Shown here: positions 1 to 64,000 of the stretch, one piece after another
Layout: each line of letters begins with the position of its first letter
How positions within the stretch are numbered: the stretch's first letter is position 1
DNA from: Candidatus Woesebacteria bacterium RIFCSPLOWO2_01_FULL_44_24b
GTDB lineage: Bacteria; Patescibacteriota; Microgenomatia; UBA8517
Direction of reading: 5' to 3'
NCBI GenBank assembly: GCA_001793235.1
Contig: MGHM01000014.1
Location: 3,857-67,856 of the forward strand
Length of the DNA stretch: 64,000 nucleotides
The notes under the pieces: generated by a model
Database searches by the model: none
Seen by the model: the letters and a program-made list of their open reading frames with translations, nothing else
Told to the model about the DNA's origin: nothing
Made by a program: the position numbers and the translations under genes

Positions 1-220
1 CTTTATTTCTGCGATGGGAATGTTTCTCTTGGCAACTATTACTTTCTTACCCCTTTGCACGAGATCGAGATAATGTGATAGATTAGCCTTTGCCTCATGG
101 ATATTTATTATTAGCATATGTTTACATACTAGACTAACTATATGGTCAAGTCAACATTTAACGGTCTTTATGTTAATTGCAACTGGAAAGTTTCGGCTAA
201 TATGTATATATTGATATGTA

Positions 221-733
221 ATGGATTACCATTTTTTGCGCCCCAAACGGGTTCGCGAACAACCCGTTAATAGCTCTTATATTTTTAAACTTGTGGGCCG
301 GTTTTTACCAGTATTTTTGCTCGCGGCGATACTGCCTTTTTTGATAGGTTTTGTGGTAGCCCCGCCTGATATTTCTTTTTTAACCCGCGCGGACGCAACT
401 TCCGAGCTTCGTGTGTGGGTGGAACCGGCAAATGTTGTCATGTCTCCGGGCGGAACCACCGAATTCACCGTTCTTGCTCAGTTTGAAGGGGAGGAAAAGT
501 TAATACCCGAGATAACCCTTACATTGACTGCCAGTAGTGGCTTGGTGCTCGAGAACAAGAGTGTTACCTATAAAGTTCCATTCAATGGAAGAGTAGAACT
601 CGGTCGGGTTGGTGTCCGGGCGGAAAGCGCGGGTGAGGCTATGGTTGATATATCCCGGGAAAGCATTAAAATTACAGCCTTTGAATGGCCACTTGAAGTT
701 TCAACTGCACCCGCGAAGGTAATTATAAGATAA
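221..733 (+). CDS. hypothetical membrane-anchored protein, first gene of the pseudopilin cluster
   Basis: 170 aa ORF with one N-terminal hydrophobic helix (LPVFLLAAILPFLIGFVVA). It lies directly upstream of three prepilin-type genes on the same strand. No recognisable catalytic motif. Confidence 0.4.
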   Translation: MDYHFLRPKRVREQPVNSSYIFKLVGRFLPVFLLAAILPFLIGFVVAPPDISFLTRADATSELRVWVEPANVVMSPGGTTEFTVLAQFEGEEKLIPEITLTLTASSGLVLENKSVTYKVPFNGRVELGRVGVRAESAGEAMVDISRESIKITAFEWPLEVSTAPAKVIIR

Positions 734-741
734 CTCGACTC

Positions 742-1194
742 ATGCAATTTTTTCCTGCCCGACACAAAGGATTGACTCTCATAGAGCTTCTTGTTGTGGT
801 TGTAATTATCGGGGTTATGGCAACGCCTCTTCTTTTGACATATCGAAGTCACCGCACAAGTCAAGCACTCCTTAGCTCAGCCGAGACGGTTGCCAACCAT
901 ACTCGCTCGGCGCATGTTTTTGCCCGAGAGGCACGCACTCAGCGCGGATGGGGCGTAAGAAGCACCGGGCAGACTTCTTATTCTATTTTTAGTTTGAGTA
1001 CGGCAGGCACACGCGATGAGCAAAAGTATGTGCTTGATTCAGGGGTGGCTTTTGAGGACGACTTCGAAATTTTATTTGAAATCGGTACAGGCGATACTGC
1101 GCGCGATGCCACCATTGTTTTGGTAAATGCCAATGGCAGAAAGTCAGTTGTGAACGTTGGCCGCTCCGGAGTAGTGGAGGTTATTCATGAGTAA
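742..1194 (+). CDS. type IV pilin-like / pseudopilin (prepilin-type N-terminal cleavage-methylation domain)
   Basis: N-terminus MQFFPARHKG|LTLIELLVVVVIIGV carries the class III signal: G at -1, E at +5 and a hydrophobic helix. Size of 150 aa is typical of minor pilins. Confidence 0.75.
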   Translation: MQFFPARHKGLTLIELLVVVVIIGVMATPLLLTYRSHRTSQALLSSAETVANHTRSAHVFAREARTQRGWGVRSTGQTSYSIFSLSTAGTRDEQKYVLDSGVAFEDDFEILFEIGTGDTARDATIVLVNANGRKSVVNVGRSGVVEVIHE

Positions 1195-1657
1195 AGGATA
1201 TTTTTTGATTGAAGCCTTACTCTCCATTGTTATATTTGCGGTGCTTATACTTTCGGTTTTTTCAATGATAAGCTTCTTGCAAAGGCGTACCATGCGATCC
1301 AGTTTTGAGGCGGAGGCCACGATATTGGTGCAGGATGCAATGGAAATAACCCACACTGTAATTCTTTCTGATTGGGCCGGGTACCCGGACGGCACTTATT
1401 ATCCGGTTTTTAATGCTGATTCTAATTCCTGGATTCTGTTCCCCGGGGAGGAGACAGAGCTTGAAGCCCGCTACAGCCGGAAAGTGGTTTTGCAAAGAGT
1501 GTGCAGGGACTCGCGCGGCGAGCGGATGGATACTTCTCCTTGTCTAGGAGCGCTTGACAACATGAGCCGTGAGGCAGAAGTAACTGTTTCCTGGATGGAG
1601 AGAGACGTAAGCCATGAAATAAGCGCCGAGCTTTTAATACTTAATACAAATGAATAA
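1187..1657 (+). CDS. pseudopilin / minor pilin (prepilin-type N-terminal domain)
   Basis: N-terminus MSKG|YFLIEALLSIVIFAVLIL has G at -1 and E at +5. It overlaps the upstream pilin gene by 8 nt, consistent with an operon. Confidence 0.7.
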   Translation: MSKGYFLIEALLSIVIFAVLILSVFSMISFLQRRTMRSSFEAEATILVQDAMEITHTVILSDWAGYPDGTYYPVFNADSNSWILFPGEETELEARYSRKVVLQRVCRDSRGERMDTSPCLGALDNMSREAEVTVSWMERDVSHEISAELLILNTNE

Positions 1658-2546
1658 GCATAGCTTGCTGTTTTACAGTAAAGCCTTTACTTTGATTGAA
1701 ATACTGGTGGGGCTTGCGCTCTCCGCTGCAATTTTTGTTGTGACAACAAGTCTGGTCGTCAATATCTTTAGTTCAAGCTTAAAAAGCAGGCAGGCAGAGC
1801 TCATGGAGCAGGTAAAAAATGACCTGAGCGCTGAGTTTGGCAATTCTGTGCGTTGGGCGGACTCGGTTTCTTTTGTTGGCGGCCTGCTTCAAATCGATGC
1901 CCTAAGTTACAAGCTTGATGGCGGCAGACTTTACAAGGGAAGTTCAGCGATTACTCCGGAGGAGGTTGAAATTACTAAATTTGAAATTACAAAATATGAA
2001 AGTCAGGGTTCTGCGGAGGGGAGTGGCTCAGGCTTGACCTCACAGTACTTTAATAATGAAGATTTTACAGCGCTCGCCTTTACCCAAAAAGATTTTAATA
2101 TTGATTTTGACTGGGGAGAGGGCTCACCCGACGATTTATTGGATATTGATACCTTTTCGGTCAGGTTTACCGGAGAGGTTTTAGCTCCGCGCGCCGGGGA
2201 TTATGTTTTTTATGTCGACTCTGACGATAGTGCCAGGCTTTGGGTTGACAGCAACCTGATTATTGATGACTGGGCAATACCCGGTTTTTCTGAAGTGTCT
2301 GAGAGGATAAGACTTACCGAAGGCCGCCACGATATCCGCCTTGATTATGTTGAAAATTTTGGTCCTGCTCGGTTGCGTCTAGCATGGAGTTATCCGGGAC
2401 AGGGAAAAGAAGCAATTCCTACTGTTAATCTCTTTCCAAAGTCAGGACCGGTAAGCATTAAAATTGCAGTGGAAATGAGAGTAAAAGTCAGTCAGTCGCA
2501 GGTGGACAGTCTTAGCCTGATATTGTCACCAAGAAGCGGGATATGA
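1650..2546 (+). CDS. pseudopilin with C-terminal PA14-like carbohydrate-binding domain
   Basis: N-terminus KA|FTLIEILVGLALSAAIF is prepilin-like. The C-terminal segment FSVRFTGEVLAPRAGDYVFYVDSDDSARLWVDSNLIIDDW...RLDYVENFGPARLRLAWSYPGQ matches the PA14/GLEYA consensus (G-Y-F, SDDG-like, L-W/IDG, ID-W). Confidence 0.7.
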   Translation: MNKHSLLFYSKAFTLIEILVGLALSAAIFVVTTSLVVNIFSSSLKSRQAELMEQVKNDLSAEFGNSVRWADSVSFVGGLLQIDALSYKLDGGRLYKGSSAITPEEVEITKFEITKYESQGSAEGSGSGLTSQYFNNEDFTALAFTQKDFNIDFDWGEGSPDDLLDIDTFSVRFTGEVLAPRAGDYVFYVDSDDSARLWVDSNLIIDDWAIPGFSEVSERIRLTEGRHDIRLDYVENFGPARLRLAWSYPGQGKEAIPTVNLFPKSGPVSIKIAVEMRVKVSQSQVDSLSLILSPRSGI

Positions 2547-3706
2547 GCAAAAAATTACAAAATGGGGCAATCACAGCGATATTTTTAGCGGTAGTTGCCT
2601 TGGTGCTGACGCTTATTTTGGCAGCAACACAATCTCAACTTCTCTTGTCTATTCGCCGAAGTCAGTCTGCGGCCGACATTTTAATAGCCACATATGGGGC
2701 TGAAAGTGAGGTAAACGATATTATGGCAAAGCTGAGTGGTGGCTACCTTGCCGATGCCGACATTGCCAGGACCACGAAAAACATAGGAGATACAACACTG
2801 ACAATTGAAGGGGAAGACCAGGGAGAAACTCAGATTGTAACGGTTACGGCCTCGCGGGGTTATGCTGTTGGCAAGGTGCAAGGGATTAGGAGAGTGCTTT
2901 CAGTTGAAGAGGTAGACGATGTGGAGTTAGTACTGACTCTGGACTGTACGAGCAGTATGGACGCTCGAGATGCATCCGCAAGCTGTACTGGCAGTAGTTG
3001 CCCCACAAGATTTAATGCACTGGAAGAGGCGGCCATAAATTTTGTGAATAATATTGAGAGGCAGGAAGATGCCGACAAGTTTAAACTGGGCGTTGCAATA
3101 TTTGGCAAGAGTTCGGCATGGCTTCAGTCAAACGGCCGGGACATTACACCGGAGTCGGGTATGAGTTTTAGTGAAATAAGGACGGCCATAGAGGCTGGTA
3201 TCAATACTGTTAGGCGTGGTGGCCAATGTGAAAGAGTGCTGGATGGCACGAGTATCGGCACAGCCTACAGGCATGGTCATAACTACTTGGTTACTACAAA
3301 AAACCCCGACACCAAGCAGATAGAAATTGTTATTACAGATGGCGAGCCGAATTCCAGAACTACTGATAGCGCTTGTCCACCCAGCATTGCCTGCGGCCCG
3401 AATTCCGCGTGTGAGCCAGCTGCAAAGAATTATTTGAGGTGTACCCTGGCGGACAATCTGACTTTTGTTCCGGAAATCAGCCAAAACGGTGCGAGGGACC
3501 CTGAAGTCGATGCCTATGCGGTGACCATTTTTGACAGGCCTCCAACGGACGTGGTTACCATTTTCAGAAATTATGCAACCGAGGATGGTTATTTTAATGC
3601 CAGTCGGGCATCTGAATTGACCAACATTTTGGAGGGAATTTTAGATAAGATATTAGAAGACCGCTCAACCGTGACTATCAAAAGAGTAATACCAACGCTT
3701 GAATAA
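2543..3706 (+). CDS. TadG-like pilus-associated protein with von Willebrand factor A (vWA) domain
   Basis: N-terminal hydrophobic TadE/G-like helix ITAIFLAVVALVLTLILAA. MIDAS motif DCTSS in VELVLTLDCTSSMD. Downstream vWA hallmarks GTSIG and IVITDGEPN. ATGA overlap with the upstream pseudopilin. Confidence 0.65.
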   Translation: MSKKLQNGAITAIFLAVVALVLTLILAATQSQLLLSIRRSQSAADILIATYGAESEVNDIMAKLSGGYLADADIARTTKNIGDTTLTIEGEDQGETQIVTVTASRGYAVGKVQGIRRVLSVEEVDDVELVLTLDCTSSMDARDASASCTGSSCPTRFNALEEAAINFVNNIERQEDADKFKLGVAIFGKSSAWLQSNGRDITPESGMSFSEIRTAIEAGINTVRRGGQCERVLDGTSIGTAYRHGHNYLVTTKNPDTKQIEIVITDGEPNSRTTDSACPPSIACGPNSACEPAAKNYLRCTLADNLTFVPEISQNGARDPEVDAYAVTIFDRPPTDVVTIFRNYATEDGYFNASRASELTNILEGILDKILEDRSTVTIKRVIPTLE

Positions 3707-4577
3707 TATGAATATAAGTTTATCTCTTGCCCATTTGCTGATTCCCAGGCACACCAACAATTATAAGGCTAAAGTTCTTACGACTTCATCGCTTTTGAGT
3801 TTGGCAACTCTTTTTGTACTGGTGCATACAATCCTTGGTATTTTGTCGGCCCCGCGGGTCGCAGTATTGGGTTATGCCTCGAGCATTTCGCCAGATAAAG
3901 TGATCGAGCTTACGAATGTCCAGCGTCTTGAGGCTGGGGTTGGCAAAGTTATTTACAGCCAGGAGCTTGAGAACGCAGCGAGGCTTAAAGCCGAGGACAT
4001 GCTCGCAAAAGACTATTGGGCGCATACAGCTCCGGATGGAACGGAGCCTTGGGATTTTTTTAAGTCGGTTGGCTACGTTTACCGCTTCGCCGGTGAGAAT
4101 CTTGCCCGTGATTTTTCAAATTCTGAGAGTGCAGTTGAGGCTTGGTTGGCCTCACCCTCACATCGCGAGAATATGCTCTCCGGCAAGTATACCGAAATTG
4201 GCGTGGCGGTTATTGAGGGGGACTTAAACGGTAAAGATACTACTTTGATTGTCCAGCTTTTCGGCACGCCAAGAACGGCAGCACCAGCAATCCCCGAGGT
4301 TGCAGCAGAAGTTGGGCTTCCAAGTGTAAATGCTGCCCCGCCGGTACTTGCCCAAAAGTCAGAACCTGCTCCAATAGTTGCGGCCAATAGTTTTGACTTG
4401 ATGAGGGCATTTACGGTCGGCGTGGTTGCGATTCTCCTTGTGGTTTTTGCCACGGATGTCGTGGTCATTAGTAGGCGCGGAATCACGAGGATGGGAGGCA
4501 AAACTCTGGCACATCTATCCTTTATGGTTATGATTTTGGTAATATTATTTATAGTTCGAGCAGGGGAAATTATATGA
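3699..4577 (+). CDS. CAP/SCP (PR-1-like) domain protein with C-terminal transmembrane anchor
   Basis: The central region (QRLEAG...DYWAHTAPDGTEPWDFF...GENLARDF...EAWLASPSHRENMLSGKYTEIGVAV) matches the CAP domain motifs, including the HxxxE-like HREN and the GENL/W signature. The C-terminal helices VGVVAILLVVFATDVVVI and LAHLSFMVMILVILFIV are hydrophobic. Confidence 0.65.
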   Translation: MNNMNISLSLAHLLIPRHTNNYKAKVLTTSSLLSLATLFVLVHTILGILSAPRVAVLGYASSISPDKVIELTNVQRLEAGVGKVIYSQELENAARLKAEDMLAKDYWAHTAPDGTEPWDFFKSVGYVYRFAGENLARDFSNSESAVEAWLASPSHRENMLSGKYTEIGVAVIEGDLNGKDTTLIVQLFGTPRTAAPAIPEVAAEVGLPSVNAAPPVLAQKSEPAPIVAANSFDLMRAFTVGVVAILLVVFATDVVVISRRGITRMGGKTLAHLSFMVMILVILFIVRAGEII

Positions 4578-4837
4578 ATAAAAAACACTTAAAACATCTT
4601 CCACATTTCGTTCCTCTTTTGGGCATATTCGGAGCGGGGATACTGGCGTTTTTGTTGTTTTCTTACGATAAACAATTTCAGATTGGAGTTGCCGTTTCAG
4701 TCGCCGCAGCCCACTTGACCTGGGGCATAGTTCACCATATGGTCCATGGAGACGTGACTCCCGAAATCATTCTGGAATATTTGGCGGTTTCTGTGCTTGG
4801 GCTTGCCGCCATTCTTTCGGTAATTCTTCACACGTAG
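4574..4837 (+). CDS. small two-TM membrane protein with His-rich loop
   Basis: 87 aa with two hydrophobic helices flanking HLTWGIVHHMVHGD. ATGA overlap with the upstream gene. Function unknown. Confidence 0.35.
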   Translation: MNKKHLKHLPHFVPLLGIFGAGILAFLLFSYDKQFQIGVAVSVAAAHLTWGIVHHMVHGDVTPEIILEYLAVSVLGLAAILSVILHT

Positions 4838-4854
4838 TGCTATAATTTCTGGGT

Positions 4855-5364
4855 ATGAAAAACTTAAATAGTAATGGTCATTTCGTGAGTCCTTCGGTGG
4901 GCGCCCTTTCGGTGCCAAGGATGATTAGTGAAATAACCAACTTTGTGAAAAGCGACCCGGGCAGCTACTACAAGCTCGTTATTGGAACGGACTCACAGGT
5001 GCGTCATACCAATGGTCTTGCCGAATGTGATTATGTGACGGCGATAATAATTCATAGGTTGGGCACAGGAGCGAAGTATTTTTGGAAGAAGGAGAAAGTC
5101 AAAATTGCCCCGGTTTTGAGAGATAAAATTTACAAAGAAACTACAATGTCCCTGAATGCAGCTGAGACCCTGGTGCCTGAAATCAGAAAAAGTATCAACG
5201 GAAGTGGTAAATATGAGCTGGAAATTCATATTGATGTGGGTAAGCAGGGCCCAACGCGTGAGATGATAAAAGAAGTTGTTGGTATGGTAACCGGTTCGGG
5301 CTATGTGGCCAAAACTAAACCAGATAGTTGGGGGGCGAGTTCAGTTGCCGACAAGCATACATAA
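4855..5364 (+). CDS. DUF458/YkuK-like (predicted RNase H-like fold) protein
   Basis: The KLVIGTDSQ motif and the ~170 aa size resemble the YkuK/DUF458 family. Assignment is from memory of the family signature, not from a search. Confidence 0.4.
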   Translation: MKNLNSNGHFVSPSVGALSVPRMISEITNFVKSDPGSYYKLVIGTDSQVRHTNGLAECDYVTAIIIHRLGTGAKYFWKKEKVKIAPVLRDKIYKETTMSLNAAETLVPEIRKSINGSGKYELEIHIDVGKQGPTREMIKEVVGMVTGSGYVAKTKPDSWGASSVADKHT

Positions 5365-5366
5365 AA

Positions 5367-6554
5367 ATGTCTGCAGAACAGGGATCATTTATACAAAGCC
5401 AGAAAGCACGGATAGATTCCTTGGTCAGGAGAAGAAAGTATGAGCGATTATTGGCTTTCCGCTTGGAAGAGCAGGATTTCGCTACTTCTATTTATCTGAG
5501 AGTCTTCGATGAAGTTCTTCAAGACCCGGATGTTGATCTAGCTGCCGTCAGAGAAGATATAAATAAATCTTGCAGCAGCTTAGAAGAAACGCGCTTTCTT
5601 AATCAATTTGTATACGACCTAGAGTTAACTCAACAAAAAGTGTTTCTTACCGAAGGACTGATTAAACATACTCTTGAAAGGAATTCATTACAACCGACGG
5701 GGGAGAGAATTGGGAAAGCACTTTTTCTTAGTGGCGTCGGAGCAGATCCGGTTGGAGAGGTAAAAGCGTCTGTTGGAATTGCTTCGTTAAAGATATATAT
5801 CGGAAGTCGCACCGACTACGTGAGGTTATATGGTAAGTTCTCTGTAGGTACTGGTTTCTTCAAGCCATATCAGAAAGTGATGCTACCTCTGGAAGGGACT
5901 CAATATGCTACCAGTATTCCCCTATCAGTTATATTTACAGGGGAAGGAAGGTCAGAGAATCAAATTCGTCAAACTGAAATGCATGAGGAGGCCCATGCAA
6001 TTAATCAAAGGCTTATAGTAACCCGTGCTACACTTTATAGTAAGGAAAGGAAACAATGGCAACTGTACCACGGTGGCAAAATAGAAGATTTAGTCAAGTC
6101 CTTCGACCGTGACCAAGAAATAGCAGAAGCAGGCATACCATTAATTTCAAGCCTTTTTGGTAGGAGGTCTGCGAGGTTAGCAACACTGGTCGAAGCGAGT
6201 TCGTATAAATTTGCCATGTCCCGCGCCCAGGATGAAATTATTGCCATGCAATCTTCGAACGGTTCATATTGGGAGTTTATATTCTCGTATGATCCTTATG
6301 ACTATTACCAAGGGGTGGGTTTAAGGTTGTCTCAATTGGGTTATTCCCATTTAGGTCAATGCGTAGATAAGTCCAGGGACAGATATTTGAAATCTTTAGA
6401 AAGTATTTTTGAGTATGTTGGTTTGGTTCGTTCGCAGATTGCAGAGGATGAGCAAGAGAAATTGACTCAATTACTTCGGGAAATCCCAATCAGCAGATGG
6501 AAAAGGGAATTGAGAAGGAGATATGGAGTATCAGTTATTGATGAGCGTATTTGA
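5367..6554 (+). CDS. hypothetical protein with HExxH (zincin-like) motif
   Basis: The ATG at 5367 follows the upstream stop by 2 nt; the listed ORF start at 5328 is a TTG. It contains EMHEEAHAINQ (HEEAH = HExxH). No other recognisable domain and no TM segment. Confidence 0.45.
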   Translation: MSAEQGSFIQSQKARIDSLVRRRKYERLLAFRLEEQDFATSIYLRVFDEVLQDPDVDLAAVREDINKSCSSLEETRFLNQFVYDLELTQQKVFLTEGLIKHTLERNSLQPTGERIGKALFLSGVGADPVGEVKASVGIASLKIYIGSRTDYVRLYGKFSVGTGFFKPYQKVMLPLEGTQYATSIPLSVIFTGEGRSENQIRQTEMHEEAHAINQRLIVTRATLYSKERKQWQLYHGGKIEDLVKSFDRDQEIAEAGIPLISSLFGRRSARLATLVEASSYKFAMSRAQDEIIAMQSSNGSYWEFIFSYDPYDYYQGVGLRLSQLGYSHLGQCVDKSRDRYLKSLESIFEYVGLVRSQIAEDEQEKLTQLLREIPISRWKRELRRRYGVSVIDERI

Positions 6555-6576
6555 TGTATAATTTAACTCTCAGTTT

Positions 6577-7434
6577 ATGAAGGGCATAATTCTTTCGGGT
6601 GGGAATGGAACGAGACTTTATCCGTTAACCAAAGCTATCAGTAAGCAGTTGATGCCTATTTTTGACAAGCCGATGATTTATTATCCCCTTTCAACTCTTC
6701 TTCAGGCCGGCATCTGTGAAATACTAATTATTTCGACTCCAAAGGACCTTCCAAAATTTGTGGAACTGCTTGGCGACGGCTCGCAAATAGGCTGCGAGTT
6801 CAGTTACAAAATTCAGGAGTCTCCCCGGGGACTTGCGGACGCCTTCATAGTTGGAGAAGAATTTATCGGCAAAGACAAAGTCGCCATGATTTTGGGAGAT
6901 AATATATTTTACGGTGCTCAGATCGATAAACAGACTAGGAAATTTCTCGACGTAGATGGAGCGGTTGGTTTTGCTGCACATGTTCATGACCCCGAGCGTT
7001 ACGGCGTTTACGAGTTTGATGAAGACATGAATGTGCTTTCAATTGAAGAAAAGCCGGCTCGTCCAAAATCTAATTATGCCAATGCCGGGCTTTATTTTTG
7101 CGATAATGAGGTTACCCAAATCGCAAAAAAAGTTAAGCCTTCGGCCCGGGGTGAGCTTGAAATTACGTCGGTTTTGGAAGCTTATCGAAAGCGGGGAAAG
7201 CTGAAGGTTTGTTTGCTAGACAGGGGTTCTGCGTGGCTTGATACCGGAACTTTTGATTCCATGATGAAAGCCTCCCAGTTCGTTCAGGTTGTTGAAGAAA
7301 GACAAGGCCTTAAAGTAGGCTGTATTGAAGAGATTGCCTACCGTAAAGGGTATATCACGAAAAAGCAGCTTCAAAAATTGGCAGAGGGACTCCTGAAAAG
7401 CGGATATGGAAAATATTTAATGGAGATTACATGA
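6577..7434 (+). CDS. rmlA: glucose-1-phosphate thymidylyltransferase
   Basis: N-terminus [18 protein letters not shown]...[19 protein letters not shown] is the canonical RmlA/RfbA G-x-G-T-R-L nucleotidyltransferase signature. It is followed by rmlB, rmlC and rmlD. Confidence 0.9.
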
Positions 7435-8441
7435 GCAATGTTCTGGTTACAGGCGGCTGCGGCTTTATTGGTAGTAATTTTATTCGCTCTTGGCTCAAGA
7501 GTTACCCTAAGGACAAAATAATCAATTTGGACAAGCTCACTTACGCGGGGCACATTTCGTCGCTTCGCGATGTTGAAAAAGACAAAAATTACAAATTCGT
7601 AAAAGGGGATATTTGTGATTCAAAATTAGTGGCGAAAGTGGTGAATGAAGTCGAAACCGTTGTGCATTTTGCAGCAGAGAGCCACGTTGACCGCTCAGTT
7701 GTGGGCCCTGCAGTTTTTGTAAAGACAAATGTTTTGGGAACGCAGGTGCTACTGGATGCAGCTGTAAAGTATAAAGTTAAGCATTTTCATCACATTTCTA
7801 CAGATGAAGTGTTCGGGGCACTTCCTCTAAGCTCCGGTGAAAAATTCCGTGAAAATACTAATTATGACCCCAGAAGTCCGTATTCGGCTTCAAAAGCCGC
7901 TTCAGATCACTTAGTGCGGGCCTACTTTCATACTTTTAATTTGCCAACAACCATTACAAATTGCGCCAATAATTATGGTCCTTATCATGATCCGGAGAAA
8001 CTTTTTCCTCGGATGATTACGGATCTTATCGACGGGAGCCCAGTAAAAATATATGGAGATGGAAAGTATGTTCGCGATTGGCTCCATGTAGAGGACCACA
8101 TTAGAGCCATTGATTTGGTTATTAAAAAGGGAAAGATTGGGGAAACTTATCTGGTCGGGAGCACAATAAAGGAAATTAACAATCTAGCGGTTGCCAGAAA
8201 GCTGATAAAGCTATTTGGGAAAAGTGAGAAAGAATATATAAAGTTTGTCAAAGACCGCCCCGGGCATGACAGAAGATATGCAATTGACTGGAGCAAACTC
8301 GCGCGCCTGGGTTGGAAGCCGAAGTATGACCTTGATACCGGGCTCAATGAGACAGTAGAATGGTACAGGCAAAACGAATGGTGGTGGAGGCTGCTAAAAG
8401 CGCGAGCTGAGAAGCTATATGAAAAAACCGGGCAAAAATAA
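7431..8441 (+). CDS. rmlB: dTDP-glucose 4,6-dehydratase
   Basis: [17 protein letters not shown] Rossmann motif, the [10 protein letters not shown] catalytic YxxxK and the conserved NNYGPY motif. ATGA overlap with rmlA. Confidence 0.9.
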
Positions 8442-9006
8442 CTTTTTAGATATAAAATTGGAAAGTCATCCCAAGAATGTTACCGTTGATTGGCTTCAAG
8501 AACTTGAGAAGTCAGGTAAATTTGCTGTGCAGGGTATTTATAAGTCCCCGACAATAGAAGGCGTGATACTAAAAGAGTTGAATGTACTAGTAGACGGAAG
8601 AGGAGACGTTATCGAATTGTGGAGCAGGCCTTGGGTTGAAAAAGAAGGTTTTGTGGTGCCCGAACATTGTTATCAAAGCGCGACCGACTTCGGTGTTACA
8701 AAATGCTGGCATCTGCATGCAATTCACACCGATCAATTCACTGTTACGAGAGGTAAACTGCAGGTACTACTTGTTGACATAAGAGAAAAGTCTCCGACCT
8801 TTGGCCACGTAAACTCTGTATTCTTGGGGACACAAAAGCCCAGGCTTCTAAAAATTCCACCCGGTATTATGCATGGATGGAAAGCATTAACCCGACCCGA
8901 AGTCATCGTGGTAAATTTTCAATCTCATGTTTATTTGGCGGAAGATGAATTTAAGTATCCCTGGAATTGTGTTTTAGAACATGCCTGGGAGCCTAATAAT
9001 GGCTAA
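8419..9006 (+). CDS. rmlC: dTDP-4-dehydrorhamnose 3,5-epimerase
   Basis: Cupin-type RmlC core: LVDGRGDVIELWS (compare FGDERGFFMETF) and a downstream histidine-containing strand. The N-terminus is uncertain; the true start may be the in-frame GTG near 8527 rather than 8419, which would give a 45 aa extension and a 23 nt overlap with rmlB. Confidence 0.7.
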   Translation: MKKPGKNNFLDIKLESHPKNVTVDWLQELEKSGKFAVQGIYKSPTIEGVILKELNVLVDGRGDVIELWSRPWVEKEGFVVPEHCYQSATDFGVTKCWHLHAIHTDQFTVTRGKLQVLLVDIREKSPTFGHVNSVFLGTQKPRLLKIPPGIMHGWKALTRPEVIVVNFQSHVYLAEDEFKYPWNCVLEHAWEPNNG

Positions 9007-9892
9007 AATTATAACCTTTGGTGCAAAAGGAATGGTTGGTTCACGAGTTCTAGAGCTTCTTGGTAAGGACTTTGAGTTCGTGGCTCCCGACGAGAGAGAA
9101 GTGGATATAACCAAAGGCGAGAAGCTCAAAGCATATTTGGGTAAAGAAAAACCTCAAGTTATTATTAATTTCGCTGCGATTACGGATGTCAACACCTGTG
9201 AAACGGAGCGTGAAAATAAAGAAGGCATTGTTTGGAAAGTCAACGCTCTTGCCCCCGGGTATCTTTCAGAACTTTCTCACAAAAATAATTTTTTTATGGT
9301 TCAGATTTCTACTGACATGGTATTTCCGGGCTCAGAAGAAGACTCCGGGCCATATGACGAGTCGCACAAAACCGGGAACGACCAAAATTTAGCCTGGTAT
9401 GGGGCCAGTAAAGCCGAGGGCGAAGCCGCATCCCTTGGCGAAGAAGGCAATGCCGTCGTTCGAATAATTTACCCGGCTCGAGCGCACTTCCCCCAAAAGT
9501 TGGACTATGCAAGGAAGATTTTGGCGCTTCATGACGAGGGCAAGCTTTACCCTATGCTTATTAATCAACAAATGAATATCACTTACATCGATGAGCTGGC
9601 AGAAGCTTTGAAAGTTATAGCTTCAAGGCGGCTCAGTGGAATATACCATGTTGCCTCGGCTGATTTAACTACTCCGTATGAATTTGCATCTTATTTAATA
9701 GAAAAAGCGCGTGGGGTAAAGAATGTGGTACAAAAAAACACTTTTGACGAGTTTATTAAAGGCCGAGATAGACGGCGCTACCCTCAATTTGGCGGGTTAA
9801 AGGTTGAAAAAACTCAATTAACTCTGGGTGTACAGTTTTCTTCCTGGAGGGAAATAGTTGATAGCCTCATTTCCAGCTTGCAATTTGAGTAA
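8981..9892 (+). CDS. rmlD: dTDP-4-dehydrorhamnose reductase
   Basis: MAKIITFGAKGMVGSRV Rossmann N-terminus, YGASKAEGE (YxxxK) and ~300 aa length. It lies immediately after rmlC. The probable start is the ATG at 8999. Confidence 0.8.
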   Translation: MPGSLIMAKIITFGAKGMVGSRVLELLGKDFEFVAPDEREVDITKGEKLKAYLGKEKPQVIINFAAITDVNTCETERENKEGIVWKVNALAPGYLSELSHKNNFFMVQISTDMVFPGSEEDSGPYDESHKTGNDQNLAWYGASKAEGEAASLGEEGNAVVRIIYPARAHFPQKLDYARKILALHDEGKLYPMLINQQMNITYIDELAEALKVIASRRLSGIYHVASADLTTPYEFASYLIEKARGVKNVVQKNTFDEFIKGRDRRRYPQFGGLKVEKTQLTLGVQFSSWREIVDSLISSLQFE

Positions 9893-9931
9893 TCCTCTAA
9901 TATAATACTATATCCCAGTTTACCTGCTCAT

Positions 9932-11401
9932 TTGTTGCGTGGGGAAAACAATATTATGGGCATATTCAAAAAGTACACCAAGAAGATAACAATACTGGTT
10001 TTGCTGATTGCAATTATTTTAGCCTCACTAGCGGTGAAAGTTGTAAATCTAAATTACAATTCACCTTTTAATGATGAGGCTATTTATGTAGTAGTTGGCA
10101 AATTGGGTGTATTTGAGAAAGACTGGGAAACATTGGTTCCCTTTGAATGGATGGCAGGGGTGCCTTATTTTTATCCAAGTATTTCAGCTTTTGCATATGA
10201 GCTTGGTGGCATAGAAGCATCAAGATTTTTAAATGTAGTGTTTTTTGCGCTCACTGCGTTTCTGGTTTATAAAATTGCTTATTTACTGAGTGAAGGAAAA
10301 GACAAAGTAAAAGAGAAGGCCGGCTGTTTAGCTGCGGCAATTTTTGCCGGCTCTTCGGTAGGCTATTACGTTTCTCGGCTTGCTACTTATGATATGCCAA
10401 GCTTTTTCTTCTTTGCGTTGAGTTTATATTTTTTTATATTAGCTGAGCAAGCACGCAGGCTCCCGGGCAGGAAATATATTCTTTCTGCAATATTTTTAGT
10501 AGTGGCTTTCTTTTTTAAATATATAATCGCACTATATGTACCTATTTTATTGGCTTTTTCCTTTTTCGTCCAGAAAACAAGTTATCGTAAACGGGCAACT
10601 TTAGTGTATTTTGCACTGCCTTTGGTTATGGCGTTTTTTGTTTTTGGTATTACCCAGTTTAAAAGCCTTGGTATATACATTAGTGTACAAACTGAACTCG
10701 AGATAAAATCTCCTCTTGTAGACATGTTAGTTTTTGTAGTTAACCAGATTGGTTTAATATTGCCGTTTTGGGTCGTCGGTAGTTATTGGTTCTATAAAAA
10801 AGAAAAACTTAGAGTCTGGGCATTCTTTACTTTCTTTTCATTTATTATTATTTTGTTCCATGTTCTTAATCAGCGGCTACATACTCTCGATAAACACATA
10901 TTGTTAGCAATTGGAGGATTAGCCGTTTCAGCAGGTATTGGTGTAAGCAATATGATAAAGCACAAGGTTCACGATCGTATTTTATTATTGGGGATTGGTG
11001 TTTTTTGGGTATTATCATTTGTTGTCTCCCTGAAATACAATAGCGCCTGGGTTAATGCGTATTCGGTTATGGATTTCGTTGGGAAAAACAGTCACTCTGA
11101 AGATGTAGTCCTAAGTGAAATTGGCGCGATAACACAGCTGGACCTTTATGAAAAAGTTAATCCACTGAGGGTGTTTACGTTTGATTGGATTTATTACGAT
11201 GAGCACGAAGGCGAGGAAGCGCTTGTGAATGGCGTAAGCGATGGCTATTTCAACACTATTATCCTTGAAACACAAGAGGATGGTAAATCAGATTTTAATT
11301 CTGCTTATCATGAGCTCATAGTTGAAAATCGGGAGTTCAACAGAATTTATTCAAACATATATAGTGACGATCATTTTGAGGTGTATCGGAGGAACTATTA
11401 A
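9932..11401 (+). CDS. polytopic membrane protein, GT-C-type glycosyltransferase-like (PMT/ArnT-like DE loop motif)
   Basis: At least 10 predicted TM helices. The first extracytoplasmic loop carries FNDEAIYV (an Asp-Glu pair as in GT39/GT83 loop 1). There is a large C-terminal soluble region. It is a distant relative of the 47130-56694 paralog family. Confidence 0.5.
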   Translation: MLRGENNIMGIFKKYTKKITILVLLIAIILASLAVKVVNLNYNSPFNDEAIYVVVGKLGVFEKDWETLVPFEWMAGVPYFYPSISAFAYELGGIEASRFLNVVFFALTAFLVYKIAYLLSEGKDKVKEKAGCLAAAIFAGSSVGYYVSRLATYDMPSFFFFALSLYFFILAEQARRLPGRKYILSAIFLVVAFFFKYIIALYVPILLAFSFFVQKTSYRKRATLVYFALPLVMAFFVFGITQFKSLGIYISVQTELEIKSPLVDMLVFVVNQIGLILPFWVVGSYWFYKKEKLRVWAFFTFFSFIIILFHVLNQRLHTLDKHILLAIGGLAVSAGIGVSNMIKHKVHDRILLLGIGVFWVLSFVVSLKYNSAWVNAYSVMDFVGKNSHSEDVVLSEIGAITQLDLYEKVNPLRVFTFDWIYYDEHEGEEALVNGVSDGYFNTIILETQEDGKSDFNSAYHELIVENREFNRIYSNIYSDDHFEVYRRNY

Positions 11402-11402
11402 C

Positions 11403-12245
11403 ATGGCAAGGAAAAAACTAAACAGAGCATACACGAATTTATTGTGGCTGGTGATACCGATGGCTGTCTTTGCGCTGTTTGCAAAATATTTAGTGACCGA
11501 GTCCCCCATAGAAAAATATGAAGATGATACGCTCAGTTTGAAATCCGGCGAACCATCGAAGCCTGTCATCTCTGAGTACAATTGGCATGGCGAAGCTCTC
11601 GTAACTTTTTGGTTTGACGATGGGTGGAGGTCTCAATATTCAGAGGGATTTAGAATCTTAGATAATTATGGTTATAAAGCAGCATTGGCGGTACCAATTG
11701 AACCTATTGGGTATGAGGCTTACATGAACTGGCATCAGATACGAAAGCTGCATTATCTAGGGTGGGAAATAGCTTCGCACAGTAGGTCTCATGATTGTGA
11801 CCTGGTTTATAAAGGGGAGCCTGCATTTGAATATGAAATCTTTGGAGGAAAACAGGATTTGGAGAACTATGGTATTTTGACCGACATTTATGTGGCTCCC
11901 TGTGGAGAGAATACGCCGGAGGCAACTGAATATGTAAAAAGACACTTTTTGTCTCAGAGGATAGTAGAGCCGGGGCTAAACCCTCTGCCAGTTACGGATA
12001 ATTACGGTCTTATGGTTAAACAAGTCAGCAGAGATATTGATATTGAAGAAATAAAAGGTTGGATTAATGAGGCGATAAGTAAAAAACAATGGATAATTTT
12101 GATGTTACATCAAATCGACGACGAAGATACCGAATACGGTACGACCCCGGATAATTTGGAGCAAGTTGTTGATTTTGTCAATCACTCTAATATATCAGTT
12201 GTACTACCTTCCCAGGCACTTGGAGTAGAAAGGCGAAATGAATAA
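11403..12245 (+). CDS. polysaccharide deacetylase (CE4 / NodB-homology domain), membrane-anchored
   Basis: N-terminal TM helix. TFWFDDGW (the TFDDG motif 1 of CE4), a metal-binding His-containing SHSRSHD, and the AALAVPI and YVAPCGE segments. The start is taken at the ATG right after the upstream stop. Confidence 0.7.
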   Translation: MARKKLNRAYTNLLWLVIPMAVFALFAKYLVTESPIEKYEDDTLSLKSGEPSKPVISEYNWHGEALVTFWFDDGWRSQYSEGFRILDNYGYKAALAVPIEPIGYEAYMNWHQIRKLHYLGWEIASHSRSHDCDLVYKGEPAFEYEIFGGKQDLENYGILTDIYVAPCGENTPEATEYVKRHFLSQRIVEPGLNPLPVTDNYGLMVKQVSRDIDIEEIKGWINEAISKKQWIILMLHQIDDEDTEYGTTPDNLEQVVDFVNHSNISVVLPSQALGVERRNE

Positions 12246-13314
12246 AGTAGCAATAATAATGCCGGCACACAATGAAGAGAAAGTGATAAAAATGACCATT
12301 CAATCGGCCATCTCTGCTGTGGGCAAATTGAATGTGTATTTGGTGGACGATGGGTCGAGCGATAAGACAAGTCAGGTTGCACAGAAATTCCTCAAGAATG
12401 TCCTGGTAAAGAAACAAAATGGCGGGAAAGCAAATGCTATAAATTCTGGAATATCTAAGTTTGAGCTGACAAAAAGATATGAATTTATAATGCCGATAGA
12501 TGCAGACACCATATTGGCGGATGACTTTTTCAAGAATATTTTTAATGTTTTTGCTAAGGACAAGAAGAAGAAAATTGCTGCTGTTGTAGGGAAAGTAACG
12601 GGAAGAAATAAGAAATGGATTACTACTTACAGGTTGTGGGAGTATGAGATAAACCAGTCCGTACACAAGGCCGCTCAATCCATGTTGGGGGCTATAACCG
12701 TCTGCCCCGGCCCTTCTACAGTGTATAGATCAAAAGTATTTAAAAGAATTAAGTATTCTGAGGATACCCAAACCGAGGATATGGACTTTACATTCAGAAT
12801 TCACAGGCTTAATCTTGGCCGAATAGTATATGAGCCATCAGCTGTTGTTTCAACTCAAGACCCGGCCACCATCACTGCTTATATCAAGCAGGTCAAGAGG
12901 TGGTACATAGGTTTTTGGCAATGTATTCTTAAACATAAAGTACCCTGGGGCGGGCAAAAATTGGATGCTGAGGCTGGGCTTCTGGCGACCGACGCGCTAC
13001 TGAATGTTCTTTTGGCTGCCTTGTTCGTCGTTTTGGTTCCTGCATCACTTTTTGTAGATCCGATAGTATTGATATCTCCCGCTCTTGCCGACCTTTTTAT
13101 TTTTATGCTGCCTTCAATACTGTACGTTAGCATTAGACGCAAAATTTACGGCCTCATTTTGTTTTTGCCGCTTTTCTATTTTTTGAGGGTTATCGGTAGT
13201 TTTACATTCTTTTACAGTTTCTTAAAAGTTACTCTTGGCCTTAGGGCTAAGATGTCGAACGTTTGGAATACACAAAGGTATAGAGTAATGAAGGAGGAAA
13301 TATGGGTCAGCTAG
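12238..13314 (+). CDS. processive family-2 glycosyltransferase (NodC/IcaA/chitin-synthase-like) with C-terminal TM helices
   Basis: MPAHNEEKVI...VYLVDDGSSDKT (DXD region), QTEDMDFTFRIH, and KQVKRWYIGFWQ (the QxxRW processivity motif). Four C-terminal TM helices. 8 nt overlap with the upstream CE4 gene. Confidence 0.7.
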   Translation: MNKVAIIMPAHNEEKVIKMTIQSAISAVGKLNVYLVDDGSSDKTSQVAQKFLKNVLVKKQNGGKANAINSGISKFELTKRYEFIMPIDADTILADDFFKNIFNVFAKDKKKKIAAVVGKVTGRNKKWITTYRLWEYEINQSVHKAAQSMLGAITVCPGPSTVYRSKVFKRIKYSEDTQTEDMDFTFRIHRLNLGRIVYEPSAVVSTQDPATITAYIKQVKRWYIGFWQCILKHKVPWGGQKLDAEAGLLATDALLNVLLAALFVVLVPASLFVDPIVLISPALADLFIFMLPSILYVSIRRKIYGLILFLPLFYFLRVIGSFTFFYSFLKVTLGLRAKMSNVWNTQRYRVMKEEIWVS

Positions 13315-13393
13315 GAAGCATATCTTTAGTATTTCACTTATTTGTACTTATAGTCGGTAAAGTGTATATTTACCTGAGGTCAAAACTCAGGAG

Positions 13394-14470
13394 ATGAAGT
13401 ACGCATTACCATCATTCTTTCTTTTAACATCATTTTTTACGGTTGTTTTTGTGCTGGTTGCAAATAGTATTAACTTATCACCTTCAAGGGCAGTGGATAA
13501 TATCAAGAAGAGCCTCGCTTACAGTACATCGGATATTGAGTCGGAATACTCCGCTTGGGTGCCTTGGTGGGATGAGCCGGCCTCTATCAATTCTTTGAAG
13601 AACTCAAATAATCAAGTTAAAACGATACTGCCTGTTTGGTATCAGATAAACGAGGCTGGAAAGCTTATTGAGACAGATAGTAAGCTCAAAGAAGAAGTGT
13701 TAAAGGTTGCAAAAGAGCTTAACATTAGTGTTGTCCCTACCATTAGTAATGCCAGTGGTTACGATTTTGACGGTGAAAGAATTTCCAAGTTGCTTGGAAG
13801 CGAAGAACTGCGCGAAGGGTTGGTTGCAAACTTATTGGAACTGGCTCAAAAAAATGCCTTTCGTGGGTGGGATCTTGATTGGGAGCAGGTGAAAAAGGAG
13901 GACAGAGAAGCTTATTCTTCTTTTGTTGATTTATTGGGCAAAAGACTCAATAGTAAAAATTTGAAACTGTCGGTAACTGTGCATGCGCAGGCTGGTAAGG
14001 TTTCGGATTGGGATGGTACAAGCGGCCAAGACCTTAAGGCAATAGGTAATAGTGCGAATTATGTTCGGGTAATGGCCTATGATTTTCATCATTCGAAATC
14101 TTCTCCCGGCTCGGTAACACCGATGGATAGACTTTCCGAAACGCTGGAATACTCGGCAAAAGTAATCCCCTTGGATAAATTGGTATTGGGGCTCCCTTCA
14201 TATGGTTACGATTGGATTGGAGATGAGGGGACAGCAATGCAGTATGAAAAAATAGTTGATTATCTCGGTAAAAATGGAATTCAAAGCCAAAGAGATTCAG
14301 AAACTTATTCATTGTATGCCAATTTTGATTTGGAGGGAGCGGAGCATGCTTTGTGGTATGAGGACGCTGAGAGTTTTCATGAAAAGGTCAAACTTGCCAA
14401 GTCATACGGAGTTTACCAAGTGACGTTATGGCACCTTGGTGGTGAGGATCCTCGCATTTGGGCTTACTGA
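13394..14470 (+). CDS. glycoside hydrolase family 18 (chitinase-like) with N-terminal signal/anchor
   Basis: FRGWDLDWEQ matches the GH18 catalytic DxxDxDxE motif. The N-terminal hydrophobic segment and the ~340 aa TIM-barrel-sized body fit the family. A RBS-like AGGAG lies 5 nt upstream. Confidence 0.65.
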   Translation: MKYALPSFFLLTSFFTVVFVLVANSINLSPSRAVDNIKKSLAYSTSDIESEYSAWVPWWDEPASINSLKNSNNQVKTILPVWYQINEAGKLIETDSKLKEEVLKVAKELNISVVPTISNASGYDFDGERISKLLGSEELREGLVANLLELAQKNAFRGWDLDWEQVKKEDREAYSSFVDLLGKRLNSKNLKLSVTVHAQAGKVSDWDGTSGQDLKAIGNSANYVRVMAYDFHHSKSSPGSVTPMDRLSETLEYSAKVIPLDKLVLGLPSYGYDWIGDEGTAMQYEKIVDYLGKNGIQSQRDSETYSLYANFDLEGAEHALWYEDAESFHEKVKLAKSYGVYQVTLWHLGGEDPRIWAY

Positions 14471-15145
14471 TTAGCTAATTTTTTTGAGCTCTGTCTTTTT
14501 ATTTGCCTTTTCAGCTCGCCATTCAGTGATTTTTTTGTGATCTCCTGTACGTAAGATGTCAGGTACTTTCCAACCTTTGAAGTCTTCCGGTCTGGTGTAA
14601 ACCGGGTAGTCTAGGTTTTCCCCGCTTGAGAAGCTTTCGTTTTCCCTTGCTTCTTCTTCCAAAACGCCCGGCAAGAGCCTGACAACAGCGTCAGTAATAA
14701 CCATCGCCGGAAGCTCACCCCCGGTTAAAACGTAGTTTCCGATTGAAATCTCCTCGTCTACTAAATGTTCATGAATTCGCTCGTCAAATCCCTCATAATG
14801 CCCGGCTAAGAGAATTATATGTTCGAGCTTAGAAAGCTCTCGTGCTTTAGCTTGATCAAAAGTCTTGCCTTGAGGGCTTAGGAGTATGATTTTGGATTTC
14901 TTTTTATTGAAAATTGATAATTGTAAATTGGAAATTGCGCGTTGTACTACATCAACGCGTATTACCATTCCAGGGCCTCCACCATATGGTCTGTCGTCAA
15001 CGGTTTTGTGCTTATCTTCTGCCCAATCACGGAGGTTATGAATATTGATTTCAACAAGAGCCTTGTCCTTTGCTTTTTTAAGCATAGAGGTATCAAAAGG
15101 CCCCTCAAACATGCTCGGGAATAAGCTGACTATATCAATTCTCAT
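14471..15145 (-). CDS. trmD: tRNA (guanine37-N1)-methyltransferase
   Basis: MRIDIVSLFPSMFEGPFDTSMLKKA...DDRPYGGGPGMV carries the canonical TrmD SPOUT signature. Convergent with the GH18 gene, with stop codons abutting. Confidence 0.9.
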   Translation of the reverse strand: MRIDIVSLFPSMFEGPFDTSMLKKAKDKALVEINIHNLRDWAEDKHKTVDDRPYGGGPGMVIRVDVVQRAISNLQLSIFNKKKSKIILLSPQGKTFDQAKARELSKLEHIILLAGHYEGFDERIHEHLVDEEISIGNYVLTGGELPAMVITDAVVRLLPGVLEEEARENESFSSGENLDYPVYTRPEDFKGWKVPDILRTGDHKKITEWRAEKANKKTELKKIS

Positions 15146-15165
15146 ATGTGTAGTATACTAAATTT

Positions 15166-15747
15166 ATGGAATTGACGATTGATGTAAAAGAAATTATGGC
15201 TCGGGTGCGCGAGGTGCTAACTGCCCCCAAAAAGTTTTTTGGCAAGGCAAAAAAAGAACATGGCTGGAAAAAGGCTTTTTCGTTCGTGCTGGTGGTAGCC
15301 GGAGCTGGCCACATTTTGACAGCCCTCTACAATATCCTCATCTACCCCTTAGTATCGCCTACATTCGCAGAATTATTTGGAATACCCGCTGTTCAGTTAA
15401 ATGCCGGACAAGTAGCGGGCGCCACGCTTGTGAGCTTCATCGTGACACTTGGCATGAGTTTTATCTGGGGAGCAGCTCTGAAAGTCTGGCTGGCCATTTT
15501 TAAGGTCAAATCAAATTTCGACTCAAGCTATCGGGTGATGGCATATTCGAGGACTCCGAATTATTTATTTAGCTGGCTTCCGCTTGTCAATATCCTAATA
15601 GCAATATATAGTTTTTATCTTTTGGTGCTGGGACTCGAAAATGAATATGGTATACCCAGAGGAAAAGCTATTCTTATAATTGTTACCTCAGTTGTCGTAA
15701 TTTTTGTAGTCTCAATTCTCGCGGTCTCCTTAATTCCCACAATATAG
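15166..15747 (+). CDS. Yip1-family-like integral membrane protein
   Basis: 193 aa with 5 predicted TM helices and an N-terminal soluble segment. The topology and size resemble the Yip1 domain. Weak assignment. Confidence 0.4.
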   Translation: MELTIDVKEIMARVREVLTAPKKFFGKAKKEHGWKKAFSFVLVVAGAGHILTALYNILIYPLVSPTFAELFGIPAVQLNAGQVAGATLVSFIVTLGMSFIWGAALKVWLAIFKVKSNFDSSYRVMAYSRTPNYLFSWLPLVNILIAIYSFYLLVLGLENEYGIPRGKAILIIVTSVVVIFVVSILAVSLIPTI

Positions 15748-15749
15748 CC

Positions 15750-16925
15750 ATGGATAAAGTAGTAATAGTCATGCCTACATATAAGGAAAAAGATAACATC
15801 GAGCGGATGATTACTGAACTTTTTGAGAAGGAATTCCCAAAAATAAGAAACGTAAGCATGCACCTTTTGGTTGTCAATGATTTGCCCTCGGATGGCGGTC
15901 CTGATGACGGCACGGGGGATATTGTAAAAAAATATGCTAAGAAATTCGACAACCTTCACATTATTGAGGATAAAAAACAAGGTCTTGGTTGGGCTTATGT
16001 TCGCGGCATGAAGTACGCCATGGAGAGGCTCCATGCCGACGCAGTAATGGAGATGGATGCTGACTTTCAGCACCCGCCGCGCTTTGTGGCACCAATGGTC
16101 GCGGCGTATTTGGATGGCGCGGACTATGCAATAGGCTCGCGCTACATTAAAGGCGGCTCCGTTCCCAAAGAGTGGGCGATGCACCGCAAAGCCGTTAGTT
16201 TTTTTGGCAACCTTTTTATTAGAATTGCCTTGGTTAAGCCAAAAATTCATGACTTAACCACCGGTTTCAGACTCACAAGAGTAAAAGGAGTATTAGATAA
16301 AATTAAGCTCAATGAGTTGATGGAGCTTAGCCGTTTTGCCTATAAAGTTGATTTGCTTTATCAAAGCATTAAAAATTCCAAAAAAGTGGTCGAAGTTCCT
16401 CTGGAGTTTGCCCCAAGAACTGAGGAAGTTTCCAAATTTTCAATGCAGGAAATGGTTTCAACTTTCAAAGTTGCGATTATTTTGGGGATTAAGGACAAAC
16501 AAAGATTTATCAAGTACGGCGCTGTCGGCCTTATCGGCTACGCTATCAACGCAGTTGGGCTTGAGGTTTTTTATCGCCTTGGCTTTTCCACCGGCGTTGC
16601 CGCGGCAATTGGAGCCGAGTTTGCAATAGTTTCAAACTTTATTTTGAATAATTTCTGGACTTTTAAAGAGGAAAAAATTACCAGTCTTGCAAAAGTTGTG
16701 AGCAAATTTGTTCAGTTTAATTTGAGCTCGGTGGGCGCAGTGGTTATACAAGCTATAGTGGTGGCGGTGGGAACCGGTATTTTTGGAGTGGGCACCCGCC
16801 AGATAATGCTGATTATCGCTGTGGGCTTTTTCGTAATTCCATACAATTACGCAATGTACAATCTTTTTATATGGAAGACTTGGAAGGTACCCGCACTTGA
16901 GAAAATTCAAAAGTTACTGGGATAG
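15750..16925 (+). CDS. GT2 polyprenyl-phosphate sugar synthase (DPM1/GtrB-like) fused to C-terminal GtrA-like membrane domain
   Basis: N-terminal VVIVMPTYKEKDNIERMI...LLVVNDLPSDG...MEMDADFQHPP (DXD and the DPM1-type DAD...QHP motif). The C-terminal 120 aa carry 4 TM helices with the GtrA-family signature FIKYGAVGLIGYAINAVGLEVF...NNFWTFK. Confidence 0.75.
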   Translation: MDKVVIVMPTYKEKDNIERMITELFEKEFPKIRNVSMHLLVVNDLPSDGGPDDGTGDIVKKYAKKFDNLHIIEDKKQGLGWAYVRGMKYAMERLHADAVMEMDADFQHPPRFVAPMVAAYLDGADYAIGSRYIKGGSVPKEWAMHRKAVSFFGNLFIRIALVKPKIHDLTTGFRLTRVKGVLDKIKLNELMELSRFAYKVDLLYQSIKNSKKVVEVPLEFAPRTEEVSKFSMQEMVSTFKVAIILGIKDKQRFIKYGAVGLIGYAINAVGLEVFYRLGFSTGVAAAIGAEFAIVSNFILNNFWTFKEEKITSLAKVVSKFVQFNLSSVGAVVIQAIVVAVGTGIFGVGTRQIMLIIAVGFFVIPYNYAMYNLFIWKTWKVPALEKIQKLLG

Positions 16926-17175
16926 CATTTTTCTCTGCTTCAACACGAGGGTCTATTTGAGTGTGAACAAATTCCTTTTTTCCACCCAGAAGCTTGTATG
17001 GGAACTCAGCTCCCATTCTGCTTGCTAACGCAGTCCAGAGTTTTTGTTGTTGTTCGTTAAGTTGTGAGTACATACTCAAGGCGTCACTTATGGCGCCCAA
17101 GTCTCTTGGTCCGAGGCCGTTGTTCAGTAATATATGATTGTTTCGCCACCCGCGTACATGTTCTTTCATAATCAA
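16867..17175 (-). CDS. small hypothetical protein (uncertain)
   Basis: 102 aa ORF that mostly occupies the otherwise empty 16926-17212 gap. Its composition is not obviously antisense-like. Its 3' end overlaps the upstream + gene by 59 nt. No motif. Confidence 0.25.
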   Translation of the reverse strand: MIMKEHVRGWRNNHILLNNGLGPRDLGAISDALSMYSQLNEQQQKLWTALASRMGAEFPYKLLGGKKEFVHTQIDPRVEAEKNAIPVTFEFSQVRVPSKSSI

Positions 17176-17212
17176 AGTGTATGTTTAGAAGCCTTCCAAA
17201 TGCTCTCAAGAA

Positions 17213-18103
17213 ATGCAGGATAACTTTGTTTTGCGAGAGCAGCTTGCTAAAATAAAGAGCATGCAAAAATTCTCGGACGCGTGGTTTACTGAGCTTTACC
17301 TCAAATACGGCTCGGTGGAGGAGGCAATCAGAAGCTATCCGGATAGTCTCCCAATTTCTATCGCTAATTACCACAGGCTGGTTAAAAAGTATGGTTTGAT
17401 TAAGTCCGCCGGCCGTCATGTAAGCTTGCCTGAAACTCTTCATTTTTTTCGCGAGAAAGCATTCGAACCCGGAACACCCCTTGAGCGGATTTATGCCCAA
17501 ATGCCGCCAAGCTTCCAAACTTCGCTTTCGACTCTTCATAGAATTTACCAATATATGGAGAAAGCAGTTGTCAGGCGACACGCTGCGGCCTTAATTGCTA
17601 CAGCTGGCAATAGCGGAGAGGTTTTGGTGGGCAGAGAAGTGTTTGGCAACAGTAGATATGGCAAGAAAGTCGGAGATATTTCGCTTCCCATGAGTTTTGC
17701 CAAAAAAGACGAAAGCAATTTTGACTCAGCCCTTCGAGTCCTTCAGCAGGAAGTATTTGCGCATCTTGCCGCTTCTGGGGAGCTCAAGAGAGACTCAACT
17801 TTGGTAAAGCGAATTTTATCCAAAAATATTGAGCCTGTTTTTTATTTTGATATTGTAGATGTTCGCGTCCAAGTTTATGAAATAATATTGCCCACGCAAG
17901 CTTCTGAGTTCTCGAGCTTTAAGCTGGTTGAACACAAGTATGAAAACTTACACACTCTCTCGGTAATGCCAAATTTGCGCACCGGAATCGGCGAAATACT
18001 AAAGCTTTATGGAGACTATTTATATAAGCCTCTCACACTCAAAGTTCCTACATATCATGTATCAAGCATTAACTTGGCGCTTGCTTGGCGAGAGTCAGAG
18101 TAA
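17213..18103 (+). CDS. hypothetical soluble protein
   Basis: 296 aa with protein-like composition. It is the longest ORF in the region; the antisense ORF 17084-17581 is rejected. No recognisable domain. Confidence 0.5.
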   Translation: MQDNFVLREQLAKIKSMQKFSDAWFTELYLKYGSVEEAIRSYPDSLPISIANYHRLVKKYGLIKSAGRHVSLPETLHFFREKAFEPGTPLERIYAQMPPSFQTSLSTLHRIYQYMEKAVVRRHAAALIATAGNSGEVLVGREVFGNSRYGKKVGDISLPMSFAKKDESNFDSALRVLQQEVFAHLAASGELKRDSTLVKRILSKNIEPVFYFDIVDVRVQVYEIILPTQASEFSSFKLVEHKYENLHTLSVMPNLRTGIGEILKLYGDYLYKPLTLKVPTYHVSSINLALAWRESE

Positions 18104-19252
18104 CGGCCCCCAATCGGAGATCGGCATCACGTTATTTGCAATAAAGGCCAAAGAAAAGAGGTAAACCGGGATTATTATTATGGCCATAATAATTTTGAAC
18201 TCACGCGATGCGAGCTCTTTGGAAAAAGCTACGAAAATAAATGGCAATATTGGCAGAGCATAGCGTACAATGTCACGGTGCGAAACAAAAAATACACTTA
18301 CAATAAATATACCCGTAAACCAGGCAAGAACTGTCTGTTTTTTCTTTATGAGTTTAAGTAAGCCGAATAAGCACAACACATAAACAAAGATTATTTCTTC
18401 CAGCCAGTGTGTATTCACCCATGGTTGGGAGTAGTTAAAAATCTGAAATGGCGGAAATAACAGGTGAATATTGTCCCCTGAGTTAAAATAGGCTAAGAAG
18501 TTACCGAATTTTAGGTAATAAAAATAAAAAAGACTCAACAACGAGAGCGGAATCAGGATAATCGGGTAAGCTTTATATTCTATACTTTTCACCCATTTCA
18601 CGAAATTATGATTAGTGGCTAAACCGGCTAATTTTGGAATAATTAATGCTCCAATATATGCAATAAATAACAGTATTCCGGGAGATTTTGTTAGCTGCGC
18701 GACTACTCCCCATATTGCAGCCAGCCAGAATTGCTTTTTGCCGAAATGGTAGACCGAAGCAAGTATTGCGCCAACAAACAATGGTTCCGGGGAACCAACC
18801 GTACGCACTATGAGCCAACGAGCGGGGAATATAGAGAACACTGCCACAAGCCACAATGCGTCCTTTTTTGAAACATACCGCTTAATAAACATATAGAAGT
18901 AATAAATTGTGATGGTTGAGCCCGCTAGAGTGGCCAATAACATGCCCCAGGGGTACCCCACAAGAGAAGCAAAAAGCCTGATAATCATGGGATAAACTGG
19001 AAAATGGGCTGCGTAGTACTCTAAAGGGAGTGAGAAAGAAAAGTTTTCTGCGATGTAGGGGAGATTATATAGGCTTTTAGCGACTGCAATATAGAGTGGC
19101 CCGTCGTAGTTAGCGGCTATTATCTGCATACCCCCTTCAGGAATTTGGACACCAAGTACTTCCGGAGTTCTGGAGAAAAATGGGAACCACAGACAAACTA
19201 CAGGCACAACAGCCAGCGCTATCAAGTAGATTGCGAGCTTAAAGGTCTTCAT
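18095..19252 (-). CDS. polytopic membrane protein, possible GT-C-type glycosyltransferase
   Basis: 385 aa with about 11 TM helices. Divergently arranged 22 nt from the GT2 gene at 19275. Family is uncertain. Confidence 0.45.
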   Translation of the reverse strand: MKTFKLAIYLIALAVVPVVCLWFPFFSRTPEVLGVQIPEGGMQIIAANYDGPLYIAVAKSLYNLPYIAENFSFSLPLEYYAAHFPVYPMIIRLFASLVGYPWGMLLATLAGSTITIYYFYMFIKRYVSKKDALWLVAVFSIFPARWLIVRTVGSPEPLFVGAILASVYHFGKKQFWLAAIWGVVAQLTKSPGILLFIAYIGALIIPKLAGLATNHNFVKWVKSIEYKAYPIILIPLSLLSLFYFYYLKFGNFLAYFNSGDNIHLLFPPFQIFNYSQPWVNTHWLEEIIFVYVLCLFGLLKLIKKKQTVLAWFTGIFIVSVFFVSHRDIVRYALPILPFIFVAFSKELASREFKIIMAIIIIPVYLFSLAFIANNVMPISDWGPLL

Positions 19253-19274
19253 TTATGATAACATTGGTCAATAT

Positions 19275-19976
19275 ATGGTGCTCACGAGTTTATCCGTATT
19301 TTTTCCAGCTTACAACGAGGAAGGCCGTATTGCAATGACCGTGGAGCATGCACTCAAAACTATCCCGAGAATTGCCAAAAAATGGGAAGTACTTTTAATT
19401 GATGATGGTTCATCCGACAGTACGGGCAAAATAATTGACAAACTTGCAAAAAACAAGAACGTACGGGCCATTCATCACATGATCAATAGAGGATATGGGG
19501 GTGCCTTTAAAAGCGGACTCTACGGCGCAAAGTATAGCTGGATAGCTTTTACAGATTCTGATGGGCAATTTGATTTTTCTGAAATTAAGAATTTCATAAA
19601 AAAACAAAAGGAGTCCAACGCCGACATAGTAATTGGGTACTACAAAAAACGTCAGGTCGGTAAAGTCAAAATAATCACCTCCAAAATGTGGGAATACCTG
19701 GTTTTTATACTGTTTGGCCTTAAAGTTCGGGATATTGATTGTGGTTTTAAGTTGATTTCTAAAAAAGTTGTTGACGGGATTCCTGACCTGGAAAGTGAGC
19801 GGGGGGCTTTTATTTCAAGCGAGTTTCTGATAAAGGCAAAAAAGAAAGGTTTTAAAATTGTAGAGATCCCGGTTACTCATTACCCGAGAGAAGTCGGAGT
19901 TGGAACCGGGCGCAACCTCAAGGTAATTGTTGGCAGTTTTAAAGATTTATTCAGACTTTGGGTAAAGTTACAGTAG
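19275..19976 (+). CDS. GT2 polyprenyl-phosphate hexose synthase (DPM1/GtrB/ArnC-like)
   Basis: VFFPAYNEEGRIAMTV...WEVLLIDDGSSDSTGKII...IHHMINRGYGGAFKSG...AFTDSDGQFD (DXD). About 230 aa with no TM domain. Confidence 0.8.
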   Translation: MVLTSLSVFFPAYNEEGRIAMTVEHALKTIPRIAKKWEVLLIDDGSSDSTGKIIDKLAKNKNVRAIHHMINRGYGGAFKSGLYGAKYSWIAFTDSDGQFDFSEIKNFIKKQKESNADIVIGYYKKRQVGKVKIITSKMWEYLVFILFGLKVRDIDCGFKLISKKVVDGIPDLESERGAFISSEFLIKAKKKGFKIVEIPVTHYPREVGVGTGRNLKVIVGSFKDLFRLWVKLQ

Positions 19977-19977
19977 C

Positions 19978-21519
19978 ATGCAGAATGTAGTAAGTAGACT
20001 GGGTGAATGGATTAAGAAAAACAAAGTTGAGTTTATAATTCTTACCGTAATTCTCATTTTGGGAGCGTTTTTGCGTCTCTTTAAGATTGACGAATATATG
20101 ACCTTTTTAGGTGATGAAGGCCGGGATGTAATAATCGTTCGGCGCTTCTTGGTTTATGGTGACATATTCTTAATTGGCCCTGGGACTTCAATTGGGAATA
20201 TGTATCTGGGGCCATTGTATTACTATTTGATGGCTCCGGTCTTGTGGCTCGGAAATTTCTCGCCCGTTGCGCCGGCGGCTATGATTGCGCTCCTGGGGGT
20301 GACGACTGTTGCCTTTGTTTGGTATATAGCCCGGGAGTGGTTTGGAAAAAATGCTGCCTTCATCGCTGCTTTACTTTATGCTATTGCCCCAACAGTAATT
20401 ATTTACTCCCGCTCTTCCTGGAACCCAAACATCATGCCGTTTTTCTCGTTGTTGTGCATTTTTGCCATCTGGCGGGTTGTTACAACTAAAAAACTTTTTT
20501 GGCTACCAATTCTTGGCATCTCTTATGCTTTCGTTTTACAGTCCCACTACCTGGGGTTGCTTTTAGCTCCAACTCTCGCCGTTTTTTGGCTGTATGCTTT
20601 CTGGCTATTTAGGAAAGATAAGAAATTAAGAAGCTATATACTATATACAATATTCGCTATACTACTTTTTGCAGGTTTAATGTCCCCGCTTGTGATCTTC
20701 GACTCTCGCCACGACTGGCGCAATTTTGATGCCATTAAGAAGTTTTTTACCGAGCGCCAGGCCACCGTTTCCGCACGACCATGGAACGCTTTTCCGAGCC
20801 TCTGGCCGCTAACGCAGGAAATTTCCGCGCGCCTCCTTGCAGGCAGAAATGAAATTTTAGGTTCGTGGGCGGCTCTTGCGGTTTTGGGTGGGGTCACACT
20901 TGTCATGAAAGAGGCAAGGAAGCTTAACAAGACCACTTTTCTTGCGTTTACACTTCTCATTCTGTGGCTTGCAACCGCTCTGGTCGGTTTAGGACTTTAT
21001 AAACAGGAAATTTATGATCATTATTACGGGTTTTTCTTTGCAGCCCCGTTTATTCTTTTGGGGGGTTTGGCGGGGCATTTGATAAATAAAGCCAAGATTC
21101 GCGGTTGGTGGATAGTGGGTTTTTTCCTAGTGTTTCTCGTTTATTTCAACTTTTTAGATAATCCGCTGAACTACCCACCCAACAGACAACTGGCGCGGAC
21201 CATGGAAGTCGCTCGAAAAATTGAAGTTGAGTCCGCGGGAAATAAATTTAATTTAGCCGTGATTGCTGAGCGAAATTATGAAGATGCTTATCAGTATTTC
21301 CTTGAGGCTTGGGGTACGGGAGTTACCGACATCGACCCGTTGAAATATCAAGAAACTATTACCAAGCAACTTTTCGTAGTTTGCGAGTTGTCCGAGGAGA
21401 AATGCGACCCGACACATAACTCAAAGACAGAAGTTGCGAATTTTGGCTGGAGTGAAATTGCAGAAAAATGGGAGATATCTGGGGTAATATTGTATAAGCT
21501 GGTGCATGTCGAAATCTAA
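19978..21519 (+). CDS. GT-C-type membrane glycosyltransferase-like protein (subfamily 2, GDEGRD motif)
   Basis: At least 11 TM helices. The loop-1 motif FLGDEGRDVIIVRRFLVYGDIFLIGPGTSIGNMYLGPLYYYLMAP is shared with the ORFs at 25483, 42494 and 45721. The C-terminal soluble domain is about 130 aa. It directly follows a DPM1-like GT2 gene. Confidence 0.6.
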   Translation: MQNVVSRLGEWIKKNKVEFIILTVILILGAFLRLFKIDEYMTFLGDEGRDVIIVRRFLVYGDIFLIGPGTSIGNMYLGPLYYYLMAPVLWLGNFSPVAPAAMIALLGVTTVAFVWYIAREWFGKNAAFIAALLYAIAPTVIIYSRSSWNPNIMPFFSLLCIFAIWRVVTTKKLFWLPILGISYAFVLQSHYLGLLLAPTLAVFWLYAFWLFRKDKKLRSYILYTIFAILLFAGLMSPLVIFDSRHDWRNFDAIKKFFTERQATVSARPWNAFPSLWPLTQEISARLLAGRNEILGSWAALAVLGGVTLVMKEARKLNKTTFLAFTLLILWLATALVGLGLYKQEIYDHYYGFFFAAPFILLGGLAGHLINKAKIRGWWIVGFFLVFLVYFNFLDNPLNYPPNRQLARTMEVARKIEVESAGNKFNLAVIAERNYEDAYQYFLEAWGTGVTDIDPLKYQETITKQLFVVCELSEEKCDPTHNSKTEVANFGWSEIAEKWEISGVILYKLVHVEI

Positions 21520-21549
21520 GAACAAAAGTGCTATTATACTCCGAATGTC

Positions 21550-22533
21550 ATGACGTACAAGCAGTCTTTGGAAATACTGGATAAAATCAAGGCGGCCAGG
21601 CGGGTTTTGGTTAATTGCCATCAAAGGCCGGACGTGGACTCTATTAGTAGCGCCCTTTCGATGTGTGTGGCACTCAAACAAATGGGCAAGGAAGTCAAGG
21701 TGATTTGCCCGGATGATAAACTCCCTGAACTAAGCTTTCTCTCCTGCTTTAATGAATTTGAGAAAATTGACTATAACACTTTTGATTTTTCCAAGTACGA
21801 TCTGTTTATGGTTCTCGACTCCGCTTCCCCGGAAGTTGTCACCGGGAGCAAAACCATACCCCTGCCGGAAATCGAGACAGTTGTTATTGACCACCATCAT
21901 ACAAGCATTGAGTTTGGAAAGATCAACTTGATAGATGCTGAGCGCTCTGCCACGACTGAGCTTCTTTATCTTCTTTTTGAGGATTGGAACATTGATATCA
22001 CCAAGGAACTTGCAACATCGCTTTTGACCGGAATTCTTGGGGATACTGGTGCATTCGAGTACCACAACACTACTCCAAGAACTCTCCAGATTGCAGCCGA
22101 CTTAATGAGCCTCGGGGCAGATAAAGATGGGATTCTTCTTAAGATATTCAGGAGCAAACAGATGAACCTTCTTAAGTTTTGGGGCAAGGTGCTTGATAAG
22201 CTTGAGGTTGACGCGAGTGGAAAGTTCACCTGGTGCGCAATTCCTTATAGTGTTTATAGTGCGTTGGGGGAGCCGCAAACCGCTCGCGAGTCCGCAAGTT
22301 CACTATTCAGCCGAATGATTGAAGGAACGGAGTTTGGCATTGTCATGCTTGAAGAGTCACCCGGGGAACTCAGGGCGTCATTTCGTGCCAGAAGCACGGG
22401 CTTTGATGTTTCAAAAATTGCGACAGCACTTGGAGGAGGTGGACATGCCGGTGCCGCAGGAGTAACAGTTATAAACGGCAGCTTTGGTGATTCTGTAAAG
22501 AAGGTTGTCGAAACTGCAAGAAGATTTGTATGA
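21550..22533 (+). CDS. DHH/DHHA1 phosphoesterase (NrnA-like nanoRNase / pAp phosphatase)
   Basis: DHH motifs CHQRPDVDSISS and VIDHHHTS, the GDTGAF motif, and the DHHA1 GGGGHAGAAG motif near the C-terminus. About 325 aa. Confidence 0.8.
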   Translation: MTYKQSLEILDKIKAARRVLVNCHQRPDVDSISSALSMCVALKQMGKEVKVICPDDKLPELSFLSCFNEFEKIDYNTFDFSKYDLFMVLDSASPEVVTGSKTIPLPEIETVVIDHHHTSIEFGKINLIDAERSATTELLYLLFEDWNIDITKELATSLLTGILGDTGAFEYHNTTPRTLQIAADLMSLGADKDGILLKIFRSKQMNLLKFWGKVLDKLEVDASGKFTWCAIPYSVYSALGEPQTARESASSLFSRMIEGTEFGIVMLEESPGELRASFRARSTGFDVSKIATALGGGGHAGAAGVTVINGSFGDSVKKVVETARRFV

Positions 22534-23510
22534 TTTACAAAGAATCCAAAGCCATACTTCAGTCTATTAAACAGGCTAAAAAAATATTAATCACAAGTCA
22601 TAAGGAGCCAGATGAAGATTCGACTGGGTCGATTCTAGCCCTTAATTTGGCGCTTAAGAAGATGGGGATTTCCTCTGGCTTAATTTGCAAAGATAAGGCT
22701 CCAGAGAATTTAGAATTTCTTCCAAATATTAAGAAAATTGAATTGGTTAATTTCAAAACATTTGACTTTTCTCGATATGATTTAATGATAATACTCGATT
22801 CTTCTTCTTGGGGAATGGTGGTGGGTAGCGAGCTGAAGGACAAAAGCCCGAATATCCCAACAATAGTGATTGATCATCACGCTTCGAACCAGGCATATGG
22901 CAAATTGAATCTGATAGATATAAATGCGACTTCGGTATGCGAGATAGTTTATAAAATATTGTTTGACTGGGGTGTAAAACTTGATAAAGACATCGCGGGT
23001 AATTTGTTAGCAGGCATAACTGGTGACACTGGAAGTTTTAGATATCCATTTGTGTCTGCAGAGACATTTGAAATTGCAGCTAAGTTAATGAAAGCCGGTG
23101 CCGATCGCGACAAAATAATTTACAACTTGCTTTTTAGTGTTGAGCTTAAGGAACTGAAGTATTTATCTGAAGTTTTGAAAGAGGCGACAATCGATAAAAA
23201 AAATAAAATTATTTGGGCAGCTATACCATACAGTAAGTATGTAAAGCTCGGCAAACCGGAAGGTTCCGGGTTTGCTGGTGCATTCTTTCAAACTGTAAAA
23301 GGCACTAAGATTGGTGTTTTTATGGTTGAGAAAGAAAAGGATGTTGTTGATGTTAGTTTTCGAGCAAGGGACAAAATTGACGTTTCTAAAATTTCTGTTT
23401 CTCTCGGCGGCGGCGGGCATAAAAAGGCGGCCGGTGTGACTATTAGAAGTATGAAATTTGAGGAAGCAGTGGAGCTGGTTCTTGCAACTGCAAGAAAATA
23501 TGTAAAATAA
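22530..23510 (+). CDS. DHH/DHHA1 phosphoesterase (NrnA-like), paralog 2
   Basis: SHKEPDEDSTGS, VIDHHASN, GDTGSF and GGGGHKKAAG. ATGA overlap with paralog 1. Confidence 0.8.
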   Translation: MIYKESKAILQSIKQAKKILITSHKEPDEDSTGSILALNLALKKMGISSGLICKDKAPENLEFLPNIKKIELVNFKTFDFSRYDLMIILDSSSWGMVVGSELKDKSPNIPTIVIDHHASNQAYGKLNLIDINATSVCEIVYKILFDWGVKLDKDIAGNLLAGITGDTGSFRYPFVSAETFEIAAKLMKAGADRDKIIYNLLFSVELKELKYLSEVLKEATIDKKNKIIWAAIPYSKYVKLGKPEGSGFAGAFFQTVKGTKIGVFMVEKEKDVVDVSFRARDKIDVSKISVSLGGGGHKKAAGVTIRSMKFEEAVELVLATARKYVK

Positions 23511-23527
23511 GCGATATAATTGTTCTA

Positions 23528-23923
23528 ATGAAGAGCAACAGGCTAACAGCGCAAATAATTAAGCCAATTGCGGAAGTTTTTGCTTTTACAATTGAGCCCA
23601 AGAATGCTTCAAGATGGATGCCCGATGTAGTAGCCGGGGATAGAAGCGACTGGCAGCTTAAAGCCGGGAGCACGTATAGGTTGCAATATAAAAACGGTGA
23701 GTGGAAAGATTTTGATGTAGTTGATTCAGATCTAAATAAGATCTTTGAACTCCAGTCACGGGATGGGAATTACCATATACGTTACTCCTTCAAACCAATA
23801 AATAGTTTTAAGACAGATATGGAATTTTTTGAGTGGGTTGATGATGGTGACATCGAGGTTCCCTTGACTAACCAAATCCTTACCAAGTTAAGGATGGCAA
23901 TAGAGCTCAAGAATATAAAATGA
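23528..23923 (+). CDS. hypothetical small protein (possibly SRPBCC/Bet v1-like fold)
   Basis: 131 aa with no TM segment. The alternating beta-like pattern and size suggest an SRPBCC fold. Weak. Confidence 0.3.
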   Translation: MKSNRLTAQIIKPIAEVFAFTIEPKNASRWMPDVVAGDRSDWQLKAGSTYRLQYKNGEWKDFDVVDSDLNKIFELQSRDGNYHIRYSFKPINSFKTDMEFFEWVDDGDIEVPLTNQILTKLRMAIELKNIK

Positions 23924-24555
23924 TAAATCCAAATTTTGTTATCGTTGGAGTAATTCTTCAGGTTGTCGGGAGCTATTCATATTTAGTTGACACCTTAAAG
24001 GGTAAAGTAAAACCCAATCGAGTATCCTGGCTTTTATGGTCTATTGCTCCATTGGTTGCCTTCGCCGCCGAGATTTCCCGAGGGGTTGGAATTCAGTCCT
24101 TAACAACATTCGTGGTAGGTTTTGTTCCGTTAATAATTTTTATCGCTTCGTTTGTTAACAAAAAATCTGAATGGCAACTGACACGTTTTGATATTATTTG
24201 TGGAGCACTGTCAACCCTAGGTATAATCCTTTGGTTTATTACAAAAGACGCGAACATTGCGATCTTGTTTGCGGTATTGGCAGATGGCTTGGCAGCCCTT
24301 CCGACAATAGTTAAGTCCTATGAGTACCCTGAATCTGAAAATTCAACCATATTTTTGTTTGGTGCAGTAAATGCGGCAATTGGCTTACTTGCAATCCAAA
24401 TTTGGAACTTTGAGCATTTCGCGTTCCCCTTATATCTTTTGGTAGTTAATTCTGTTCTTGTTCTTTTAATTAAGTATAAATTCGGCAAATCTAAGTTTCT
24501 TCTACCATTAGATTCATATATTAGAGAGATTTACGGGAAAAGAAATAGAATTTAA
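23920..24555 (+). CDS. integral membrane protein (5-6 TM)
   Basis: 211 aa and mostly hydrophobic helices. ATGA overlap with the upstream ORF. No motif. Confidence 0.4.
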   Translation: MINPNFVIVGVILQVVGSYSYLVDTLKGKVKPNRVSWLLWSIAPLVAFAAEISRGVGIQSLTTFVVGFVPLIIFIASFVNKKSEWQLTRFDIICGALSTLGIILWFITKDANIAILFAVLADGLAALPTIVKSYEYPESENSTIFLFGAVNAAIGLLAIQIWNFEHFAFPLYLLVVNSVLVLLIKYKFGKSKFLLPLDSYIREIYGKRNRI

Positions 24556-24560
24556 CTATA

Positions 24561-25553
24561 GTGAATTATCCAGAATCCCAGGCCATAAAGCAAAAGATTG
24601 ATTCCTCACAAAAAATCTTAGTGAATATGCACCACAATTCGGATGCGGACTCTGTGGGAAGTGCTGTTGCTATGGCGAGGGTACTTAAATATTTTAAGAA
24701 AGATGTAAAGATAATTGCTCCAACTGAAATCCCCAAGAATTTAGAGTTCTTGTTGACGGAACAAGCGGTCAATGTAGTTAATTTTAGTGAGTTTGATTTT
24801 TCTATTTATGATTTATTTATAACACTTGATTCTTCAAGCTTTAGTCGCGTTGCCGGCTCACACAGCGTAAAACAGCCCGAACTTTCACTGATAAATATTG
24901 ATCATCATGTGAGTAACCAAAAGTTTGGGGAAATAAACTTGGTTGTTCCTGATGCCGCCGCCAACTGCGAGGTTTTATTTTATTTATTTAAAGATTGGGG
25001 AGTGGAAATAAAAGACGCCGAGGAGGCTTTGCTTACCGGAATTATAGGAGACACAGGAGCTTTTCGCTTTCCTGAGGCTGGTGGGTCCACTTTTGAAGCC
25101 GCAAGTCAGCTTATGAAGTTTGCTGATAAAAATAAAATTATATTCAATTTATATCAGTCTTTTGAGGAAAATCATGTTATGGTTTGGAAGGGGATTCTTG
25201 ATAACTTAAAAATTGACCACGAGCACCGGTTTGTTTATTCATTTGTTCGAAAGGAAGTTTTGGAGAAATATGGCAAGCCCTTTAACGCCAAAAGCGAGCT
25301 TGCAGATATGATTTTCCAGTCAATTGAAGGTACTGACTTTGGCTTGGTCGGAGCCGAAGATGAAGGTTATATTTCGGTAAGTTTTAGAAGCAGGACAGGC
25401 GTGGACGTGAGCCGTCTTGCAGGAATGCTGGGTGGCGGCGGGCACGCGTGGGCAGCGGCAGCGAGGGTAGATGTAGTAAACTATGATAATGCGGTTGAGC
25501 AAATACTTGGAGAAGCTAGGGAGTTCGCTAAGGGCGGAAGTACTAAGCCATAA
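24561..25553 (+). CDS. DHH/DHHA1 phosphoesterase (NrnA-like), paralog 3
   Basis: MHHNSDADSVGS, NIDHHVSN, GDTGAF and GGGGHAWAAAA. Confidence 0.8.
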   Translation: MNYPESQAIKQKIDSSQKILVNMHHNSDADSVGSAVAMARVLKYFKKDVKIIAPTEIPKNLEFLLTEQAVNVVNFSEFDFSIYDLFITLDSSSFSRVAGSHSVKQPELSLINIDHHVSNQKFGEINLVVPDAAANCEVLFYLFKDWGVEIKDAEEALLTGIIGDTGAFRFPEAGGSTFEAASQLMKFADKNKIIFNLYQSFEENHVMVWKGILDNLKIDHEHRFVYSFVRKEVLEKYGKPFNAKSELADMIFQSIEGTDFGLVGAEDEGYISVSFRSRTGVDVSRLAGMLGGGGHAWAAAARVDVVNYDNAVEQILGEAREFAKGGSTKP

Positions 25554-27012
25554 ATTCGTATATCTTCTTCTTGGAGTAATTTTAGTTTTAGCCTTATTTA
25601 TCAGAGTTTATAACACTGGCAAAATTCTTGGTTTTTACTACGATCAAGGCCGAGACGCTTTGGAAATATGGGAACTGCTTCATAAAGGTGACGTTTTCCT
25701 CATTGGCCCGACAACCGGTATTGCCGGCATTTTTAGGGGGCCATATTATTACTACTTGATTGCGCCTCTATATTTACTCGGTGGGGGGGACCCGGTGCTT
25801 CCCGCAAATTTTCTCGCGTTTACTACTGTAATTGCCATCGCGTTAATTTATTATCTTGGCTTTAAGTTAAAAGACAGAACAACGGGGTTGTTTGCGGCTG
25901 CTATCGCCTCGTTTTCGTTTTATATAATGCTTGCATCCCGATGGCTGAGTAACCCCACGCCCATGCTATTACTCAGCATGTTGCTTCTTTGGGCACTTTT
26001 TGCAGTCAGTGAAGGAAAGAAATATGCTTGGATAGCGGTGTCGTTGCTGGCCGGGCTCTCCCTTTTCCACTTTGGCAGCTCCGGCGAGTTCTTCTATTTT
26101 CCAGCTATAGCTCTTTTTGCCGTTTGGCAAAAGAAACATTTTCCAAATGGGAAAATCATATTTTATTCAATAGTTGCCTTTGGCTTTACCGCAGCGCCTC
26201 TAATTTTATTCGATTTTAAGAATGACCATTTATTGTCAAGAAATATTTACTCATTTATCTTTGAAAAAGAAAGTTTTAAGACTAGTTTCATGCAAGTTCT
26301 GAGTGATCGCATTGACTTTTATCAATCAGTCTTTTGGGGTAGGTTATTTCCGGGTACAAGCAGATTAATTACTTTTAGTCTATTGACTGTAGGAGTTGGC
26401 TTTTTCTTGTATCTGCCTGATTTACTCAAAAATACGAAAGCTAAAATTCTAATGCTTATGTTGTTGTCCCCGATTGTAGGACTTTTGTTTTTCCAAGGAA
26501 ATGAAGGCAATATTTATGACTACTACATGACCGGATACTATTTGATATTTATATTACTTTTTGCGGTGATATTGGGTCATCTGTGGGGGAGTGTTGCAGG
26601 CAAGATCGTGGTTTTTATATTCTTTTATGCTTTCTTTACCATGAACCTGCCGATTGTGAAGGCTAAAATTACCGACAATGCAGATGGGCCAAATACAATT
26701 CTGTTTAGAAATCAGAAGCAGGCAATTGAATGGGTGTATGGGGACGCGAAGGAAGAGTTTAATGTTGACGTTTATGTGCCGCCAGTCATTCCATATGCAT
26801 ATGATTATTTGTTCACTTGGTATGAAGGCAAACCCGAGTATTCGGGCAAAGTGAGCGACAATCGCGAATTGTTGTATACACTTTACGAGGAGGACCCGCC
26901 TCATCCGGAGAGACTGGAAGCCTGGCTTGCCCGCCAGAAGGGCATAGCCGAGGTGGAATATGCCCAAAAGTTTGGGGGTATTACAGTGGAGAGGAGAAAG
27001 AGGGTAAAATAG
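25483..27012 (+). CDS. GT-C-type membrane glycosyltransferase-like protein (subfamily 2)
   Basis: YYDQGRDALEIWELLHKGDVFLIGPTTGIAGIFRGPYYYYLIAP is a paralog of the 19978 motif. More than 10 TM helices. The start is uncertain: the ATG at 25483 overlaps the upstream gene by 71 nt. Confidence 0.55.
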   Translation: MIMRLSKYLEKLGSSLRAEVLSHKFVYLLLGVILVLALFIRVYNTGKILGFYYDQGRDALEIWELLHKGDVFLIGPTTGIAGIFRGPYYYYLIAPLYLLGGGDPVLPANFLAFTTVIAIALIYYLGFKLKDRTTGLFAAAIASFSFYIMLASRWLSNPTPMLLLSMLLLWALFAVSEGKKYAWIAVSLLAGLSLFHFGSSGEFFYFPAIALFAVWQKKHFPNGKIIFYSIVAFGFTAAPLILFDFKNDHLLSRNIYSFIFEKESFKTSFMQVLSDRIDFYQSVFWGRLFPGTSRLITFSLLTVGVGFFLYLPDLLKNTKAKILMLMLLSPIVGLLFFQGNEGNIYDYYMTGYYLIFILLFAVILGHLWGSVAGKIVVFIFFYAFFTMNLPIVKAKITDNADGPNTILFRNQKQAIEWVYGDAKEEFNVDVYVPPVIPYAYDYLFTWYEGKPEYSGKVSDNRELLYTLYEEDPPHPERLEAWLARQKGIAEVEYAQKFGGITVERRKRVK

Positions 27013-27015
27013 GGC

Positions 27016-27597
27016 ATGGCGAAGATTACAAGGCCTGCTCCCAAAAGAGCGATTCCACTTGAGGCGAAGCTAGTGTTTAAAGGCATTATTTATGAAGTTT
27101 ACCACTGGGAACAAGAGCTCTTTGATGGCACGAAGACCACTTTTGAAATGCTCAAACGCCCGGATACGGTTGAGATAATACCAATTACAAATGAAGGCAA
27201 AATCTTGATAAATTATGAGGAGCAGTCTGGCCTTGCACCGTTTATTTGTGTTCCTGGTGGGCGAGTGGATTATGGCGAAGACCCTGAGGCTGCAGCTAAA
27301 AGGGAGTTGTTGGAGGAGACCGGTTATGAAACCCATGACTTAGTATTGTGGAATGCAGCTCAACCCATGGAAAAGATTGATTGGGCGATATATATTTTTA
27401 TAGGTAAAAATTGCACAAAAGTTAATGATCCGACGTTGGAAGCGGGGGAGAAAATAGGAACGAAAGAAGTAAGTTTTGAAGAATTTGTGGAAATAGTACA
27501 GGATGATAATTTTCGAGACGAAGAAATATCACTAAGGATTTTGAAAGCGAAAGATAAGGGTAAACTAGATGAAATTAAAAGACTGTTTTTTGGTTAA
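27016..27597 (+). CDS. NUDIX hydrolase
   Basis: Nudix box GGRVDYGEDPEAAAKRELLEETGYE (Gx5Ex7REUxEExGU). Confidence 0.8.
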   Translation: MAKITRPAPKRAIPLEAKLVFKGIIYEVYHWEQELFDGTKTTFEMLKRPDTVEIIPITNEGKILINYEEQSGLAPFICVPGGRVDYGEDPEAAAKRELLEETGYETHDLVLWNAAQPMEKIDWAIYIFIGKNCTKVNDPTLEAGEKIGTKEVSFEEFVEIVQDDNFRDEEISLRILKAKDKGKLDEIKRLFFG

Positions 27598-28320
27598 ATG
27601 AGAAATCCATATCTGTCTATTATAATCCCGGCGCATAATGAGGAGCGGAGGCTCCCTAAGGCTTTTCTTGCAATTGACGATTTTTTGAAAGGGCAGAAAT
27701 ATGCGGCGGAGGTTATAGTTGTAGAAAACGGCAGTCATGATGCTACCTCACAGGTAACTAGAAAGTTTGCCAAAAAATACAAATATATAAAACTTATTGA
27801 GGTTAGCACGCGTGGCAAAGGGCTTGCCGTAAAAGCCGGCATGCTTGCGGCAAAAGGGGAGTATAGGTTTATTTGCGATGCGGATTTATCGATGCCCATA
27901 GAAGAATTGCCTAAGTTTTTGCCTCCGGAGACAAAAGGTGTGGATGTTGCGATTGGAGTGAGGGAGGGGAAAGGGGCAAATAGAGTCGGCGAGCCCTTCA
28001 AGCGGCACCTAGTGGGTAGAGCTTTTAATTTGATTATTAAGCTGACTATTTTGCCAAGTTTTGAAGACACCCAATGCGGGTTTAAGATGTTTACAGCTGG
28101 TGCCGCAAAAGAGCTCTTTAGCATTCAGAAGTTGTCCGGAATTGGTTTTGATATAGAGCTTTTATATTTGGCTCGCAAGAAAAAATTAAAAGTAAAAGAA
28201 GTGCCAATCACTTGGTATTTTGATGCAGACAGCAGGATGAGGCTTATACAGGATTCCCTTAAAGCGCTTCTTGAAATCTGGCAAATCAGAAAAGCCTGGT
28301 GGACTGGGGGGTACAAGTGA
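27598..28320 (+). CDS. GT2 polyprenyl-phosphate hexose synthase (DPM1/GtrB-like)
   Basis: LSIIIPAHNEERRLPKAF...EVIVVENGSHDATSQV...FICDADLSMP...FEDTQCGFKMF. About 240 aa, soluble. TAAATG junction with the NUDIX gene. Confidence 0.8.
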   Translation: MRNPYLSIIIPAHNEERRLPKAFLAIDDFLKGQKYAAEVIVVENGSHDATSQVTRKFAKKYKYIKLIEVSTRGKGLAVKAGMLAAKGEYRFICDADLSMPIEELPKFLPPETKGVDVAIGVREGKGANRVGEPFKRHLVGRAFNLIIKLTILPSFEDTQCGFKMFTAGAAKELFSIQKLSGIGFDIELLYLARKKKLKVKEVPITWYFDADSRMRLIQDSLKALLEIWQIRKAWWTGGYK

Positions 28321-29834
28321 CCAAAAAGTGGACACGGACAATAGTCGGACTGGTTTTAATTCTTCTGTGCGCGTTTTTGTTAAGAATTTATCAGCTTAAT
28401 TTAATTCCGGTTTTTGTGGATGAAGCAATTTATGTCCGCTGGGCGCAAGTAATGCGAGCCGAGCCATCCTTGCGGTTTTTGCCGCTTTCGGACGGCAAGC
28501 AGCCCTTGTTTATGTGGGCAGTCATTCCTTTCTTCAAGTTTATTGCTGATCCCTTGATAGCGGGGAGGGTAGTGTCTGTGTTAACTGGTCTTGGCACGAC
28601 GGCGGGCGTTGCGGCACTAGGCTACCTTTTATTTAAATCAAGAAAAGTGGCGCTCTTGGCTTCTCTACTCTATGCCCTATCCCCTTTCGCGGTGTTTTTT
28701 GACAGGATGGCACTCGTTGACTCTATGCTTTCTTTTTTTGGCGTCTGGACTTTAGTTTTTTTAATATTGGCCACGAAAAAGCTCAGTTTGGGTTTTGCCT
28801 TTTTAGCAGCTTTCGCCCTTGGAGGAGCATTATTGACCAAGTCGCCTGCCTTATTTATTGCACTCCTTTCCCCATTAGCCTTAGTTTTCACCCAAAAGGC
28901 TAAAGTAAAAAAGATTCAGAGTTTAAATTATTTTAAATCTATAGGGCTTCTTTTGGCTGTTTTCGCGGTTGCGTTCGCAATGTATAACATTCTTCGGCTT
29001 GGGGAAAATTTCCATATGATTGGTTCAAGAAACATGGACTATGTTTTCCCCTACAGCCGAATTTTAGAAAGTCCGCTGGACCCTTTATTGCCGTACCTGG
29101 ACAGGGCGGTTGAGTGGCTGGTAATTATGGGACCAGTTGCACTTTTGGGGCTCGCTGCCACTGGTTTTTTTGGCAATTTCCGGAAATACAAAATCGAAGT
29201 GTTGGTACTTTTTGCTTTTGCGGCTTTACCCATAGTTGTTCAAGCCGAGTACGCCCGGGTTTTTACTTCCAGGTACATTTTTTTTACACTCCCTGCCTTG
29301 GTGGTTCTTGCTGCTGCCAGTTTGAAAAAATTTAATAAACCTGCTGGTCTTTATGGAGTCTCTGTTTTGGTCGCCGTTTTTTTGGTGCAGTCACTTTTAT
29401 TTTATGTTGAGTTTTTCAAAAACCCAGAGAAAGCCAACTGGCCTGAGCATGATGGCTACCTTGCCGATTGGACTGCAGGGACCGGAATTAAGGAAGCAGC
29501 AGAAATTATAAAAGCCGCGCGTGATGTAAATCCGGGCAAAGATATCGTTGTGGGGACAGAGGGTTATTTTGGGACACTTCCGGACGGCCTCCAGATTTAT
29601 CTTGAAAAAGAACCCAATATAACAGTAATCGGAGTGGGGCTTGATATAAGTCATGTTCCAGATAGCCTTTCGGAGTCGGCTAAGGCGGGTAATATTACTT
29701 ATTTGGTGGCCAACTCTTCCAGGCTAGCATTTGTACGGCCGTTTGAAGAATATGGCCTGAAAATCATAAAGTCTTGGGAAAAAGCAGAAAACCGGCTCGG
29801 CAAGCGGGATGTGTTTTATATGTTTGAATTATGA
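28299..29834 (+). CDS. GT-C-type membrane glycosyltransferase (PMT/ArnT-like, loop-1 DE motif)
   Basis: PVFVDEAIYVRWAQVM carries the DE motif. About 12 TM helices and a C-terminal soluble domain. The probable start is the GTG at 28317, which forms a GTGA overlap with the GT2 stop. Confidence 0.6.
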   Translation: MDWGVQVTKKWTRTIVGLVLILLCAFLLRIYQLNLIPVFVDEAIYVRWAQVMRAEPSLRFLPLSDGKQPLFMWAVIPFFKFIADPLIAGRVVSVLTGLGTTAGVAALGYLLFKSRKVALLASLLYALSPFAVFFDRMALVDSMLSFFGVWTLVFLILATKKLSLGFAFLAAFALGGALLTKSPALFIALLSPLALVFTQKAKVKKIQSLNYFKSIGLLLAVFAVAFAMYNILRLGENFHMIGSRNMDYVFPYSRILESPLDPLLPYLDRAVEWLVIMGPVALLGLAATGFFGNFRKYKIEVLVLFAFAALPIVVQAEYARVFTSRYIFFTLPALVVLAAASLKKFNKPAGLYGVSVLVAVFLVQSLLFYVEFFKNPEKANWPEHDGYLADWTAGTGIKEAAEIIKAARDVNPGKDIVVGTEGYFGTLPDGLQIYLEKEPNITVIGVGLDISHVPDSLSESAKAGNITYLVANSSRLAFVRPFEEYGLKIIKSWEKAENRLGKRDVFYMFEL

Positions 29835-30547
29835 CAACCCCCCACCTATCACTAGTAATCCCCGCCTACAACGAAGAGGGGATAATAAAAAGTAATTTAG
29901 AGAAAGTATTAAAATTTCTTTCTAAAAAGAGTTATTTGTGGGAGATAGTGGTTGTAGATGACGGCAGCCGTGATAATACCCCGGACATTGTTAATAGTTT
30001 AAAGAAAGTTAGACTTGTTAAATTACCGGAAAATATGGGTAAGGGTGCGGCGGTGAAAGCTGGCATGCTTAAAGCTCGTGGCAAGCTAATTATTTTTATG
30101 GACGCGGATTTGTCAGTTCCACTTAATTATATTGACGTCGTTGTGAGGGCGTTGCACAGTAGCGACGTGGCTATAGGCTCAAGGAGAGTGAAAGGGTCGG
30201 TCATCAAAAAACACCAACCATTCTTACGTGAAAATATGGGCAGGGTTTTTACCAAGTTGACCCAAATAATCATCGGGAGCAAGATTGCCGATTTTACCTG
30301 CGGGTTTAAAGGTTTTACGAAGGAGGCGGCAAGCAAGGTTTTTGCGCACGGCGTAATAGATCGCTGGGCTTATGATGCTGAAATTATTTTCTTGGCGGAA
30401 AAATTTGGGCTTAAAATTACTGAAGTTCCGGTTGAGTGGATAAACAGGGAAGAGACCAGAGTAAAAGTTGGGCGTGCCACAATTGAGTCGTTAATCGACT
30501 TGGTTAAGATCAGATTTTTTGGATTGGCGGGGAAGTATGAAGACTAA
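29831..30547 (+). CDS. GT2 polyprenyl-phosphate hexose synthase (DPM1/GtrB-like)
   Basis: LSLVIPAYNEEGIIKSNL...EIVVVDDGSRDNT...IIFMDADLSVP...IADFTCGFKGF. ATGA overlap with the upstream GT-C gene. Confidence 0.8.
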   Translation: MTTPHLSLVIPAYNEEGIIKSNLEKVLKFLSKKSYLWEIVVVDDGSRDNTPDIVNSLKKVRLVKLPENMGKGAAVKAGMLKARGKLIIFMDADLSVPLNYIDVVVRALHSSDVAIGSRRVKGSVIKKHQPFLRENMGRVFTKLTQIIIGSKIADFTCGFKGFTKEAASKVFAHGVIDRWAYDAEIIFLAEKFGLKITEVPVEWINREETRVKVGRATIESLIDLVKIRFFGLAGKYED

Positions 30548-32135
30548 AATACTGCTTCTTTTGCTGACAATTCCGGCAATTATCGCATTACTTAAACCGG
30601 GCTATTTCCCGATGCATGATGACATTCAGGGAATGCGGGTCTACCAGATGTATAAGTGCGTGTTAGACCTTCAAATCCCCTGCCGTTGGGTGCCCGATAT
30701 GGGCTTTGGTTATGGCTACCCGCAATTTAATTTCTATTCCCCCCTCCCCTATTATTTGATGGAAATTCCGGTCCTTTTTGGCGGCTCAATTCTTGCAAGC
30801 GTCAAACTTGGGTTTTTGGCAAGTCTGGTTCTCTCGGCGTGGAGCATGTATCTTCTGGGCTCTTTTTTGTGGGGCAAAAAAGGCGGGGTAATTAGTGCGC
30901 TTTTTTACACTTACGCACCATATAGGGCAGTGGATATTTATGTTCGGGGAGCAATGGGCGAAGCCTGGGCCTTTGTTTTTTTGCCACTGATTTTATTGTT
31001 TACTCTAAAGCCAAAGTCCACCATTCCCCTGGCACTATCGATCGCCGGATTATTCTTGACACACAACATAACAGTTATCATGTTTTCCCCCTTTTATGTT
31101 ACCTTTGTCCTCTTCTTTAGAAAAAATCACGGTAATGATTTAAAAAATATTTTGAAGTCAGGTATTTTGGGCTTTGCCCTATCTGCCTTTTTTACTCTGC
31201 CCGCTTTCTTGGAAAAAAATTATACCCATGTTGAGTCGGTCCTCATGGGTTATTTTAATTATCTCGCGCACTTTGTTGGAGTCGGTCAGCTATTTTTGTC
31301 CACTCACTGGGGCTATGGCGTATCCTCACTTGGGGAACTGGATGGGATGTCCTTATCGGTTGGAGTTCTGCACTGGAGCATTCCTCTTTTGGTTCTTATC
31401 CTTCTTTTTTACTTAAAGAAGATCGAGGAATTTCGCAAAGTTTTAATTTTCGTGATTCTGGGTTTTCTTGCACTATTTCTTATTCATCCAAGGTCTCAAT
31501 TTATCTGGGACAACGTTTCACTGCTTTCATATATCCAGTTTCCATGGCGGTTTCTGGGTATTGCCGTCTTTTGTTTTTCACTAGCCAGTGGAGCACTGAT
31601 TAAATTAACCAACAGAAAGCTGTTAATGGTTATAACAATCTTTGTAATTCTGATTCTTATGAACGGTTCGTTTTTCAAACCGGAGAGATATGTTTACATT
31701 ACTGATGGTGAAAAGTTTTCTGGGGACAGTTGGTTGAAACAACAAACAATAAGTATCTTGGATTATTTGCCGGCAGGAGCCCAGCACCCGCCGACTTCAC
31801 CGGCTTCAAATGGGCCGAAGTTTTCAGGCGAAGTGATTTCTGGCCAAAAGGGCACGAACTGGCAGACTTGGGAACTAAATGTATATGATGAAGACAATAA
31901 GCTTGAGCTTCCTCTGTTTTATTTTCCGGGTTGGGAAGTGAAAGTGGACGGGGAGCCAGTGAAAATTGACAGCGCCAACGAACTTGGTTTAATAACTGTT
32001 GATGTCCCGTCTGGCCAACACTTGGTTGAAGCCAGACTTAAAGATACAAATTTAAGATTAATCGCGAATTTAGTAAGCTTGATTGGTCTTGGTGCTCTAG
32101 TGTTATATAGAAAAATAAAATGGTTATCGCACTAA
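30537..32135 (+). CDS. polytopic membrane protein, GYFPMHDD-family (paralog 1 of 3), putative novel GT-C-like transferase
   Basis: Conserved blocks shared with the next two ORFs: GYFPMHDDIQGMRVY, QIPCRWVPDMGFGYG, FNFYSPLPYY, YAPYRAVDIYVRGAMGEA and QFPWRFLGIAVF. About 13 TM helices and a C-terminal beta-rich soluble domain of about 140 aa. The probable start is the ATG at 30537; the listed 30519 is a TTG. Confidence 0.55.
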   Translation: MKTKILLLLLTIPAIIALLKPGYFPMHDDIQGMRVYQMYKCVLDLQIPCRWVPDMGFGYGYPQFNFYSPLPYYLMEIPVLFGGSILASVKLGFLASLVLSAWSMYLLGSFLWGKKGGVISALFYTYAPYRAVDIYVRGAMGEAWAFVFLPLILLFTLKPKSTIPLALSIAGLFLTHNITVIMFSPFYVTFVLFFRKNHGNDLKNILKSGILGFALSAFFTLPAFLEKNYTHVESVLMGYFNYLAHFVGVGQLFLSTHWGYGVSSLGELDGMSLSVGVLHWSIPLLVLILLFYLKKIEEFRKVLIFVILGFLALFLIHPRSQFIWDNVSLLSYIQFPWRFLGIAVFCFSLASGALIKLTNRKLLMVITIFVILILMNGSFFKPERYVYITDGEKFSGDSWLKQQTISILDYLPAGAQHPPTSPASNGPKFSGEVISGQKGTNWQTWELNVYDEDNKLELPLFYFPGWEVKVDGEPVKIDSANELGLITVDVPSGQHLVEARLKDTNLRLIANLVSLIGLGALVLYRKIKWLSH

Positions 32136-33784
32136 TTATTTCGGTTCTGACAGCACTCAGGCTTTTTGGGCCTGGGTACTTTCCAATGCATGACGATCTT
32201 CAGGTAATGCGGCTATATGAACTGGAAAAATGCTTCGCGGACGGCCAAATCCCCTGCCGCTGGGTGCCGGACATGAATTTCGGTTTTGGCCAGGCAATGT
32301 TTAATTTTTATAGTACCTTGCCATATTATCTCGGGGTTCTTATTCGTATAGTTTTGCCAATTTCAATTCTCACCACTGTTAAGATTCTTTTTGCGATTAG
32401 TCTTGTCGGTGGCGCATTGGGGATGTATTCCCTCTCAAGAGAATTTTTCGGGCATAGGGGAGCGATTATTGCCTCAGCCCTGTACGCGCTTGCACCATAC
32501 AGAGCGGTTAACGTTTATGTACGGGGAGCCATGGCGGAATCTTTTTCACTTGCGATACTCCCCTTTTTGTGGCTTTCAATTTATAAGGTGATTAAGGAGC
32601 CCAATTTCAAAAATTCTGCATTTGTAGCCTTGGCAGTCTGTGCACTTCTTATGACTCACAATATCTCGACATTCGTGTATTTCGGTTTTACTGCCGTGTG
32701 GACTTTGTTTTGGCTTTTTCAGAAATGTAAAACCAAAAATCTCCGGGCGCTTATTTTTAGTTCAGTCTTGGGCGTGGCGTTGGCTGGCTTTTTCATAGTT
32801 CCGGTTGCTATTGAGCAAAGCCTTGTCCAAGGCGAGCTTTTTATTTCCGATTATTCTAATTATACCGGGCACTTTACTACATTAAACCAATTATTCATAA
32901 GCCGTTTTTGGGGCTATGGGGGCTCAATTTTTGGTGAGAACGACGGCATGGCTTTTCAAGTCGGCTGGCCGCATTGGTGGGCGGCAATTTTAGTTGGTAT
33001 TTCGGCGCTTTCTCAACTAACTCGAAAAAATAGACAGAGTATTATGGTTTTGGGGTTATTGGCACTTTCCTTATTTTCTTTGTTTATGACTCACAATAAA
33101 AGCACTTTCTTGTGGGAAACTCTTCCCATGATTGCCTTTGTTCAGTTTCCATGGCGGTTTCTGGGCATTGCCGTATTTTTGCTCTCACTTGCTTCCGGCG
33201 GAATTTCAAACTTTCCGGGAAAAGTCTTTAAAAAATTACTATTTATTGCTGTCGTTATTACGGCATTAGTTTTTAATTTCGCTTATTTTAAACATGAAAG
33301 AACATATGACTGGTTGACTGATGAAATCAAGCTTTCTGGAGCCGATTTACTTGTCCAACAAGGCGCAGCTGCGCAGGATTATTTACCCGTAACAGTTGAA
33401 AGCCCGCCTCTAAACACCGCACCGGGAAAGCCTGTTTTAGTTAACGGCGAGGCAGAGCTGCCCAATCTCACTAAAACATCCAGCACCTTTTTCTTTGATG
33501 CAAACGTATCCCGGGAATCTGAGGTTGATGTCCCCATAATTTATTTTCCTAACTGGGAGGTCTATTTACTTGAGGGCCAAGGCAAGCGAATTGATGCCGC
33601 TCCCAGTGAAATCGAGGGTTTGATTAGAATTAGTCTCCCTGCGGGTAAGCACATGGTTTATGGCAAATTCGTGAGTACTCCCGCAAGAATCTTGGGTAAT
33701 GCTTTAAGTGCTAGTGCCTTTTTCATTTTAATTGCCGGCGCTGTCATTACCAATAATAAAAGAAAGTTTCTGGGGCTTGAATGA
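32120..33784 (+). CDS. polytopic membrane protein, GYFPMHDD-family (paralog 2 of 3)
   Basis: GYFPMHDDLQVMRLY, QIPCRWVPDMNFGFG, FNFYSTLPYY, APYRAVNVYVRGAMAES and QFPWRFLGIAVF. Confidence 0.55.
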   Translation: MVIALIISVLTALRLFGPGYFPMHDDLQVMRLYELEKCFADGQIPCRWVPDMNFGFGQAMFNFYSTLPYYLGVLIRIVLPISILTTVKILFAISLVGGALGMYSLSREFFGHRGAIIASALYALAPYRAVNVYVRGAMAESFSLAILPFLWLSIYKVIKEPNFKNSAFVALAVCALLMTHNISTFVYFGFTAVWTLFWLFQKCKTKNLRALIFSSVLGVALAGFFIVPVAIEQSLVQGELFISDYSNYTGHFTTLNQLFISRFWGYGGSIFGENDGMAFQVGWPHWWAAILVGISALSQLTRKNRQSIMVLGLLALSLFSLFMTHNKSTFLWETLPMIAFVQFPWRFLGIAVFLLSLASGGISNFPGKVFKKLLFIAVVITALVFNFAYFKHERTYDWLTDEIKLSGADLLVQQGAAAQDYLPVTVESPPLNTAPGKPVLVNGEAELPNLTKTSSTFFFDANVSRESEVDVPIIYFPNWEVYLLEGQGKRIDAAPSEIEGLIRISLPAGKHMVYGKFVSTPARILGNALSASAFFILIAGAVITNNKRKFLGLE

Positions 33785-35436
33785 GAAAAATTTTACTAGT
33801 TCTATTTTGTGCTTCCATACCTGCTATTTGGTATTTGGTTGCTCCGGGCGGCTATGAGCCACATGACCTTCACCATTTGGCGGATATTTATGAGATGCGA
33901 GCGGCAATATTGTCAGGGCAAATTCCACCCCGCCTAGGCCCAGATTATTTGTTTGGCATGGGTTACCCCTTATTTAATTTTTACTATGTTTTGCCTTTTT
34001 ATCTTGGAGCCTTTTTTTACGCTCTCACGGGGAGCTTGATGGCAGGCTTTAAACTCGTGTTTTTAGCATCAGTATTCGTGTCGTTAACAGGAATGTATTT
34101 TCTCCTTAGAAAGTTTTTTGGAACTTGGGCGTCCACTGCAGGCGCGATACTCTATCTATATACCCCGTTTCGTGCAGTCGAGATTTATGTCAGAGGAGCG
34201 ATAGGGGAGGCCTTGGCGCTCGCAATTCTCCCTTGGGTTTTATATTTTTTGGTTACTTTAGTCCTGCCTGCGCAGTCAGGTAAACAAACCAGCAAAAGAA
34301 ATATTGCCATATCGGCTTTCGTGTTGGTACTGTTTTATTTAGCACACAATTATTTCTTTTTATTGACCGCGCCGTTTATATTATTTTTTGTAGCAATTCT
34401 TATTTATTTTGATAAAAAGAGAAGTAAAAAAATAAAAGCAATTCTTATGACAGGAGCATTGTCTGCCGGACTTTCGGCTTTCTGGTGGCTGCCTGCATTT
34501 GCCGAATATAAATTAGTTGCATCGGGAACGCCCTTTGTCCTGATCGACCACTTCCCTTTTTTGAAACAATTAATAGTGCCGAGCTGGGGTTATGGAAGTT
34601 CGGTCTGGGGGCCATACGACGAGATCTCCTTTCAAATTGGCATAGCAAATCTGGCTGTTCTTGCTTTGGTCGTTGTAATATTCCTTAAACAAAGAAAAAG
34701 CAAAAACATTAATTTCAAAATTTCTTTATTAGCATTGCTTTCGTTTTTGGTTGTTGTGTTTATGATGAACATCCGCTCACTTTTTATTTGGAACCTGATT
34801 CCCTTCACTAACTTTATTCAGTTTCCCTGGAGGCTTCTAACACTAACTACATTTTTTACAGCATTTCTAGCAGGTTTTGTAGTTGATAATTTAGGGCCGA
34901 AGAAGCTATCAGCCATTCTACTTGCTACTTGCTCCATGCTACTTGTTTTCTTCTATTTCCGGCCAAGCAAAGTGACAAATAAAAGTGACGAAGAATATGT
35001 GAAACACTTCTTTTCAAATCCTCAGTATAGCGAGGATTATTTACAGCTACCGTTGTCGGCCTCTGAGAGATCAACAAATGCTATTACACAGAGATTTGCA
35101 ATCGAAAAGGGGCAAGTTGTCTTTGAAAATGAAATATCAAAAGTTCGCTGGAAGGCTGAGATAAGTGCAGATGAAAAGTCTGAAGTTACGGCCAGTGTTC
35201 TCAACTTCCCCGGCTGGTATGTGAAAGTGGACGGAAATACGGTCGAGACCTACCCGAGCGACCCTTACGGACAATTAACTTTTGGAGTTGACAAGGGAAC
35301 TCACGAAATCGAGCTCTATTGGGCAGAAACCAACTTGAGATTGTTGGCAGATATTATCAGTTTACTGTCGCTGGGGGTAGTTTTGATACTTATTTTACCT
35401 CGGGGTATTTATCGGGGTGCTCCAGATAAGACTTGA
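33781..35436 (+). CDS. polytopic membrane protein, GYFPMHDD-family (paralog 3 of 3, divergent motif)
   Basis: The same block order, but the first motif has degenerated to GGYEPHDLHH and the CRW block to PPRLGPDY. It retains FNFYYVLPFY, TPFRAVEIYVRGAIGEA and QFPWRLLTL. Confidence 0.5.
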   Translation: MRKILLVLFCASIPAIWYLVAPGGYEPHDLHHLADIYEMRAAILSGQIPPRLGPDYLFGMGYPLFNFYYVLPFYLGAFFYALTGSLMAGFKLVFLASVFVSLTGMYFLLRKFFGTWASTAGAILYLYTPFRAVEIYVRGAIGEALALAILPWVLYFLVTLVLPAQSGKQTSKRNIAISAFVLVLFYLAHNYFFLLTAPFILFFVAILIYFDKKRSKKIKAILMTGALSAGLSAFWWLPAFAEYKLVASGTPFVLIDHFPFLKQLIVPSWGYGSSVWGPYDEISFQIGIANLAVLALVVVIFLKQRKSKNINFKISLLALLSFLVVVFMMNIRSLFIWNLIPFTNFIQFPWRLLTLTTFFTAFLAGFVVDNLGPKKLSAILLATCSMLLVFFYFRPSKVTNKSDEEYVKHFFSNPQYSEDYLQLPLSASERSTNAITQRFAIEKGQVVFENEISKVRWKAEISADEKSEVTASVLNFPGWYVKVDGNTVETYPSDPYGQLTFGVDKGTHEIELYWAETNLRLLADIISLLSLGVVLILILPRGIYRGAPDKT

Positions 35437-35779
35437 TCTCCGGGGCATCATCCTTTACTTCAACAGTGCCAATATACTGTCTTTTTTTGAATGACCCTCT
35501 TTCTTGATTTTTCTTATTTTGTACTTCTAATAACTTTTCTTTTGAAACTTGAAGTGCCAAAAGTAAGTTGTCAATTATTTCCTGAATATCGACGAGTTCT
35601 TTTAGGAGTTCTTCACCTTCAGAATTAATCAGTTCCGATGCCTCTTCTATAATTTTCTTTTTGAGCTCATCAATATATTCTTTGTCTGAAAGCGTTTTCC
35701 AATTTGGATGGTTGCCGTTTGCGATTATCGCGTCTACAATTTTATCTCGAACAAGCTTCTCAAACTTAAACTTACGCAT
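35390..35779 (-). CDS. MazG-like all-alpha nucleoside triphosphate pyrophosphohydrolase (small)
   Basis: 129 aa. FEKLVRDKIVD...EEASELINSEGEELLKELVDIQEIID is EExxE/D-type helical metal-binding signature. Confidence 0.45.
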   Translation of the reverse strand: MRKFKFEKLVRDKIVDAIIANGNHPNWKTLSDKEYIDELKKKIIEEASELINSEGEELLKELVDIQEIIDNLLLALQVSKEKLLEVQNKKNQERGSFKKRQYIGTVEVKDDAPEIKSYLEHPDKYPEVK

Positions 35780-35816
35780 ACGATATTATATCACCAAGCT
35801 TTCATGCTACAATTTG

Positions 35817-37286
35817 AGTGTGGAAGAAGCTTTTGAGGTCCCTTTGGAGGAAGTTAAAGCTCGGGCTGTCCGTGGAGTAGTGGCTATCATGGGGCGAGGC
35901 TTTTTCATCCAGTTTGTAGCTCAAATCTCGCAATTTTTTCTTCTGGCGTTTTTGTCAGTTGAGCAAATGGGGGTTTTTTGGATAGTCTCGGCTGCAGTTG
36001 GTTTTTTAGTGTTTTTTAGCGACATTGGCCTTGCCGCGGCGCTTATTCAAAAGAAAGAAAGACCGACCAAAGAAGACTTGAGAACTACTTTTACCGTTCA
36101 ACAGGTTTTGATTATTTCACTACTTGTAATTCTCTATCTCCTTACTCCACAGCTTAGGAATCTTTATAACTTAAGCAGCGAGGGAGTGATTCTCCTTTAT
36201 GCCTTGGGCTTTTCACTTTTTCTATCTTCCTTGAAAAGCATTCCTTCGGTGCTACTTGAGCGGAAGCTTGAGTTTTCCAAGTTTATTATTCCTGATCTTC
36301 TGGAAAGTTTGGTTTATAGCTTAGTGGTGGTTTTTTTGGCTTGGAAGGGCTTTGGGATTATGAGCTTTGCTTATGCGGTAGTCGCTAGAGGGATTGTGGG
36401 AGTTGTTACTATTTATTTGCTGGAGCCATGGAGACCCGGATTTGCTTTTTCAAGAAGTTCTCTTGGGGGATTATTTAAGTTTGGAGTACCGTACCAGATA
36501 AACCAGCTTATTGCAGTTGTCAAAGACCGCGGTGTTACTCTTGCCTTGGGAGCCGTTGTTGGCACATCAGGAGTTGGCTATTTGGGAACTGCGGAGCGGG
36601 CGAGTCAGATTTCGCTGCGCCAATTTCTTGATCCTATCACCAAAGTCACTTTCCCGGCCTTTGCCCGTATGCAGGGCCATCGTGATGAGCTTGCAAATAG
36701 TGTCACCAGATCCTTGATGGTAATTACTTTCTTTGTGTTTCCCTCCGCTGTCGGCATATGGCTTACTGCGCCCTTAATAATTAAAGTCATCCCCAATTAT
36801 GCAAAATGGGAGCCGTCTTTAGTTCCTCTTGGATTTATGACGGTTAATGTTTTGTTTGCAGCTGTCACCACGCAGCTTACTAATATGCTTTCGGCAATTG
36901 GCAAAATTAAAACCGTCTCCAAGCTCATTGCCATGTGGGCAATCCTCACAATTTTATTAGTTCCAGGACTTGGGCATTTGTACGGAATAAACGGGGCAGC
37001 ACTTGGGTATGCCTTGGTCTCGTCGACTTCGGTAATCGCGATAGCCATAGCCAAGACTTATGTTAACTTTTCCCTTTCGCAAAGTGTACTAAAAACCGGG
37101 GTAGCCACTTTGGTGATGGGAGCCGTAGTTGCCGTTTCGCGGCTGTTCGCACCACCTACGCTTCCGGCATTGGTAGTTGTTATCACGATGGGAGCGATTA
37201 GCTACCTAGCCACTTCATATGCGCTACTGGGCAACGCTCTAATTTTAGATGCTAGAAAATTTGCGAAAAACTTTTTCAATAGGTAG
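35817..37286 (+). CDS. polysaccharide biosynthesis protein / oligosaccharide flippase (MOP superfamily, Wzx-like)
   Basis: 12-14 TM helices. The N-terminal KARAVRGVVAIMGRGFFIQFVAQISQFFLLAFLSVEQMGVF is typical of Wzx/PST family openings. The start is taken at the in-frame GTG at 35817, because the listed 35661 start would overlap the divergent minus-strand gene. Confidence 0.6.
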   Translation, partial: SVEEAFEVPLEEVKARAVRGVVAIMGRGFFIQFVAQISQFFLLAFLSVEQMGVFWIVSAAVGFLVFFSDIGLAAALIQKKERPTKEDLRTTFTVQQVLIISLLVILYLLTPQLRNLYNLSSEGVILLYALGFSLFLSSLKSIPSVLLERKLEFSKFIIPDLLESLVYSLVVVFLAWKGFGIMSFAYAVVARGIVGVVTIYLLEPWRPGFAFSRSSLGGLFKFGVPYQINQLIAVVKDRGVTLALGAVVGTSGVGYLGTAERASQISLRQFLDPITKVTFPAFARMQGHRDELANSVTRSLMVITFFVFPSAVGIWLTAPLIIKVIPNYAKWEPSLVPLGFMTVNVLFAAVTTQLTNMLSAIGKIKTVSKLIAMWAILTILLVPGLGHLYGINGAALGYALVSSTSVIAIAIAKTYVNFSLSQSVLKTGVATLVMGAVVAVSRLFAPPTLPALVVVITMGAISYLATSYALLGNALILDARKFAKNFFNR

Positions 37287-38913
37287 AAAAGCACTTCTCT
37301 TAATAGTCGCTGGAAGCTTGGCTTGGGCTTTGACTATGGTTAAAAGCGGTCTTCGATATGATTACGGCGTTGGTTTTTGGGGACCGAATGGTCATGATGG
37401 AGTATGGCACTTGTCCCTTGCTCGTTCTCTGGCAAGCGGCAGCCTTGAAATGCCGATATTTGCGGGGGAGCAAATAAAAAATTATCACTTAGGGTTTGAC
37501 CTGTTACTTGCTTTAGTTAATAGAATTACCGCACTACCGGTTTCAGTTTTATATTTCCAAATATTCCCACCGATTATGGCAATATTTATTGGTTTCTTAA
37601 CTTATAAGTTTGTTTTGAATTGGAAAAAGTCCCAAGCCGCTGCTTTTTGGAGTACTTTTTTTGTTTATTTTGGAGGAAATTTGGGGTGGATTTTAACACT
37701 ATTGAAAGGTGGGGGACTTGGAGGTGAATCAGTTTTCTGGGCCCAGCCTGCAATTCTGACTTTAATAAATCCGCCATACGCGATGTCTTTGGTATTTATT
37801 CTTTTGGGTTTAAACTTGATGATTAGGTTAAAAATAATTCCTTCGGCAATTGTTTTTGGTCTTCTGATACAAATCAAAGCTTACGCCGGAATTATTTTAC
37901 TTGGGGCACTGTTACCCCTGGCTTTATATGAGTATTGGAAAAAGCACACTTTTAATTATCTAAAACTGTTAGTAATTTCTTGTGTAATATCTTTTGTGAT
38001 TTTCCTACCAAACCTTACTTCAGGATCACTTTTGGAATTTAAACCTTTCTGGTTTTTGGAAACCATGATGAGTTTTCCTGATAGGGTTGGCTGGAGCCAG
38101 TTCGGTGAAGCAATGGTGAATTACCGACTCGGGGGTCAATGGTTGAAAGCATTTGCTGCTTATGGAATTGCACTCTTAATTTTTTGGTATGGCAATTTGG
38201 GGACTAGATTTGTTGACGAATTTTACTGGGTAAAAATTATTAAGAGTAAAAAACTGGAGCTCATAGATGTATTTATTGGCTCGGCGATAGTCATTGGTTT
38301 ACTTGGGGCGATGCTTTTTGTTCAAAAGGGAACAGCGTGGAACACGATACAGTTTTATTATTATTCACTCTTTTTTGTGTCAATTATAGCCGGAGTAGTC
38401 TTTGCCAAGATTAAGACTAATTTATTAGTCGCTGGGGCCTTAATTTTTATGCTTCCGACTACTGTTGGGGCACTTAAGCACTATCTGCCCTCTCGCCCGC
38501 CGGCTATGATATCAAACGACGAGCTTGATGCATTGGAGTTTTTATCGAATCAGCCAAAGGGAGTGGTTTTGGTTATGCCGTTTGACCGCCAAGCGGCGTC
38601 AGACGCTGCCGACAATCCTCCACGGCCACTTTATTTATACGAGTCCACTGCTTATGTTTCAGCCTATTCCAGCCAACCGGTTTGGCTTGAAGATGAGGTT
38701 AATTTGGACATCACAGGCTACGACTGGCAAGCCCGCCGTAAAAAACTTGTGGGGATGTTAAAAAGGAATAATCAAAGTGAAATGAAAGAGTTTTTGCGAG
38801 AAGAGAATATTTCCTACGTATATGTGGTTGAGCCTGGCAATATCGTTTTCGAGGGTCTCACCAAGCAGTATAGCGAGAATGGTGTGAGAATATACAAATT
38901 AGGCTACAATTGA
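37249..38913 (+). CDS. polytopic membrane protein (possible oligosaccharide polymerase / GT-C-like)
   Basis: About 14 TM helices in the first 400 aa and a C-terminal soluble domain of about 150 aa. It sits between a flippase and a run of GT2 genes. No definable motif. Confidence 0.45.
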   Translation: MLENLRKTFSIGRKALLLIVAGSLAWALTMVKSGLRYDYGVGFWGPNGHDGVWHLSLARSLASGSLEMPIFAGEQIKNYHLGFDLLLALVNRITALPVSVLYFQIFPPIMAIFIGFLTYKFVLNWKKSQAAAFWSTFFVYFGGNLGWILTLLKGGGLGGESVFWAQPAILTLINPPYAMSLVFILLGLNLMIRLKIIPSAIVFGLLIQIKAYAGIILLGALLPLALYEYWKKHTFNYLKLLVISCVISFVIFLPNLTSGSLLEFKPFWFLETMMSFPDRVGWSQFGEAMVNYRLGGQWLKAFAAYGIALLIFWYGNLGTRFVDEFYWVKIIKSKKLELIDVFIGSAIVIGLLGAMLFVQKGTAWNTIQFYYYSLFFVSIIAGVVFAKIKTNLLVAGALIFMLPTTVGALKHYLPSRPPAMISNDELDALEFLSNQPKGVVLVMPFDRQAASDAADNPPRPLYLYESTAYVSAYSSQPVWLEDEVNLDITGYDWQARRKKLVGMLKRNNQSEMKEFLREENISYVYVVEPGNIVFEGLTKQYSENGVRIYKLGYN

Positions 38914-39818
38914 TGTGTATGGGCAAGATTTCGGTGGTTATTAATACCCTAAATGAAGAGGAGAACTTGCCACGAGCTTTGAAGTCAGTTAAAGACTGGG
39001 CAGGCGAGATTGTGGTCGTGGATATGCACTCTGACGACAAAACCGTAGAAATAGCCAAAAAGTATGGAGCTAGGGTGTTTACTCATAAAAAAACCGGCTA
39101 TGTTGAGCCCGCAAGGAACTACGCGATAACAAAAGCCACCTGTGAGTGGATATTGGTTTTAGATGCCGACGAGGAAATCCCTGACAGTTTGGCGAGAAAA
39201 CTAACTGAGCTAAAAGATAATGATAGTATCTCATATTATGCAGTCCCGCGGAAGAATATAGTTTTTGACAAATGGCTTACCCACTCTAGATGGTGGCCGG
39301 ATCGAAACATTCGGTTTTTCAAAAAGGGTGCAGTTGAGTGGGCACGCGAAATTCATTCGGTTCCCCTGACTCATGGAAAAGGTGCGGACATTGACGCCAT
39401 TGAGGATTTGGCAATAGTTCATCATCACTACAGTTCAGTATCTCAATATATTAAGCGGCACGACAGATACTCAACGATTATGGCAAAGGAGAAATATAAA
39501 AACGGTGAGAAATTCAATTGGAAACTGCTTATTTCCAAACCGGTAGGCGAGTTTTTGAGCCGGTACTTTGCCGGCGAAGGTTATAAAGATGGCGTGCATG
39601 GTTTGGTGCTCTCAACCCTTCAGGCTTTTGTAGAATTTCTGATCTACGTCAAGCTCTGGGAAATGCACAAGTTTCCTGAAAGGGAAATCTCTTTAGTTGA
39701 AATTATTAATGAGTTAAAAACATCGCAAAAAGAGATTAACTATTGGACAGCGGACACGATGGTTCGTGAAAATGGAGGCTTAGTTAATCAAATCAAAAGG
39801 AAGTTTAAGCTCCCATGA
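38910..39818 (+). CDS. family-2 glycosyltransferase (paralog group with 40705 and 56696)
   Basis: ISVVINTLNEEENLPRALKSVKDWAGEIVVVDMHSDDKTVEIAKKYGARVF...LVLDADEEIP (DXD). ATGA overlap. Confidence 0.75.
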   Translation: MMCMGKISVVINTLNEEENLPRALKSVKDWAGEIVVVDMHSDDKTVEIAKKYGARVFTHKKTGYVEPARNYAITKATCEWILVLDADEEIPDSLARKLTELKDNDSISYYAVPRKNIVFDKWLTHSRWWPDRNIRFFKKGAVEWAREIHSVPLTHGKGADIDAIEDLAIVHHHYSSVSQYIKRHDRYSTIMAKEKYKNGEKFNWKLLISKPVGEFLSRYFAGEGYKDGVHGLVLSTLQAFVEFLIYVKLWEMHKFPEREISLVEIINELKTSQKEINYWTADTMVRENGGLVNQIKRKFKLP

Positions 39819-40726
39819 CAAACCGAAGAGTCTTCGTGATAATTCTTAATTGGAATAGAAAAGAAGATACTGTCGAATGTCTCAAGAGCATTCGAAAATT
39901 ACAAATTACAAATTATAAATTACAAATTTTAGTGGTTGATAATGGCTCTACTGACGGGTCAGTCGATGCTTTTAGAAAAATTAAAGATGTTGTTTTGATA
40001 GAGAACAAAAAAAATTTGGGTTTTGCAGAGGGGAATAATGTTGGTATTAAGCATGCCATAAAAAACGGCGCCGACTATGTTTTGGTATTAAACAACGACA
40101 CGATATTGGATAAAGACATGCTTGTTCAATTGATTAAAGCAGCGGAAAAATACAGAGACGGCGGTGTGTTTTGCCCTAAAATATATTTTGCCAAGGGCTT
40201 TGAGTTCCACAAAGGTAAATATAAAAAAAGCGACCCAGGAAAAGTTATTTGGGCGGCTGGAGGCCAGATTGATTGGGACAATGTGTATGGCACAAACCGA
40301 GGAGTAGATGAAGTGGACCATGGGCAATATGAACGGGTAGAAAAAATAGATTTTGCGTCAGGGGCTTGTGTGCTCTATAGAGTGGATGCTCTAAAAAGAG
40401 CCGGTTTGTTCAACGATAGTTATTTTATGTACATTGAGGACTTGGAACTTTCCACAAGAATGGCTAAAAAAGGCTGGAAAACTTATTACATCCCCAAGGC
40501 AGTTTTATGGCACAAAGTTGCCCAAAGTAGCGCTATAGGAAGCTCGCTAAACGACTATTTCATAACAAGAAACAGAATGCTCTTTGGGATGAAATACGCA
40601 CCCCTGAGGGCCAGGTTTGCACTATTAAGAGAGGCCTTAAAGTTTTTACTTTATGGCCGTAACTGGCAAAGAATTGGAGTAATAGATTATATAACCGGAA
40701 ACCTTTGGAAAGGATCATGGAAGTAA
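39815..40726 (+). CDS. family-2 glycosyltransferase (rhamnosyltransferase-like GT2)
   Basis: VFVIILNWNRKEDTVECLKSI...ILVVDNGSTDGS...VLVLNNDTIL...GGQIDW...ASGACVLYR. The GT2_2 architecture is typical of rhamnosyl/galactofuranosyl transferases. Confidence 0.75.
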   Translation: MTNRRVFVIILNWNRKEDTVECLKSIRKLQITNYKLQILVVDNGSTDGSVDAFRKIKDVVLIENKKNLGFAEGNNVGIKHAIKNGADYVLVLNNDTILDKDMLVQLIKAAEKYRDGGVFCPKIYFAKGFEFHKGKYKKSDPGKVIWAAGGQIDWDNVYGTNRGVDEVDHGQYERVEKIDFASGACVLYRVDALKRAGLFNDSYFMYIEDLELSTRMAKKGWKTYYIPKAVLWHKVAQSSAIGSSLNDYFITRNRMLFGMKYAPLRARFALLREALKFLLYGRNWQRIGVIDYITGNLWKGSWK

Positions 40727-41478
40727 AAATTAGCGCAATAATTATCGCCAAAGATGAGGAGGCAATGTTGCCTGATTGCCTTAAGTCCTTGGATTGGGTA
40801 GACGAAATATTGGTTGTAGACACCGGCTCTTTTGATAAAACAGTTGAGATTGCTAAAAGACATAAAGCCAGAGTAGTGGAATATAGAAATGGAAAGAATT
40901 ATTCGGATTGGAGAAACAAGGGTTTGGAAGAAGCGAAAGGCGAGTGGATTTTTTACGTTGATGCCGACGAGCGCATACCAATAAACCTTGAAAAAGAAAT
41001 TTCAACGATACTAAAAAACAAAAACAGTTTGAATGCATATGCTGTTGCGAGACGCAATTTTGTTTTAGGGAAGGAATTAAAGCATGGCAGTCTTTATCCT
41101 GATTATCAAAAGCGGCTCTTTAAAAAGTCTGCTCTTAAAAATTGGAAAGGCGAGGTTCATGAAGAGCCTGAGTTTATCGGTGAGCTTGGCCATCTAGAAA
41201 ATCCAATGATTCATTATAAACATGAAACATTTTCCGAAATGGTGAAAAAAACAAATAAGTGGAGTGAGATAGAAGCCAAGCTTATGTTTGATGCCAATCA
41301 CCCACCAATGAATATTGCTCGGTTTTTATCTGCAATGGGCCGTGAGTTTTGGCAGAGGATGGTAGTTCACAAAGCATTTTTGGACGGAAAAATCGGGCTT
41401 ATTTATGGGCTTTACCAAGTATTTAGCAGATTTGTGAGTTACGCAAAGCTCTGGGAAATGCAACTGACGAAAAAATGA
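40705..41478 (+). CDS. family-2 glycosyltransferase (paralog of 38910)
   Basis: ISAIIIAKDEEAMLPDCLKSLDWVDEILVVDTGSFDKTVEIAKRHKARVV...FYVDADERIP. It shares the block order and C-terminal KLWEM with the 38910 gene. Confidence 0.75.
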   Translation: MERIMEVKISAIIIAKDEEAMLPDCLKSLDWVDEILVVDTGSFDKTVEIAKRHKARVVEYRNGKNYSDWRNKGLEEAKGEWIFYVDADERIPINLEKEISTILKNKNSLNAYAVARRNFVLGKELKHGSLYPDYQKRLFKKSALKNWKGEVHEEPEFIGELGHLENPMIHYKHETFSEMVKKTNKWSEIEAKLMFDANHPPMNIARFLSAMGREFWQRMVVHKAFLDGKIGLIYGLYQVFSRFVSYAKLWEMQLTKK

Positions 41479-42497
41479 AAGCAGCAATTTATAATCCTTA
41501 TCTGGATACACTCGGCGGCGGAGAAAGGTATACCGTTGGAGTTATTCAATCTTTTATAGCCAAAGGTTACAAGGTGTATGTTGAATGGCAGGATAAAGCG
41601 ATTATTGAAAAGTTGGAAAAACGCTTTGGTGTTTCTCTAAATGGCACCAGTGTAGTCGACAACATCGAAAGAGGGGATGGCTATGACGCTTGTTTTTGGA
41701 TTTCGGACGGGAGCATCCCCACCCTTCGTGCAAGAAAAAACATTCTGCATTTTCAAGTGCCGTTTACAAACACTAACGGCAAAACACTTATGAATAAGAT
41801 GAAATTGTTTCGTATCAAGCATGTTGTCGTAAACTCTGAATTTACAAAACGATTCATTGATAGGGAGTATGGTGTTAGCAGCAAAGTGATTTATCCGCCG
41901 GTCTCGGTGCGCGAGTTTAAACCAAGACGAAAACAAAACGTAATTTGCTACGTCGGCCGTTTCTCAAACTTAACCCAGCAAAAAAGGCAAGATGTTTTAG
42001 TGAGTGTCTTCAAAAAATTTTACAAGCTTAATAAGGATTGGAAATTAGTACTTGCCGGTGGAGTGGAAGTGGGCAACGGTAACTATACTGGAAGTCTCCG
42101 TGAGCTAGCTAAAGGGTACCCGATAGAGATTTTAGAGAGCCCTAGTTTTCGCGAGATCAAAGAATTATTGGGAGTTTCGAAGATGTTTTGGTCGGCAGCC
42201 GGCTATGGTGTTGATGAGCTTAAGGAGCCCGAAAAGGTGGAGCACTTTGGCATCACAGTAGTTGAAGCAATGGCCGCGAAGGCAGTGCCTTTAGTTTTGG
42301 CGAGAGGCGGGCCAAAAGAAATCATCCAGAACGGTAAAAACGGTTTCTTGTGGAGTAAAAAAGACGAGCTTTTGGAATATGCAAACAAACTTGTTGGAGA
42401 CTACGAGCTAGTTCGTGTTTTGGGTAGGGCTGCAAATGAAGCAAGTGTCAAGTACTCTCAGGACAATTTTATAGCAAATTTTTCAAAATTAATATGA
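41475..42497 (+). CDS. family-4 glycosyltransferase (GT-B, retaining)
   Basis: EHFGITVVEAMAAKAVPLVLARGGPKEII is the EX7E GT4 motif. About 340 aa. Confidence 0.8.
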   Translation: MKAAIYNPYLDTLGGGERYTVGVIQSFIAKGYKVYVEWQDKAIIEKLEKRFGVSLNGTSVVDNIERGDGYDACFWISDGSIPTLRARKNILHFQVPFTNTNGKTLMNKMKLFRIKHVVVNSEFTKRFIDREYGVSSKVIYPPVSVREFKPRRKQNVICYVGRFSNLTQQKRQDVLVSVFKKFYKLNKDWKLVLAGGVEVGNGNYTGSLRELAKGYPIEILESPSFREIKELLGVSKMFWSAAGYGVDELKEPEKVEHFGITVVEAMAAKAVPLVLARGGPKEIIQNGKNGFLWSKKDELLEYANKLVGDYELVRVLGRAANEASVKYSQDNFIANFSKLI

Positions 42498-44017
42498 AAC
42501 GGGAATATATGATTTTACTTTTTATTATGATTGTGGCTTTTGTTTTACGTAGTTTGTATATACGCGAAGGCGCCATAACTTTTACATATGACCAAGCCAG
42601 AGACGCATTTGTGGCAAGAGAGATAATAAATGGGGACTTAAAAATTCTCGGCCCTTCTGCCAACTCTTCCGGGCTTTACCATGGGGTAGCATATTTTTAT
42701 TTTGTCGCATTGGCTTACTTTTTGGGTGGTGGGAGCCCAATAAACGCGAGTTACTTATTGGTAATCTTCAGCTTACTGAGTATTCTTGTTGTTTTTTATT
42801 TTGCGAAAAACATTACAGGAAAAGTGGGTGTCGCTCTTCTGGCATCATTATTTTCTGCCGTATCATTCGAGTTTTCACAATATTCAACTTGGCTTTCTAA
42901 TCCATCGTTGGCAATCGTCACGGTCCCCGCACTTTACTTATCTGTTTGGATGTGGACCCGGAAGCAAGAAAACAAATGGAAATTTTGGGAAGTAGTTGCC
43001 GGCCTTACACTAGGGCTTTCAGTTCAAGCGGACGTTTTTCTCTTGTATCATATTGTGCCTGTGGTTGTTTGGCTTTGGCTAAATAAAAATAAGATTAAAA
43101 TCGTGCAAATCGGAAGGTTTATTGCTTCATCACTCATTGCTTTATCTACTATGATTTTGGTTGAGTTGAAATTTGGATTTCAAGGGGTGAAAGGGGCACT
43201 CGCCCTTGCAGGCGGAGGGGAAACAATGGCACAAGGAAAGAGATTTGGTGACTATGTTCTCTTATATCTTAACCAGTTAGGTGATATTTTCGCAAATAAT
43301 ATTTTTCCAATTAATATTTCTTATGGATCGTTAGTAGTATTTGCAATGGTTGTCTGGCTGGTGATTAGTTGGCTAAAGGCGAAAACCAAGGTTGACTTGA
43401 GATTGTTTTTGCTTTTATTTATCTTTTCGCACTCACTAGCTCTCCCGTTTGGAGGGGACAGTACACCATATTTAGGAGTGGGAATCGGGGCATCTGTGGC
43501 AGTACTTTCGGCTGTTGCTATGGTTGAATTTTCTAATCGAAATAAAATTCTAAGCTATACAATAATTTCGGTGATAATACTTGCCAATATTTTCGCGATA
43601 GTAACCAAAAACAACAAAGGTCAGGTAATATTTGCCGTGCAGGGGTCAAAACTCTTGCGTGATGAGCTGAAACTCGTGGACTATACGTATTCCGAAATGA
43701 ATAGTGAGCCGTTTGCTATTAATTCTCTTACAACTCCGTTGTATTTTAATACCCTTTGGTCTTATCTTTATAGTTGGTACGGCATGGAAAAATATAGCTA
43801 TGTTCCGACTTGGTACGGCAGAGACCAGACGGGGGCACCCGGTAACTTATTGGCCACAGATAAAATCAACAAAGCCCGTTTTTTCATAAAAGAAACCACG
43901 GAGTTTATTCCGTTTCAGTTTGTTGATGAGGCTCAGAATGAAGAGAGCGGAACATCGGAATTAATAGAGGAGCTTGCGTTTAACGGGATTGTTGTTCAAA
44001 AAAGAATATTAAAATGA
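42494..44017 (+). CDS. GT-C-type membrane glycosyltransferase-like protein (subfamily 2)
   Basis: FTYDQARDAFVAREIINGDLKILGPSANSSGLYHGVAYFYFVA is a paralog motif of 19978 and 25483. More than 11 TM helices. ATGA overlap. Confidence 0.55.
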   Translation: MKREYMILLFIMIVAFVLRSLYIREGAITFTYDQARDAFVAREIINGDLKILGPSANSSGLYHGVAYFYFVALAYFLGGGSPINASYLLVIFSLLSILVVFYFAKNITGKVGVALLASLFSAVSFEFSQYSTWLSNPSLAIVTVPALYLSVWMWTRKQENKWKFWEVVAGLTLGLSVQADVFLLYHIVPVVVWLWLNKNKIKIVQIGRFIASSLIALSTMILVELKFGFQGVKGALALAGGGETMAQGKRFGDYVLLYLNQLGDIFANNIFPINISYGSLVVFAMVVWLVISWLKAKTKVDLRLFLLLFIFSHSLALPFGGDSTPYLGVGIGASVAVLSAVAMVEFSNRNKILSYTIISVIILANIFAIVTKNNKGQVIFAVQGSKLLRDELKLVDYTYSEMNSEPFAINSLTTPLYFNTLWSYLYSWYGMEKYSYVPTWYGRDQTGAPGNLLATDKINKARFFIKETTEFIPFQFVDEAQNEESGTSELIEELAFNGIVVQKRILK

Positions 44018-44916
44018 GCAAAAGCATAACAGTGTCTGTTGTAATTCCCAACTGGAATGGGGCTCAGCTTCTGGCTAAGAATTTGCCCAGTGTTCTTAAA
44101 GCTAAAGAGAACCTTAAGAACAAAATAGTAGAGGTGATAGTTGTCGATGATGGCTCAGCCGATAACTCAATCGAAATTCTCAAGCAAAGCTTTAAAGATG
44201 TGAAGTTGGTTCAACACACGGCAAATCGGGGTTTCTCCGCGGCGGTAAACACCGGTGTTAGGTTTGCAAAGGGTACACACGTTTGCCTTTTAAACACCGA
44301 CGTGATTCCCTCACACTCTTTTCTGGACTCGGCTATAAATTGTTTCCGCGATGAGAAAGTGTTTGGAATCACTCTTCACGAAGAAGGTTACGGTCCTGCT
44401 GTGGGTTATTTTGATGGTTACTTCAAGCATAGTGGAGGTTCAGAGAGCGATGAAATCCAGGAGACTTTTTGGGCCAATGGTGGCTCAAGTATTTTCTCTA
44501 AAGCTATTTGGAAGGAGCTAAAAGGACTCGATGGTGAGCTTTATGACCCGTTTTATTGGGAAGATGTTGATTTGGGTTACCGCGCTCGCAAGAGGGGTTA
44601 CACACTGTTCTGGGTTCCGGAGGCAAAAGTTGTCCACGCTCACGAATCTGTTATTAACCAAAATAACTTCAGGAAAAAATACTTAAACATAATAAAAGAA
44701 AGAAATGAACTTCTTTTTATCTGGAAAAACATAACGAGCAAGAGACTTTTTAAGCTTCATCTTAAGGAGCTCTTCAATAGATTAAAGCGGCACCCGGGCT
44801 ACATCAGAGTTGTTTTCGCAGCAGCTTTGAAATGTGGGCTTGTAAGGAGAAGAAGAAACAGAGAAAAGCTTGAGGCAGTGGTTTCAGATGAGGCGGTTTT
44901 TGCAAAATTTTCGTGA
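44014..44916 (+). CDS. family-2 glycosyltransferase
   Basis: VSVVIPNWNGAQLL...EVIVVDDGSADNSIEIL...CLLNTDVIP...FWANGGSSIF...YWEDVDLGYRARKRGY. Confidence 0.75.
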   Translation: MSKSITVSVVIPNWNGAQLLAKNLPSVLKAKENLKNKIVEVIVVDDGSADNSIEILKQSFKDVKLVQHTANRGFSAAVNTGVRFAKGTHVCLLNTDVIPSHSFLDSAINCFRDEKVFGITLHEEGYGPAVGYFDGYFKHSGGSESDEIQETFWANGGSSIFSKAIWKELKGLDGELYDPFYWEDVDLGYRARKRGYTLFWVPEAKVVHAHESVINQNNFRKKYLNIIKERNELLFIWKNITSKRLFKLHLKELFNRLKRHPGYIRVVFAAALKCGLVRRRRNREKLEAVVSDEAVFAKFS

Positions 44917-44920
44917 GGTT

Positions 44921-45724
44921 ATGAAGTTATCGATAATAATCGTCAACTACAATACCAAAGATATAACGCTTGATTGTTTAATATCAATTGATAGATTTCC
45001 AGTTGATGGAAAGTTTGAAGTAATTGTCGTTGACAACGCTTCAACAGATAATTCCATAGATTCATTCGAAAAACTACGAGTTAAGAATTATAAATTGAAA
45101 GTAATCAAAAACGATTACAATTCGGGTTTTTCTAAAGCCAACAATATCGGAATTAAAAGCGCAAGTGGGGAGTATATATTTCTTCTAAATTCGGACACGA
45201 GGGTCCTGAAAAACAGTATTAACGAACTTATGGACTTTGCACAAACGCACAAAAATGTTGGCATAGTTGCGCCAAAACTCTTGAATGGAGATAATACCGC
45301 CCAGCCGTCGGTGTTTAAGTTACCCACACTTGCCCGGACCATTAGGCAATATTGGCTGGGAGAGGCGAAGCTGACGGATAAATATGTTCCGCAAGATTCC
45401 TCTCCCGTGAGTATTGAAGCGGCAGTTGGCGCAGCCCTTCTATTTACGCCGGCTGGTAGAAAAAAGGCCGGGCTATTAGATGAGCGCTATTTTATGTATT
45501 TTGAAGATCTGGACTATTGCAGGAAAGCGAGAGCTAAAGGACTTAAGATTTACTATCTGCCAAGTGCAAAAATAATCCATATTCATGGAGCAAGCGGTGT
45601 GAGTAGTTTGGCTCAGCGAGATAGATTAATTGCCTCGAGTAAAATTTATCATGGTGTTTTGGGTTATTATCTTTTGACCCTGATTATTAAAATCGGCTCA
45701 AAACTTGGCCTCGTCACCAAATGA
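44921..45724 (+). CDS. family-2 glycosyltransferase
   Basis: MKLSIIIVNYNTKDITLDCLISI...EVIVVDNASTDNS...IFLLNSDTRV...YFEDLDYCRKARAKGLKIYY. The ATG at 44921 follows the upstream stop and has GAGG 4 nt upstream. Confidence 0.75.
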   Translation: MKLSIIIVNYNTKDITLDCLISIDRFPVDGKFEVIVVDNASTDNSIDSFEKLRVKNYKLKVIKNDYNSGFSKANNIGIKSASGEYIFLLNSDTRVLKNSINELMDFAQTHKNVGIVAPKLLNGDNTAQPSVFKLPTLARTIRQYWLGEAKLTDKYVPQDSSPVSIEAAVGAALLFTPAGRKKAGLLDERYFMYFEDLDYCRKARAKGLKIYYLPSAKIIHIHGASGVSSLAQRDRLIASSKIYHGVLGYYLLTLIIKIGSKLGLVTK

Positions 45725-47133
45725 AAATCCTTCTGATAATTTTAACAATTACATTATTCGTGAGGGTGTTGTATCTCGGAGATAACTTATTTTTCGGATA
45801 TGAGCAGGGGAGAGACTTTTTAAAGCTCACCGAAATTGCTTCAGGAGACCCGGCTTTAATAGGGCCTAAGACTGATATTGACGGGCTTTTCCATGGTGCT
45901 TTTTCGTACTATAGCCTTTTACCATCCTTTATAATTTTCGGTGGCAACCCATATTTGGTCCTACTTTCTTTGATTCTCATTCATGTTGTCTCGGTGTACT
46001 TTCTTTATAAATTCGCCAAAGAGCTGAAGGGAAAAAAGTTTGCACTTTTGACCACCTTTGTATATGCAATTTCATACTCATCGGTAGTTTATGCTAGGTG
46101 GCTTAGTAACCCAAACTTAGTGCCGGCACTTGCAATATTTTTTCTATACTTTTTGCAAAGGGCAAAAAATAACAAAATGCTATTGGCGTTTGTAGCCCTA
46201 TTTTGGGCACTTATTTTTCACTTGCAAGTTATTGCATCGTTAATTTTACTATTGCCGGGGGCATATTTTGTCGTCACTAATAAATTATTAACCAAGCGCA
46301 ATCTCGTGCCCGTGGCCCTAGTTATTATCGGAGTACTAAACACATACTTGATCTTTAATTTCAAAAACGACAATATTCTATTAAATGGTTTAACCAACTA
46401 CTTGGATGGACCGGCACCAATAGTTCACGATGTCAAATTAGACGAGCTTAACAATGAAATTGTTGATGATTTTTTCCCTCAAAATAGAACCATGGCATTT
46501 GTATTGTTTTGGCTGGTGGTTGGAGTAAACATTATTGCAAGCAGACAGGATTTTGGCTCGCGCTTTATTTTAGTCTTGAGTTTTGCTGCGCCTTTTGTGT
46601 TTATTCTGCTGGGAGTCTCGCCACTTCGGCATCTTTTTATATTAAATCCTTTATTCACTTCACTGCTCATTGCCAATGCAGCATACTTTCTGTTTTCCAA
46701 GAGGCTAGCGGCATTGGCATTAATCACAATATTAATAGCATTTGCTGCTAATTTGACTACTATCTTTGCAAGACTTCCGGAAAGTAACAGGAATTTTATT
46801 TATCATGCCCAAAGTACATATCTTTCTGATATGGAAAATCTCGTTGATTATGCTTATAAAGATGCGGGTGGCGCGCAGTTTAGCTACGACTATTTTTCCG
46901 TGCCGTATTGGCATAACGATGCTTGGGAGTATATGTTTATGTGGTATGGGCAATGGCGATATGGCTTCCTGCCCGCTAAAAATAGGACAAAGGTGTACTA
47001 TGTATTTATTGAACCGGATGAAACCCAGCCGAAATATCAGGAAGATTGGTATGCTAAGTTATCCGCGGGAAGTGTGTTGCTTGACGAATATACTTCTGGC
47101 AAACTTAAAGTAGAAAAGCGAGGAGAAAAGTGA
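45721..47133 (+). CDS. GT-C-type membrane glycosyltransferase-like protein (subfamily 2)
   Basis: FFGYEQGRDFLKLTEIASGDPALIGPKTDIDGLFHGAFSYYSLLP. More than 11 TM helices. ATGA overlap. Confidence 0.55.
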   Translation: MKILLIILTITLFVRVLYLGDNLFFGYEQGRDFLKLTEIASGDPALIGPKTDIDGLFHGAFSYYSLLPSFIIFGGNPYLVLLSLILIHVVSVYFLYKFAKELKGKKFALLTTFVYAISYSSVVYARWLSNPNLVPALAIFFLYFLQRAKNNKMLLAFVALFWALIFHLQVIASLILLLPGAYFVVTNKLLTKRNLVPVALVIIGVLNTYLIFNFKNDNILLNGLTNYLDGPAPIVHDVKLDELNNEIVDDFFPQNRTMAFVLFWLVVGVNIIASRQDFGSRFILVLSFAAPFVFILLGVSPLRHLFILNPLFTSLLIANAAYFLFSKRLAALALITILIAFAANLTTIFARLPESNRNFIYHAQSTYLSDMENLVDYAYKDAGGAQFSYDYFSVPYWHNDAWEYMFMWYGQWRYGFLPAKNRTKVYYVFIEPDETQPKYQEDWYAKLSAGSVLLDEYTSGKLKVEKRGEK

Positions 47134-48827
47134 AAAAGAAAAGTGTAACAATATTTGTTGTCATAATTTTGGTTGCTTCATTTTTGAGGCTTTATAAATT
47201 GGATTCGTTCCCGGTTAGTATGTTCGGCGACGAAATGGATGTTGGCTATCAGGCTTACTCTGTTCTTAAAACAGGAAATGATTATTATGGTAATTTTATG
47301 CCATTGCATTTTCACTCACTGGCCGAATGGCGTACGCCGCTTTATATCTATTCTGTGGTTCCAACAGTAGCAATTTTTGGAATTTCACCTCTTGGAGTCC
47401 GCCTGCCTGCAGCCGTTTTTGGAATATTGGGAATTGTCGCCTTTTACTTTTTAGTCTCAGAGATTTCTAAAAAGTACCTAAATACTGACTACAAACTACT
47501 GGCTACTGTCGCAAGCTTCTTGCTTGCGATTAACCCTTGGCATATTCAGTACAGTAGGGCCGCGTTTGAAGTTACTGAGCTATTGTTTTTTCTAATTCTT
47601 GGTCTCCTTTTCCTTTTTAGAAGTTTTAAAAATGGCAAATTACTTTGGATTTCGGCTTTAGCCTTCGCACTTACCCCGTGGGTTTATAGCACTGCAAAGT
47701 TATTCACTCCACTGCTATTAGCCTTTTTAGTATTTGTTTTTAGGAAGGAAGTTTTTAGACTGCCGCGCAAATATTTAGTCTATGCTGTTTGTGCTTTAGC
47801 TCTTGTTGGTGGGCCAATCGCCTATAGCACGGTGTTTGGAGGGGGAGGACAGCGCTTTAGTTATATCAGTGTTTTTAGCGATCCTACAATTGAACACGAA
47901 GTTGGAGTTGCAAGGGATATAGACAGCTGGGGAAACTCACTTCCTTCACGCGCTTTACATAATAAGTTTGTTATTTGGTCAGAGGCAATTGCCGGAAATA
48001 TTCTCCAAAGTTACTCCACAAGTTTTTTGTTTGTTGATGGGGACCTGAATTTGCGTCATTCAATAGAGGATATGGGAATGTTTTATAAGCCTGAATTTTT
48101 TGCTTTACTTCTCGGAATTGTTTATTTCTTTAGCAGAAAGGCGGATAGTAAAATAAAATTGTTTTTCCTTTTCTGGCTTGTCGCTGGAGTTTTGCCTTCA
48201 GCGATAACGCGCGACGGAGGAAATCATGCTACTCGATTAATCCTTATCCTTCTTCCTCTCGTGTTCCTTATATCAAGTGGTGCGGTGTTTCTTTCAAAAA
48301 ATCGCGTTATCTTTTTCGCATACTCAATGTTGCTCCTTTTATTTTTTATTATCTATCAACACCAGTACTGGGTTCATAATCCCACTTATTCAGAGCGTTG
48401 GTGGCATTACGGTTGGGAAGAAGCGGTGGAGGCTATTAAATCAGTTGAGCAAGACTTTGATAAAGTCGTAATTTCTACCGCGGATGAGCCGCCATGGATA
48501 TTTTTTGCCGGAGCATATGAATACCCACCCGAAAAATGGCAGGCACAATTTCCATTGGAGCAAAAAGTAACTTTAGAGGGGTTTGGTGAGGTGTCGCACA
48601 TTGATAAGTTTTATTTCGGGAGCCCTGCCGGCTTACAAATGTATGATTGGGGAAAAGTGCTTGACAAGGAGATGCTCTATTTGGCTTCAATAAAGGAAGT
48701 TGGAGTGAACTTAATTCGCGAGCCCGAAAGAACTCCTGGAGACTTGGTGCTTTTAAAGTCGATTGCGTTCCCTTCAGGTGAACCAGCTTTCTACCTGTTT
48801 ACTGGAAGAAGAAGCGATGAAAATTAA
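47130..48827 (+). CDS. GT-C membrane glycosyltransferase, PMT_2/ArnT-like (tandem paralog A of 5)
   Basis: Loop-1 MFGDEMDVGYQAYSVLKTGNDYYGNFMPLHFHS with the DE motif, followed by RLPAAVFGILGIVAFYFLVSEI. About 12 TM helices and a C-terminal soluble domain of about 150 aa. ATGA overlap. Confidence 0.65.
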   Translation: MKKKSVTIFVVIILVASFLRLYKLDSFPVSMFGDEMDVGYQAYSVLKTGNDYYGNFMPLHFHSLAEWRTPLYIYSVVPTVAIFGISPLGVRLPAAVFGILGIVAFYFLVSEISKKYLNTDYKLLATVASFLLAINPWHIQYSRAAFEVTELLFFLILGLLFLFRSFKNGKLLWISALAFALTPWVYSTAKLFTPLLLAFLVFVFRKEVFRLPRKYLVYAVCALALVGGPIAYSTVFGGGGQRFSYISVFSDPTIEHEVGVARDIDSWGNSLPSRALHNKFVIWSEAIAGNILQSYSTSFLFVDGDLNLRHSIEDMGMFYKPEFFALLLGIVYFFSRKADSKIKLFFLFWLVAGVLPSAITRDGGNHATRLILILLPLVFLISSGAVFLSKNRVIFFAYSMLLLLFFIIYQHQYWVHNPTYSERWWHYGWEEAVEAIKSVEQDFDKVVISTADEPPWIFFAGAYEYPPEKWQAQFPLEQKVTLEGFGEVSHIDKFYFGSPAGLQMYDWGKVLDKEMLYLASIKEVGVNLIREPERTPGDLVLLKSIAFPSGEPAFYLFTGRRSDEN

Positions 48828-50094
48828 TCTTCGATATGTATTTATTGCGGCAATCATCTTTAGATTAATTTTAGCGCCTTTAGCCAACCATCCCGATGTC
48901 GGTAACCACATAGATTGGGGGATAAAATTTTGGGAATATGGGGCGAGTAAATTTTATGCTCCGGAAAGTAATGTTTGGGCGTTCACTTGGCCAAACCAGC
49001 CCCCGGGAACAATCCTTATTTTTGCAATTATTCGAAAAGTTTATGAGCTGATTTTTGGAATTTTCTGGGGTATAAATGTTGCTGTTCCGGCATTTCCTTC
49101 AGGGGTAGTTACTGCAATTGACAAGCATTTATACCTCATACTCCTCAAGTTGCCGGCAATACTCGCAGACCTTGGGATTGCCCACTTGATTCATCAGTTT
49201 CTTGCCAAAGGCAAATATTCTAAAGTTGCCAAATTTGGAGCAATATTATTTTTAGTTAATCCGGTTATCTGGTATAACTCATCAGTTTGGGGGCAGACCG
49301 ACTCAGTCATTAACTTCTTTGTAATTTTGAGTTTGTGGTTGTTGTTTAGGAATAAGCCTGTGCTTGCCACATTGAGTTTTGCTGTCAGCTTGTATATAAA
49401 AGTTTCACTGGTTATTTTTATTCCGATATTCTTGATTTTGTTTATTAAGAAATTTTCAGTAAAACAAGCCATTGTTTCACTAGTGCCCCCTTTGGCGGTT
49501 TTTGCTCTGCCAACCCTCCTTTTCTCTTTCCCCCACGAGCCGTTTTCATGGCTTTTGGAAATTTATAAAGTAAAGGTGTTAACAAATCAGCTTCAGGTGA
49601 TAACCGCAAATGCCTTTAATTTTTGGGGCATTTTTGAAGGACTTGCCCAGCGGCCTCACAGCCTCTCCCTCGGGCCGGTTAGTTACCAGACGTGGGGATT
49701 GGCCGCTTTTTTATTAGGTTATATACCACTTTTATATTGGTTGTGGAAAAATCCCAAAGCTAAAACTGCAATATGGGTATTGGCGCTTGCCTCTTTTGGC
49801 TCTTTCATGTTTTTGACCAACATGCACGAGCGCTACCTCTACCCGCTGTTTCCTTACTTAACAATTCTTACCGCCATGAGTCCAAGACTGCTACCGCTTT
49901 ACGCGGGCATCAGCGGTGTTAGTTTAATTAATCTTTATAATCTCTGGTTTGTGCCGAGGTTTGAGTTTATCGTTATCTTGCTTTCAGCTGGAAAGGGAGT
50001 GGCTGTCAAGCTTTTGTCGGCTGTCAATACCGCACTTTTTCTAATTATATATCAAAACTTTTTAAAGGCGCGCCAAAAACGTATAATTAGTTAA
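48817..50094 (+). CDS. polytopic membrane protein (DUF2029/GT87-like mannosyltransferase-type topology, uncertain)
   Basis: About 11 TM helices. It lacks the DE loop motif of its neighbours. It is inserted within the tandem PMT_2 array. ATG at 48817. Confidence 0.4.
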   Translation: MKINLRYVFIAAIIFRLILAPLANHPDVGNHIDWGIKFWEYGASKFYAPESNVWAFTWPNQPPGTILIFAIIRKVYELIFGIFWGINVAVPAFPSGVVTAIDKHLYLILLKLPAILADLGIAHLIHQFLAKGKYSKVAKFGAILFLVNPVIWYNSSVWGQTDSVINFFVILSLWLLFRNKPVLATLSFAVSLYIKVSLVIFIPIFLILFIKKFSVKQAIVSLVPPLAVFALPTLLFSFPHEPFSWLLEIYKVKVLTNQLQVITANAFNFWGIFEGLAQRPHSLSLGPVSYQTWGLAAFLLGYIPLLYWLWKNPKAKTAIWVLALASFGSFMFLTNMHERYLYPLFPYLTILTAMSPRLLPLYAGISGVSLINLYNLWFVPRFEFIVILLSAGKGVAVKLLSAVNTALFLIIYQNFLKARQKRIIS

Positions 50095-51740
50095 TGAGGA
50101 ACTGGAAACTCGTAGTTGTTGTGTTGTTGGCGTTTTTATTGAGGTTTGTAAATTTAGCTTCGTATCCAGCCGGTTTTTCCGCCGATGAGGTGAATCAAGG
50201 CTATACAGCCTATTCAATTTTGAAAACGGGCAAGGATGAGTGGGGTGAGCCCTTTCCTGTTGCCCCGCGCTCCTACGGTGATTACCGCGCACCACTTTAC
50301 ACTTATTTGACAGTTCCCTCAGTTGGCATTTTTGGCTTAAATGAATTCGCGACCCGCCTGCCGGCTGTAATTTTCGGCACCTTGTCAGTTGCAGTTGTTT
50401 ATTTTCTGGTGCGTGAGTTATTTAAGGAAAAGGGCGAAAAATTGGCAGTCATTGCATCATCTTTGCTTGCGATTTCCCCATGGCATGTTGCCTTGTCCCG
50501 GGGAGCATTTGAGCCCAATTTACCGACTTTGATTATTCCTCTTGGAGTTTTGTTCTTTTTGAAAGGCAGAAAGCAAAAAAATTATATGTTAGCTGCAGCT
50601 CTTAGTTTGGGCTTAGGGCTATTTTCTTACTATTCATTCAGGCTGCTTTTCCCCGGAATTTTATTTCTACTCTACATTTGTTTCAGGTCAAATATTCTCA
50701 GGTATAAATTGCCTCTTGTAGTACTTGGCCTGTTCACTGCGATTGCCATCTACACTATGTTTGTAGGCGCATCTTCGCGCCTGCTGGATGTGTCTATTGC
50801 AGGGGAGTCCTCGTGGCACGCTGTTTCTGAGGCCCGGTATAATGCGGTTTTAATGGGTCTTCCCGATTTGCTAGCGAGGGTGTTTAACAATAAATTAACT
50901 TATTTGGCGAGTTTGTTTACCAAAAATTATTTAAGTTATTTTTCTCCTCAGTTTTTATTTACCAGTGGAGCAGGGGAGGCGACATATGGCATGGCTCCTG
51001 GGATGGGACTCATGTACCCACTTGAACTCCTGTTTATAGCTGCTGCATTAGTTCACACAATAGTTGGTAAGCTTTACAAAAAAACTTCTATAAAATTAAC
51101 TTTTGCGATGCTCATTATTGCGCCCATTCCGGCGGCGCTAGCCACGGGGCCCGGGATGGCCGCGAACAGGGCAGCGGTCATGTTACCATGGCTCACGATT
51201 ATTTCAGCAATCGGGATTTATGCAATCTTGAAAACTTTTTCTAAAAAATATATAGCCGTTTCCGTACTCCTCTATTTTATTGTTTCTCTGGTCTTTTTTT
51301 TGGAAAGTTATTATTACCACTCACCCCGTGACAACGCTCGATCTATGAGCTATGGCTGGCGGCAAGCTTCGGAGTACATAAGAAATGTTTACGATTCATA
51401 CGACAAGATTGTTGTAAGTGGAAATTTTTCAGAGCCACAGATGTTTGCAGCTTTTTTCATGGAAATTAATCCAGGAGTTGTTCAAGCCCAGTCCCTAGAT
51501 TGGCTAAGGTACGAATCTCAGGGGCTCAAATTTGTTGATCAATTGGGTGAATATAAATTGGATAAATTTGTTTTTAAGGGTATTGATAAAAGTGTTGATA
51601 CTAAGACTCCAAATACGCTAATCATGGGCAGGCCTGAAGATTTTATTGGCGTTACACCCGATCATGTTATTAACTATCCGGACGGCGAGGCAGCTATTTA
51701 TTTTGTTTCTTCGCGCGAAGTCTATGCAAAAGAAATATAA
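50094..51740 (+). CDS. GT-C membrane glycosyltransferase, PMT_2/ArnT-like (tandem paralog B)
   Basis: FSADEVNQGYTAYSILKTGKDEWGEPFPVAPRSYGDYRAPLYTY and RLPAVIFGTLSVAVVYFLVRELF. TAATG junction. Confidence 0.65.
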   Translation: MRNWKLVVVVLLAFLLRFVNLASYPAGFSADEVNQGYTAYSILKTGKDEWGEPFPVAPRSYGDYRAPLYTYLTVPSVGIFGLNEFATRLPAVIFGTLSVAVVYFLVRELFKEKGEKLAVIASSLLAISPWHVALSRGAFEPNLPTLIIPLGVLFFLKGRKQKNYMLAAALSLGLGLFSYYSFRLLFPGILFLLYICFRSNILRYKLPLVVLGLFTAIAIYTMFVGASSRLLDVSIAGESSWHAVSEARYNAVLMGLPDLLARVFNNKLTYLASLFTKNYLSYFSPQFLFTSGAGEATYGMAPGMGLMYPLELLFIAAALVHTIVGKLYKKTSIKLTFAMLIIAPIPAALATGPGMAANRAAVMLPWLTIISAIGIYAILKTFSKKYIAVSVLLYFIVSLVFFLESYYYHSPRDNARSMSYGWRQASEYIRNVYDSYDKIVVSGNFSEPQMFAAFFMEINPGVVQAQSLDWLRYESQGLKFVDQLGEYKLDKFVFKGIDKSVDTKTPNTLIMGRPEDFIGVTPDHVINYPDGEAAIYFVSSREVYAKEI

Positions 51741-53385
51741 CCACTATCTCTTGTTATTGATTTTACTGTTCAGTTTTTTTATCCGCATATGGAAAATCGA
51801 TGCTGCCCCGGCTTCGCTTAATTGGGATGAAGTGAGCCATGGCTTTAACGCCTATTCTATTCTCACAACAGGAAAGGATGAGTGGAGCGAGAGTTTCCCT
51901 GCAATCTTTCGAGCATACGGCGACTACAAGCTTCCGGTTTATGTTAACTTAGTTGCGATTTCTGAAAGTCTGTTTGGTCTTAACCCGTTTTCGGTGAGAC
52001 TGCCTTCGATATTGGCCGGTTGCATCACAGTTTTGTTTTCTTATCTTTTGGTGAAAAAACTATTTAAAAAAGAAGAAATTGCACTTCTTACAGCGCTTTT
52101 GGTAGCTATTGAACCCTGGAACCTGTTTTTGTCGCGCGCCGCGCTCGAAGCAAATGTTGCACTGGCATTGATTGTCTCTGGAGTATATTTTTTGTTATCA
52201 GGATTAGAAAAGAAAAATTGTTCTCTACTTTTGGGAATAGCATTGTTTGGCTTATCAGTCTGGACTTATAACTCTGCTCGTATTTTTATTCCTTTGTTGT
52301 TAATCGCTTTAACGTTAATTCATAAAACTGAATTCTATAAGATCGTAAAAAGTAGTAAATCCCTTGCTACATTCTACATGCTACTTGCTATTGTATTTTT
52401 AGTGCCAATGTTCATTCAAGTCAGTAGTGGAGTCGGATTGGCTAGATATGAAAGTGTTCAAATCTTAAACGACACCGCGATTGGCAGAATCGGGGAGTTA
52501 AGAAGTAATCTTAGTTTTGATGAGTCTGTAGAGAGATTGTTGTTTAATAAAGCTACATACTTTGCTGGCCAGTTTACGGTAAATTATTTAAAGCACTTCT
52601 CACCGGAATTTTTGTACTTAAAGGGCGGCGACAATTATCAGTTTAATATCCCGAATATTGGCCTTTTATATCTTGTGAATGCACCGTTTTTAGTTTTGGG
52701 TATTTGGAGACTTTTCAAACAGCATGGAGGAAAAAAGTACGGCAAATTAATTATTGCATGGCTTCTTATTGCACCAGTGGCTTCCAGTCTTACCGAGGGG
52801 GCTCCCCATACTTTACGGAGTATTGTGATGCTCCCAATTCCCATGATACTCACTGCCTTGGGTGCATCGTACGTCTTTAGTAGACTGGCAAAGTTTAGGT
52901 GGCTCTTTGTTGTTTTTGCGCTCCTGCTATTTGTGAGCTTTGCAGACTATTTTAATATTTATTTGAGTAGCTACAGAGTTAATTATTCATGGGTCTGGCA
53001 ATATGGGTACAGGCAAGCTGTTGACTTTATAAAAACGAATTACAATAAATATGAAAAGATAGTTATTACTAAAAAATATGGCGAGCCGCACGAGTTCGTA
53101 CTCTTTTACTGGCCTTGGGACCCTTCTCGCTTCCAAAATCAGGACAAGACCAGGTATTACCAGTCAAATTGGTATTGGGTGGATAAGTTCGATAAATTCT
53201 ATTTTGTGAATGATTGGGATATTCCAAAGGTTGGTTCAGAGTTTGCACTGGAAAGTGGTGGCACCTTTGATTGCGCCAGTTGTTTACTTGTGACAAGTCC
53301 TGGGAATGCGCCTGAAAACTGGAAGAAAATTGAGACGATAAATTTTTTAGACGGTAAAATCGCTTTTGAAATATATGAACACTAA
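51724..53385 (+). CDS. GT-C membrane glycosyltransferase, PMT_2/ArnT-like (tandem paralog C)
   Basis: NWDEVSHGFNAYSILTTGKDEWSESFPAIFRAYGDYKLPVYVN and RLPSILAGCITVLFSYLLVKKLF. ATG at 51724, with a 17 nt overlap. Confidence 0.65.
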   Translation: MQKKYNHYLLLLILLFSFFIRIWKIDAAPASLNWDEVSHGFNAYSILTTGKDEWSESFPAIFRAYGDYKLPVYVNLVAISESLFGLNPFSVRLPSILAGCITVLFSYLLVKKLFKKEEIALLTALLVAIEPWNLFLSRAALEANVALALIVSGVYFLLSGLEKKNCSLLLGIALFGLSVWTYNSARIFIPLLLIALTLIHKTEFYKIVKSSKSLATFYMLLAIVFLVPMFIQVSSGVGLARYESVQILNDTAIGRIGELRSNLSFDESVERLLFNKATYFAGQFTVNYLKHFSPEFLYLKGGDNYQFNIPNIGLLYLVNAPFLVLGIWRLFKQHGGKKYGKLIIAWLLIAPVASSLTEGAPHTLRSIVMLPIPMILTALGASYVFSRLAKFRWLFVVFALLLFVSFADYFNIYLSSYRVNYSWVWQYGYRQAVDFIKTNYNKYEKIVITKKYGEPHEFVLFYWPWDPSRFQNQDKTRYYQSNWYWVDKFDKFYFVNDWDIPKVGSEFALESGGTFDCASCLLVTSPGNAPENWKKIETINFLDGKIAFEIYEH

Positions 53386-55039
53386 CCGTTGGTTATTAGT
53401 TGTTATTTTAGTGTTAGCCGCAGTTTTGAGACTATGGCAATTGGGCGAGTATCCGATTCGCTTGACCAATGATGAAGCTGCGATTGGCTATAACGCATAT
53501 TCGATTTTAAAAACCGGCAAAGATGAACATGGAGCGGTATTGCCGGTTATTTTTAAATCGTTTGGTGACTGGAAGCCGGGACTTTATATTTATCTTACTG
53601 TGCCGTCGGTAGCAGTTTTTGGACTTTCAGAATTTTCAGTAAGATTGCCCTCGGCGCTGTTGGGAGTTCTGACGATACTATTGATTTATGAGTTGGCCAA
53701 AGAACTTTTTGATAAAAAGGTGGCCATATTTTCAGCCTTTTCACTTGCAGTGTTGCCTTGGCATATTCATTTTTCCAGAGGTGCCTGGGAGGCAAACTTG
53801 GCGTTAACTTTGTTGGTGGCCGGGACTTTGTTCTTTTTCAAGTCCTTTAAAAGTAAAAAAAATATTATCCTGTCTGCACTCTTTTTTGCCTTCTCCCTAT
53901 GGGCATATCAGAGTGCCAAGTTGGCGAGCCTGATAGTTTTGATAGGTTTGGGCATCTTCTACTATAAAGAAATTCTGAAGCTTGATAGAAAAAATCTTAT
54001 CATATCGGCTGTTCTTGGAATATTGATCTCTTTGCCAATTATAACCTCATTATTTACTGGTAAGACGGGAAGAGTGGAAGTAATGAGTGTTTTTTCCTAT
54101 ACACGCCCTCTGGAATATATCGAGAGTACTATCTTTGAGCAAGAAAATATTACGAGCCAGGACCCGGTTTATATTTTGTTTCATACAGAAGCCTTAAACC
54201 TTTTTAGAGGTGTAGCGGGAAGGTATTTAAACTACATTAGCGGCGATTTTTTATTTTTCAAGGGAGACTGGGCAAACCCCCGGCACACCTCTGTGGATAT
54301 GGGCTATTTGTTGTTCGTTAGTGTCGTTCCTCTTTTGCTTGGGCTTTATGTATTGTTTAAGTCAAAAGTTACTAAGGAAATCGGATTTGTGTTATTTTTG
54401 CTCGCTTTATCGCAAATACCTGCGGCCTTAACCCGGGACAGCGCGCATGGAGTGAGGTCTTTAGGAATGATTCTGCCCGTGTGCATTATATTGGGCTTGG
54501 GGTTAGCTAGACTGTATGATTTTATACTGAAGCAAAAGCGTATCGTTGGTTTGACTATAATATCCTTAACGTTTGCAGCGTATTTGTATAGTATGTGCCT
54601 TTACCTCGATGCTTACTTCGTTCAGAATAAGTATTCTGAACCCAAAGATTATTTTTACGGCTATAAGCAAGTGGTCGAAAGAGTTTTTGAGAGGGAAAAA
54701 GACTACAAAAGAATTATTTTTTCCCAGAGTTATGACCAGCCGTATATGTTCTTTTTATTTTATGGAGTAGGGCACGATGCTCGGTTCGCGCCAGAGGTGT
54801 TTCAAGGAAACACCACTTTTCAGGAAAGTCCAAGCGGCGACGTCGGCCTAATAACTCATCTGGGTGGTATTGAATTTATGCCGACTAATTGGTATGAAGA
54901 CCGTGGTGAAGAAAATACATTGTTTATAGGCCGACAAGAAGACTTTCCCCAAAGTGACATTGCGAGCGGTGAGTTTAATGTGGAATATATTAATTACCCG
55001 GATGATAAACCAGCCTTTGTATTATTAGACAGAAAATGA
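53366..55039 (+). CDS. GT-C membrane glycosyltransferase, PMT_2/ArnT-like (tandem paralog D)
   Basis: LTNDEAAIGYNAYSILKTGKDEHGAVLPVIFKSFGDWKPGLYIY and RLPSALLGVLTILLIYELAKELF. Confidence 0.65.
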   Translation: MKYMNTNRWLLVVILVLAAVLRLWQLGEYPIRLTNDEAAIGYNAYSILKTGKDEHGAVLPVIFKSFGDWKPGLYIYLTVPSVAVFGLSEFSVRLPSALLGVLTILLIYELAKELFDKKVAIFSAFSLAVLPWHIHFSRGAWEANLALTLLVAGTLFFFKSFKSKKNIILSALFFAFSLWAYQSAKLASLIVLIGLGIFYYKEILKLDRKNLIISAVLGILISLPIITSLFTGKTGRVEVMSVFSYTRPLEYIESTIFEQENITSQDPVYILFHTEALNLFRGVAGRYLNYISGDFLFFKGDWANPRHTSVDMGYLLFVSVVPLLLGLYVLFKSKVTKEIGFVLFLLALSQIPAALTRDSAHGVRSLGMILPVCIILGLGLARLYDFILKQKRIVGLTIISLTFAAYLYSMCLYLDAYFVQNKYSEPKDYFYGYKQVVERVFEREKDYKRIIFSQSYDQPYMFFLFYGVGHDARFAPEVFQGNTTFQESPSGDVGLITHLGGIEFMPTNWYEDRGEENTLFIGRQEDFPQSDIASGEFNVEYINYPDDKPAFVLLDRK

Positions 55040-56694
55040 AATTCCTTAATAAAAACACTCTATTAATTTTGATATTGGCTCTTGCCGCGGTGTTGCGGTT
55101 TTATAAACTTGACACCTACCCGGCGTTAAATGCGGATGAGGCGGCAATTAGTTATAACGTTTATTCATTAATTCAAACGGGCCAAGACGAGCACGGCAAT
55201 CCCTGGCCAATTCACTTCCAGTCATTTAATGATTACAAGCCGGGCGGATATTTTTACATTGTTCTGCCGTTTGTATGGGCGTTCGGCTTAAATGAATGGA
55301 GTGTCAGGCTGCCAGGGGCAATATTTGGAGTACTGACTGTACTATTTGTTTATCTTCTTGTGAAGGAATTGCAAAAATGGCAGCAATTTAAAATTTTAAA
55401 TTATAAATTTGAAATTATAGCTAGCTTCTTGCTAGCTATTTCTCCTTGGCATATCCATTTTTCCCGCGGAGGCTGGGAAGTAAATGCCGCGACTTTCTTT
55501 ATTGTTGTCGGCGTATATTTCTTTTTGCGGGCAATTCGCAATAACAAATATTTTGCTTTGAGCGCAATATTTTTTGTCCTGAGTTTATACACTTACCATG
55601 CGGCGCGAATAGTAACCCCGCTTCTCGGGGTGGTACTTTTGATTATCTACAGGAAGGACTTATTTTCAAGTGCCAATCGAAAGCTATTTTTGGGTTCAGT
55701 GATTTTAGGCGCTGTTCTTTTGGTTCCACTACTCACTAGTTTTGTTGGTGAAGCAAGCGCTCGAGCTTCAGGTGTGAGCATATTCTCTGACCGTGGATAT
55801 ATCGACAGGATAGAGGAAAAGCGAGCCAGGCACGAAGACCCTTTTTCGGTTCTCAATAGAATTCTTTATAATAAACCAAAAGAACTCGCCATTGAATTCA
55901 GCAAGAATTATTTCGAACATTTCAAAGGGGAATTTTTGTTTATATCTGGAGATGACATCGAGCGTAATAAAGTGCCGGAGTTGGGACAACTATATTTATG
56001 GCAATTTCCGATTCTGATTATTGCCTTGTATGCTATAAGCAAAAAAAGTAAGGGGTGGGGTTTGGTTTTGGCTTGGCTTGTTATTTCTCCAATTCCCGCG
56101 GCGCTGACTTTTCAGTCACCTCACGCACTTCGCGCTCAAAGCATGATTATCCCCCTAACTATTTTATCTGCATATGGTCTGACTGTCATACTGAAATTTT
56201 TAAATGAAAATATTCGCAAGAGAGGCATACTTACTACATGCTATATACTACTTACTACAGTATTAGGTTGGAGTTTTGCCCACTATCTTCACCAATATTA
56301 TGTTCACATGGCAAAAACGTATCCCTATTCCTCTCAATATGGGGTAAAAGAATTGGTGGAATATATGAACGAAAACGTAAACAACACTGAACCAATAGTG
56401 GTCACAACAAGATATGATCAGCCTTATATTTTATTCCTTTTTTACACTAAATTTGACCCTAAGCAGTTTCAAGGGCATCATATACTTACCGCACGAGATA
56501 AATATGGTTTCTCGACGGTACCTGCTTTTAATAATTACATTTTTAAGTCTATTAACTATAAAGATGAGGACAGAGATAAGTTCCCCGGCGCGATATTAGT
56601 GGGGACAGATGAGGAGATTCCGGACGCGGCTAATGTAATTAAGAATATTTATGGGAGCAATAATTATTTATATTTTCAAGTAGTTGCTAACTAG
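55036..56694 (+). CDS. GT-C membrane glycosyltransferase, PMT_2/ArnT-like (tandem paralog E)
   Basis: LNADEAAISYNVYSLIQTGQDEHGNPWPIHFQSFNDYKPGGYFY and RLPGAIFGVLTVLFVYLLVKELQ. ATGA overlap. Confidence 0.65.
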   Translation: MKFLNKNTLLILILALAAVLRFYKLDTYPALNADEAAISYNVYSLIQTGQDEHGNPWPIHFQSFNDYKPGGYFYIVLPFVWAFGLNEWSVRLPGAIFGVLTVLFVYLLVKELQKWQQFKILNYKFEIIASFLLAISPWHIHFSRGGWEVNAATFFIVVGVYFFLRAIRNNKYFALSAIFFVLSLYTYHAARIVTPLLGVVLLIIYRKDLFSSANRKLFLGSVILGAVLLVPLLTSFVGEASARASGVSIFSDRGYIDRIEEKRARHEDPFSVLNRILYNKPKELAIEFSKNYFEHFKGEFLFISGDDIERNKVPELGQLYLWQFPILIIALYAISKKSKGWGLVLAWLVISPIPAALTFQSPHALRAQSMIIPLTILSAYGLTVILKFLNENIRKRGILTTCYILLTTVLGWSFAHYLHQYYVHMAKTYPYSSQYGVKELVEYMNENVNNTEPIVVTTRYDQPYILFLFYTKFDPKQFQGHHILTARDKYGFSTVPAFNNYIFKSINYKDEDRDKFPGAILVGTDEEIPDAANVIKNIYGSNNYLYFQVVAN

Positions 56695-56695
56695 C

Positions 56696-57574
56696 ATGAC
56701 TAAACTTTCTGTGGTCCTTGCGACAAAAAATGAACAAGAAAATATTGGGCGGTGCCTTAAGTCGGTTAGAAGTATTGCCAATGAAATAATCGTGTTTGAT
56801 GAGTATTCAACTGATAAAACTCGCGAGATTGCGAAGAGCTTCGGCGCAAGAGTTTTTAAAGTTTCTCATGAGCCGATATTTCATATTACCAAACAGAAGG
56901 CAATTGATAAGGCCACCGGAGATTGGATTCTTCAGTTAGACGCGGACGAAGTAGTGACTCCTGAGTTGGCCAATGAAATAAAAGAAGTCTTAAGGATGTC
57001 CGATAGTGAGATCCTGAAACGAAAAGTGCCAGAGCTATTTATGCGGCACCAGAGGCTATTAGAAAGAGAGGGAAGCTTGCCCCAAGCGAAGTCCCGCCAA
57101 GCGGGACGAAGTGGGGTTGTGGCATTTTTTATTCCAAGACGCAATATGTTTCTGGGAAAACCCTTAATTCATGCAGGAGTTTACCCCGATCCTTCAATTA
57201 GATTGATTAAAAGAGGTAAGGCAAGGCTTCCCGGCAAGTCAGTCCACGAGATAATGGAGGTTGATGGGCAAGTTTCGTGGCTCGTGAACGATATGTTGCA
57301 CTACGACTCCCCCACTTTAGAGAGGTATTTAAATAGATTGAACAGGTATACTGATTTGCATGCAGAGGAGCTGAAAAGCAAAAAAGTAAAATTAAATTTC
57401 TTTAGTCTATTGAACTACTCTTTCGTTAAACCTACGATTGTTTTCTTTAAGTTGTATTTTCGGCACAGGGGATACCTGGATGGCATGAGAGGCTTTGTGT
57501 GGTGTCTGTTTTCTAGTCTGCATTTCCCGATTGCTTATTTTAAATATTATTCCAATGAAAAAAATCGCAGTTGA
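56696..57574 (+). CDS. family-2 glycosyltransferase (paralog of 38910 and 40705)
   Basis: LSVVLATKNEQENIGRCLKSVRSIANEIIVFDEYSTDKTREIAKSFGARVF...LQLDADEVV. The ATG at 56696 is 2 nt after the upstream stop. Confidence 0.75.
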   Translation: MTKLSVVLATKNEQENIGRCLKSVRSIANEIIVFDEYSTDKTREIAKSFGARVFKVSHEPIFHITKQKAIDKATGDWILQLDADEVVTPELANEIKEVLRMSDSEILKRKVPELFMRHQRLLEREGSLPQAKSRQAGRSGVVAFFIPRRNMFLGKPLIHAGVYPDPSIRLIKRGKARLPGKSVHEIMEVDGQVSWLVNDMLHYDSPTLERYLNRLNRYTDLHAEELKSKKVKLNFFSLLNYSFVKPTIVFFKLYFRHRGYLDGMRGFVWCLFSSLHFPIAYFKYYSNEKNRS

Positions 57575-58589
57575 CACACTACCTTTGGTTTCGGGGCATG
57601 CGGCACGGGGAATGGGTGTGTATGTCCGAAACCTCCTAAAGCACTTGAACAAAAAAGTAGACAGTTTCTTGTTTTTGGAAAACATGGATAAGCTTCACGA
57701 TTACGACGTTATCCATTACCCATACTTTGATCTTTTCTATCACACTTTGCCGATTGCGAAACAGGCAAAAACTGTTGTGACCATTCCGGATGTGACACCG
57801 CTTTTGTACCCCAAGTACTATCCACCGGGCTTAAAAGGGAGTATTAATTTCATCTTTCAGAAAATTGCTTTGAGAAATATAAATGCGGTGATTACCATAT
57901 CCGAAACTTCAAAAAAAGATATTGTTCGTTTTCTTAATATTTCAGCCGACAGAGTATTTGTAACCAAGTTGGCAAGTAATTTTAAAATAGTTAAGAAACC
58001 CGAGCAGTTTATATCTAAAGTTAAGTTACGATATAAATTACCAGATGAGTTTGTTTTATATATTGGGGATGTAAATTGGAATAAAAACCTGCTTCGATTG
58101 ATTAAAGCGGTTAAAAAAATAAATAGAACACTTGTGATAGTGGGTAAGAGTGCAGTGAACATAGATTACGATAAAAATCACATTGAAAATGCTCCTTTGC
58201 GGGAGATTCAGGAAAAATATGGGAAAGATAAAGAAGTCATGAGGCTTGGTTTTGTGCCGGACGAAGATTTAAATGCAATTTGGCAATTGGCCACGGTTTA
58301 CTGCATGCCTTCTTTATATGAAGGTTTCGGGCTTTCAGTAGTTGAGGCCATGGATGCGGGAGTGCCCTTGGTGTGCTCAAGAACTCAAGCTCTAGTGGAA
58401 GTTGCAGGTGACGCGGCCGAGTATTTTGATCCGTATTCTGTGGATGATATTGCGAGAAAACTTGCGAAAGTTATTTCAGATAAACAGCTACAAAAGGAAC
58501 TTGTTTTAAAAGGTAAAAGTATGGCAAAAGATTATTCCTGGCAAAAAACCGCAAAACAAACTTTAGAAGTATATGAAAGCTTACGCTAA
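57555..58589 (+). CDS. family-4 glycosyltransferase (GT-B)
   Basis: EGFGLSVVEAMDAGVPLVCSRTQALVEVAGD is the EX7E motif. ATG at 57555, with a 20 nt overlap. Confidence 0.8.
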   Translation: MKKIAVDTLPLVSGHAARGMGVYVRNLLKHLNKKVDSFLFLENMDKLHDYDVIHYPYFDLFYHTLPIAKQAKTVVTIPDVTPLLYPKYYPPGLKGSINFIFQKIALRNINAVITISETSKKDIVRFLNISADRVFVTKLASNFKIVKKPEQFISKVKLRYKLPDEFVLYIGDVNWNKNLLRLIKAVKKINRTLVIVGKSAVNIDYDKNHIENAPLREIQEKYGKDKEVMRLGFVPDEDLNAIWQLATVYCMPSLYEGFGLSVVEAMDAGVPLVCSRTQALVEVAGDAAEYFDPYSVDDIARKLAKVISDKQLQKELVLKGKSMAKDYSWQKTAKQTLEVYESLR

Positions 58590-59814
58590 GAAAGTCATTA
58601 CCAATCCTTTATTTTCCGGCAGCGCCATAATGGTTTTTGGAAGCAATTTGGGAAACTTCTTTGCCTATATTTATCATTTTGTCATCGGGCGGTTACTTTC
58701 TCCCGCAGAATATGGAGAAGTTGGTGCGATATTATCATTCTTAGGATTGTTATCTGTTCTGATCTCTTTCATGGGTCTTGTCATTGTAAAATTTGTATCT
58801 TCCGCAAAAGAGAACGAGCTAGATGGTGTATTTTCCTGGTTTTATAAGGCAAGTGTAAAATTTGCAATCCTTGTTGCAGTGTTAATCATGCTTATGAGCC
58901 CATTAATTTCACAATTTTTACATATAGACATTTTAATCATTGCCTTGATGGGACCTATTTTTTTGATTTCCACTTTAACTTTTATATTAAAATCTTTTCT
59001 GCAGGGGCTGCTACGATTTAAAATTCTGGTTATTTCAACCAATATTCAAATTATTATGAGATTGTTGTCAGGGGCAATGCTGATACTGTTGGGCTTTTCT
59101 GTGTTTGGGGCAATAATGGGTTACCTTTTGGCCGGCCTTATAGACTTCTTTTTTGTAAGGTGGATATTAAAGGAGTTTAGGACTAAGAAAGCAAAAAATT
59201 TGTTCAAAAAAAACCGAGAGGTGTTTCTCTATGCCATCCCCATATTTATTTCGTCGTTCTTTACTTACGCTCTCATTTCTATTGATGTGATTGTAGTTAA
59301 ACACTACTTTTCGGCAGATGATGCAGGAGTCTATATTGTGTTGTCTACCCTAAGTCGCATAGTCTTTTTTGCGGTAGCACCAATTTCCGGTGTGATGTTT
59401 CCCATAATTGCAAAAAGAAAAGCTTCCGGCCTTGCTTATAAGTCTGTCTTTAGACTGAGTGTTTTATTATCTTCCGCAGTGATTGTTGGACTATTAATAA
59501 TTTACAAACTGCTCCCGACTTTGGTTGTTGGCATACTTTATGGACCAGGGCGTTATTCAGAAGCATATCCACTTCTTCCATGGGCAGGGCTTTTTGTCGC
59601 TCTTTTTGCATTGGCATCATTGGTAACAAATTATTGTCTTTCTTTGAATATGACCAAAGTGGTTGTCTTGTTGCCTTTTGCTCTCTTGACCCAGATTATT
59701 GGCTTTGTTTTGTTCCACGAGACGCTAATGAGTATCATACTTGTGTCAATCGTAGCAACCGGGGCCTTACTGCTTACGCTGTTAGGAAGAATTGCTTATG
59801 AGAGGGAAATCTGA
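58573..59814 (+). CDS. oligosaccharide flippase / polysaccharide biosynthesis protein (MOP superfamily, Wzx-like)
   Basis: 413 aa with about 12 TM helices. The N-terminal AKKVITNPLFSGSAIMVFGSNLGNFFAYIYHFVIGRLLSPAEYGEVGAI is characteristic of Wzx/PST proteins. Confidence 0.65.
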   Translation: MKAYAKKVITNPLFSGSAIMVFGSNLGNFFAYIYHFVIGRLLSPAEYGEVGAILSFLGLLSVLISFMGLVIVKFVSSAKENELDGVFSWFYKASVKFAILVAVLIMLMSPLISQFLHIDILIIALMGPIFLISTLTFILKSFLQGLLRFKILVISTNIQIIMRLLSGAMLILLGFSVFGAIMGYLLAGLIDFFFVRWILKEFRTKKAKNLFKKNREVFLYAIPIFISSFFTYALISIDVIVVKHYFSADDAGVYIVLSTLSRIVFFAVAPISGVMFPIIAKRKASGLAYKSVFRLSVLLSSAVIVGLLIIYKLLPTLVVGILYGPGRYSEAYPLLPWAGLFVALFALASLVTNYCLSLNMTKVVVLLPFALLTQIIGFVLFHETLMSIILVSIVATGALLLTLLGRIAYEREI

Positions 59815-60613
59815 GAACATAAAAATTTCTGTAATCATGCCGGCATACAAGACAGAGAAGGTAATCAAAGAGTCATTGCTTCGTGCTAAAGATGTGCTAG
59901 AAGGAATGGGCTATGATTATGAAATAATTTGTGTGGTTGATGGCAGGCTCGACAAAACTTGGGAGGTCGGGAAGAAAATGGCAAAGAAATATTCAAGGAA
60001 AATTAAGGTAGTTGGTTATAAAAACAACTTGGGCAAAGGACATGCGGTTCGCTATGGTATGGCTAGAAGCAGTGGCGATATTGTTGGATTTCTAGATGTT
60101 GGTTTGGATTTAAAAACCGAAAGTCTCAAAATGCTGCTTTCCCACTTTGAATGGTATGAGGCAGATATTATCGTTGGTTCTAAACGCCATCCGGTATCTA
60201 AGGTTACATATCCCTGGCAGAGAAAAATAATGTCTTACGCTTATCAGTTGTTGGTGCGAGTTCTTTTCGGCTTGAAAATAAAAGACACGCAAGTGGGTAT
60301 GAAGTTTTTCAGGAGAGAAGTTTTAGAGCGCACTCTGCCCAGGCTTTTGGTTAAAACCTTTGCGTTTGATGTTGAAATGTTGGCTGTTGCAAATTACCTT
60401 GGTTTTACCAGAATTTACGAAGCCCCAATCGATTTAAAGATGGACTTTAAATCTTCAAGTATTGTATCGAAGGGCTTTGCAAACACAATATTTCTGATGC
60501 TAATGGACACACTAGCCGTCTTTTATAGACTTAGAATACTCGATTATTACAACACTAAAAACAAAAAAAATTGGATTACTTCTGATCATCTGACAATCAA
60601 GAACTCCATATGA
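59798..60613 (+). CDS. GT2 polyprenyl-phosphate hexose synthase (DPM1/GtrB-like)
   Basis: ISVIMPAYKTEKVIKESL...EIICVVDGRLDKT...GFLDVGLDL...IKDTQVGMKFF. ATG at 59798. Confidence 0.75.
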   Translation: MRGKSENIKISVIMPAYKTEKVIKESLLRAKDVLEGMGYDYEIICVVDGRLDKTWEVGKKMAKKYSRKIKVVGYKNNLGKGHAVRYGMARSSGDIVGFLDVGLDLKTESLKMLLSHFEWYEADIIVGSKRHPVSKVTYPWQRKIMSYAYQLLVRVLFGLKIKDTQVGMKFFRREVLERTLPRLLVKTFAFDVEMLAVANYLGFTRIYEAPIDLKMDFKSSSIVSKGFANTIFLMLMDTLAVFYRLRILDYYNTKNKKNWITSDHLTIKNSI

Positions 60614-62547
60614 AGAAGTTGGTAATTGCTGTTTTTACGGCGATTAGCATAGCTCTACTTATAGTAAAAGTTGCTAGCGCTCAAGAAAATAAATTTATAA
60701 CAGTTGTGAATCCTGTGCGTGTTGCGCCTTATACCGCCGCAGTTTCAGAGAATCTTGCCGCACAGTATAAACTCACCGGTGGATTGGGAATCCCAGCAAC
60801 TTGGCTTGTAACCTATGATGTATTGGAAGACGAAAGTGCAGTTAACGTATTATTGAATTTCGACAAGTCCCATGAAATTGGTTTATTTCTTGAAGTTACC
60901 AAGGGACTTGCTGCCGACTCGGGCATATCATACCCGGAAGGTGCATGGCATTTTTCGAACATTGTATTTCTAAGCGGTTATATTCAGGACGAGAGAGTTA
61001 AATTAATAGACACTCTTTTTGAGAAATACTACGAGATTTTTGGCACTTATCCGAAATCAGTAGGCTCATGGTGGACGGATAGTTTCTCACTAAAATATAT
61101 ACATGAGAAATATGGGGTGATAGCAAACTTGACTGTAGCCGACCAGTTTTCAACTGATAGATATCAGGTTTGGGGGCAGTATTGGGCAATGCCATATTAC
61201 CCCTCGAAATTTCATTCTGCGATTCCAGCTTCCAGCACTGAGAATAGGCTTCCGGTAGTTATGCTTCAATGGGCGCCGCGCGACCCGATAAGTGGTTATT
61301 ACAGTAGTCTTTATAGTACACAGGATTATTATACCGGGGAAGTAGATGGGGATATTTCTTATTTTAAAAAGCTAATGTCGCTTTACTTGAACGAGGCTGG
61401 TGAATTCGGCCAAGTGACCATAGGCTTAGAGGGGGATTTAACTCCAGATGTATATAGTGGTCTCTATAAAACGTGGCTCGAAACTGCCAAGGAGTTTGTT
61501 GATAGCGGAGAGACAAGGACTATAACCATGAGTGGTTTCAGTGACTGGTATCGTGCTAATTATCCCATACTATCCCCGGCGCATCTTATTTATGCTAAGG
61601 ATTTGCTTGGTAAAAACAGAGAAATTATTTGGTACCAGAATCCAAAATATAGGGTAGCGATCCTGTCGGATAACAAAGTTAATGAAATAAAAATATTTGA
61701 CCTAAGAATTTATTTGGAGGGCTTTTATGAACCATATTATCACTGGCCAAACAGAAGTTTTGATTTGGCTATCAATGTGCCTTCTGTTTATGATGAAGTG
61801 AGTAATGAGCAAAGTGTGCTGGTACTTAGAAACGACAGTTTTAAAAATATTTCCAGAGAATCAGGCGAAGTAGTAGTTGAGCTGTCGTCCAGAAAAAAAA
61901 TTAATTTACATGATGATAAGCCTGAGATCGTTAATGAAGATGGCTCGGTAGTTCAATTGATTAAACCAGTAAACTTGGACGCTTACAGCTTTCGCGACTT
62001 AACTCCCGAGGCTAGTCATTTAGTAAAATCCAAAAAGTTATTGCTGGGTCTTGTATTAGTTATGATTATAATTGTTTATTTATTGTATAGACTTAGGTCT
62101 AAGAAGATATTGGTATTCATCCTGTCAATAGTCGTTGCCTTGGGTGTTTATTTATACTTTAATAATACGGAAGAATATTTGGTTAGCCAAGCTGAAATGG
62201 ATGTTTTGAGAAAACTAAGCGAAGAGAAAGGAAAAGCGGTGCTTGTGTACGATAAGGAATGCCTTCAATGTGAGTGGTATGGGGATGTAAAACCAGCGGT
62301 TTTTGCAAATAAAAGAAAATATGTGGAAAAGCTCAGCGGGCATAAGGTAGTATTGAATAAGGCCTTTTTTGAAGAAAAGGATCTAGAGAAAGCTAAAAGC
62401 GCATTTACCAAACTTAAAATCGATTACATTTATTTAGTAAGCTACGGATATTATATAGAGAAATTGCCGGTGTCTCCTGGAGATATAAACGTAGAGAAAG
62501 TTTACGCTAACGCTAACGCCGAGCTTTGGAGAGTAAAAAATGATTAA
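60610..62547 (+). CDS. large secreted protein with N-terminal signal peptide and C-terminal TM anchor (possible glycan-processing enzyme)
   Basis: MKKLVIAVFTAISIALLIVKVASA|QEN is signal-peptide-like. About 430 aa are extracytoplasmic and rich in W, Y and D. The hydrophobic helix LLLGLVLVMIIIVYLLY lies near residue 480, followed by a cytoplasmic tail of about 150 aa. ATGA overlap with the DPM1-like GT2 gene. Confidence 0.45.
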   Translation: MKKLVIAVFTAISIALLIVKVASAQENKFITVVNPVRVAPYTAAVSENLAAQYKLTGGLGIPATWLVTYDVLEDESAVNVLLNFDKSHEIGLFLEVTKGLAADSGISYPEGAWHFSNIVFLSGYIQDERVKLIDTLFEKYYEIFGTYPKSVGSWWTDSFSLKYIHEKYGVIANLTVADQFSTDRYQVWGQYWAMPYYPSKFHSAIPASSTENRLPVVMLQWAPRDPISGYYSSLYSTQDYYTGEVDGDISYFKKLMSLYLNEAGEFGQVTIGLEGDLTPDVYSGLYKTWLETAKEFVDSGETRTITMSGFSDWYRANYPILSPAHLIYAKDLLGKNREIIWYQNPKYRVAILSDNKVNEIKIFDLRIYLEGFYEPYYHWPNRSFDLAINVPSVYDEVSNEQSVLVLRNDSFKNISRESGEVVVELSSRKKINLHDDKPEIVNEDGSVVQLIKPVNLDAYSFRDLTPEASHLVKSKKLLLGLVLVMIIIVYLLYRLRSKKILVFILSIVVALGVYLYFNNTEEYLVSQAEMDVLRKLSEEKGKAVLVYDKECLQCEWYGDVKPAVFANKRKYVEKLSGHKVVLNKAFFEEKDLEKAKSAFTKLKIDYIYLVSYGYYIEKLPVSPGDINVEKVYANANAELWRVKND

Positions 62548-63001
62548 TGATTTTTTTCTTGCCTTTACTAACTCAGTTCAGAGTGGTCTATTTCTAGACG
62601 AAATATTGCATGGAGTCGTTACCCTTCCGTTCGTAGCTTTTCTATATTACAAAACCAAATCAATAAAATATTCTCTGATTCCGCTTGCAGTTACATATTT
62701 AATAGATATGGACCATTGGGTAGATTATTTCTTGTTTTATGGAGCAAATCCAAGTCTCGCTCGATTTGTATCCGGAACTTATTTTGAAGTAACCAAGCGA
62801 GCCATTGTTCCCCTGCATGCTTGGGAATGGTTATTAGGAATAATTGCGCTTTCACTGGAGCAAAAAAAATGGCAAAGCATTTATGTTGCCGTGGCGTTGG
62901 GAATGCTGGCTCATTTCTTGTGGGATAGTCACACGATTGGGAATCCGATTTTTTATTCGATCCTTTACCGGATTTACTATGGATTTATAATTATTACATG
63001 A
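62540..63001 (+). CDS. small integral membrane protein (4 TM)
   Basis: 153 aa and hydrophobic. 8 nt overlap with the upstream gene. Confidence 0.35.
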   Translation: MINDFFLAFTNSVQSGLFLDEILHGVVTLPFVAFLYYKTKSIKYSLIPLAVTYLIDMDHWVDYFLFYGANPSLARFVSGTYFEVTKRAIVPLHAWEWLLGIIALSLEQKKWQSIYVAVALGMLAHFLWDSHTIGNPIFYSILYRIYYGFIIIT

Positions 63002-63167
63002 ATATTTTGATCTTGTCCTGGAGGGGACTAGGCCACCCAAATGCAGGTGGGGCAGAGGCTGCAACTTATGAACATGTAAGGGCTTAGATTAGTGCTGGGC
63101 ACAATGTTACTCTTTTTACAGCTTATTTTGAATGCTCAATATGCGTCAGTTTTATAGAAAGTTTCAT

Positions 63168-64000
63168 ATGAAGAGAGATAAAAAGCAAAAAATAGCCTTT
63201 ATAACAGGAGTCACGGGGCAAGACGGCTCATATTTAGCCGAACTTCTTCTTCGCAAAAATTATGAAGTGCACGGAATGGTAAGAAGAAGCAGCACATTTA
63301 ACACCACTAGAATTGATCACCTTTACAAAGACCCGCATAAAAAAGGTGTTAATCTTTTTCTTCATTATGGAGATGTAACAGATTCAAATACTGTTTATAA
63401 GCTTTTGGGGGAAATTAGACCAGATGAAATTTACAATCTTGCGGCGCAGAGCCATGTCCGGGTTAGTTTCGACCTGCCTGAATATACTGTGAACACCGTA
63501 GCTATCGGAACGCTCCGATTACTTGAGGTTATTCGAGATCTGAAATTAGAATCCAGATTTTATCAAGCTTCCAGTAGCGAGATGTTTGGGGACGCTAAGC
63601 CACCTCAAAGTGAATGGACACCCTTTCAGCCAAGAAGTCCTTATGCGGCGGCAAAAGTATTAGCCCATCAGCTGGTTGGTGTTTATAGAGATGCATATGG
63701 AATTTTTGCATGCGGCGGGATACTTTTTAATCATGAGTCTCCGCGGCGAGGCGAGACTTTTTTAACGAGAAAAGTAACTTTGGGAGTTGCTAATATCTTG
63801 GCAAAGAAGCAGGATAAGCTTTATCTTGGAAACATGGATGCAAAGCGCGACTGGGGTTTTGCACCAGAATACGTTCGCGCCATGTGGATGATGATGCAGA
63901 AAAAGAAAGCAGATGATTTTGTGATCGCAACTGGAGAAAGCCACAGCGTTTCCGAATTTGTGGAACTGGCATTTGGTCTAGTGGGGTTAAATTGGAAGAG
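63168..64000 (+). CDS. gmd: GDP-mannose 4,6-dehydratase (3' partial, runs off the window)
   Basis: [21 protein letters not shown] (Rossmann TGxxGQDGSYL), SSSEMFG, and [20 protein letters not shown] (the YxxxK motif, here YAAAK). The [13 protein letters not shown] motif is exactly Gmd-type. No stop before position 64000. Confidence 0.9.

Follow-up and report, generated by a model that had tools for sequence, protein, structure and literature searches.

Adhesive pilus tips built from minor pilins are already known from bacteria other than the one considered here. Core minor pilins of type IV filaments form H-I-J-K complexes that are capped by GspK or PilX, two subunits without the Glu residue at position 5 (Glu5) (PMC7541494, PMC9934059). 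[quoted passage not shown]

We analyzed a locus of this type in a 64,000-nucleotide stretch of DNA (the window) from a member of Candidatus Woesebacteria, a CPR bacterium. A tightly coupled operon occupies positions 221 to 4837 of the + strand, on which all its ORFs were confirmed. The gene junctions are overlaps of 4 to 8 nt, and a GGAGG sequence precedes the ATG of gene 3 at position 1187. A weak sigma-70-like promoter candidate (TGGAAA-17-TATATT, 184 to 212, + strand), predicted by a consensus scan alone with 9 of 12 matches, is located in the 100-nt gap between the operon and a divergent Phd antitoxin gene. Genes 2 to 5 are four pilin genes in H-I-J-K order, the fourth of which is the largest, lacks Glu5 and carries an extra domain. 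We thus favor, with a probability of about 0.7, the reading that they encode an H-I-J-K-type minor-pilin set of a type IV filament, which likely forms an adhesive tip. As the cell is a CPR bacterium of the monoderm-like kind, this filament would be a type IV pilus. A preliminary description had already regarded the locus as a minor-pilin and tip-adhesin module and not as a major-pilin locus; the gene order, the family matches and the lack of Glu5 in the fourth protein bear this out.

Gene 2 (742 to 1194), gene 3 (1187 to 1657) and gene 4 (1650 to 2546), all on the + strand, code for prepilins of 150, 156 and 298 residues that resemble H-, I- and J-type minor pilins, respectively. Each has a short basic leader ending in Gly or Ala, followed by approximately 20 hydrophobic residues with Glu5 (RHKG/LTLIE, SKG/YFLIE and SKA/FTLIE, the slash marking the predicted cleavage point). 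These class III signals had been pointed out before and are read directly from the sequence; Gly at -1 and Glu5 are invariant or nearly so across 11 orthologues per gene. The expectation that the Pfam N_methyl profile (PF07963) would recognize the three proteins held for gene 2, which exceeds the gathering threshold (31.9 versus 21.2 bits; 8.6e-8) and also passes the TIGR02532 cutoff (27.8 versus 16.3), but not for genes 3 (14.5 bits; 0.027) and 4 (18.5 bits; 0.0015). Gene 4 scores just under the TIGR02532 cutoff (16.2 versus 16.3), and some of its orthologues pass the curated cutoff. Gene 3 matches ComGE at 5.7e-6.

The best-match classes follow the gene order (GspH/ComGD, then ComGE/PilV, then ComGF/PpdC-like), with the limit that the H, I and J matches are weak and that the matched stretch is mostly the generic N-terminal helix. 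Thus, the gene 2 family matches GspH (9 of 11 members) and ComGD (8 of 11), all under curated cutoffs, the gene 3 family matches ComGE (11 of 11), PilV (3) and GspI (2), and the gene 4 family matches PRK10557 (8 of 11), ComGF (7 of 11) and GspJ (1). The curated cutoffs of the GspH/I/J/K, PilV/W/X and ComGD-GG families are reached by no gene of the operon (for instance, 40.3 versus 80 for GspH and 26.3 versus 49 for ComGE). A match at 5e-7 relates the N-terminal helix of gene 2 to solved type IV pilins, and E15 is invariant among its orthologues. Gene 3 has a conserved Cys106-Cys119 pair; G4, E9 and C106 are invariant in its family, and C119 is nearly so.

A PA14 domain (PF07691; 1.6e-24, 86.8 bits versus a gathering threshold of 24) spans residues 127 to 257 of the gene 4 protein (approximately nt 2028 to 2420), ahead of the last β-strand or strands of the pilin module. 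The orthologue in the related locus L011 has PA14 as well (108 bits). In contrast, it is precisely the PA14 segment that is missing from four short orthologues of 150 to 186 residues (L012, L013, L020 and L021), and both of their pilin flanks align. Judged from these alignments, PA14 is a clean insertion into the third pilin, confined to a subclade. Lectin-type PA14 domains have a Ca2+-binding Asp-Asp motif for carbohydrate. This motif reads DSDD in the window protein, and DE and NS are found at that position in the L014 and L019 orthologues. Because the Asp-Asp motif is not conserved, a lectin activity of PA14 is uncertain.

Gene 5 (2543 to 3706, + strand) encodes a 387-residue protein whose leader, MSKKLQNG/AITAIF, has Gly at -1 and is followed by a hydrophobic helix without Glu5. 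The AlphaFold model (pLDDT 84.9) predicts a pilin module, made up of an N-terminal helix (residues 2 to 65) and a four-stranded sheet (77 to 119), a von Willebrand factor A (vWA) domain (126 to 372) and a terminal strand (374 to 382). In Foldseek searches, the model matched vWA adhesins, pilus tip adhesins among them, integrin I-domains and the PilB pilin of Streptococcus sanguinis at 1e-11 to 1e-7 (SpaC, 1.8e-11; PilB structures 7B7P and 7BA2, approximately 1e-10 over 363 to 367 columns); PilB is the closest solved match that spans both modules. The residues D134-C-T136-S-S138, T236 and D266 form a MIDAS motif (DxTxS...T...D), predicted to be a metal site. D134, T136, S138, T236 and D266 do not vary among 20 sequences of the family, nor does G8, and Glu5 is absent from all 20. 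The earlier assignment of a vWA/MIDAS protein is therefore confirmed by the predicted fold and the invariant MIDAS, and so is the view that both PA14 and vWA modules are borne on pilin-like proteins. By HMM the vWA assignment stands for the family, with VWA_2 or VWA matches in 19 and 17 of the 20 members, respectively, but not for the window protein itself, which stays under the VWA gathering threshold (19.9 versus 23.8 bits).

The TadE/G-like N terminus that had also been ascribed to this protein was not supported, since the Tad profile (PF13400) gave E = 0.91 and 10.3 versus 22.3 bits for the window protein and matched none of the 20 family members at E ≤ 0.01. Neither PilX_N nor T2SSK matches occur among those members, and gene 5 matches neither N_methyl nor TIGR02532. 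We also considered and rejected PilY1 as an identity for gene 5: the protein has no PilY1 Pfam match, stops just past the vWA domain and is prepilin-like at its N terminus. Gene 5 is thus a prepilin-like, K-type modular pilin without Glu5, outside the TadE/G family by HMM. The TadG-like label is nevertheless fair as an analogy, because CpaL/TadG and S. sanguinis PilB are tip proteins that combine a pilin with vWA.

Gene 1 (221 to 733, + strand; 170 residues), missed in the preliminary description, belongs to the cassette without exception: its orthologue is the first gene in 11 of 11 related loci. The protein has no Pfam or NCBIfam match. It is predicted to have a single N-terminal transmembrane (TM) helix (approximately residues 28 to 46) followed by an extracytoplasmic, cohesin-like β-sandwich, and its AlphaFold model (pLDDT 83.4) matches cohesins in the PDB at 1e-7 to 1e-5, with TM-scores of approximately 0.45 to 0.53, by Foldseek. 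The family comprises 157 representative clusters of 108 to 220 residues.

Downstream of the pilin genes, gene 6 (3699 to 4577, + strand, with an alternative ATG at 3708) encodes a CAP/SCP (YkwD-like) membrane protein. The CAP domain reported earlier is solid (PF00188; 1.1e-18, 68.7 bits versus a gathering threshold of 21.1), and the YkwD match (3e-31) is under its subfamily cutoff (107.9 versus 171). One TM segment is N terminal (residues 24 to 42) and two are C terminal (239 to 257 and 270 to 288). CAP is present in 7 of 11 loci and absent from L012, L020 and L021, that is, from 3 of the 10 loci that extend past the vWA gene; the L018 contig ends there. It is therefore a frequent yet dispensable neighbor of the cassette, and the adhesin role suggested for it earlier is conjectural. 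Gene 7 (4574 to 4837, + strand) encodes an 87-residue His-rich membrane protein (TM87) with two or more predicted TM segments and no Pfam or NCBIfam match, which accompanies CAP in all seven CAP-bearing loci. A cytoplasmic RNaseH_like protein (PF04308/DUF458, 3.6e-48; 4855 to 5364, + strand) is encoded behind CAP and TM87 in 6 of the 11 related loci; it is a conserved downstream neighbor, probably outside the pilus module. The very large glycosylation locus said to adjoin the operon is real and lies downstream, with rmlABCD and approximately 13 GT-C-like genes; that these GT-C enzymes glycosylate the pilins is pure speculation.

Synteny of genes 1 to 5 extends across all 11 related loci, and PA14, CAP and a receiver-only response regulator found in relatives are clade-specific extras. 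Within the window ±10 kb, we found no Peptidase_A24 motif or gene, and no pilB, pilC, pilD, pilM/N/O or major pilin gene. None of the latter genes turned up in 10 related loci either. In the remaining one of the 11, L020, genes for PilB (T2SSE, 3e-126) and PilC (T2SSF, 2e-52) are located on the same strand, 6.4 to 9 kb downstream of the cassette. A set of 48 PilB-centered metagenome loci yielded no further linkage. In L021, a DsbA-like gene overlaps the stop codon of the vWA gene, which fits with extracytoplasmic, Cys-rich proteins.

This scarcity of linked assembly genes (10 of 11 loci without them) would be expected if the proteins stayed out of filaments and formed an adhesin complex anchored in the membrane, or a stub that does not extend, fixed at the cell surface by the N-terminal helices and the gene 1 protein. 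The vWA protein without Glu5 is in line with such an arrangement, as is gene 1, an invariant extra membrane protein with no counterpart in described HIJK operons. However, minor-pilin operons in other bacteria are commonly unlinked to machinery genes, pilB and pilC are nearby in L020, and Gly at -1 together with Glu5 in three of the proteins are hallmarks of peptidase processing and filament packing, which makes this arrangement unlikely. We give similarly little credit to the idea that the pilins of the cassette are minor subunits of a competence (Com-type) pseudopilus and serve DNA uptake instead of adhesion. The NCBIfam matches to ComGD (8 of 11), ComGE (11 of 11) and ComGF (7 of 11) are frequent, and competence systems, like pili, are found widely among CPR bacteria (PMC6744442), but every score is under the Com equivalog cutoffs. 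Moreover, PA14 and vWA/MIDAS are adhesion modules and not DNA-binding ones, there is no comGA, comGB, comGC, comEA or comEC within the window ±10 kb, and type IV pilus mutants of TM7x have no competence defect (PMC11623550).

Two other assignments are highly improbable. A Tad/Flp-type pseudopilin set (TadE/F/G) is suggested by TadG/CpaL, which combines a pilin-like module with vWA, has the same DxTxS MIDAS variant and is proposed to be at the tip (PMC11870444). It is contradicted by the PF13400 results for gene 5 and its family, by the GFxxxE-type rather than Flp/TadE-type signals of the other three proteins, and by the absence of tad genes within the window ±10 kb. Just as far-fetched is a type II secretion system-like pseudopilus with the task of secreting or presenting the CAP protein encoded alongside it: CPR bacteria have no outer membrane or secretin (PMC6744442), and CAP is TM-anchored at both ends and absent from three loci, even though the best match of gene 2 is GspH and, in most loci, CAP is transcribed together with the cassette.

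For the favored H-I-J-K-type tip complex, we propose the following mechanism. The four pilins would be inserted by Sec, and their leaders then cleaved after the Gly or Ala at -1 by a prepilin peptidase encoded elsewhere. [quoted passage not shown] The fourth protein, without Glu5, would cap the complex and display a vWA domain whose MIDAS depends on Mg2+ or Mn2+, probably for a protein ligand, while the third would display PA14, probably for a glycan ligand. Such a bivalent adhesive tip would let the pilus attach to host cells or to surfaces. The gene 1 protein would be an obligatory partner which, as a guess, helps the complex to dock at the membrane or acts there as its chaperone, and CAP, TM87 and the response regulator of the relatives would be accessory genes.

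The operon resembles the HIJK sets (GspHIJK, FimU-PilVWX, ComGD-GG and PpdAB-YgdB-PpdC of Escherichia coli) in that a single operon has four prepilin genes that follow one another and overlap, in the order of the H, I and J matches, in a fourth and largest protein that has an extra domain and lacks Glu5 like GspK and PilX, and in its predicted role in priming and as a tip complex. It differs from them by a J protein with an inserted PA14, a K protein in which vWA replaces the α-domain of GspK, the lack of a separate PilY1, an invariant membrane-anchored cohesin-like protein encoded first, and a monoderm-like organism; in addition, none of its pilins reaches a curated cutoff of these families. 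In Pseudomonas aeruginosa and Myxococcus xanthus, PilY1 similarly places a vWA domain at the pilus tip atop four minor pilins, in a complex that primes filament extension and functions in adhesion or surface sensing (PMC7541494). However, PilY1 is not itself a pilin and carries a Sec signal and, at its C terminus, a β-propeller, whereas the Woesebacteria vWA domain is fused to a K-like pilin.

CpaL/TadG of Tad pili shares with gene 5 the pilin-like module joined to vWA, the DxTxS...T...D MIDAS and the lack of a residue pairing with the subunit above, and its predicted place is at the tip, as the first subunit (PMC11870444). In contrast, the Woesebacteria protein has neither the Tad/Flp signal class nor PF13400, its partner pilins are of the GFxxxE type, and the vWA domain of CpaL is split by extra β-domains. 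Among CPR bacteria, PilX1 and PilX2 of TM7x (Saccharibacteria) are also the largest minor pilins, with lectin-like domains and non-canonical signals, and are proposed as host-binding tip adhesins (PMC11623550). Their domains are a jelly-roll and a β-propeller instead of PA14 and vWA, and the TM7x loci also encode machinery components and major pilins. The S. sanguinis system (PilA, PilB and PilC) has three pilins in its operon instead of four. The identity with PilB is only 12 to 13%, PilB has a canonical signal whereas the Woesebacteria vWA protein lacks Glu5, and the lectin module of PilC is ConA-like and appended whereas PA14 is inserted. Nevertheless, both operons combine a vWA pilin that has a functional-type MIDAS with a pilin bearing a lectin domain, putative in the case of PA14 (PMC8179133, PMC9934059), the Foldseek match to PilB spans both modules of gene 5, and an adhesive tip is proposed for each of the two systems.

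The operon comprises seven plus-strand ORFs arranged head to tail, with junctions that are either overlaps of 4 to 8 nt or gaps of at most 8 nt. Gene 1 (221-733) is followed by three prepilin genes (gene 2, 742-1194; gene 3, 1187-1657; gene 4, 1650-2546), a vWA gene (gene 5, 2543-3706), a CAP gene (gene 6, 3699 or 3708 to 4577) and a gene for an 87-residue membrane protein (gene 7, 4574-4837). A GGAGG sequence is located ahead of the ATG at 1187, within the 3′ end of the upstream gene. On the minus strand, positions 1 to 120 encode the N terminus of a Phd/YefM antitoxin, with a PIN toxin gene next to it leftwards (8757-9376 of the upstream flanking segment L001). As this toxin-antitoxin pair is divergent from the pilin operon, the latter starts in the gap at 120-220. 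A promoter and terminator scan found nothing above background, with one weak promoter-like match in that gap. Identical proteins are present on several Rifle-type groundwater assemblies. The Phd/YefM and PIN genes are uncalled in the 213-kb ANAN16-1 scaffold_55.

The three prepilin signals proposed in the preliminary description proved exact (RHKG↓LTLIE, SKG↓YFLIE and SKA↓FTLIE). N_methyl scored above the Pfam gathering threshold solely in gene 2 (31.9 bits) and was sub-threshold in genes 3 and 4 (14.5 and 18.5 bits, respectively). In alignments of 11 orthologues per gene from the related loci, the Gly at position -1 and the Glu at +5 of the mature prepilin (Glu5) are invariant or nearly so, which we regard as stronger evidence than a short HMM. 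Each orthologue set of genes 2 to 5 was scanned against NCBIfam. The most frequent matches were GspH (9/11) and ComGD (8/11) for gene 2, ComGE (11/11), PilV (3) and GspI (2) for gene 3, and PRK10557 (8/11), ComGF (7/11) and GspJ (1) for gene 4, while gene 5 matched VWA families only. All scores for genes 2 to 4 were below the curated cutoffs and derive largely from the N-terminal helix, which places the proteins outside those equivalogs. Against PDB sequences, the family profile of gene 2 gave a match limited to the generic N-terminal helix, and that of gene 3 no significant match. The order H, I, J, followed by a large subunit devoid of Glu5, nevertheless matches the canonical operon order. 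Among the subunits of HIJK minor-pilin complexes, Glu5 is missing from K, which forms the cap (GspK, PilX; PMC7541494, PMC9934059).

The vWA domain of this large subunit, encoded by gene 5, was confirmed by VWA_2 matches in 19 of 20 family members, by invariant MIDAS residues (D134, T136, S138, T236 and D266) and by an AlphaFold model (pLDDT 84.9) with a clear vWA fold, although the VWA score of the window protein is itself sub-threshold (19.9 versus 23.8 bits). The TadE/G motif previously assigned to the protein was not significant (E = 0.91) and was found in none of the 20 family members; Tad/TadG membership was ruled out on this HMM result. In the model, a 64-residue N-terminal helix and a four-stranded antiparallel sheet (residues 77 to 119) form the "lollipop" of a type IV pilin, with the vWA domain at residues 126 to 372 and a further conserved strand at 374 to 382. 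This architecture argues that the vWA protein is itself a pilin. Foldseek searches of the PDB returned tip adhesins of sortase pili (SpaC, PitA, RrgA and GBS104) and the bimodular type IV pilin PilB of S. sanguinis (7B7P/7BA2), the latter with 363 to 367 aligned columns that extend over both modules. In all family members, a short basic leader with an invariant terminal Gly precedes A-x-T-x-[IL]-[FY], and Glu is never found at +5. After the MIDAS Asp comes a Cys-rich segment that varies in length, and its position suggests that ligand specificity diversifies there.

The PA14 domain reported in gene 4 (residues 127 to 257) is unambiguous (1.6e-24). The gene 4 orthologues of four related loci (L012, L013, L020 and L021) are only 150 to 186 residues long and align to residues 1 to ~122 and ~262 to 298 of the window protein. 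Because exactly the PA14 segment is absent from them, PA14 was grafted into the pilin fold before its last strand or strands, as a clade-specific insertion. Its placement is comparable to that of the alpha-domain inside GspK. Several PA14-bearing orthologues have a Pro/Thr-rich C-terminal tail ending in PKPGR. Long tails of this type, ending in a conserved P(K/G)PGR, were observed in the gene 4 orthologues of L011, L016, L017 and L018 and also at 9409-9969 of L020; the window protein has none. They may represent O-glycosylation sites or cell-wall-spanning linkers.

Gene 1 had been overlooked, and its position is as conserved as that of the pilins. The protein has no Pfam or NCBIfam match. Its model (pLDDT 83.4) combines a single transmembrane helix with a beta-sandwich, for which cohesins are the best PDB matches (1e-7, TM about 0.5). 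An exhaustive HMM search across 1.84 billion representatives yielded 157 clusters of 108 to 220 residues, and in nearly every one the match spans most of the profile, indicating a compact family. We propose, with low confidence, that this protein might dock or chaperone the pilin complex at the membrane. The beta-sandwich had also raised a link to the CPR "Pam" donor-strand-exchange pilus, which was dropped because the operon contexts differ. The Pam operon context includes ATP synthase and chaperone-usher-like factors (10.64898/2026.03.03.709456), and it is by context, not sequences, that Pam is set apart from this locus.

The vWA-pilin family is small. A set of 5.8 billion proteins contained 44 clusters at 90% identity, and GTDB species representatives contained eight loci, a count that excludes the window's own genome. 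The GTDB loci with informative record titles are from Woesebacteria or Patescibacteria, and four were deposited as "uncultured Gammaproteobacteria." The latter (L016, L017, L020 and L021) are GTDB representative MAGs with a CPR-type cassette, and their labels are probably wrong. Genes 1 to 5, the cassette, are syntenic in 11/11 related loci. The CAP and 87-residue membrane protein genes come next in seven loci and are not found in L012, L020 and L021; the L018 contig ends too early. An RNaseH-like PF04308 gene is next in six loci. The CAP domain is unambiguous (1.1e-18), and the protein has transmembrane helices at both ends and is dispensable to the cassette in three loci; nothing indicates the adhesin role proposed for it in the preliminary description. 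In 7/11 loci, a receiver-only response regulator is encoded directly 3′ of the vWA-pilin gene, between it and the CAP gene (L011 11280-11696; L013 3141-3524; L015 to L019). It is 61 to 74% identical from locus to locus, more strongly conserved than the pilins, and it is missing in the window and in its closest relative, L014. In L021, the vWA-pilin stop codon is overlapped by a gene for a DsbA/Thioredoxin_4 protein (11152-12192), consistent with the cysteines conserved in genes 3 and 5. This protein recalls a CPR-enriched thiol-disulfide oxidoreductase family linked to pilins in the literature. A 408-residue ORF of the window (5328-6554), which has no family match and no equivalent in the 11 related loci, separates the conserved RNaseH-like gene from rmlA.

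We looked for pilus assembly genes around the cassette. Motif scans and Pfam listings of the window and its 10-kb flanks were negative for Walker motifs of PilB/PilT, for Peptidase_A24 motifs and for T2SSE and T2SSF domains. When the window and all the loci were scanned for motifs of pilB, pilC and pilD, the PilB of L020 was the sole match. Downstream of the L020 cassette, and on its strand, are genes for four secreted proteins with no assigned function, a sortase, PilB (T2SSE, 3e-126, with an MshEN N-domain) and PilC (T2SSF, 2e-52), the last two at a distance of 6.4 to 9 kb from the vWA gene. Among 48 loci in a metagenome scan seeded with PilB, no second cassette linkage was found, the closest contig (L022) ending before the expected cassette position. 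According to published surveys, PilB/T/C/M/N/O/D are widespread in CPR bacteria, and the secretin is absent (PMC6744442, PMC11623550). The L020 region between the cassette and pilB-pilC (11374-17705) encodes three large, internally repetitive secreted paralogues (451, 755 and 367 residues), two with a C-terminal transmembrane segment, as well as the sortase, and may represent a second, sortase-dependent surface structure; a regex search found no LPXTG motif in this paralogue and sortase region.

In the 10 kb upstream of the window, a histidine kinase gene accompanies what may be a peptide-modification cluster; downstream, only glycan biosynthesis genes are present. The upstream run (L001 1-8746), which adjoins the histidine kinase, includes Peptidase_C39_2, a YafQ toxin pair, nitroreductase-like and Glu/Leu/Phe/Val dehydrogenase-like genes, a 510-residue protein of no named family, ThiF and an O-methyltransferase, and looks like a RiPP-type cluster. 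The glycan genes reported next to the operon are real, with rml genes and about 13 GT-C paralogues, and the rml adjacency is partly conserved, rmlABCD following in L013. The very large glycan island (6577-64000 and 10 kb beyond, L007 to L010) comprises rmlABCD, the GT-C-like membrane glycosyltransferases (PMT_2/PMT/YfhO/PTPS_related), many GT2/GT4 and two Polysacc_synt flippases, with a radical SAM/B12 enzyme and methyltransferases past the window end. Adjacent genes at 11403-14470, for a polysaccharide deacetylase, a chitin-synthase-like GT2 and a GH18 chitinase-like protein, suggest that a chitin-like polymer is made and remodelled. The island also includes, at 21550-25553, three paralogues of a DHH/DHHA1 phosphoesterase gene with two small unknown ORFs between them. 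That the pilins are putative GT-C substrates is only hinted at by the Pro/Thr-rich tails of the relatives.

The best explanation for the locus is an HIJK-type adhesive tip or priming complex of a type IV pilus, with a probability of about 0.7. The minor-pilin and tip module of the earlier interpretation is retained, without its Tad motif and CAP adhesin. We consider it unlikely that the cohesin-like protein and the HIJK set, with adhesion domains inserted in J and K, form a Woesebacteria-specific attachment organelle, a short non-retractile "stub" or tip complex docked on gene 1, with the CAP, 87-residue and receiver proteins as host-membrane-modifying or signalling accessories and subunits possibly glycosylated by the adjacent GT-C battery. 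The pilus-tip reading gives seven hypothetical Woesebacterium genes a concrete, testable role and names two candidate receptor-binding modules, PA14 for glycan and vWA/MIDAS for protein, as possible probes for the host or substrate. By this reading, the lineage diversifies its predicted tip through the insertion of domains into minor pilins of the J and K types. Attachment to other cells is the presumed lifestyle of CPR bacteria, with type IV pili as the best-supported attachment device. Beyond the Saccharibacteria, most of the adhesive subunits lack annotation and are listed as "hypothetical proteins."

The general picture is unchanged by this locus. Modular PA14 or vWA pilins are known already, as are the vWA tip proteins PilB, CpaL/TadG and PilY1. 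Modular pilins, including N_methyl+PA14 and N_methyl+vWA combinations and CPR examples, were catalogued in 2021 (PMC8179133), and in S. sanguinis a vWA pilin is paired at the tip with a lectin pilin (PMC8179133, PMC9934059). CpaL/TadG are pilin-like vWA tip candidates with the same DxTxS MIDAS as gene 5 (PMC11870444), and PilY1 presents its vWA domain atop four minor pilins (PMC7541494). The saccharibacterial PilX1/X2 are lectin-like minor pilins with non-canonical signals, implicated in host binding (PMC11623550). Given its likeness to these described systems, the locus is therefore an uncharacterised case of an established kind, whose particular features are a vWA-fused K-type cap, a J-type pilin with an inserted PA14 domain and an invariant cohesin-like partner.

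Follow-up and report, generated by a model that had tools for sequence, protein, structure and literature searches.

A putative minor type IV pilin of Candidatus Woesebacteria with a PA14 domain inserted in its pilin head

The stretch of DNA analysed here (the window, 64,000 nucleotides from a contig of Candidatus Woesebacteria, an uncultured, ultrasmall member of the Microgenomates within the Patescibacteria/CPR) encodes a 298-residue protein that is probably a modular minor type IV pilin, whose PA14 domain would serve as a calcium-dependent glycan adhesin at the filament tip. The gene is one open reading frame on the forward strand, with exactly the coordinates given in an earlier sequence-only reading, and an independent gene caller applied to the source contig chose an identical start and stop. 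Codon 6, a TTG, may be an alternative start; the leader would then have 7 residues, as it does in homologues. The features of the protein are listed below.

1650..2546, + strand: modular minor pilin carrying PA14, 298 aa (Pfam, PDB sequence search, homologue alignment, AlphaFold model, Foldseek)
1650..1685, + strand: leader peptide, residues 1-12 (MNKHSLLFYSKA), with predicted prepilin-peptidase cleavage after Ala12
1686..1853, + strand: alpha1 helix, residues 13-68, with F+1, E+5 and a hydrophobic alpha1N (invariant F13 and E17; model)
1854..2000, + strand: pilin head, strands beta1-beta5, residues 69-117 (DSSP strands 73-116)
2001..2030, + strand: Gly/Ser-rich linker of variable length, residues 118-127, QGSAEGSGSG (pLDDT, entropy)
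2031..2438, + strand: PA14 domain, residues 128-263, within the pilin beta5-beta6 hairpin (Pfam, 6qe7, Foldseek)
2223..2228, + strand: D192-D193, at the position of the DcisD calcium/sugar motif (aligned with D86-D87 of RsgI3 PA14A)
2346..2369, + strand: Y233-V-E235 and CBL2 loop N236-A240, second half of the site (aligned with Y128-x-Q130 and CBL2 of RsgI3 PA14A)
2445..2543, + strand: C-terminal beta-hairpin, residues 266-298, motif LSPRSG, which rejoins the pilin sheet (strands 269-278 and 285-292)

Class III signals consist of a short hydrophilic leader ending in Gly or Ala, Phe or Met at +1, Glu at +5 and a hydrophobic stretch some 21 residues long (PMC9934059). The N-terminus of the protein, MNKHSLLFYSKA/FTLIEILVGLALSAAIFVV with SKA/FTLIE at the junction, has this layout throughout: its leader is basic, the residue at -1 is small, F+1 and E+5 are present, and there is a tract of about 21 hydrophobic residues. 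An alignment of 20 homologues has F13 and E17 in every sequence, with Gly (13 sequences) or Ala (7 sequences) at position -1, where the window protein has Ala; alpha1 is the segment of lowest column entropy, and the AlphaFold model shows a helix at residues 8-68. The window protein scores just under the cut-offs for N_methyl (PF07963; 18.5 bits against 21.2) and TIGR02532 (16.2 against 16.3). N_methyl matches 19 of the 20 homologues at E<=0.1 (best 5e-8), and TIGR02532 matches all 16 PA14-less orthologues. Several relatives do score above the cut-off for these pilin families: P0055 (25.1), P0084 (28.2), P0087 (25.2) and P0039 (16.7 against 16.3). Judged by sequence, the carrier belongs to the type IV pilins or pseudopilins. 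The sequence-only reading had proposed such a carrier, and both the class III motif and the cassette of pilin-like genes around it bear this out.

The PA14 family (PF07691) matches residues 127-257 with 86.8 bits against a gathering score of 24 (E=1.6e-24), and it matches all 20 homologues. The segment that had been singled out earlier as resembling PA14/GLEYA lectins, GDYVFYVDSDDSARLWVDSNLIIDDW...RLDYVENFGPARLRLAW, corresponds to residues 183-246; the PA14 half of that description holds, while GLEYA stays below threshold (16.8 vs 26.2). A phmmer search of the PDB returned the RsgI3 PA14 dyad 6qe7 (E=4.4e-57) and 6qdi (E=6e-49). The AlphaFold model has a pLDDT of 81.8 overall and mostly 77-96 across PA14, and Foldseek superposes it on 6qe7_B with an rmsd of 1.3 A over 142 columns at 44% identity. 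The PA14 domains of MpIBP, anthrax PA, Flo1/5 and Epa1 follow, each with probability 1.0, so that the model superposes on solved PA14 structures. The agreement of Pfam, PDB and Foldseek places the match far beyond chance. The PA14 assignment was confirmed by two of the checks proposed with it, the profile search and the comparison of an AlphaFold model with PA14 structures, and a generic beta-sandwich lacking a conserved calcium or carbohydrate site, which had been named as the refuting result, was not what we found. By sequence and model, the domain is a bona fide PA14 of the lectin type, specifically of the bacterial polysaccharide-binding RsgI type. The pTM of the model is 0.52, which leaves the orientation between domains undefined. 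The distant matches P0021-P0033 were considered as further pilin fusions and rejected, as they are non-pilin tandem-PA14 proteins. We know of no report of a lectin function for some PA14 domains, among them that of anthrax PA.

The calcium ligands of RsgI3 PA14A are D86-D87, Y128 and Q130. In the RsgI proteins, neither calcium nor pectin is bound once DcisD is lost, and xylan binding disappears with EDTA; in RsgI3 PA14B the loss of DD coincides with lost calcium and ligand binding (PMC6852018). The calcium site of the RsgI, Flo and Epa PA14 domains makes direct contact with sugar hydroxyls. Aligned with these sequences, the window PA14 has residues at every position of the DcisD, Tyr-x-acid and CBL2 calcium site; the motif DD...Y-x-N/Q is recognizable, but Glu (E235) replaces Asn/Gln. 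Across 20 homologues sharing 49-69% identity, D192 is kept in all, position 193 is D in 11 and E in 9, position 233 is Y in 16 and F in 4, and position 235 is E in 18 and D in 2. The DcisD-Tyr-x-acid positions are also occupied in more distant PA14-pilins. As DD loss in PA14B goes with lost binding, the retention of DD here suggests selection for the site. We looked for hypervariability of CBL2 among the orthologues and did not find it (1.18 bits, against a PA14 domain mean of 1.13). The loop is thus no more variable than the rest of PA14 and gives no sign of host-driven diversification.

The sequence-only reading described a lectin domain fused to a prepilin N-terminus and placed it at residues 120-298. 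That range is too long, as PA14 stops near residue 263 and the pilin fold takes up residues 266-298; the carrier is a complete small pilin with a hairpin insertion, and PA14-less orthologues occur in the same cassette. A family profile from which the PA14 columns had been removed finds 16 pilins of 146-190 aa at >90% coverage, and their alignment with the window protein has a gap over residues ~118-268. Residues 69-117 align contiguously with these PA14-less pilins, and residues 266-298 are homologous to their C-terminus. P0039 (146 aa, 56% identical, without PA14) fills the same slot of the same cassette at locus L005. In its model, the strands equivalent to the C-terminal hairpin come after beta5 via a 2-residue turn, and in both this model and that of the window protein an antiparallel sheet comes after a helix of 54-61 residues. 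The linker before PA14 has pLDDT <50 at residues 118-123 and, with its length variation, the highest column entropy of the protein (2.1 bits). The alignments and models thus indicate that PA14 is inserted in the beta5-beta6 hairpin of a complete minor pilin of ~150 aa. Of 122 sequence clusters, at least 12 have a PA14 domain at this hairpin; P0109 has an unrelated module of ~110 aa at the same position, which is empty in most members. Foldseek of the PA14-less carrier model against the PDB gave no solved pilin, only spurious matches to SHP2 and mucin (E>0.02, rmsd ~9 A), and the carrier profile against PDB sequences gave only weak matches, to an 'adaptor' (E=0.032) and to the N-terminal helices of geopilin and PilA. 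A scan of GTDB genomes yielded, among the matches listed, one full-length locus (identical to L004) together with PA14-less or unrelated pilins.

The PA14 pilin gene lies in a cassette of seven tightly packed genes, as the third of four pilin-like genes. The other members are as follows.

221..733, + strand: gene 1, first in the cassette, 170 aa, N-terminal membrane segment and beta-rich domain
742..1194, + strand: gene 2, 150-aa pseudopilin, leader ...HKG/LTLIE, GspH/FimU-like (N_methyl 31.9 bits)
1187..1657, + strand: gene 3, 156-aa pilin-like protein, MSKG/YFLIE, ComGE/PilV-like (weak ComGE and PilV matches)
2543..3706, + strand: gene 5, 387-aa VWA/MIDAS protein (VWA 19.9 bits; PilX/GspK-like N-terminal hydrophobic segment)
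3699..4577, + strand: gene 6, CAP/YkwD-family protein with C-terminal membrane segment (CAP PF00188 68.7 bits; TIGR02909 YkwD E=3e-31)
4574..4837, + strand: gene 7, 87-aa membrane protein at a conserved position, ATGA start/stop overlap with gene 6

A five-gene core of this cassette is kept in all eight loci examined, and four of the six junctions in the window overlap by 4-8 nt, gene 3 sharing 8 nt with each neighbour. Gene 1 gave no Pfam or NCBIfam match, and a protein of 164-171 aa heads the cassette in all eight loci. Gene 2 is above the N_methyl cut-off, scores 27.8 bits with TIGR02532 and matches TIGR01708 (GspH) below threshold (E=3e-10). The matches of gene 3 to ComGE (E=5.7e-6) and PilV (E=1e-3) are weak and confined to the N-terminus; its position is conserved among loci. 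The N-terminus of gene 5, ..NG/AITAIFLAVV.., has no Glu at +5. VWA_2 is found in 5 of 6 orthologues of this protein (best 7.9e-8), D134-x-T136-x-S138, T236 and D266 are invariant, and its best PDB match is the S. sanguinis PilB vWA pilin 7b7p (E=0.01). Gene 6 occurs in 6 of 8 cassettes, and a gene for 85-89 aa stands at the position of gene 7 in six loci. The gene order fits a core minor-pilin set of the GspH-I-J-K, FimU-PilV-W-X or ComGD-G type, with a GspH-like, a ComGE/PilV-like and a ComGF/PpdB/GspJ-like protein (the PA14 pilin) followed by the VWA protein without Glu+5, the matches of these H/I/J/K types being far under equivalog cut-offs and limited to the N-terminal helix. A terminator scan of positions 1-5400 gave nothing above what shuffles give, and a promoter scan of the same region gave weak promoter-like sites only. 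No pilB, pilC, pilD, pilM or major pilin gene was found in the 64-kb window or the 10 kb upstream, and we assume that the machinery genes sit elsewhere in the genome.

Together these features suggest how the protein might work. It would be made as a prepilin and cut after Ala12 by prepilin peptidase. The mature protein, without the 12-residue leader, would begin with Phe+1 and have Glu+5 in the long hydrophobic alpha1 helix, which would pack in the filament core. The head would be a small seven-stranded pilin sheet with PA14 (~145 residues) spliced into the beta5-beta6 turn between the flexible Gly/Ser linker and, at its other end, a short linker. The PA14 pilin gene is translationally coupled to the genes for two pilin-like proteins and the VWA/MIDAS protein, and these proteins probably assemble into the complex that primes a type IV filament or sits at its tip. 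Given such a complex, the pilus tip would present a PA14 (glycan) module and a VWA (protein- or metal-dependent) module. The protein would likely serve to attach the cell to a polysaccharide, either of a host cell or of a surface.

The target might instead be a free or particulate environmental polysaccharide of plant, fungal or microbial origin, such as pectin, xylan or chitin, and the pilus would then tether the cell to the polymer or capture it. This is the strongest of the competing explanations, and we still regard it as unlikely. Pectin- or xylan-binding biomass sensors are the nearest relatives of the domain with solved structures, and after them the closest sequences belong to tandem-PA14 proteins from organisms of Chloroflexi type; a GH18, a chitin-synthase-like GT2 and a polysaccharide deacetylase are encoded 9-12 kb downstream. 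The downstream genes are mostly biosynthetic, however, not degradative, and PMC11623550 describes all cultivated Patescibacteria as obligate episymbionts, with type IV pili mediating host binding.

The surroundings of the cassette also bear on a second explanation, in which the protein belongs to a short pseudopilus, either a Com-like one for DNA uptake or a T2SS-like one, and PA14 binds the cell's own envelope glycan, guiding or anchoring the filament through the wall. The best named matches of the carrier are ComGF, PpdB-like and GspJ, and in the window, L002, L004 and L012 rmlABCD and ~55 kb of glycosyltransferase genes come directly after the cassette. Those family matches, however, span only the N-terminal ~50 residues and are far under cut-offs, and the VWA/MIDAS partner is of an adhesin type that suggests outward-facing binding. 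The PA14-less L005 has similar neighbours and the PA14-bearing L011 lacks the rml genes, a break in the pattern that led us to reject a functional tie between the rmlABCD/glycan island and PA14. We consider a pseudopilus of this kind quite improbable.

Still less probable is a PA14 that is no lectin at all but serves as a structural spacer or binds proteins, as PA14 does in some toxins and enzymes. Toxins and glycosidases with PA14 domains do appear among the fold matches, and to our knowledge sugar binding has not been reported for them; the ligand set is also non-canonical, with E235 for N/Q and D193E in 9 of 20 homologues. Against this, every DcisD-Tyr-x-acid position is occupied and conserved, both in the homologues and in the distant PA14-pilins, and the loss of binding that accompanies DD loss in RsgI3 PA14B suggests that the retained DD is under selection. 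That the protein is neither processed nor polymerised, its N-terminal helix being an uncleaved signal anchor of a membrane-tethered surface lectin, is highly improbable: Ala at -1, the sub-threshold N_methyl score of the window copy and the lack of peptidase and assembly genes in the window or 10 kb upstream would fit, but Ala-ending leaders belong to the class III definition (with Gly in 13 of 20 homologues), Glu+5 is invariant and expected only for filament subunits, and the gene sits among other pilin-like genes in every locus.

We thus favour a glycan-binding minor pilin at the tip of a type IV filament. Host recognition and attachment in the CPR/Patescibacteria are an open question for which type IV pili are the leading candidates, and a pilin with a recognizable calcium-type lectin of a well-studied family offers a concrete, expressible handle (~145 aa) on the ligand of an uncultivated lineage. 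PA14-bearing and PA14-less orthologues in otherwise identical cassettes allow comparative tests. The topology indicates that pilins can hold modules inside the head and not only C-terminally, which is relevant to the annotation and engineering of modular pilins. A bolder reading, doubtful as it stands, is that the beta5-beta6 hairpin is an evolutionary docking site at which adhesive modules are swapped in and out, PA14 and the VWA cap making a two-headed tip adhesin for glycan and protein. If this were true, PA14-bearing and PA14-less cassettes, such as those of the window and of P0039 at L005, would be natural experiments in which a single inserted lectin decides which hosts or substrates an uncultivated CPR episymbiont can use.

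We found no description of the family of the window protein in the literature on PA14 pilins, on PA14 in Patescibacteria or on Woesebacteria pilins. The architecture class and the general idea are already published, so that the present result is an incremental advance and not a surprise. Fusions of this kind had been called rarely described, which is an overstatement: PA14 pilins have been catalogued (PMC8179133) and lectin-like minor pilins have been reported from Patescibacteria (PMC11623550). Modular pilins with N_methyl and PA14 (IPR012902-IPR011658), along with PA14-PilY1, appear in the catalogue of Raynaud et al. (2021, PNAS; PMC8179133), whose Dataset S1 contains the same pairing of a class III signal/N_methyl with PA14; the catalogue goes by domain order only, and no member is characterised. 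Their definition has the module joined by a short linker to an N-terminal pilin module. The window protein likewise combines a pilin with an extra domain that is not pilus-specific, but its PA14 lies inside the pilin fold instead of forming a terminal graft, the last 33 residues being pilin strands. Its sub-threshold N_methyl score implies that a threshold-based screen may have missed it. A domain inserted into the pilin fold is also seen in GspK, the minor pseudopilin of the T2SS. The GspK insert is alpha-helical, however, GspK has no Glu+5, and we detected no sequence similarity between it and the window protein.

The 76 PA14-PilY1 proteins (IPR011658-IPR008707; Dataset S2 of PMC8179133) likewise bring PA14 to a type IV pilus tip, on a carrier docked to the minor-pilin complex; that carrier is the PilY1 beta-propeller and not a pilin, and the window cassette has no PilY1-like gene. 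The closest PA14 domains by both sequence and structure are the dyads of RsgI3 and RsgI4 from Clostridium thermocellum and C. clariflavum (6QE7, 6QDI), which share with the window PA14 the DD motif of beta5, the stabilising Tyr and the polar-ligand position of CBL2. The RsgI domains are tandem sensors of membrane anti-sigma factors, whereas the window PA14 would be carried on a filament subunit; the CBL2 ligand is Gln/Asn in RsgI and Glu in the window, and the window CBL2, NFGPA, is unlike both the pectin and the xylan types.

In S. sanguinis, glycans are bound by the lectin pilin PilC, which joins PilA and PilB, a vWA pilin, in a complex at the pilus tip (PMC9934059, PMC8179133), and as in the window a minor pilin with a beta-sandwich that binds glycans, or in the window would bind them, is encoded with a vWA/MIDAS protein. 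The tip-located adhesive complex of S. sanguinis is an experimentally supported model. The organisms and their hosts are unrelated. The PilC lectin is ConA/galectin-like, not PA14, and is grafted C-terminally behind an Ig module, the pilin head being degenerate and three-stranded. PilB has a canonical pilin module, whereas the N-terminus of the window VWA protein is PilX/GspK-like and lacks Glu+5. Large minor pilins with lectin-like modules are also known from the type IV pili of another patescibacterium, the Saccharibacterium Nanosynbacter lyticus TM7x, a member of another CPR phylum, in which PilX1 and PilX2 have an L-type-lectin-like jelly roll and a beta-propeller as C-terminal additions, and not a PA14 set into a hairpin. 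There, PilX2 is needed for efficient host binding, and rhamnose, mannose and glucose reduce this binding (PMC11623550).

An open reading frame at 1650-2546 (+) of the window encodes a 298-aa protein, and the gene caller of the source assembly gave identical ends. The same or a near-identical protein has been deposited from Candidatus Woesebacteria (OGM31994.1, OGM69798.1, A0A1F7YXT3) as a 'hypothetical protein' or 'PA14 domain-containing protein', and its relatives are labeled Candidatus Microgenomates or Patescibacteria group. Pfam places PA14 at residues 127-257 (E = 1.6e-24; 86.8 bits, gathering score 24), with GLEYA as a sub-threshold echo of this match. Among PDB sequences, phmmer found the PA14 dyads of RsgI3 from Clostridium thermocellum (6qe7, E = 4.4e-57) and of RsgI4 from C. 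clariflavum (6qdi, E = 6e-49). An AlphaFold2 model built with 20 homologues as input (mean pLDDT 81.8) superposed on 6qe7_B with an rmsd of 1.3 Å over 142 columns at 44% identity; the next structural matches, with probability 1.0, were the PA14 domains of MpIBP, anthrax protective antigen, Flo1/Flo5, and Epa1. These sequence matches and the predicted fold make the PA14 assignment of the sequence-only reading secure.

That reading described PA14 as fused to a prepilin N-terminus. Both parts do lie in one protein, but the domain is better described as an insertion in a whole pilin. The model contains a helix (8-68), five strands within 73-116, a low-confidence Gly/Ser linker (118-127), PA14 (129-263), and then two long strands (269-278 and 285-292); its pTM of 0.52 leaves undefined how PA14 is oriented on the pilin. 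When the PA14 columns were removed from the family alignment, the resulting chimera profile matched 16 pilins of 146-190 aa, with more than 90% of the chimera covered. The best match was P0039, a PA14-less orthologue of 146 aa (E = 1e-52, 56% identity). Joint alignment shows these short proteins passing directly from ...FEITKYES to VSIKIAVEM...LSPRSG, and the sole large gap corresponds to residues ~118-268 of the window protein. The AlphaFold model of P0039 is a classic lollipop (pLDDT 87.6, pTM 0.70), in which strand 101-111 leads through a two-residue turn into strand 114-123. The contiguous alignment and this short turn indicate, on the basis of homology and secondary structure, that PA14 is spliced into the β5-β6 hairpin of a small pilin that is itself complete.

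Searched exhaustively with residues 1-120 (phmmer), 1.84 billion representatives yielded 122 clusters of this carrier pilin, most of them about 150 aa long. PA14 occupies the identical site in at least 12 of these clusters. The C-terminal hairpin is retained in every PA14-bearing carrier inspected; some also end in extra Pro/Thr-rich or Cys-repeat tails. Other modules also occur on carrier relatives: a different, unrecognised one of ~110 aa at the same hairpin (P0109), a C-terminal Big_7 Ig graft (P0061), a tail of repeated CPNxxGxQxSVPxGY cysteine motifs (P0056), a Cys/Trp-rich tail (P0099), and Pro/Thr-rich tails in several others.

The PA14 pilin gene is the fourth in a tightly packed cassette of seven, with start/stop overlaps of 4-8 nt at four of the six junctions:

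221-733, ~170-aa protein, a beta-rich domain plus a single membrane segment
742-1194, GspH-like pseudopilin (N_methyl, 31.9 bits)
1187-1657, ComGE/PilV-like pilin
1650-2546 (+), PA14 pilin
2543-3706, VWA protein of 387 aa
3699-4577, CAP/YkwD protein with a C-terminal membrane segment
4574-4837, membrane protein of 87 aa

The order of genes 1-5 is the same in all eight loci examined (L001-L006, L011, and L012), and in L005 the PA14-less P0039 takes the slot of the PA14 pilin. The product of the first gene gave no Pfam or NCBIfam match; a gene for 164-171 aa stands at that position in 8/8 cassettes. Position and weak N-terminal similarity to PRK10557, ComGF, and GspJ suggest that the PA14 pilin takes the PilW/GspJ/ComGF slot of a putative four-protein minor-pilin set. 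VWA_2 matches five of the six orthologues of the VWA protein (best E = 7.9e-8), in which a MIDAS-like D134-x-T136-x-S138 ... T236 ... D266 is invariant. Several of its cysteines are invariant too. Its best solved sequence match, the modular vWA pilin PilB of S. sanguinis (7b7p), is weak (E = 0.01). From its N-terminus, K/R-G followed by A-x-T-x-I-F and hydrophobic residues, without Glu+5, we infer a likeness to PilX and GspK at this end of the protein. The VWA protein may give the proposed tip complex another adhesive head.

The CAP/YkwD and 87-aa membrane protein genes (3699-4837) follow the pilin genes in six of the eight cassettes; to our knowledge, CAP domains are not among the components of type IV pilus systems. 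An RNaseH_like (PF04308) gene (4855-5364 in the window) lies directly 3' of the cassette in the window, L002, L004, and L005. Directly upstream, several loci carry a sensor histidine kinase (HisKA/HATPase_c, sometimes with HisKA_7TM), at 6243-7838 in L001, 4940-6547 in L003, 277-1845 in L005, 2308-4467 in L011, and 3330-4541 in L012; in the genome of the window, kinase and cassette are separated by a PIN/PhdYeFM toxin-antitoxin pair. This kinase may regulate the cassette. Neither the window nor the 10 kb upstream yielded an assembly ATPase, a platform protein, a prepilin peptidase, or a major pilin.

Outside the cassette, the window is a large glycan-biosynthesis and glycosylation island (6577-62547), almost uninterrupted on a single strand, with a glycan gene density that is very high for a small CPR genome:

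6577-9892, rmlA/B/C/D
30519-35436, YfhO/PTPS_related membrane proteins
35661 and 58573, two Polysacc_synt flippases
further members, at least 11 membrane glycosyltransferases of PMT_2/PMT type (about 470-580 aa)
further members, more than 12 GT2 genes and two GT4 genes

Adjoining genes at 11322-14470 encode a polysaccharide deacetylase, a chitin-synthase-like GT2, and a chitinase-like GH18, a grouping that suggests a chitin-like polymer is made or remodelled. Inside the island, 21550-25553 carries three paralogous DHH/DHHA1 phosphoesterases (327, 326, and 330 aa); two small ORFs without significant Pfam match set the third apart from the first two. Nearly all long ORFs of the window (1-64000) are on the + strand, each 2-kb bin has a positive GC skew, so that the cumulative curve rises monotonically, and a search of the 64 kb for tRNA genes gave none.

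We consider the following model fairly likely. After cleavage of its leader, the PA14 pilin would polymerise as a minor pilin whose α1 helix inserts into a type IV filament. With its three pilin-like neighbours it would most probably form a priming or tip complex, and a calcium-dependent glycan-binding PA14 would be shown on a flexible tether beside a MIDAS-type VWA module. Much less likely, the ligand would be an environmental polysaccharide, a rival that concerns only what is bound. A further unlikely rival would make the filament a Com/T2SS-like pseudopilus, with PA14 binding the cell's own envelope glycan.

The putative ligand site bears on the favored model and on an unlikely rival in which PA14 is a non-lectin module. 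For RsgI PA14, Grinberg et al. 2019 (PMC6852018) described a DcisD pair on strand β5 that holds calcium (D86-D87 in RsgI3 PA14A); the cis peptide is stabilised by a Tyr two residues ahead of the polar CBL2 ligand (Gln130 in RsgI3 PA14A; Asn in Flo5, Epa1, and RsgI4), and CBL2 main-chain carbonyls complete the site. RsgI3 PA14B, without the DD pair, bound no calcium and by itself no pectin, and EDTA abolished xylan binding by the RsgI4 dyad of C. clariflavum (PMC6852018). By phmmer alignment to RsgI3, the counterparts in the window protein are D192-D193, Y233, and E235, with N236-A240 as CBL2. Across 20 homologues, residue 192 is invariantly D, 193 is D (11) or E (9), 233 is Y (16) or F (4), and 235 is E (18) or D (2); the DD...Y-x-E/D pattern is also present in more distant PA14-bearing pilins. 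Since these residues are retained, the domain is not a generic sandwich devoid of a conserved calcium or carbohydrate site. The putative site has an acidic residue where RsgI/Flo/Epa have Asn/Gln, and CBL2 shows no extra variability (entropy 1.18 bits versus 1.13 for the remainder of the domain).

The N-terminus, MNKHSLLFYSKA followed by FTLIEILVGLALSAAIFVV, has a prepilin layout, in which a basic leader ending in a small residue (-1) precedes Phe+1, Glu+5, and a hydrophobic tract; the least favored rival, an unprocessed membrane anchor, has to be weighed against it. Taken alone, the window protein falls just below the cut-offs of the N_methyl (18.5 versus 21.2) and TIGR02532 (16.2 versus 16.3) HMMs. 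The predicted class III signal (2023 paper, PMC9934059) is settled by the family and not by this copy alone, because among 20 full-length homologues (293-317 aa, 49-69% identity) Phe+1 and Glu+5 never vary, Gly (13) or Ala (7, including the window copy) stands at -1, and 19 give an N_methyl match. Scores above the N_methyl gathering threshold occur in several of the more distant relatives. Translation could instead begin at a TTG in codon 6, which would give a 7-residue leader as in the homologues.

Such fusions had been called rarely described. Raynaud et al. 2021 (PMC8179133), in an InterPro survey of N_methyl proteins with extra domains, listed IPR012902-IPR011658 (PA14) among the 15 most frequent architectures with nine proteins, plus four with a further domain; the PA14-PilY1 combination accounted for 76 proteins, and many modular-pilin examples came from CPR bacteria. 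The architecture is therefore already catalogued, yet never characterised, and we found no literature on this PA14 pilin family specifically. Three features are new: the insertion of the module into a hairpin, naturally occurring pairs of orthologues with and without PA14, and a VWA cap-like partner encoded beside the pilin in a conserved Microgenomates cassette. GspK is an earlier precedent for insertion inside a pilin sheet (PMC8179133). The lectin-like minor pilins of the Saccharibacterium TM7x, which are large and accompany sugar-inhibitable host binding (PMC11623550), support by analogy the same logic inside Patescibacteria. The strongest analogue of the PA14 pilin and VWA protein is the S. 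sanguinis pair of the lectin pilin PilC, which binds host glycans, and the vWA pilin PilB, modelled together with PilA at the pilus tip (PMC8179133, PMC9934059).

What the first reader, a model, noticed from the sequence alone, without database searches (positions are those of the whole stretch)
11403..14470. NodB-like deacetylase + NodC/IcaA-like processive GT2 + GH18 module: a chito-oligosaccharide or PNAG-type polymer system
Three tightly linked genes encode three activities. A membrane-anchored CE4 deacetylase has the TFDDG-type motif. A processive GT2 has the QxxRW motif and C-terminal TM helices, as in the NodC, IcaA or chitin synthase class. A secreted GH18 has the DxxDxDxE motif. Together they encode synthesis, de-N-acetylation and hydrolysis or remodelling of a beta-linked GlcNAc polymer. 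The order (CE4, GT2, GH18) mirrors nodBC/icaAB logic but adds a dedicated GH18. The product could be a chitosan-like exopolymer, a cell-wall glycan, or signalling chito-oligosaccharides.
Basis: partly seen in the sequence, partly recalled or inferred. Interest (0 to 1): 0.6.

Follow-up and report, generated by a model that had tools for sequence, protein, structure and literature searches.

The report
Split GlcNAc-polymer synthase operon in Patescibacteria

Summary
Genes 11403-12245, 12238-13314 and 13394-14470 encode a membrane-anchored CE4 deacetylase, a PgaC/NodC/HAS-like GT2 and an anchored GH18, and all catalytic motifs are conserved.

The unit is larger than reported:
- An ArnT-fold GT-C glycosyltransferase (9956-11401) lies directly upstream.
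- A 31-aa single-pass microprotein (13302-13397) fills the supposed GT2-GH18 gap.

All five genes abut or overlap. The four large genes co-occur in 24 of 30 Patescibacteria loci. The microprotein follows GT2 in 28 of 29 loci and is fused to GH18 in the other.

In Bacillus mycoides and Prevotella nigrescens, GH18, CE4 and GT2 form one ~1,120-aa polypeptide, so the trio is a true functional module.

The GT2 has NodC's helix inventory minus the N-terminal helix. The microprotein has the orientation of that missing helix.

Best reading (about 0.55): a synthase-dependent beta-GlcNAc glycan, chitin/chitosan- or PNAG-like, is processed outside the membrane, and the GT-C decorates or anchors it.

The sugar, the linkage and the GT-C role are inferred, not shown. 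It fails the equivalog thresholds for PgaC, NodC and PgaB.

Verdict: new variant of a known kind, moderate interest.

The parts
9878..9906 (+). Promoter-like site (TTGCAA-17-TATAAT) in the 40-60 nt gap between the rmlD-like gene and the GT-C gene. It is a possible operon promoter.
   Evidence: 10 of 12 matches. This is weak evidence: the total number of such sites in the region is no higher than in shuffled sequence. Only its position is suggestive.
9956..11401 (+). GT-C fold glycosyltransferase (PMT_2 / GT39-like, 481 aa; an alternative TTG start lies at 9932). It has about 10-12 TM helices, the conserved NDEA motif (residues 39-42) in the first outside loop, ATYD (143-146), and a conserved C-terminal alpha/beta domain of about 100 aa predicted to lie outside the membrane.
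   Evidence: Pfam PMT_2, E 2.9e-10. The orthologue group shares contigs with the GT2. It lies directly upstream of CE4 in 26 of 30 loci. The AF2 model has pLDDT 92.3. The best PDB fold match is ArnT 5ezm, TMq 0.67. hhalign against E. coli ArnT is not significant.
11403..12245 (+). CE4 (NodB-fold) de-N-acetylase, 280 aa. It has an N-terminal signal-anchor TM (residues 11-27) oriented N-in, so the catalytic domain is outside. The catalytic and metal motifs FWFDDGW, HSRSH, Arg and (M/F)LH are conserved.
   Evidence: best NCBIfam hit HfsH, 56 bits, nearly full length; flank charges +4 / -3. No PDB sequence hit at E 0.01.
12238..13314 (+). Membrane GT2 of the PgaC/IcaA/NodC/HAS/chitin-synthase class, 358 aa, with no N-terminal TM. 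It has a GT-A domain with D38, D88xD90, T179-E-D and Q218xxRW. These are followed by helices 241-273, 275-301 (carrying an invariant Asp285 inside the membrane) and 304-332 (FYxxR, probably an interface helix). It ends in a conserved C-terminal W343-x3-R347 tail.
13302..13397 (+). 31-aa microprotein MGQLGSISLVFHLFVLIVGKVYIYLRSKLRR. It is a single-pass TM, N-out/C-in, with the conserved core S-L-x-x-H-L and a Lys/Arg-rich cytoplasmic tail. It has a strong Shine-Dalgarno sequence (AAGGAGGAAAT-ATG), overlaps the GT2 stop by 13 nt and overlaps the GH18 start (ATGA). It is the proposed synthase subunit.
   Evidence: Called as a gene in ENA/Logan contigs. Sequence. Found in 28 of 29 loci immediately at the GT2 stop (offsets -29 to +73 nt) and fused to GH18 in L006. 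The motif regex hits 29 of 3,668 ORFs, 26-27 of them at this position. No Pfam family.
13394..14470 (+). GH18 glycoside hydrolase, 358 aa, with an N-terminal signal-anchor (residues 7-23) and the catalytic domain outside. It keeps the catalytic D160-x-D162-x-E164, plus MxYD, YGYxW and WxxGGxD. It belongs to the YdhD/YaaH/SleL-like subgroup but lacks LysM domains.
   Evidence: (5jh8 E 6e-39; YdhD 3cz8 E 7e-33; YaaH 4s3k; SleL 4s3j).

Best explanation
This is a five-gene operon (GT-C, CE4, GT2, 31-aa microprotein, GH18) of a Woesebacteria (Patescibacteria/CPR) genome. It builds and tailors a beta-linked N-acetylglucosamine glycan at the cell surface.

Proposed mechanism:
1. The cytoplasm-facing GT2 polymerises GlcNAc from UDP-GlcNAc. 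It keeps every catalytic motif of the PgaC/NodC/HAS/chitin-synthase class.
2. The GT2 works as a complex with the microprotein. The microprotein's out-to-in helix stands in for the N-terminal TM helix that NodC, the Deinococcus relatives and the fused Bacillus/Prevotella enzymes carry in cis.
3. The product reaches the outer face of the membrane.
4. There the anchored CE4 partially de-N-acetylates it to a cationic chitosan- or dPNAG-like glycan.
5. The anchored GH18 cleaves or trims it. This matches the hydrolase that accompanies nearly all synthase-dependent polysaccharide systems.
6. The ArnT-fold GT-C, also acting on the outer face with a polyprenyl-phosphate-sugar donor, decorates the glycan or attaches it to the envelope.

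Shown here: domain identities, motif conservation, predicted topology, conserved synteny, and fusion of the trio in other phyla.

Inferred: GlcNAc as the sugar, the processivity and length of the product, the linkage (the GH18 partner favours beta-1,4; the nearest characterised synthases make beta-1,6), the export route, the microprotein-GT2 contact, and the GT-C role.
For: Gene packing: GT-C stop to CE4 start is 1 nt. CE4/GT2 overlap by 8 nt, GT2/microprotein by 13 nt, and microprotein/GH18 by 4 nt.

Synteny: GT-C-CE4-GT2-GH18 occurs in 24 of 30 Patescibacteria loci spanning Woese-, Gottesman-, Shapiro- and Daviesbacteria, WWE3 and Saccharimonadales. No other gene family is conserved around them.

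Rosetta-stone fusions:
- GH18-CE4-TM-GT2 is a single 1,117-aa protein in Bacillus mycoides and a 1,135-aa protein in Prevotella nigrescens.
- Their parts are homologous to the window proteins: GH18 E 7e-31 over its full length, GT2 37% identity at E 2e-38.
- The microprotein is fused to GH18 in a Saccharimonadales locus.

GT2 class:
- NCBIfam ranks PgaC_IcaA at 112.7 bits and NodC at 83.1, above all others.
- hhalign against E. coli PgaC gives probability 99.2%, E 8e-20, and spans TED and QxxRW.
- Against ArnC, only the nucleotide-binding half aligns.
- The best fold matches are Chlorella virus hyaluronan synthase (TMq 0.70-0.75), then chitin synthases and BcsA.

Topology:
- The CE4 and GH18 anchors place their domains outside, and the microprotein is N-out/C-in.
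- NodC has TM1 out-to-in, two further TM helices and three interface helices (PMC4132801).
- The B. mycoides fusion has a TM at 718-736 followed by KQKRKTRSR, directly before its GT2 domain.

Precedent: Streptomyces MatB, an extracellular CE4 joined by one TM helix to an intracellular GT2, produces exported PNAG together with MatA (PMC5972031). CE4-GT fusions in pga-like operons lacking pgaA and pgaD are documented (PMC7112194).

Catalytic residues of all three enzymes are conserved across orthologues.
Against: - No biochemical evidence exists for any member of this family.
- The GT2 is far below the equivalog cut-offs: PgaC 112.7 against 422, NodC 83 against 550. Donor specificity is therefore unproven.
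- With about two TM helices plus one from the microprotein, a monomer seems too small to form the channel seen in BcsA or HAS.
- The nearest characterised GH18 relatives (SleL, YaaH, YdhD) cut peptidoglycan, not chitin or PNAG.
- No known synthase-dependent system includes a GT-C, so its role is unexplained by precedent. The fused Bacillus and Prevotella genes have no GT-C neighbour.
- Some Daviesbacteria loci keep only GT2 plus the microprotein.
- The CE4 is only weakly similar to the CE4 domain of the fused enzymes (E 0.05).
Confidence: 0.55

Rival explanations
1. Lipid-carrier pathway with Arn/Lgm/GacIJL logic. The GT2, stimulated by the microprotein as GacJ stimulates GacI, puts one GlcNAc or a short oligomer on polyprenyl phosphate. 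After flipping, the CE4 de-acetylates it. The ArnT-fold GT-C then transfers GlcN(Ac) to an envelope acceptor such as a lipid, teichoic-acid-like polymer, rhamnan or protein. GH18 would recycle or trim the product.
For: - The GT-C is the most tightly conserved partner (26 of 30 loci) and its best fold match is ArnT.
- A GT2, a CE4-type deacylase and a GT-C are exactly the enzyme classes of ArnC/ArnD/ArnT (E. coli locus layout). They are also the classes of Bordetella LgmABC (own knowledge).
- A small membrane activator of a GT2 has a precedent in GacJ (own knowledge).
- The TM inventory of the GT2 is too small for an obvious channel.
- A minimal cellulose-synthase-like GT2, PcManGT 6yv7, is among the fold hits at TMq 0.58.
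- rmlABCD lies just upstream in the window.
Against: - The GT2 carries the TED and QxxRW motifs and interface helices of processive synthases.
- hhalign against ArnC covers only the first 156 columns, against probability 99.2% through QxxRW for PgaC.
- The NCBIfam ArnC score is 20.7 against a cut-off of 529.
- Genuine polyprenyl-P-sugar synthase types are encoded separately nearby: a GT2-GtrA fusion at 15750-16925 and a GT2 + PMT_2 pair at 19275-21519.
- The CE4 is predicted to be extracytoplasmic. ArnD, by my own knowledge, acts on the cytoplasmic face.
- GH18-CE4-GT2 fusions exist without any GT-C neighbour.
- GH18 has no role in the known pathways of this type.
Confidence: 0.17
2. NodC-like oligosaccharide factory. 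The GT2-microprotein pair has a closed 'molecular ruler' pocket like NodC. It makes short chito-oligosaccharides that are exported, partly de-acetylated and size-trimmed, and that act as diffusible or surface signals towards the host cell of the episymbiont.
For: - The helix inventory equals that of NodC: three TM helices including the trans one, plus three interface helices.
- The second-best NCBIfam hit is NodC.
- In NodC a residue of TM1 helps close the product pocket (PMC4132801). The microprotein carries a conserved polar His inside its helix.
Against: - There is no NodA-type acyltransferase and no NodIJ-type exporter in the conserved neighbourhood.
- Unlike NodB, the CE4 is anchored outside.
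- MatB-type enzymes with a similarly small TM inventory make polymeric PNAG.
- The NodC equivalog score is not met (83 against 550).
Confidence: 0.12
3. Cell-wall remodelling. The CE4 is a PgdA/PdaA-type peptidoglycan deacetylase and the GH18 is a SleL/YaaH-type peptidoglycan N-acetylglucosaminidase. The GT2 and GT-C serve an unrelated envelope glycosylation function and are merely co-transcribed.
For: The best-characterised GH18 relatives are spore-cortex peptidoglycan hydrolases, and JGI names the relatives 'spore germination protein YaaH'. CE4 enzymes commonly act on peptidoglycan (own knowledge).
Against: - Covalent fusion of GH18 and CE4 to the GT2 in two other phyla and of the microprotein to GH18 argues for one pathway.
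- The GH18 has no LysM or other wall-binding domain.
- The best family hit for the CE4 is the holdfast deacetylase HfsH, not PgdA.
Confidence: 0.08

Closest known systems
E. coli pgaABCD / staphylococcal icaADBC (PNAG, poly-beta-1,6-GlcNAc)
   Same: - A GT2 synthase homologous to PgaC (hhalign probability 99.2%).
- A small membrane protein encoded right after the synthase, like pgaD or icaD.
- A CE4 de-N-acetylase acting outside the membrane.
- A glycoside hydrolase activity accompanying the deacetylase, as in PgaB.
- The gene order CE4 - GT2 - small TM protein mirrors pgaB-pgaC-pgaD.
   Different: - All equivalog scores fail.
- The GT2 lacks the roughly 70 N-terminal residues of PgaC that carry TM segments.
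- The microprotein has 31 aa and one TM helix, with no detectable homology to PgaD or IcaD.
- The hydrolase is a separate GH18, not the GH153 domain of PgaB.
- There is no PgaA porin and no IcaC.
- A GT-C glycosyltransferase is added.
Streptomyces MatAB (PNAG; PMC5972031) and the CE4-GT fusions of divergent pga-like operons (PMC7112194)
   Same: An extracellular CE4 works with an intracellular PgaC-like GT2 that has a very small TM inventory. There is no outer-membrane or PgaD component. The product is exported by a monoderm cell.
   Different: In MatB the CE4 and GT2 are one polypeptide joined by the TM helix. Here they are separate genes, and a helix of that orientation is a free microprotein. 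MatAB has no GH18 and no GT-C; it has an IcaC orthologue downstream instead.
Uncharacterised GH18-CE4-GT2 tri-domain 'glycosyltransferases' (e.g. WP_215582752.1 on Bacillus mycoides plasmid p322; WP_004367853.1 of Prevotella nigrescens)
   Same: They have the same three catalytic domains and the same predicted topology: GH18 and CE4 outside, an out-to-in TM helix with a basic flank, GT2 inside, two C-terminal TM helices, an interface-like helix and a W-x-K-x-x-R tail. GH18 and GT2 are clearly homologous to the window proteins.
   Different: They are one polypeptide, where the window has three genes plus a microprotein. Domain order along the sequence is GH18-CE4-GT2, whereas the window gene order is CE4-GT2-GH18. 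They have no GT-C neighbour. The CE4 domains are only marginally similar. I found no experimental work on them.
Rhizobial NodC / NodB (chito-oligosaccharide synthesis)
   Same: Both are beta-GlcNAc transferases of the same GT2 class with a CE4 partner. The TM and interface-helix inventory of NodC equals GT2 plus microprotein. CE4 precedes GT2 in the gene order.
   Different: The NodC equivalog score is not met. NodB is cytoplasmic, whereas the CE4 here is anchored outside. There is no NodA or NodIJ. TM1 is supplied in trans rather than in cis.
ArnC/ArnD/ArnT, Bordetella LgmABC, streptococcal GacI/GacJ/GacL (lipid-carrier amino-sugar transfer)
   Same: The combination of a GT2, a CE4-type deacylase and an ArnT-fold GT-C. 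A small membrane protein sits next to the GT2, as with GacJ. All act on the cell envelope.
   Different: The GT2 is synthase-type (QxxRW, TED, interface helices), not ArnC/GtrB-type. The GT-C shares only the fold with ArnT. GH18 has no counterpart in these pathways.

Membership tests
PNAG synthase systems (pgaABCD / icaADBC) | Synthase is a PgaC/IcaA equivalog (NCBIfam TIGR03937, cut-off 422.3 bits) | tested here: not met
   112.7 bits. It is homologous (hhalign probability 99.2%) but lies outside the equivalog family.
PNAG synthase systems (pgaABCD / icaADBC) | Catalytic core with D, DxD, TED and QxxRW | tested here: met
   D38, D88xD90, T179-E-D and Q218xxRW are invariant or nearly so in 26-29 orthologues.
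PNAG synthase systems (pgaABCD / icaADBC) | PgaD or IcaD accessory membrane protein | tested here: not met
   The 31-aa microprotein has no Pfam family. It is an analogue in position only.
PNAG synthase systems (pgaABCD / icaADBC) | PgaB/IcaB-type deacetylase (TIGR03938, cut-off 321.9) | tested here: not met
   16.8 bits. A CE4 domain with intact motifs is nevertheless present.
PNAG synthase systems (pgaABCD / icaADBC) | PgaA porin or IcaC membrane protein in the operon | tested here: not met
   Neither appears among the called genes and Pfam hits of the locus or among the conserved neighbours.
PNAG synthase systems (pgaABCD / icaADBC) | Product is beta-1,6-linked GlcNAc | not testable with these tools
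   This needs product chemistry. The GH18 partner argues, indirectly, for beta-1,4 instead.
Nod factor backbone synthesis (NodC/NodB/NodA) | NodC equivalog (TIGR04242, cut-off 550) | tested here: not met
   83.1 bits.
Nod factor backbone synthesis (NodC/NodB/NodA) | Three TM helices (out-in, in-out, out-in) plus three interface helices in one chain | tested here: inconclusive
   The GT2 alone lacks TM1. The microprotein has the TM1 orientation, but a physical complex could not be modelled.
Nod factor backbone synthesis (NodC/NodB/NodA) | Cytoplasmic NodB and the NodA acyltransferase | tested here: not met
   The CE4 has an N-in signal anchor, which places its domain outside. No NodA-like gene lies in the locus.
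Chitin synthases (GT2, Chitin_synth families) | Pfam Chitin_synth_2 above the gathering score, and the motifs QxxEY, EDR, QRRRW and SWGTR | tested here: inconclusive
   42.5 bits against 27, but only over residues 79-169. The motif variants are LWEYE, TEDM, QVKRW and VWNTQR. Chitin synthases rank below HAS among the fold matches.
Chitin synthases (GT2, Chitin_synth families) | Multi-helix C-terminal channel domain | tested here: not met
   Only three helices follow the QxxRW helix.
GH18 glycoside hydrolases (catalytically active) | DxDxE catalytic motif with the acid/base Glu, plus the MxYD Tyr/Asp | tested here: met
   D160-L-D162-W-E164 and M227-A-Y-D. E164 and D160 are invariant in 27 orthologues. 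The first Asp of the long DxxDxDxE form is Arg.
SleL/YaaH/YdhD spore-cortex GH18 subgroup | Closest sequence relatives, plus LysM wall-binding domains | tested here: inconclusive
   Sequence similarity is met (YdhD E 7e-33, YaaH E 4e-30, SleL E 1e-25). No LysM domain is detected. The organism is not a spore former.
CE4 carbohydrate esterases | NodB-homology domain with the Asp-His-His metal triad and the catalytic Asp and His | tested here: met
   Pfam 36.6 bits against 23.1. DD, HSxxH, Arg and LxH-type motifs are conserved.
GH18-CE4-GT2 tri-domain enzymes (uncharacterised) | All three domains homologous, with the same membrane topology | tested here: met
   GH18 E 7e-31 and GT2 E 2e-38; the CE4 is only E 0.05 but aligns on motifs 1 and 2. 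Topology.
GH18-CE4-GT2 tri-domain enzymes (uncharacterised) | Single polypeptide | tested here: not met
   The window has separate genes with their own starts and stops.
Arn / Lgm lipid-carrier amino-sugar pathways | ArnC/GtrB-type polyprenyl-phosphate sugar synthase | tested here: not met
   NF007986 scores 20.7 bits against 529. hhalign covers only the first 156 columns.
Arn / Lgm lipid-carrier amino-sugar pathways | ArnT-type GT-C transferase | tested here: inconclusive
   The fold is met (5ezm TMq 0.67). The sequence relationship is not significant (probability 5.5%). The acceptor is unknown.

The most novel reading that the evidence does not exclude
The system may be a hybrid that no described pathway covers.

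- It would be a 'split' minimal NodC/PgaC-type synthase whose missing first transmembrane helix is supplied in trans by a 31-aa microprotein. The conserved in-membrane His of the microprotein and the invariant Asp285 of the GT2 would form part of the product path.
- It would be physically coupled, through the microprotein and the anchors, to an exo-facing GH18 and CE4.
- It would also be coupled to an ArnT-fold GT-C that takes the nascent GlcN/GlcNAc chain, or a lipid-linked form of it, and ligates it to the envelope.

This would be a Patescibacteria-wide way of building a cationic chitosan-like surface layer, possibly used for attachment to host cells.
Probability: 0.15. Interest if true: 0.75.

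Novelty: new variant of a known kind. Interest (0 to 1): 0.45.

Why it matters
Patescibacteria (CPR) make up a large share of bacterial diversity. Most are thought to live attached to other cells, and almost nothing is known about what their surface is made of.

- This operon is a concrete, widely conserved candidate for a GlcNAc/GlcN-based surface polymer in that group. It can be tested with lectins, anti-PNAG antibodies, chitinase or dispersin B.
- The existence of the same three activities as one polypeptide in culturable Bacillus and Prevotella offers tractable models.
- The unannotated microprotein is a likely obligatory subunit of a very small processive synthase. It would be a useful minimal system for studying how such enzymes handle their product.
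- A GT-C enzyme wired into a synthase-type operon has no described precedent.

If the product turns out to be ordinary PNAG, the finding becomes one more lineage of a widespread biofilm system.

Tried and rejected
- Modelling the GT2-microprotein complex.
- Looking for natural GT2-microprotein fusions among the longer GT2 homologues. None was convincing.
- Pfam search on three microproteins. No family was found.
- Testing whether the conserved His of the microprotein co-varies with the invariant Asp285 of the GT2. The one locus with Ser instead of His (L025) still has the Asp, so there is no covariation signal.
- Connecting to MatAB through a Streptomyces hit (H18). It turned out to be a stand-alone GT2 next to a subtilase, not MatB. 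MatA could not be fetched, so I could not test whether it is a cryptic GH18-like protein.
- Archaeal (Thermoproteota) GT2 relatives also lack an N-terminal TM helix, but they have no hydrophobic mini-ORF downstream. The microprotein is therefore not a general feature of TM1-less relatives.
- Literature searches for the cassette in CPR and for GH18/CE4/GT2 fusions found nothing specific.
- Promoter and terminator scans gave counts no higher than in shuffled sequence.
- Chance co-location was rejected on the synteny and fusion evidence.

Full report
**1. What is at the coordinates**

- 11403-12245: Pfam Polysacc_deac_1 (CE4), E 5e-9.
- 12238-13314: Glyco_tranf_2_3 (E 1.5e-23), Glyco_trans_2_3 (E 2e-17) and Chitin_synth_2 (42.5 bits, above its cut-off).
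- 13394-14470: Glyco_hydro_18, E 1.7e-29.

- CE4: FWFDDGW, HSRSH and MLH.
- GT2: DAD, TED and QVKRW.
- GH18: WDLDWE.

In alignments of 27-29 orthologues taken from related loci, these positions are invariant or nearly so.

One detail is wrong. The GH18 motif reads R-G-W-D-L-D-W-E, so only the core DxDxE is kept. The catalytic Glu164 is invariant.

An exact match of the GH18 protein is deposited as a hypothetical protein of Candidatus Woesebacteria bacterium RIFCSPHIGHO2_01_FULL_44_21. The window is therefore from a Microgenomates/Patescibacteria (CPR) genome from groundwater, and the same contig appears in ENA and Logan.

**2. The unit is larger than reported**

Two further genes belong to it.

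*GT-C gene.* A 481-aa PMT_2/GT39-type GT-C membrane protein (9956-11401) ends 1 nt before the CE4 start.

*Microprotein gene.* The 79-nt 'gap' between GT2 and GH18 is a 31-codon gene (13302-13397) encoding MGQLGSISLVFHLFVLIVGKVYIYLRSKLRR.
- It has a near-perfect Shine-Dalgarno sequence.
- It overlaps the GT2 stop by 13 nt and the GH18 start by 4 nt.

Together, the five genes abut or overlap on one strand. A promoter-like site sits just upstream of the GT-C gene, but such sites are no more frequent here than in shuffled sequence.

**3. Conservation elsewhere**

*Source of the loci.* A scan of one genome per species with the GT2 alignment returned 48 loci. Together with loci fetched by exact protein look-up, 30 are Patescibacteria. 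They include Woese-, Gottesman-, Davies- and Shapirobacteria, WWE3, Saccharimonadales and 'Parcubacteria'. Several MAGs labelled Gammaproteobacteria or Bathyarchaeia carry the same cassette.

*The four large genes.* tblastn and phmmer with the window proteins show the order GT-C - CE4 - GT2 - GH18 in 24 of the 30 loci, at 30-50% identity.
- In nine loci GH18 lies convergently on the other strand, still immediately downstream.
- Two of the remaining loci are cut by contig ends.
- The real exceptions are mostly Daviesbacteria: L005 has GT2 and the microprotein only, L019 lacks GT-C and CE4, and L021 lacks GT-C. L010, a MAG deposited as Gammaproteobacteria, lacks GH18.
- Clustering all ORFs of these loci finds no other family shared by more than four loci. 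The conserved unit is exactly these genes.

*The microprotein.*
- A mini-ORF of 30-74 codons starts between -29 and +73 nt of the GT2 stop in 28 of the 29 loci with a complete GT2 3' end.
- Its alignment shows a short N-terminus, the core S-L-(I/V)-(F/I)-H-L-(L/V)-V, and a Lys/Arg-rich tail. The His is present in 27 of 28.
- A regular expression for the core matches 29 of 3,668 ORFs of at least 25 codons in these loci, and 26-27 of those matches are at this position. The pattern was derived from the same data, so this shows positional specificity only.
- In the 29th locus (L006, Saccharimonadales) the same peptide is fused in frame to the N-terminus of GH18, ahead of a KKRP loop and the hydrolase's own anchor helix.

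**4. The trio is one functional module**

The best matches of the GT2 among 72,556 plasmid records are the C-terminal thirds of single large proteins: 1,117 aa in Bacillus mycoides and 1,135 aa in Prevotella nigrescens. Their Pfam architecture is GH18 - CE4 - GT2.

Similarity of the window proteins to the B. mycoides protein:
- GH18 aligns over its full length (26% identity, E 7e-31).
- GT2 aligns at 37% identity (E 2e-38).
- CE4 aligns only marginally (E 0.05), though on motifs 1 and 2.

A covalent fusion in two other phyla, plus the microprotein-GH18 fusion in Saccharimonadales, is strong evidence that these activities serve one pathway. This argues against the idea that CE4 and GH18 are independent wall-remodelling enzymes.

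**5. What kind of GT2**

*Family profiles.* NCBIfam ranks PgaC_IcaA first (112.7 bits) and NodC second (83.1). All others, including cellulose synthase (48.3) and ArnC (20.7), score far lower. None reaches its equivalog cut-off.

*Profile against sequence.*
- Against E. coli PgaC: probability 99.2%, E 8e-20, over columns 4-236, through TED and QxxRW.
- Against E. coli ArnC: only the nucleotide-binding half aligns.

*Fold.* An AlphaFold model built from 26 homologues (pLDDT 87.5) matches Chlorella virus hyaluronan synthase best (TMq 0.70-0.75). Vertebrate HAS, chitin synthases, the minimal archaeal PcManGT and BcsA follow.

The enzyme therefore belongs to the membrane-integrated synthase class that includes all known GlcNAc polymerases. 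Within that class it is closest to the GlcNAc-using branch. This is similarity, not proof of donor specificity.

**6. Topology and the 'split helix' idea**

*Helices of the GT2.* The GT2 starts directly with its GT-A domain and has no N-terminal TM helix. After the QxxRW helix (212-232) come three long helices: 241-273, 275-301 and 304-332.

*Comparison with NodC.* Experimental mapping of NodC gives TM1 (out-to-in), the cytoplasmic domain, TM2, TM3, and a hydrophobic third helix that is really a cytoplasmic interface helix (PMC4132801). Three observations support the same arrangement here:
- a basic RRK loop lies between helices two and three;
- the third helix carries the conserved FYxxR;
- the tail is basic and carries the conserved W-x3-R.

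The CPR GT2 thus looks like NodC without TM1.

*Orientation of the microprotein.* It is N-out/C-in, judged by its flank charges (0 / +4) and by the L006 fusion. That is the orientation of NodC TM1. It is also the orientation of the helix that precedes the GT2 domain in the B. mycoides fusion (718-736, followed by KQKRKTRSR).

*Relatives.*
- The Deinococcus relatives (405-427 aa) carry an N-terminal TM helix in cis.
- The archaeal relatives have neither an N-terminal TM helix nor a mini-ORF.

*Inference.* I infer that the microprotein is a synthase subunit that supplies this helix in trans. It could equally be a PgaD/IcaD-like activator, and the data do not separate the two. An invariant Asp285 within the second GT2 helix and the conserved His of the microprotein are both predicted in the outer half of the membrane. 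A contact between them is speculation that I could not model.

**7. The exo-enzymes**

- CE4 has an N-in signal anchor (flank charges +4 / -3), so its domain is outside.
- GH18 has an N-terminal hydrophobic anchor or signal.
- The best family match for CE4 is the holdfast deacetylase HfsH (56 bits, nearly full length, far below its cut-off).
- The closest solved relatives of GH18 are an uncharacterised 'probable chitinase' (5jh8, E 6e-39) and the spore-cortex enzymes YdhD, YaaH and SleL. GH18 has no LysM domain.

All GH18 activities known to me cleave beta-1,4 bonds after GlcNAc by substrate-assisted catalysis. The known PNAG hydrolases belong to GH20 and GH153. On that basis the GH18 partner leans towards a beta-1,4 (chitin/chitosan-like) product. 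The nearest characterised synthases (PgaC, IcaA, MatB) make beta-1,6 PNAG. The linkage is open.

**8. The GT-C**

- Its orthologue group is sharply defined and found on the same contigs as the GT2.
- The model (pLDDT 92.3) matches ArnT best (TMq 0.67), then ALG12, AglB and AftA.
- hhalign against E. coli ArnT is not significant.
- The NDEA motif in the first outside loop is invariant, as expected for an active GT-C.
- No described synthase-dependent system has such a partner, and the fused Bacillus and Prevotella genes have none.

The window separately encodes true polyprenyl-phosphate-sugar synthase types: a GT2-GtrA fusion at 15750-16925 and a GT2 + PMT_2 pair at 19275-21519. These could feed it. 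My best guess is outside-face decoration or anchoring of the glycan, by analogy with IcaC, BcsG or GacL. This is the weakest link of the model.

The GT-C is also the main support for the rival lipid-carrier reading (Arn/Lgm/GacIJL logic). I keep that reading at about 0.17, because the GT2 is clearly synthase-type and GH18 has no place in it.

**9. Comparison and novelty**

The system works most like PNAG machineries:
- pgaB-pgaC-pgaD has the same order of CE4, GT2 and small TM protein.
- MatB joins an extracellular CE4 to a GT2 by one helix.
- CE4-GT fusions in pga-like operons lacking pgaA and pgaD have been catalogued.

It is not a member of the pga, ica or nod families by their own thresholds.

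The differences are a GH18 instead of GH153, a 31-aa one-helix partner, a GT2 without TM1, and a GT-C. I found no description of the cassette in CPR, nor of the GH18-CE4-GT2 fusion, in the searchable literature. That library is incomplete.

I class it as a new variant of a known kind and score its interest as moderate. It is ordinary in principle, being a synthase with tailoring enzymes. It is widely conserved in a poorly understood phylum, carries an overlooked microprotein and an unprecedented GT-C partner, and has culturable fused homologues that make it testable.

**10. Limits**

- Everything is computational.
- The genome scan used two peptide patterns and therefore favours close relatives.
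- The topology comes from hydropathy, charge and fusions, not from a dedicated predictor.
- The complex could not be modelled.

Noticed in passing
window 6577-9892: A complete rmlA-rmlB-rmlC-rmlD set for dTDP-rhamnose synthesis lies directly upstream of the cassette on the same strand. rmlA and rmlB are also upstream in the closest relative, L003, but this is not conserved in the more distant loci.
   Followed up: partly
window 15166-16925 and 19275-21519: A Yip1-domain membrane protein is followed by a GT2 fused to a GtrA/DPMS transmembrane domain, which is the polyprenyl-phosphate-sugar synthase type. Further on lies a soluble GT2 directly followed by a PMT_2 GT-C. These are classical donor-synthase/GT-C pairs next to the synthase-type GT2.
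   Followed up: partly
window 28299-38913 and 47130-56694: The window is a large envelope-glycosylation island, almost entirely on the + strand. It holds at least five more PMT/PMT_2 GT-C paralogues, a YfhO-like protein, two PTPS_related membrane proteins and a Wzx-like flippase (Polysacc_synt_3). Several 540-580-aa ORFs there were not examined.
   Followed up: partly
window 1650-4577: Upstream genes encode a PA14-domain protein, an unannotated 387-aa protein and a CAP-domain protein. These are probably secreted or surface proteins. The same trio is found upstream in L003.
   Followed up: no
L055 7457-7717 (Prevotella nigrescens NZ_CP082843.1): The fused GH18-CE4-GT2 gene is followed by an 86-aa MtN3_slv (SemiSWEET-type) sugar transporter gene. 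In B. mycoides, two small hypothetical genes follow the fused gene.
   Followed up: no
L009, L010, L012, L014, L015, L028, L030: MAG records deposited as 'uncultured Gammaproteobacteria', 'Pseudomonadales' or 'Candidatus Bathyarchaeia' carry the Patescibacteria-type cassette at 44-49% GT2 identity. The taxonomic labels are probably wrong, or the cassette has spread. This was not checked with marker genes.
   Followed up: no
L006 2365-3165 and 4802-5620: The Saccharimonadales locus has a second, more divergent CE4 paralogue upstream of the GT-C, in addition to the cassette CE4.
   Followed up: no
L017, L018, L020, L022, L023, L025, L026, L031, L032: In these loci (WWE3, Shapirobacteria and others) the GH18 is convergent to the GT2 and scores lower (117-169 bits against 207-302). 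Their microproteins have longer tails and a G-G-(V/I)-S-L core. This suggests two sub-types of the cassette.
   Followed up: partly
window 21550-23510: Two adjacent paralogous DHH/DHHA1 phosphoesterase genes follow the glycosylation genes.
   Followed up: no
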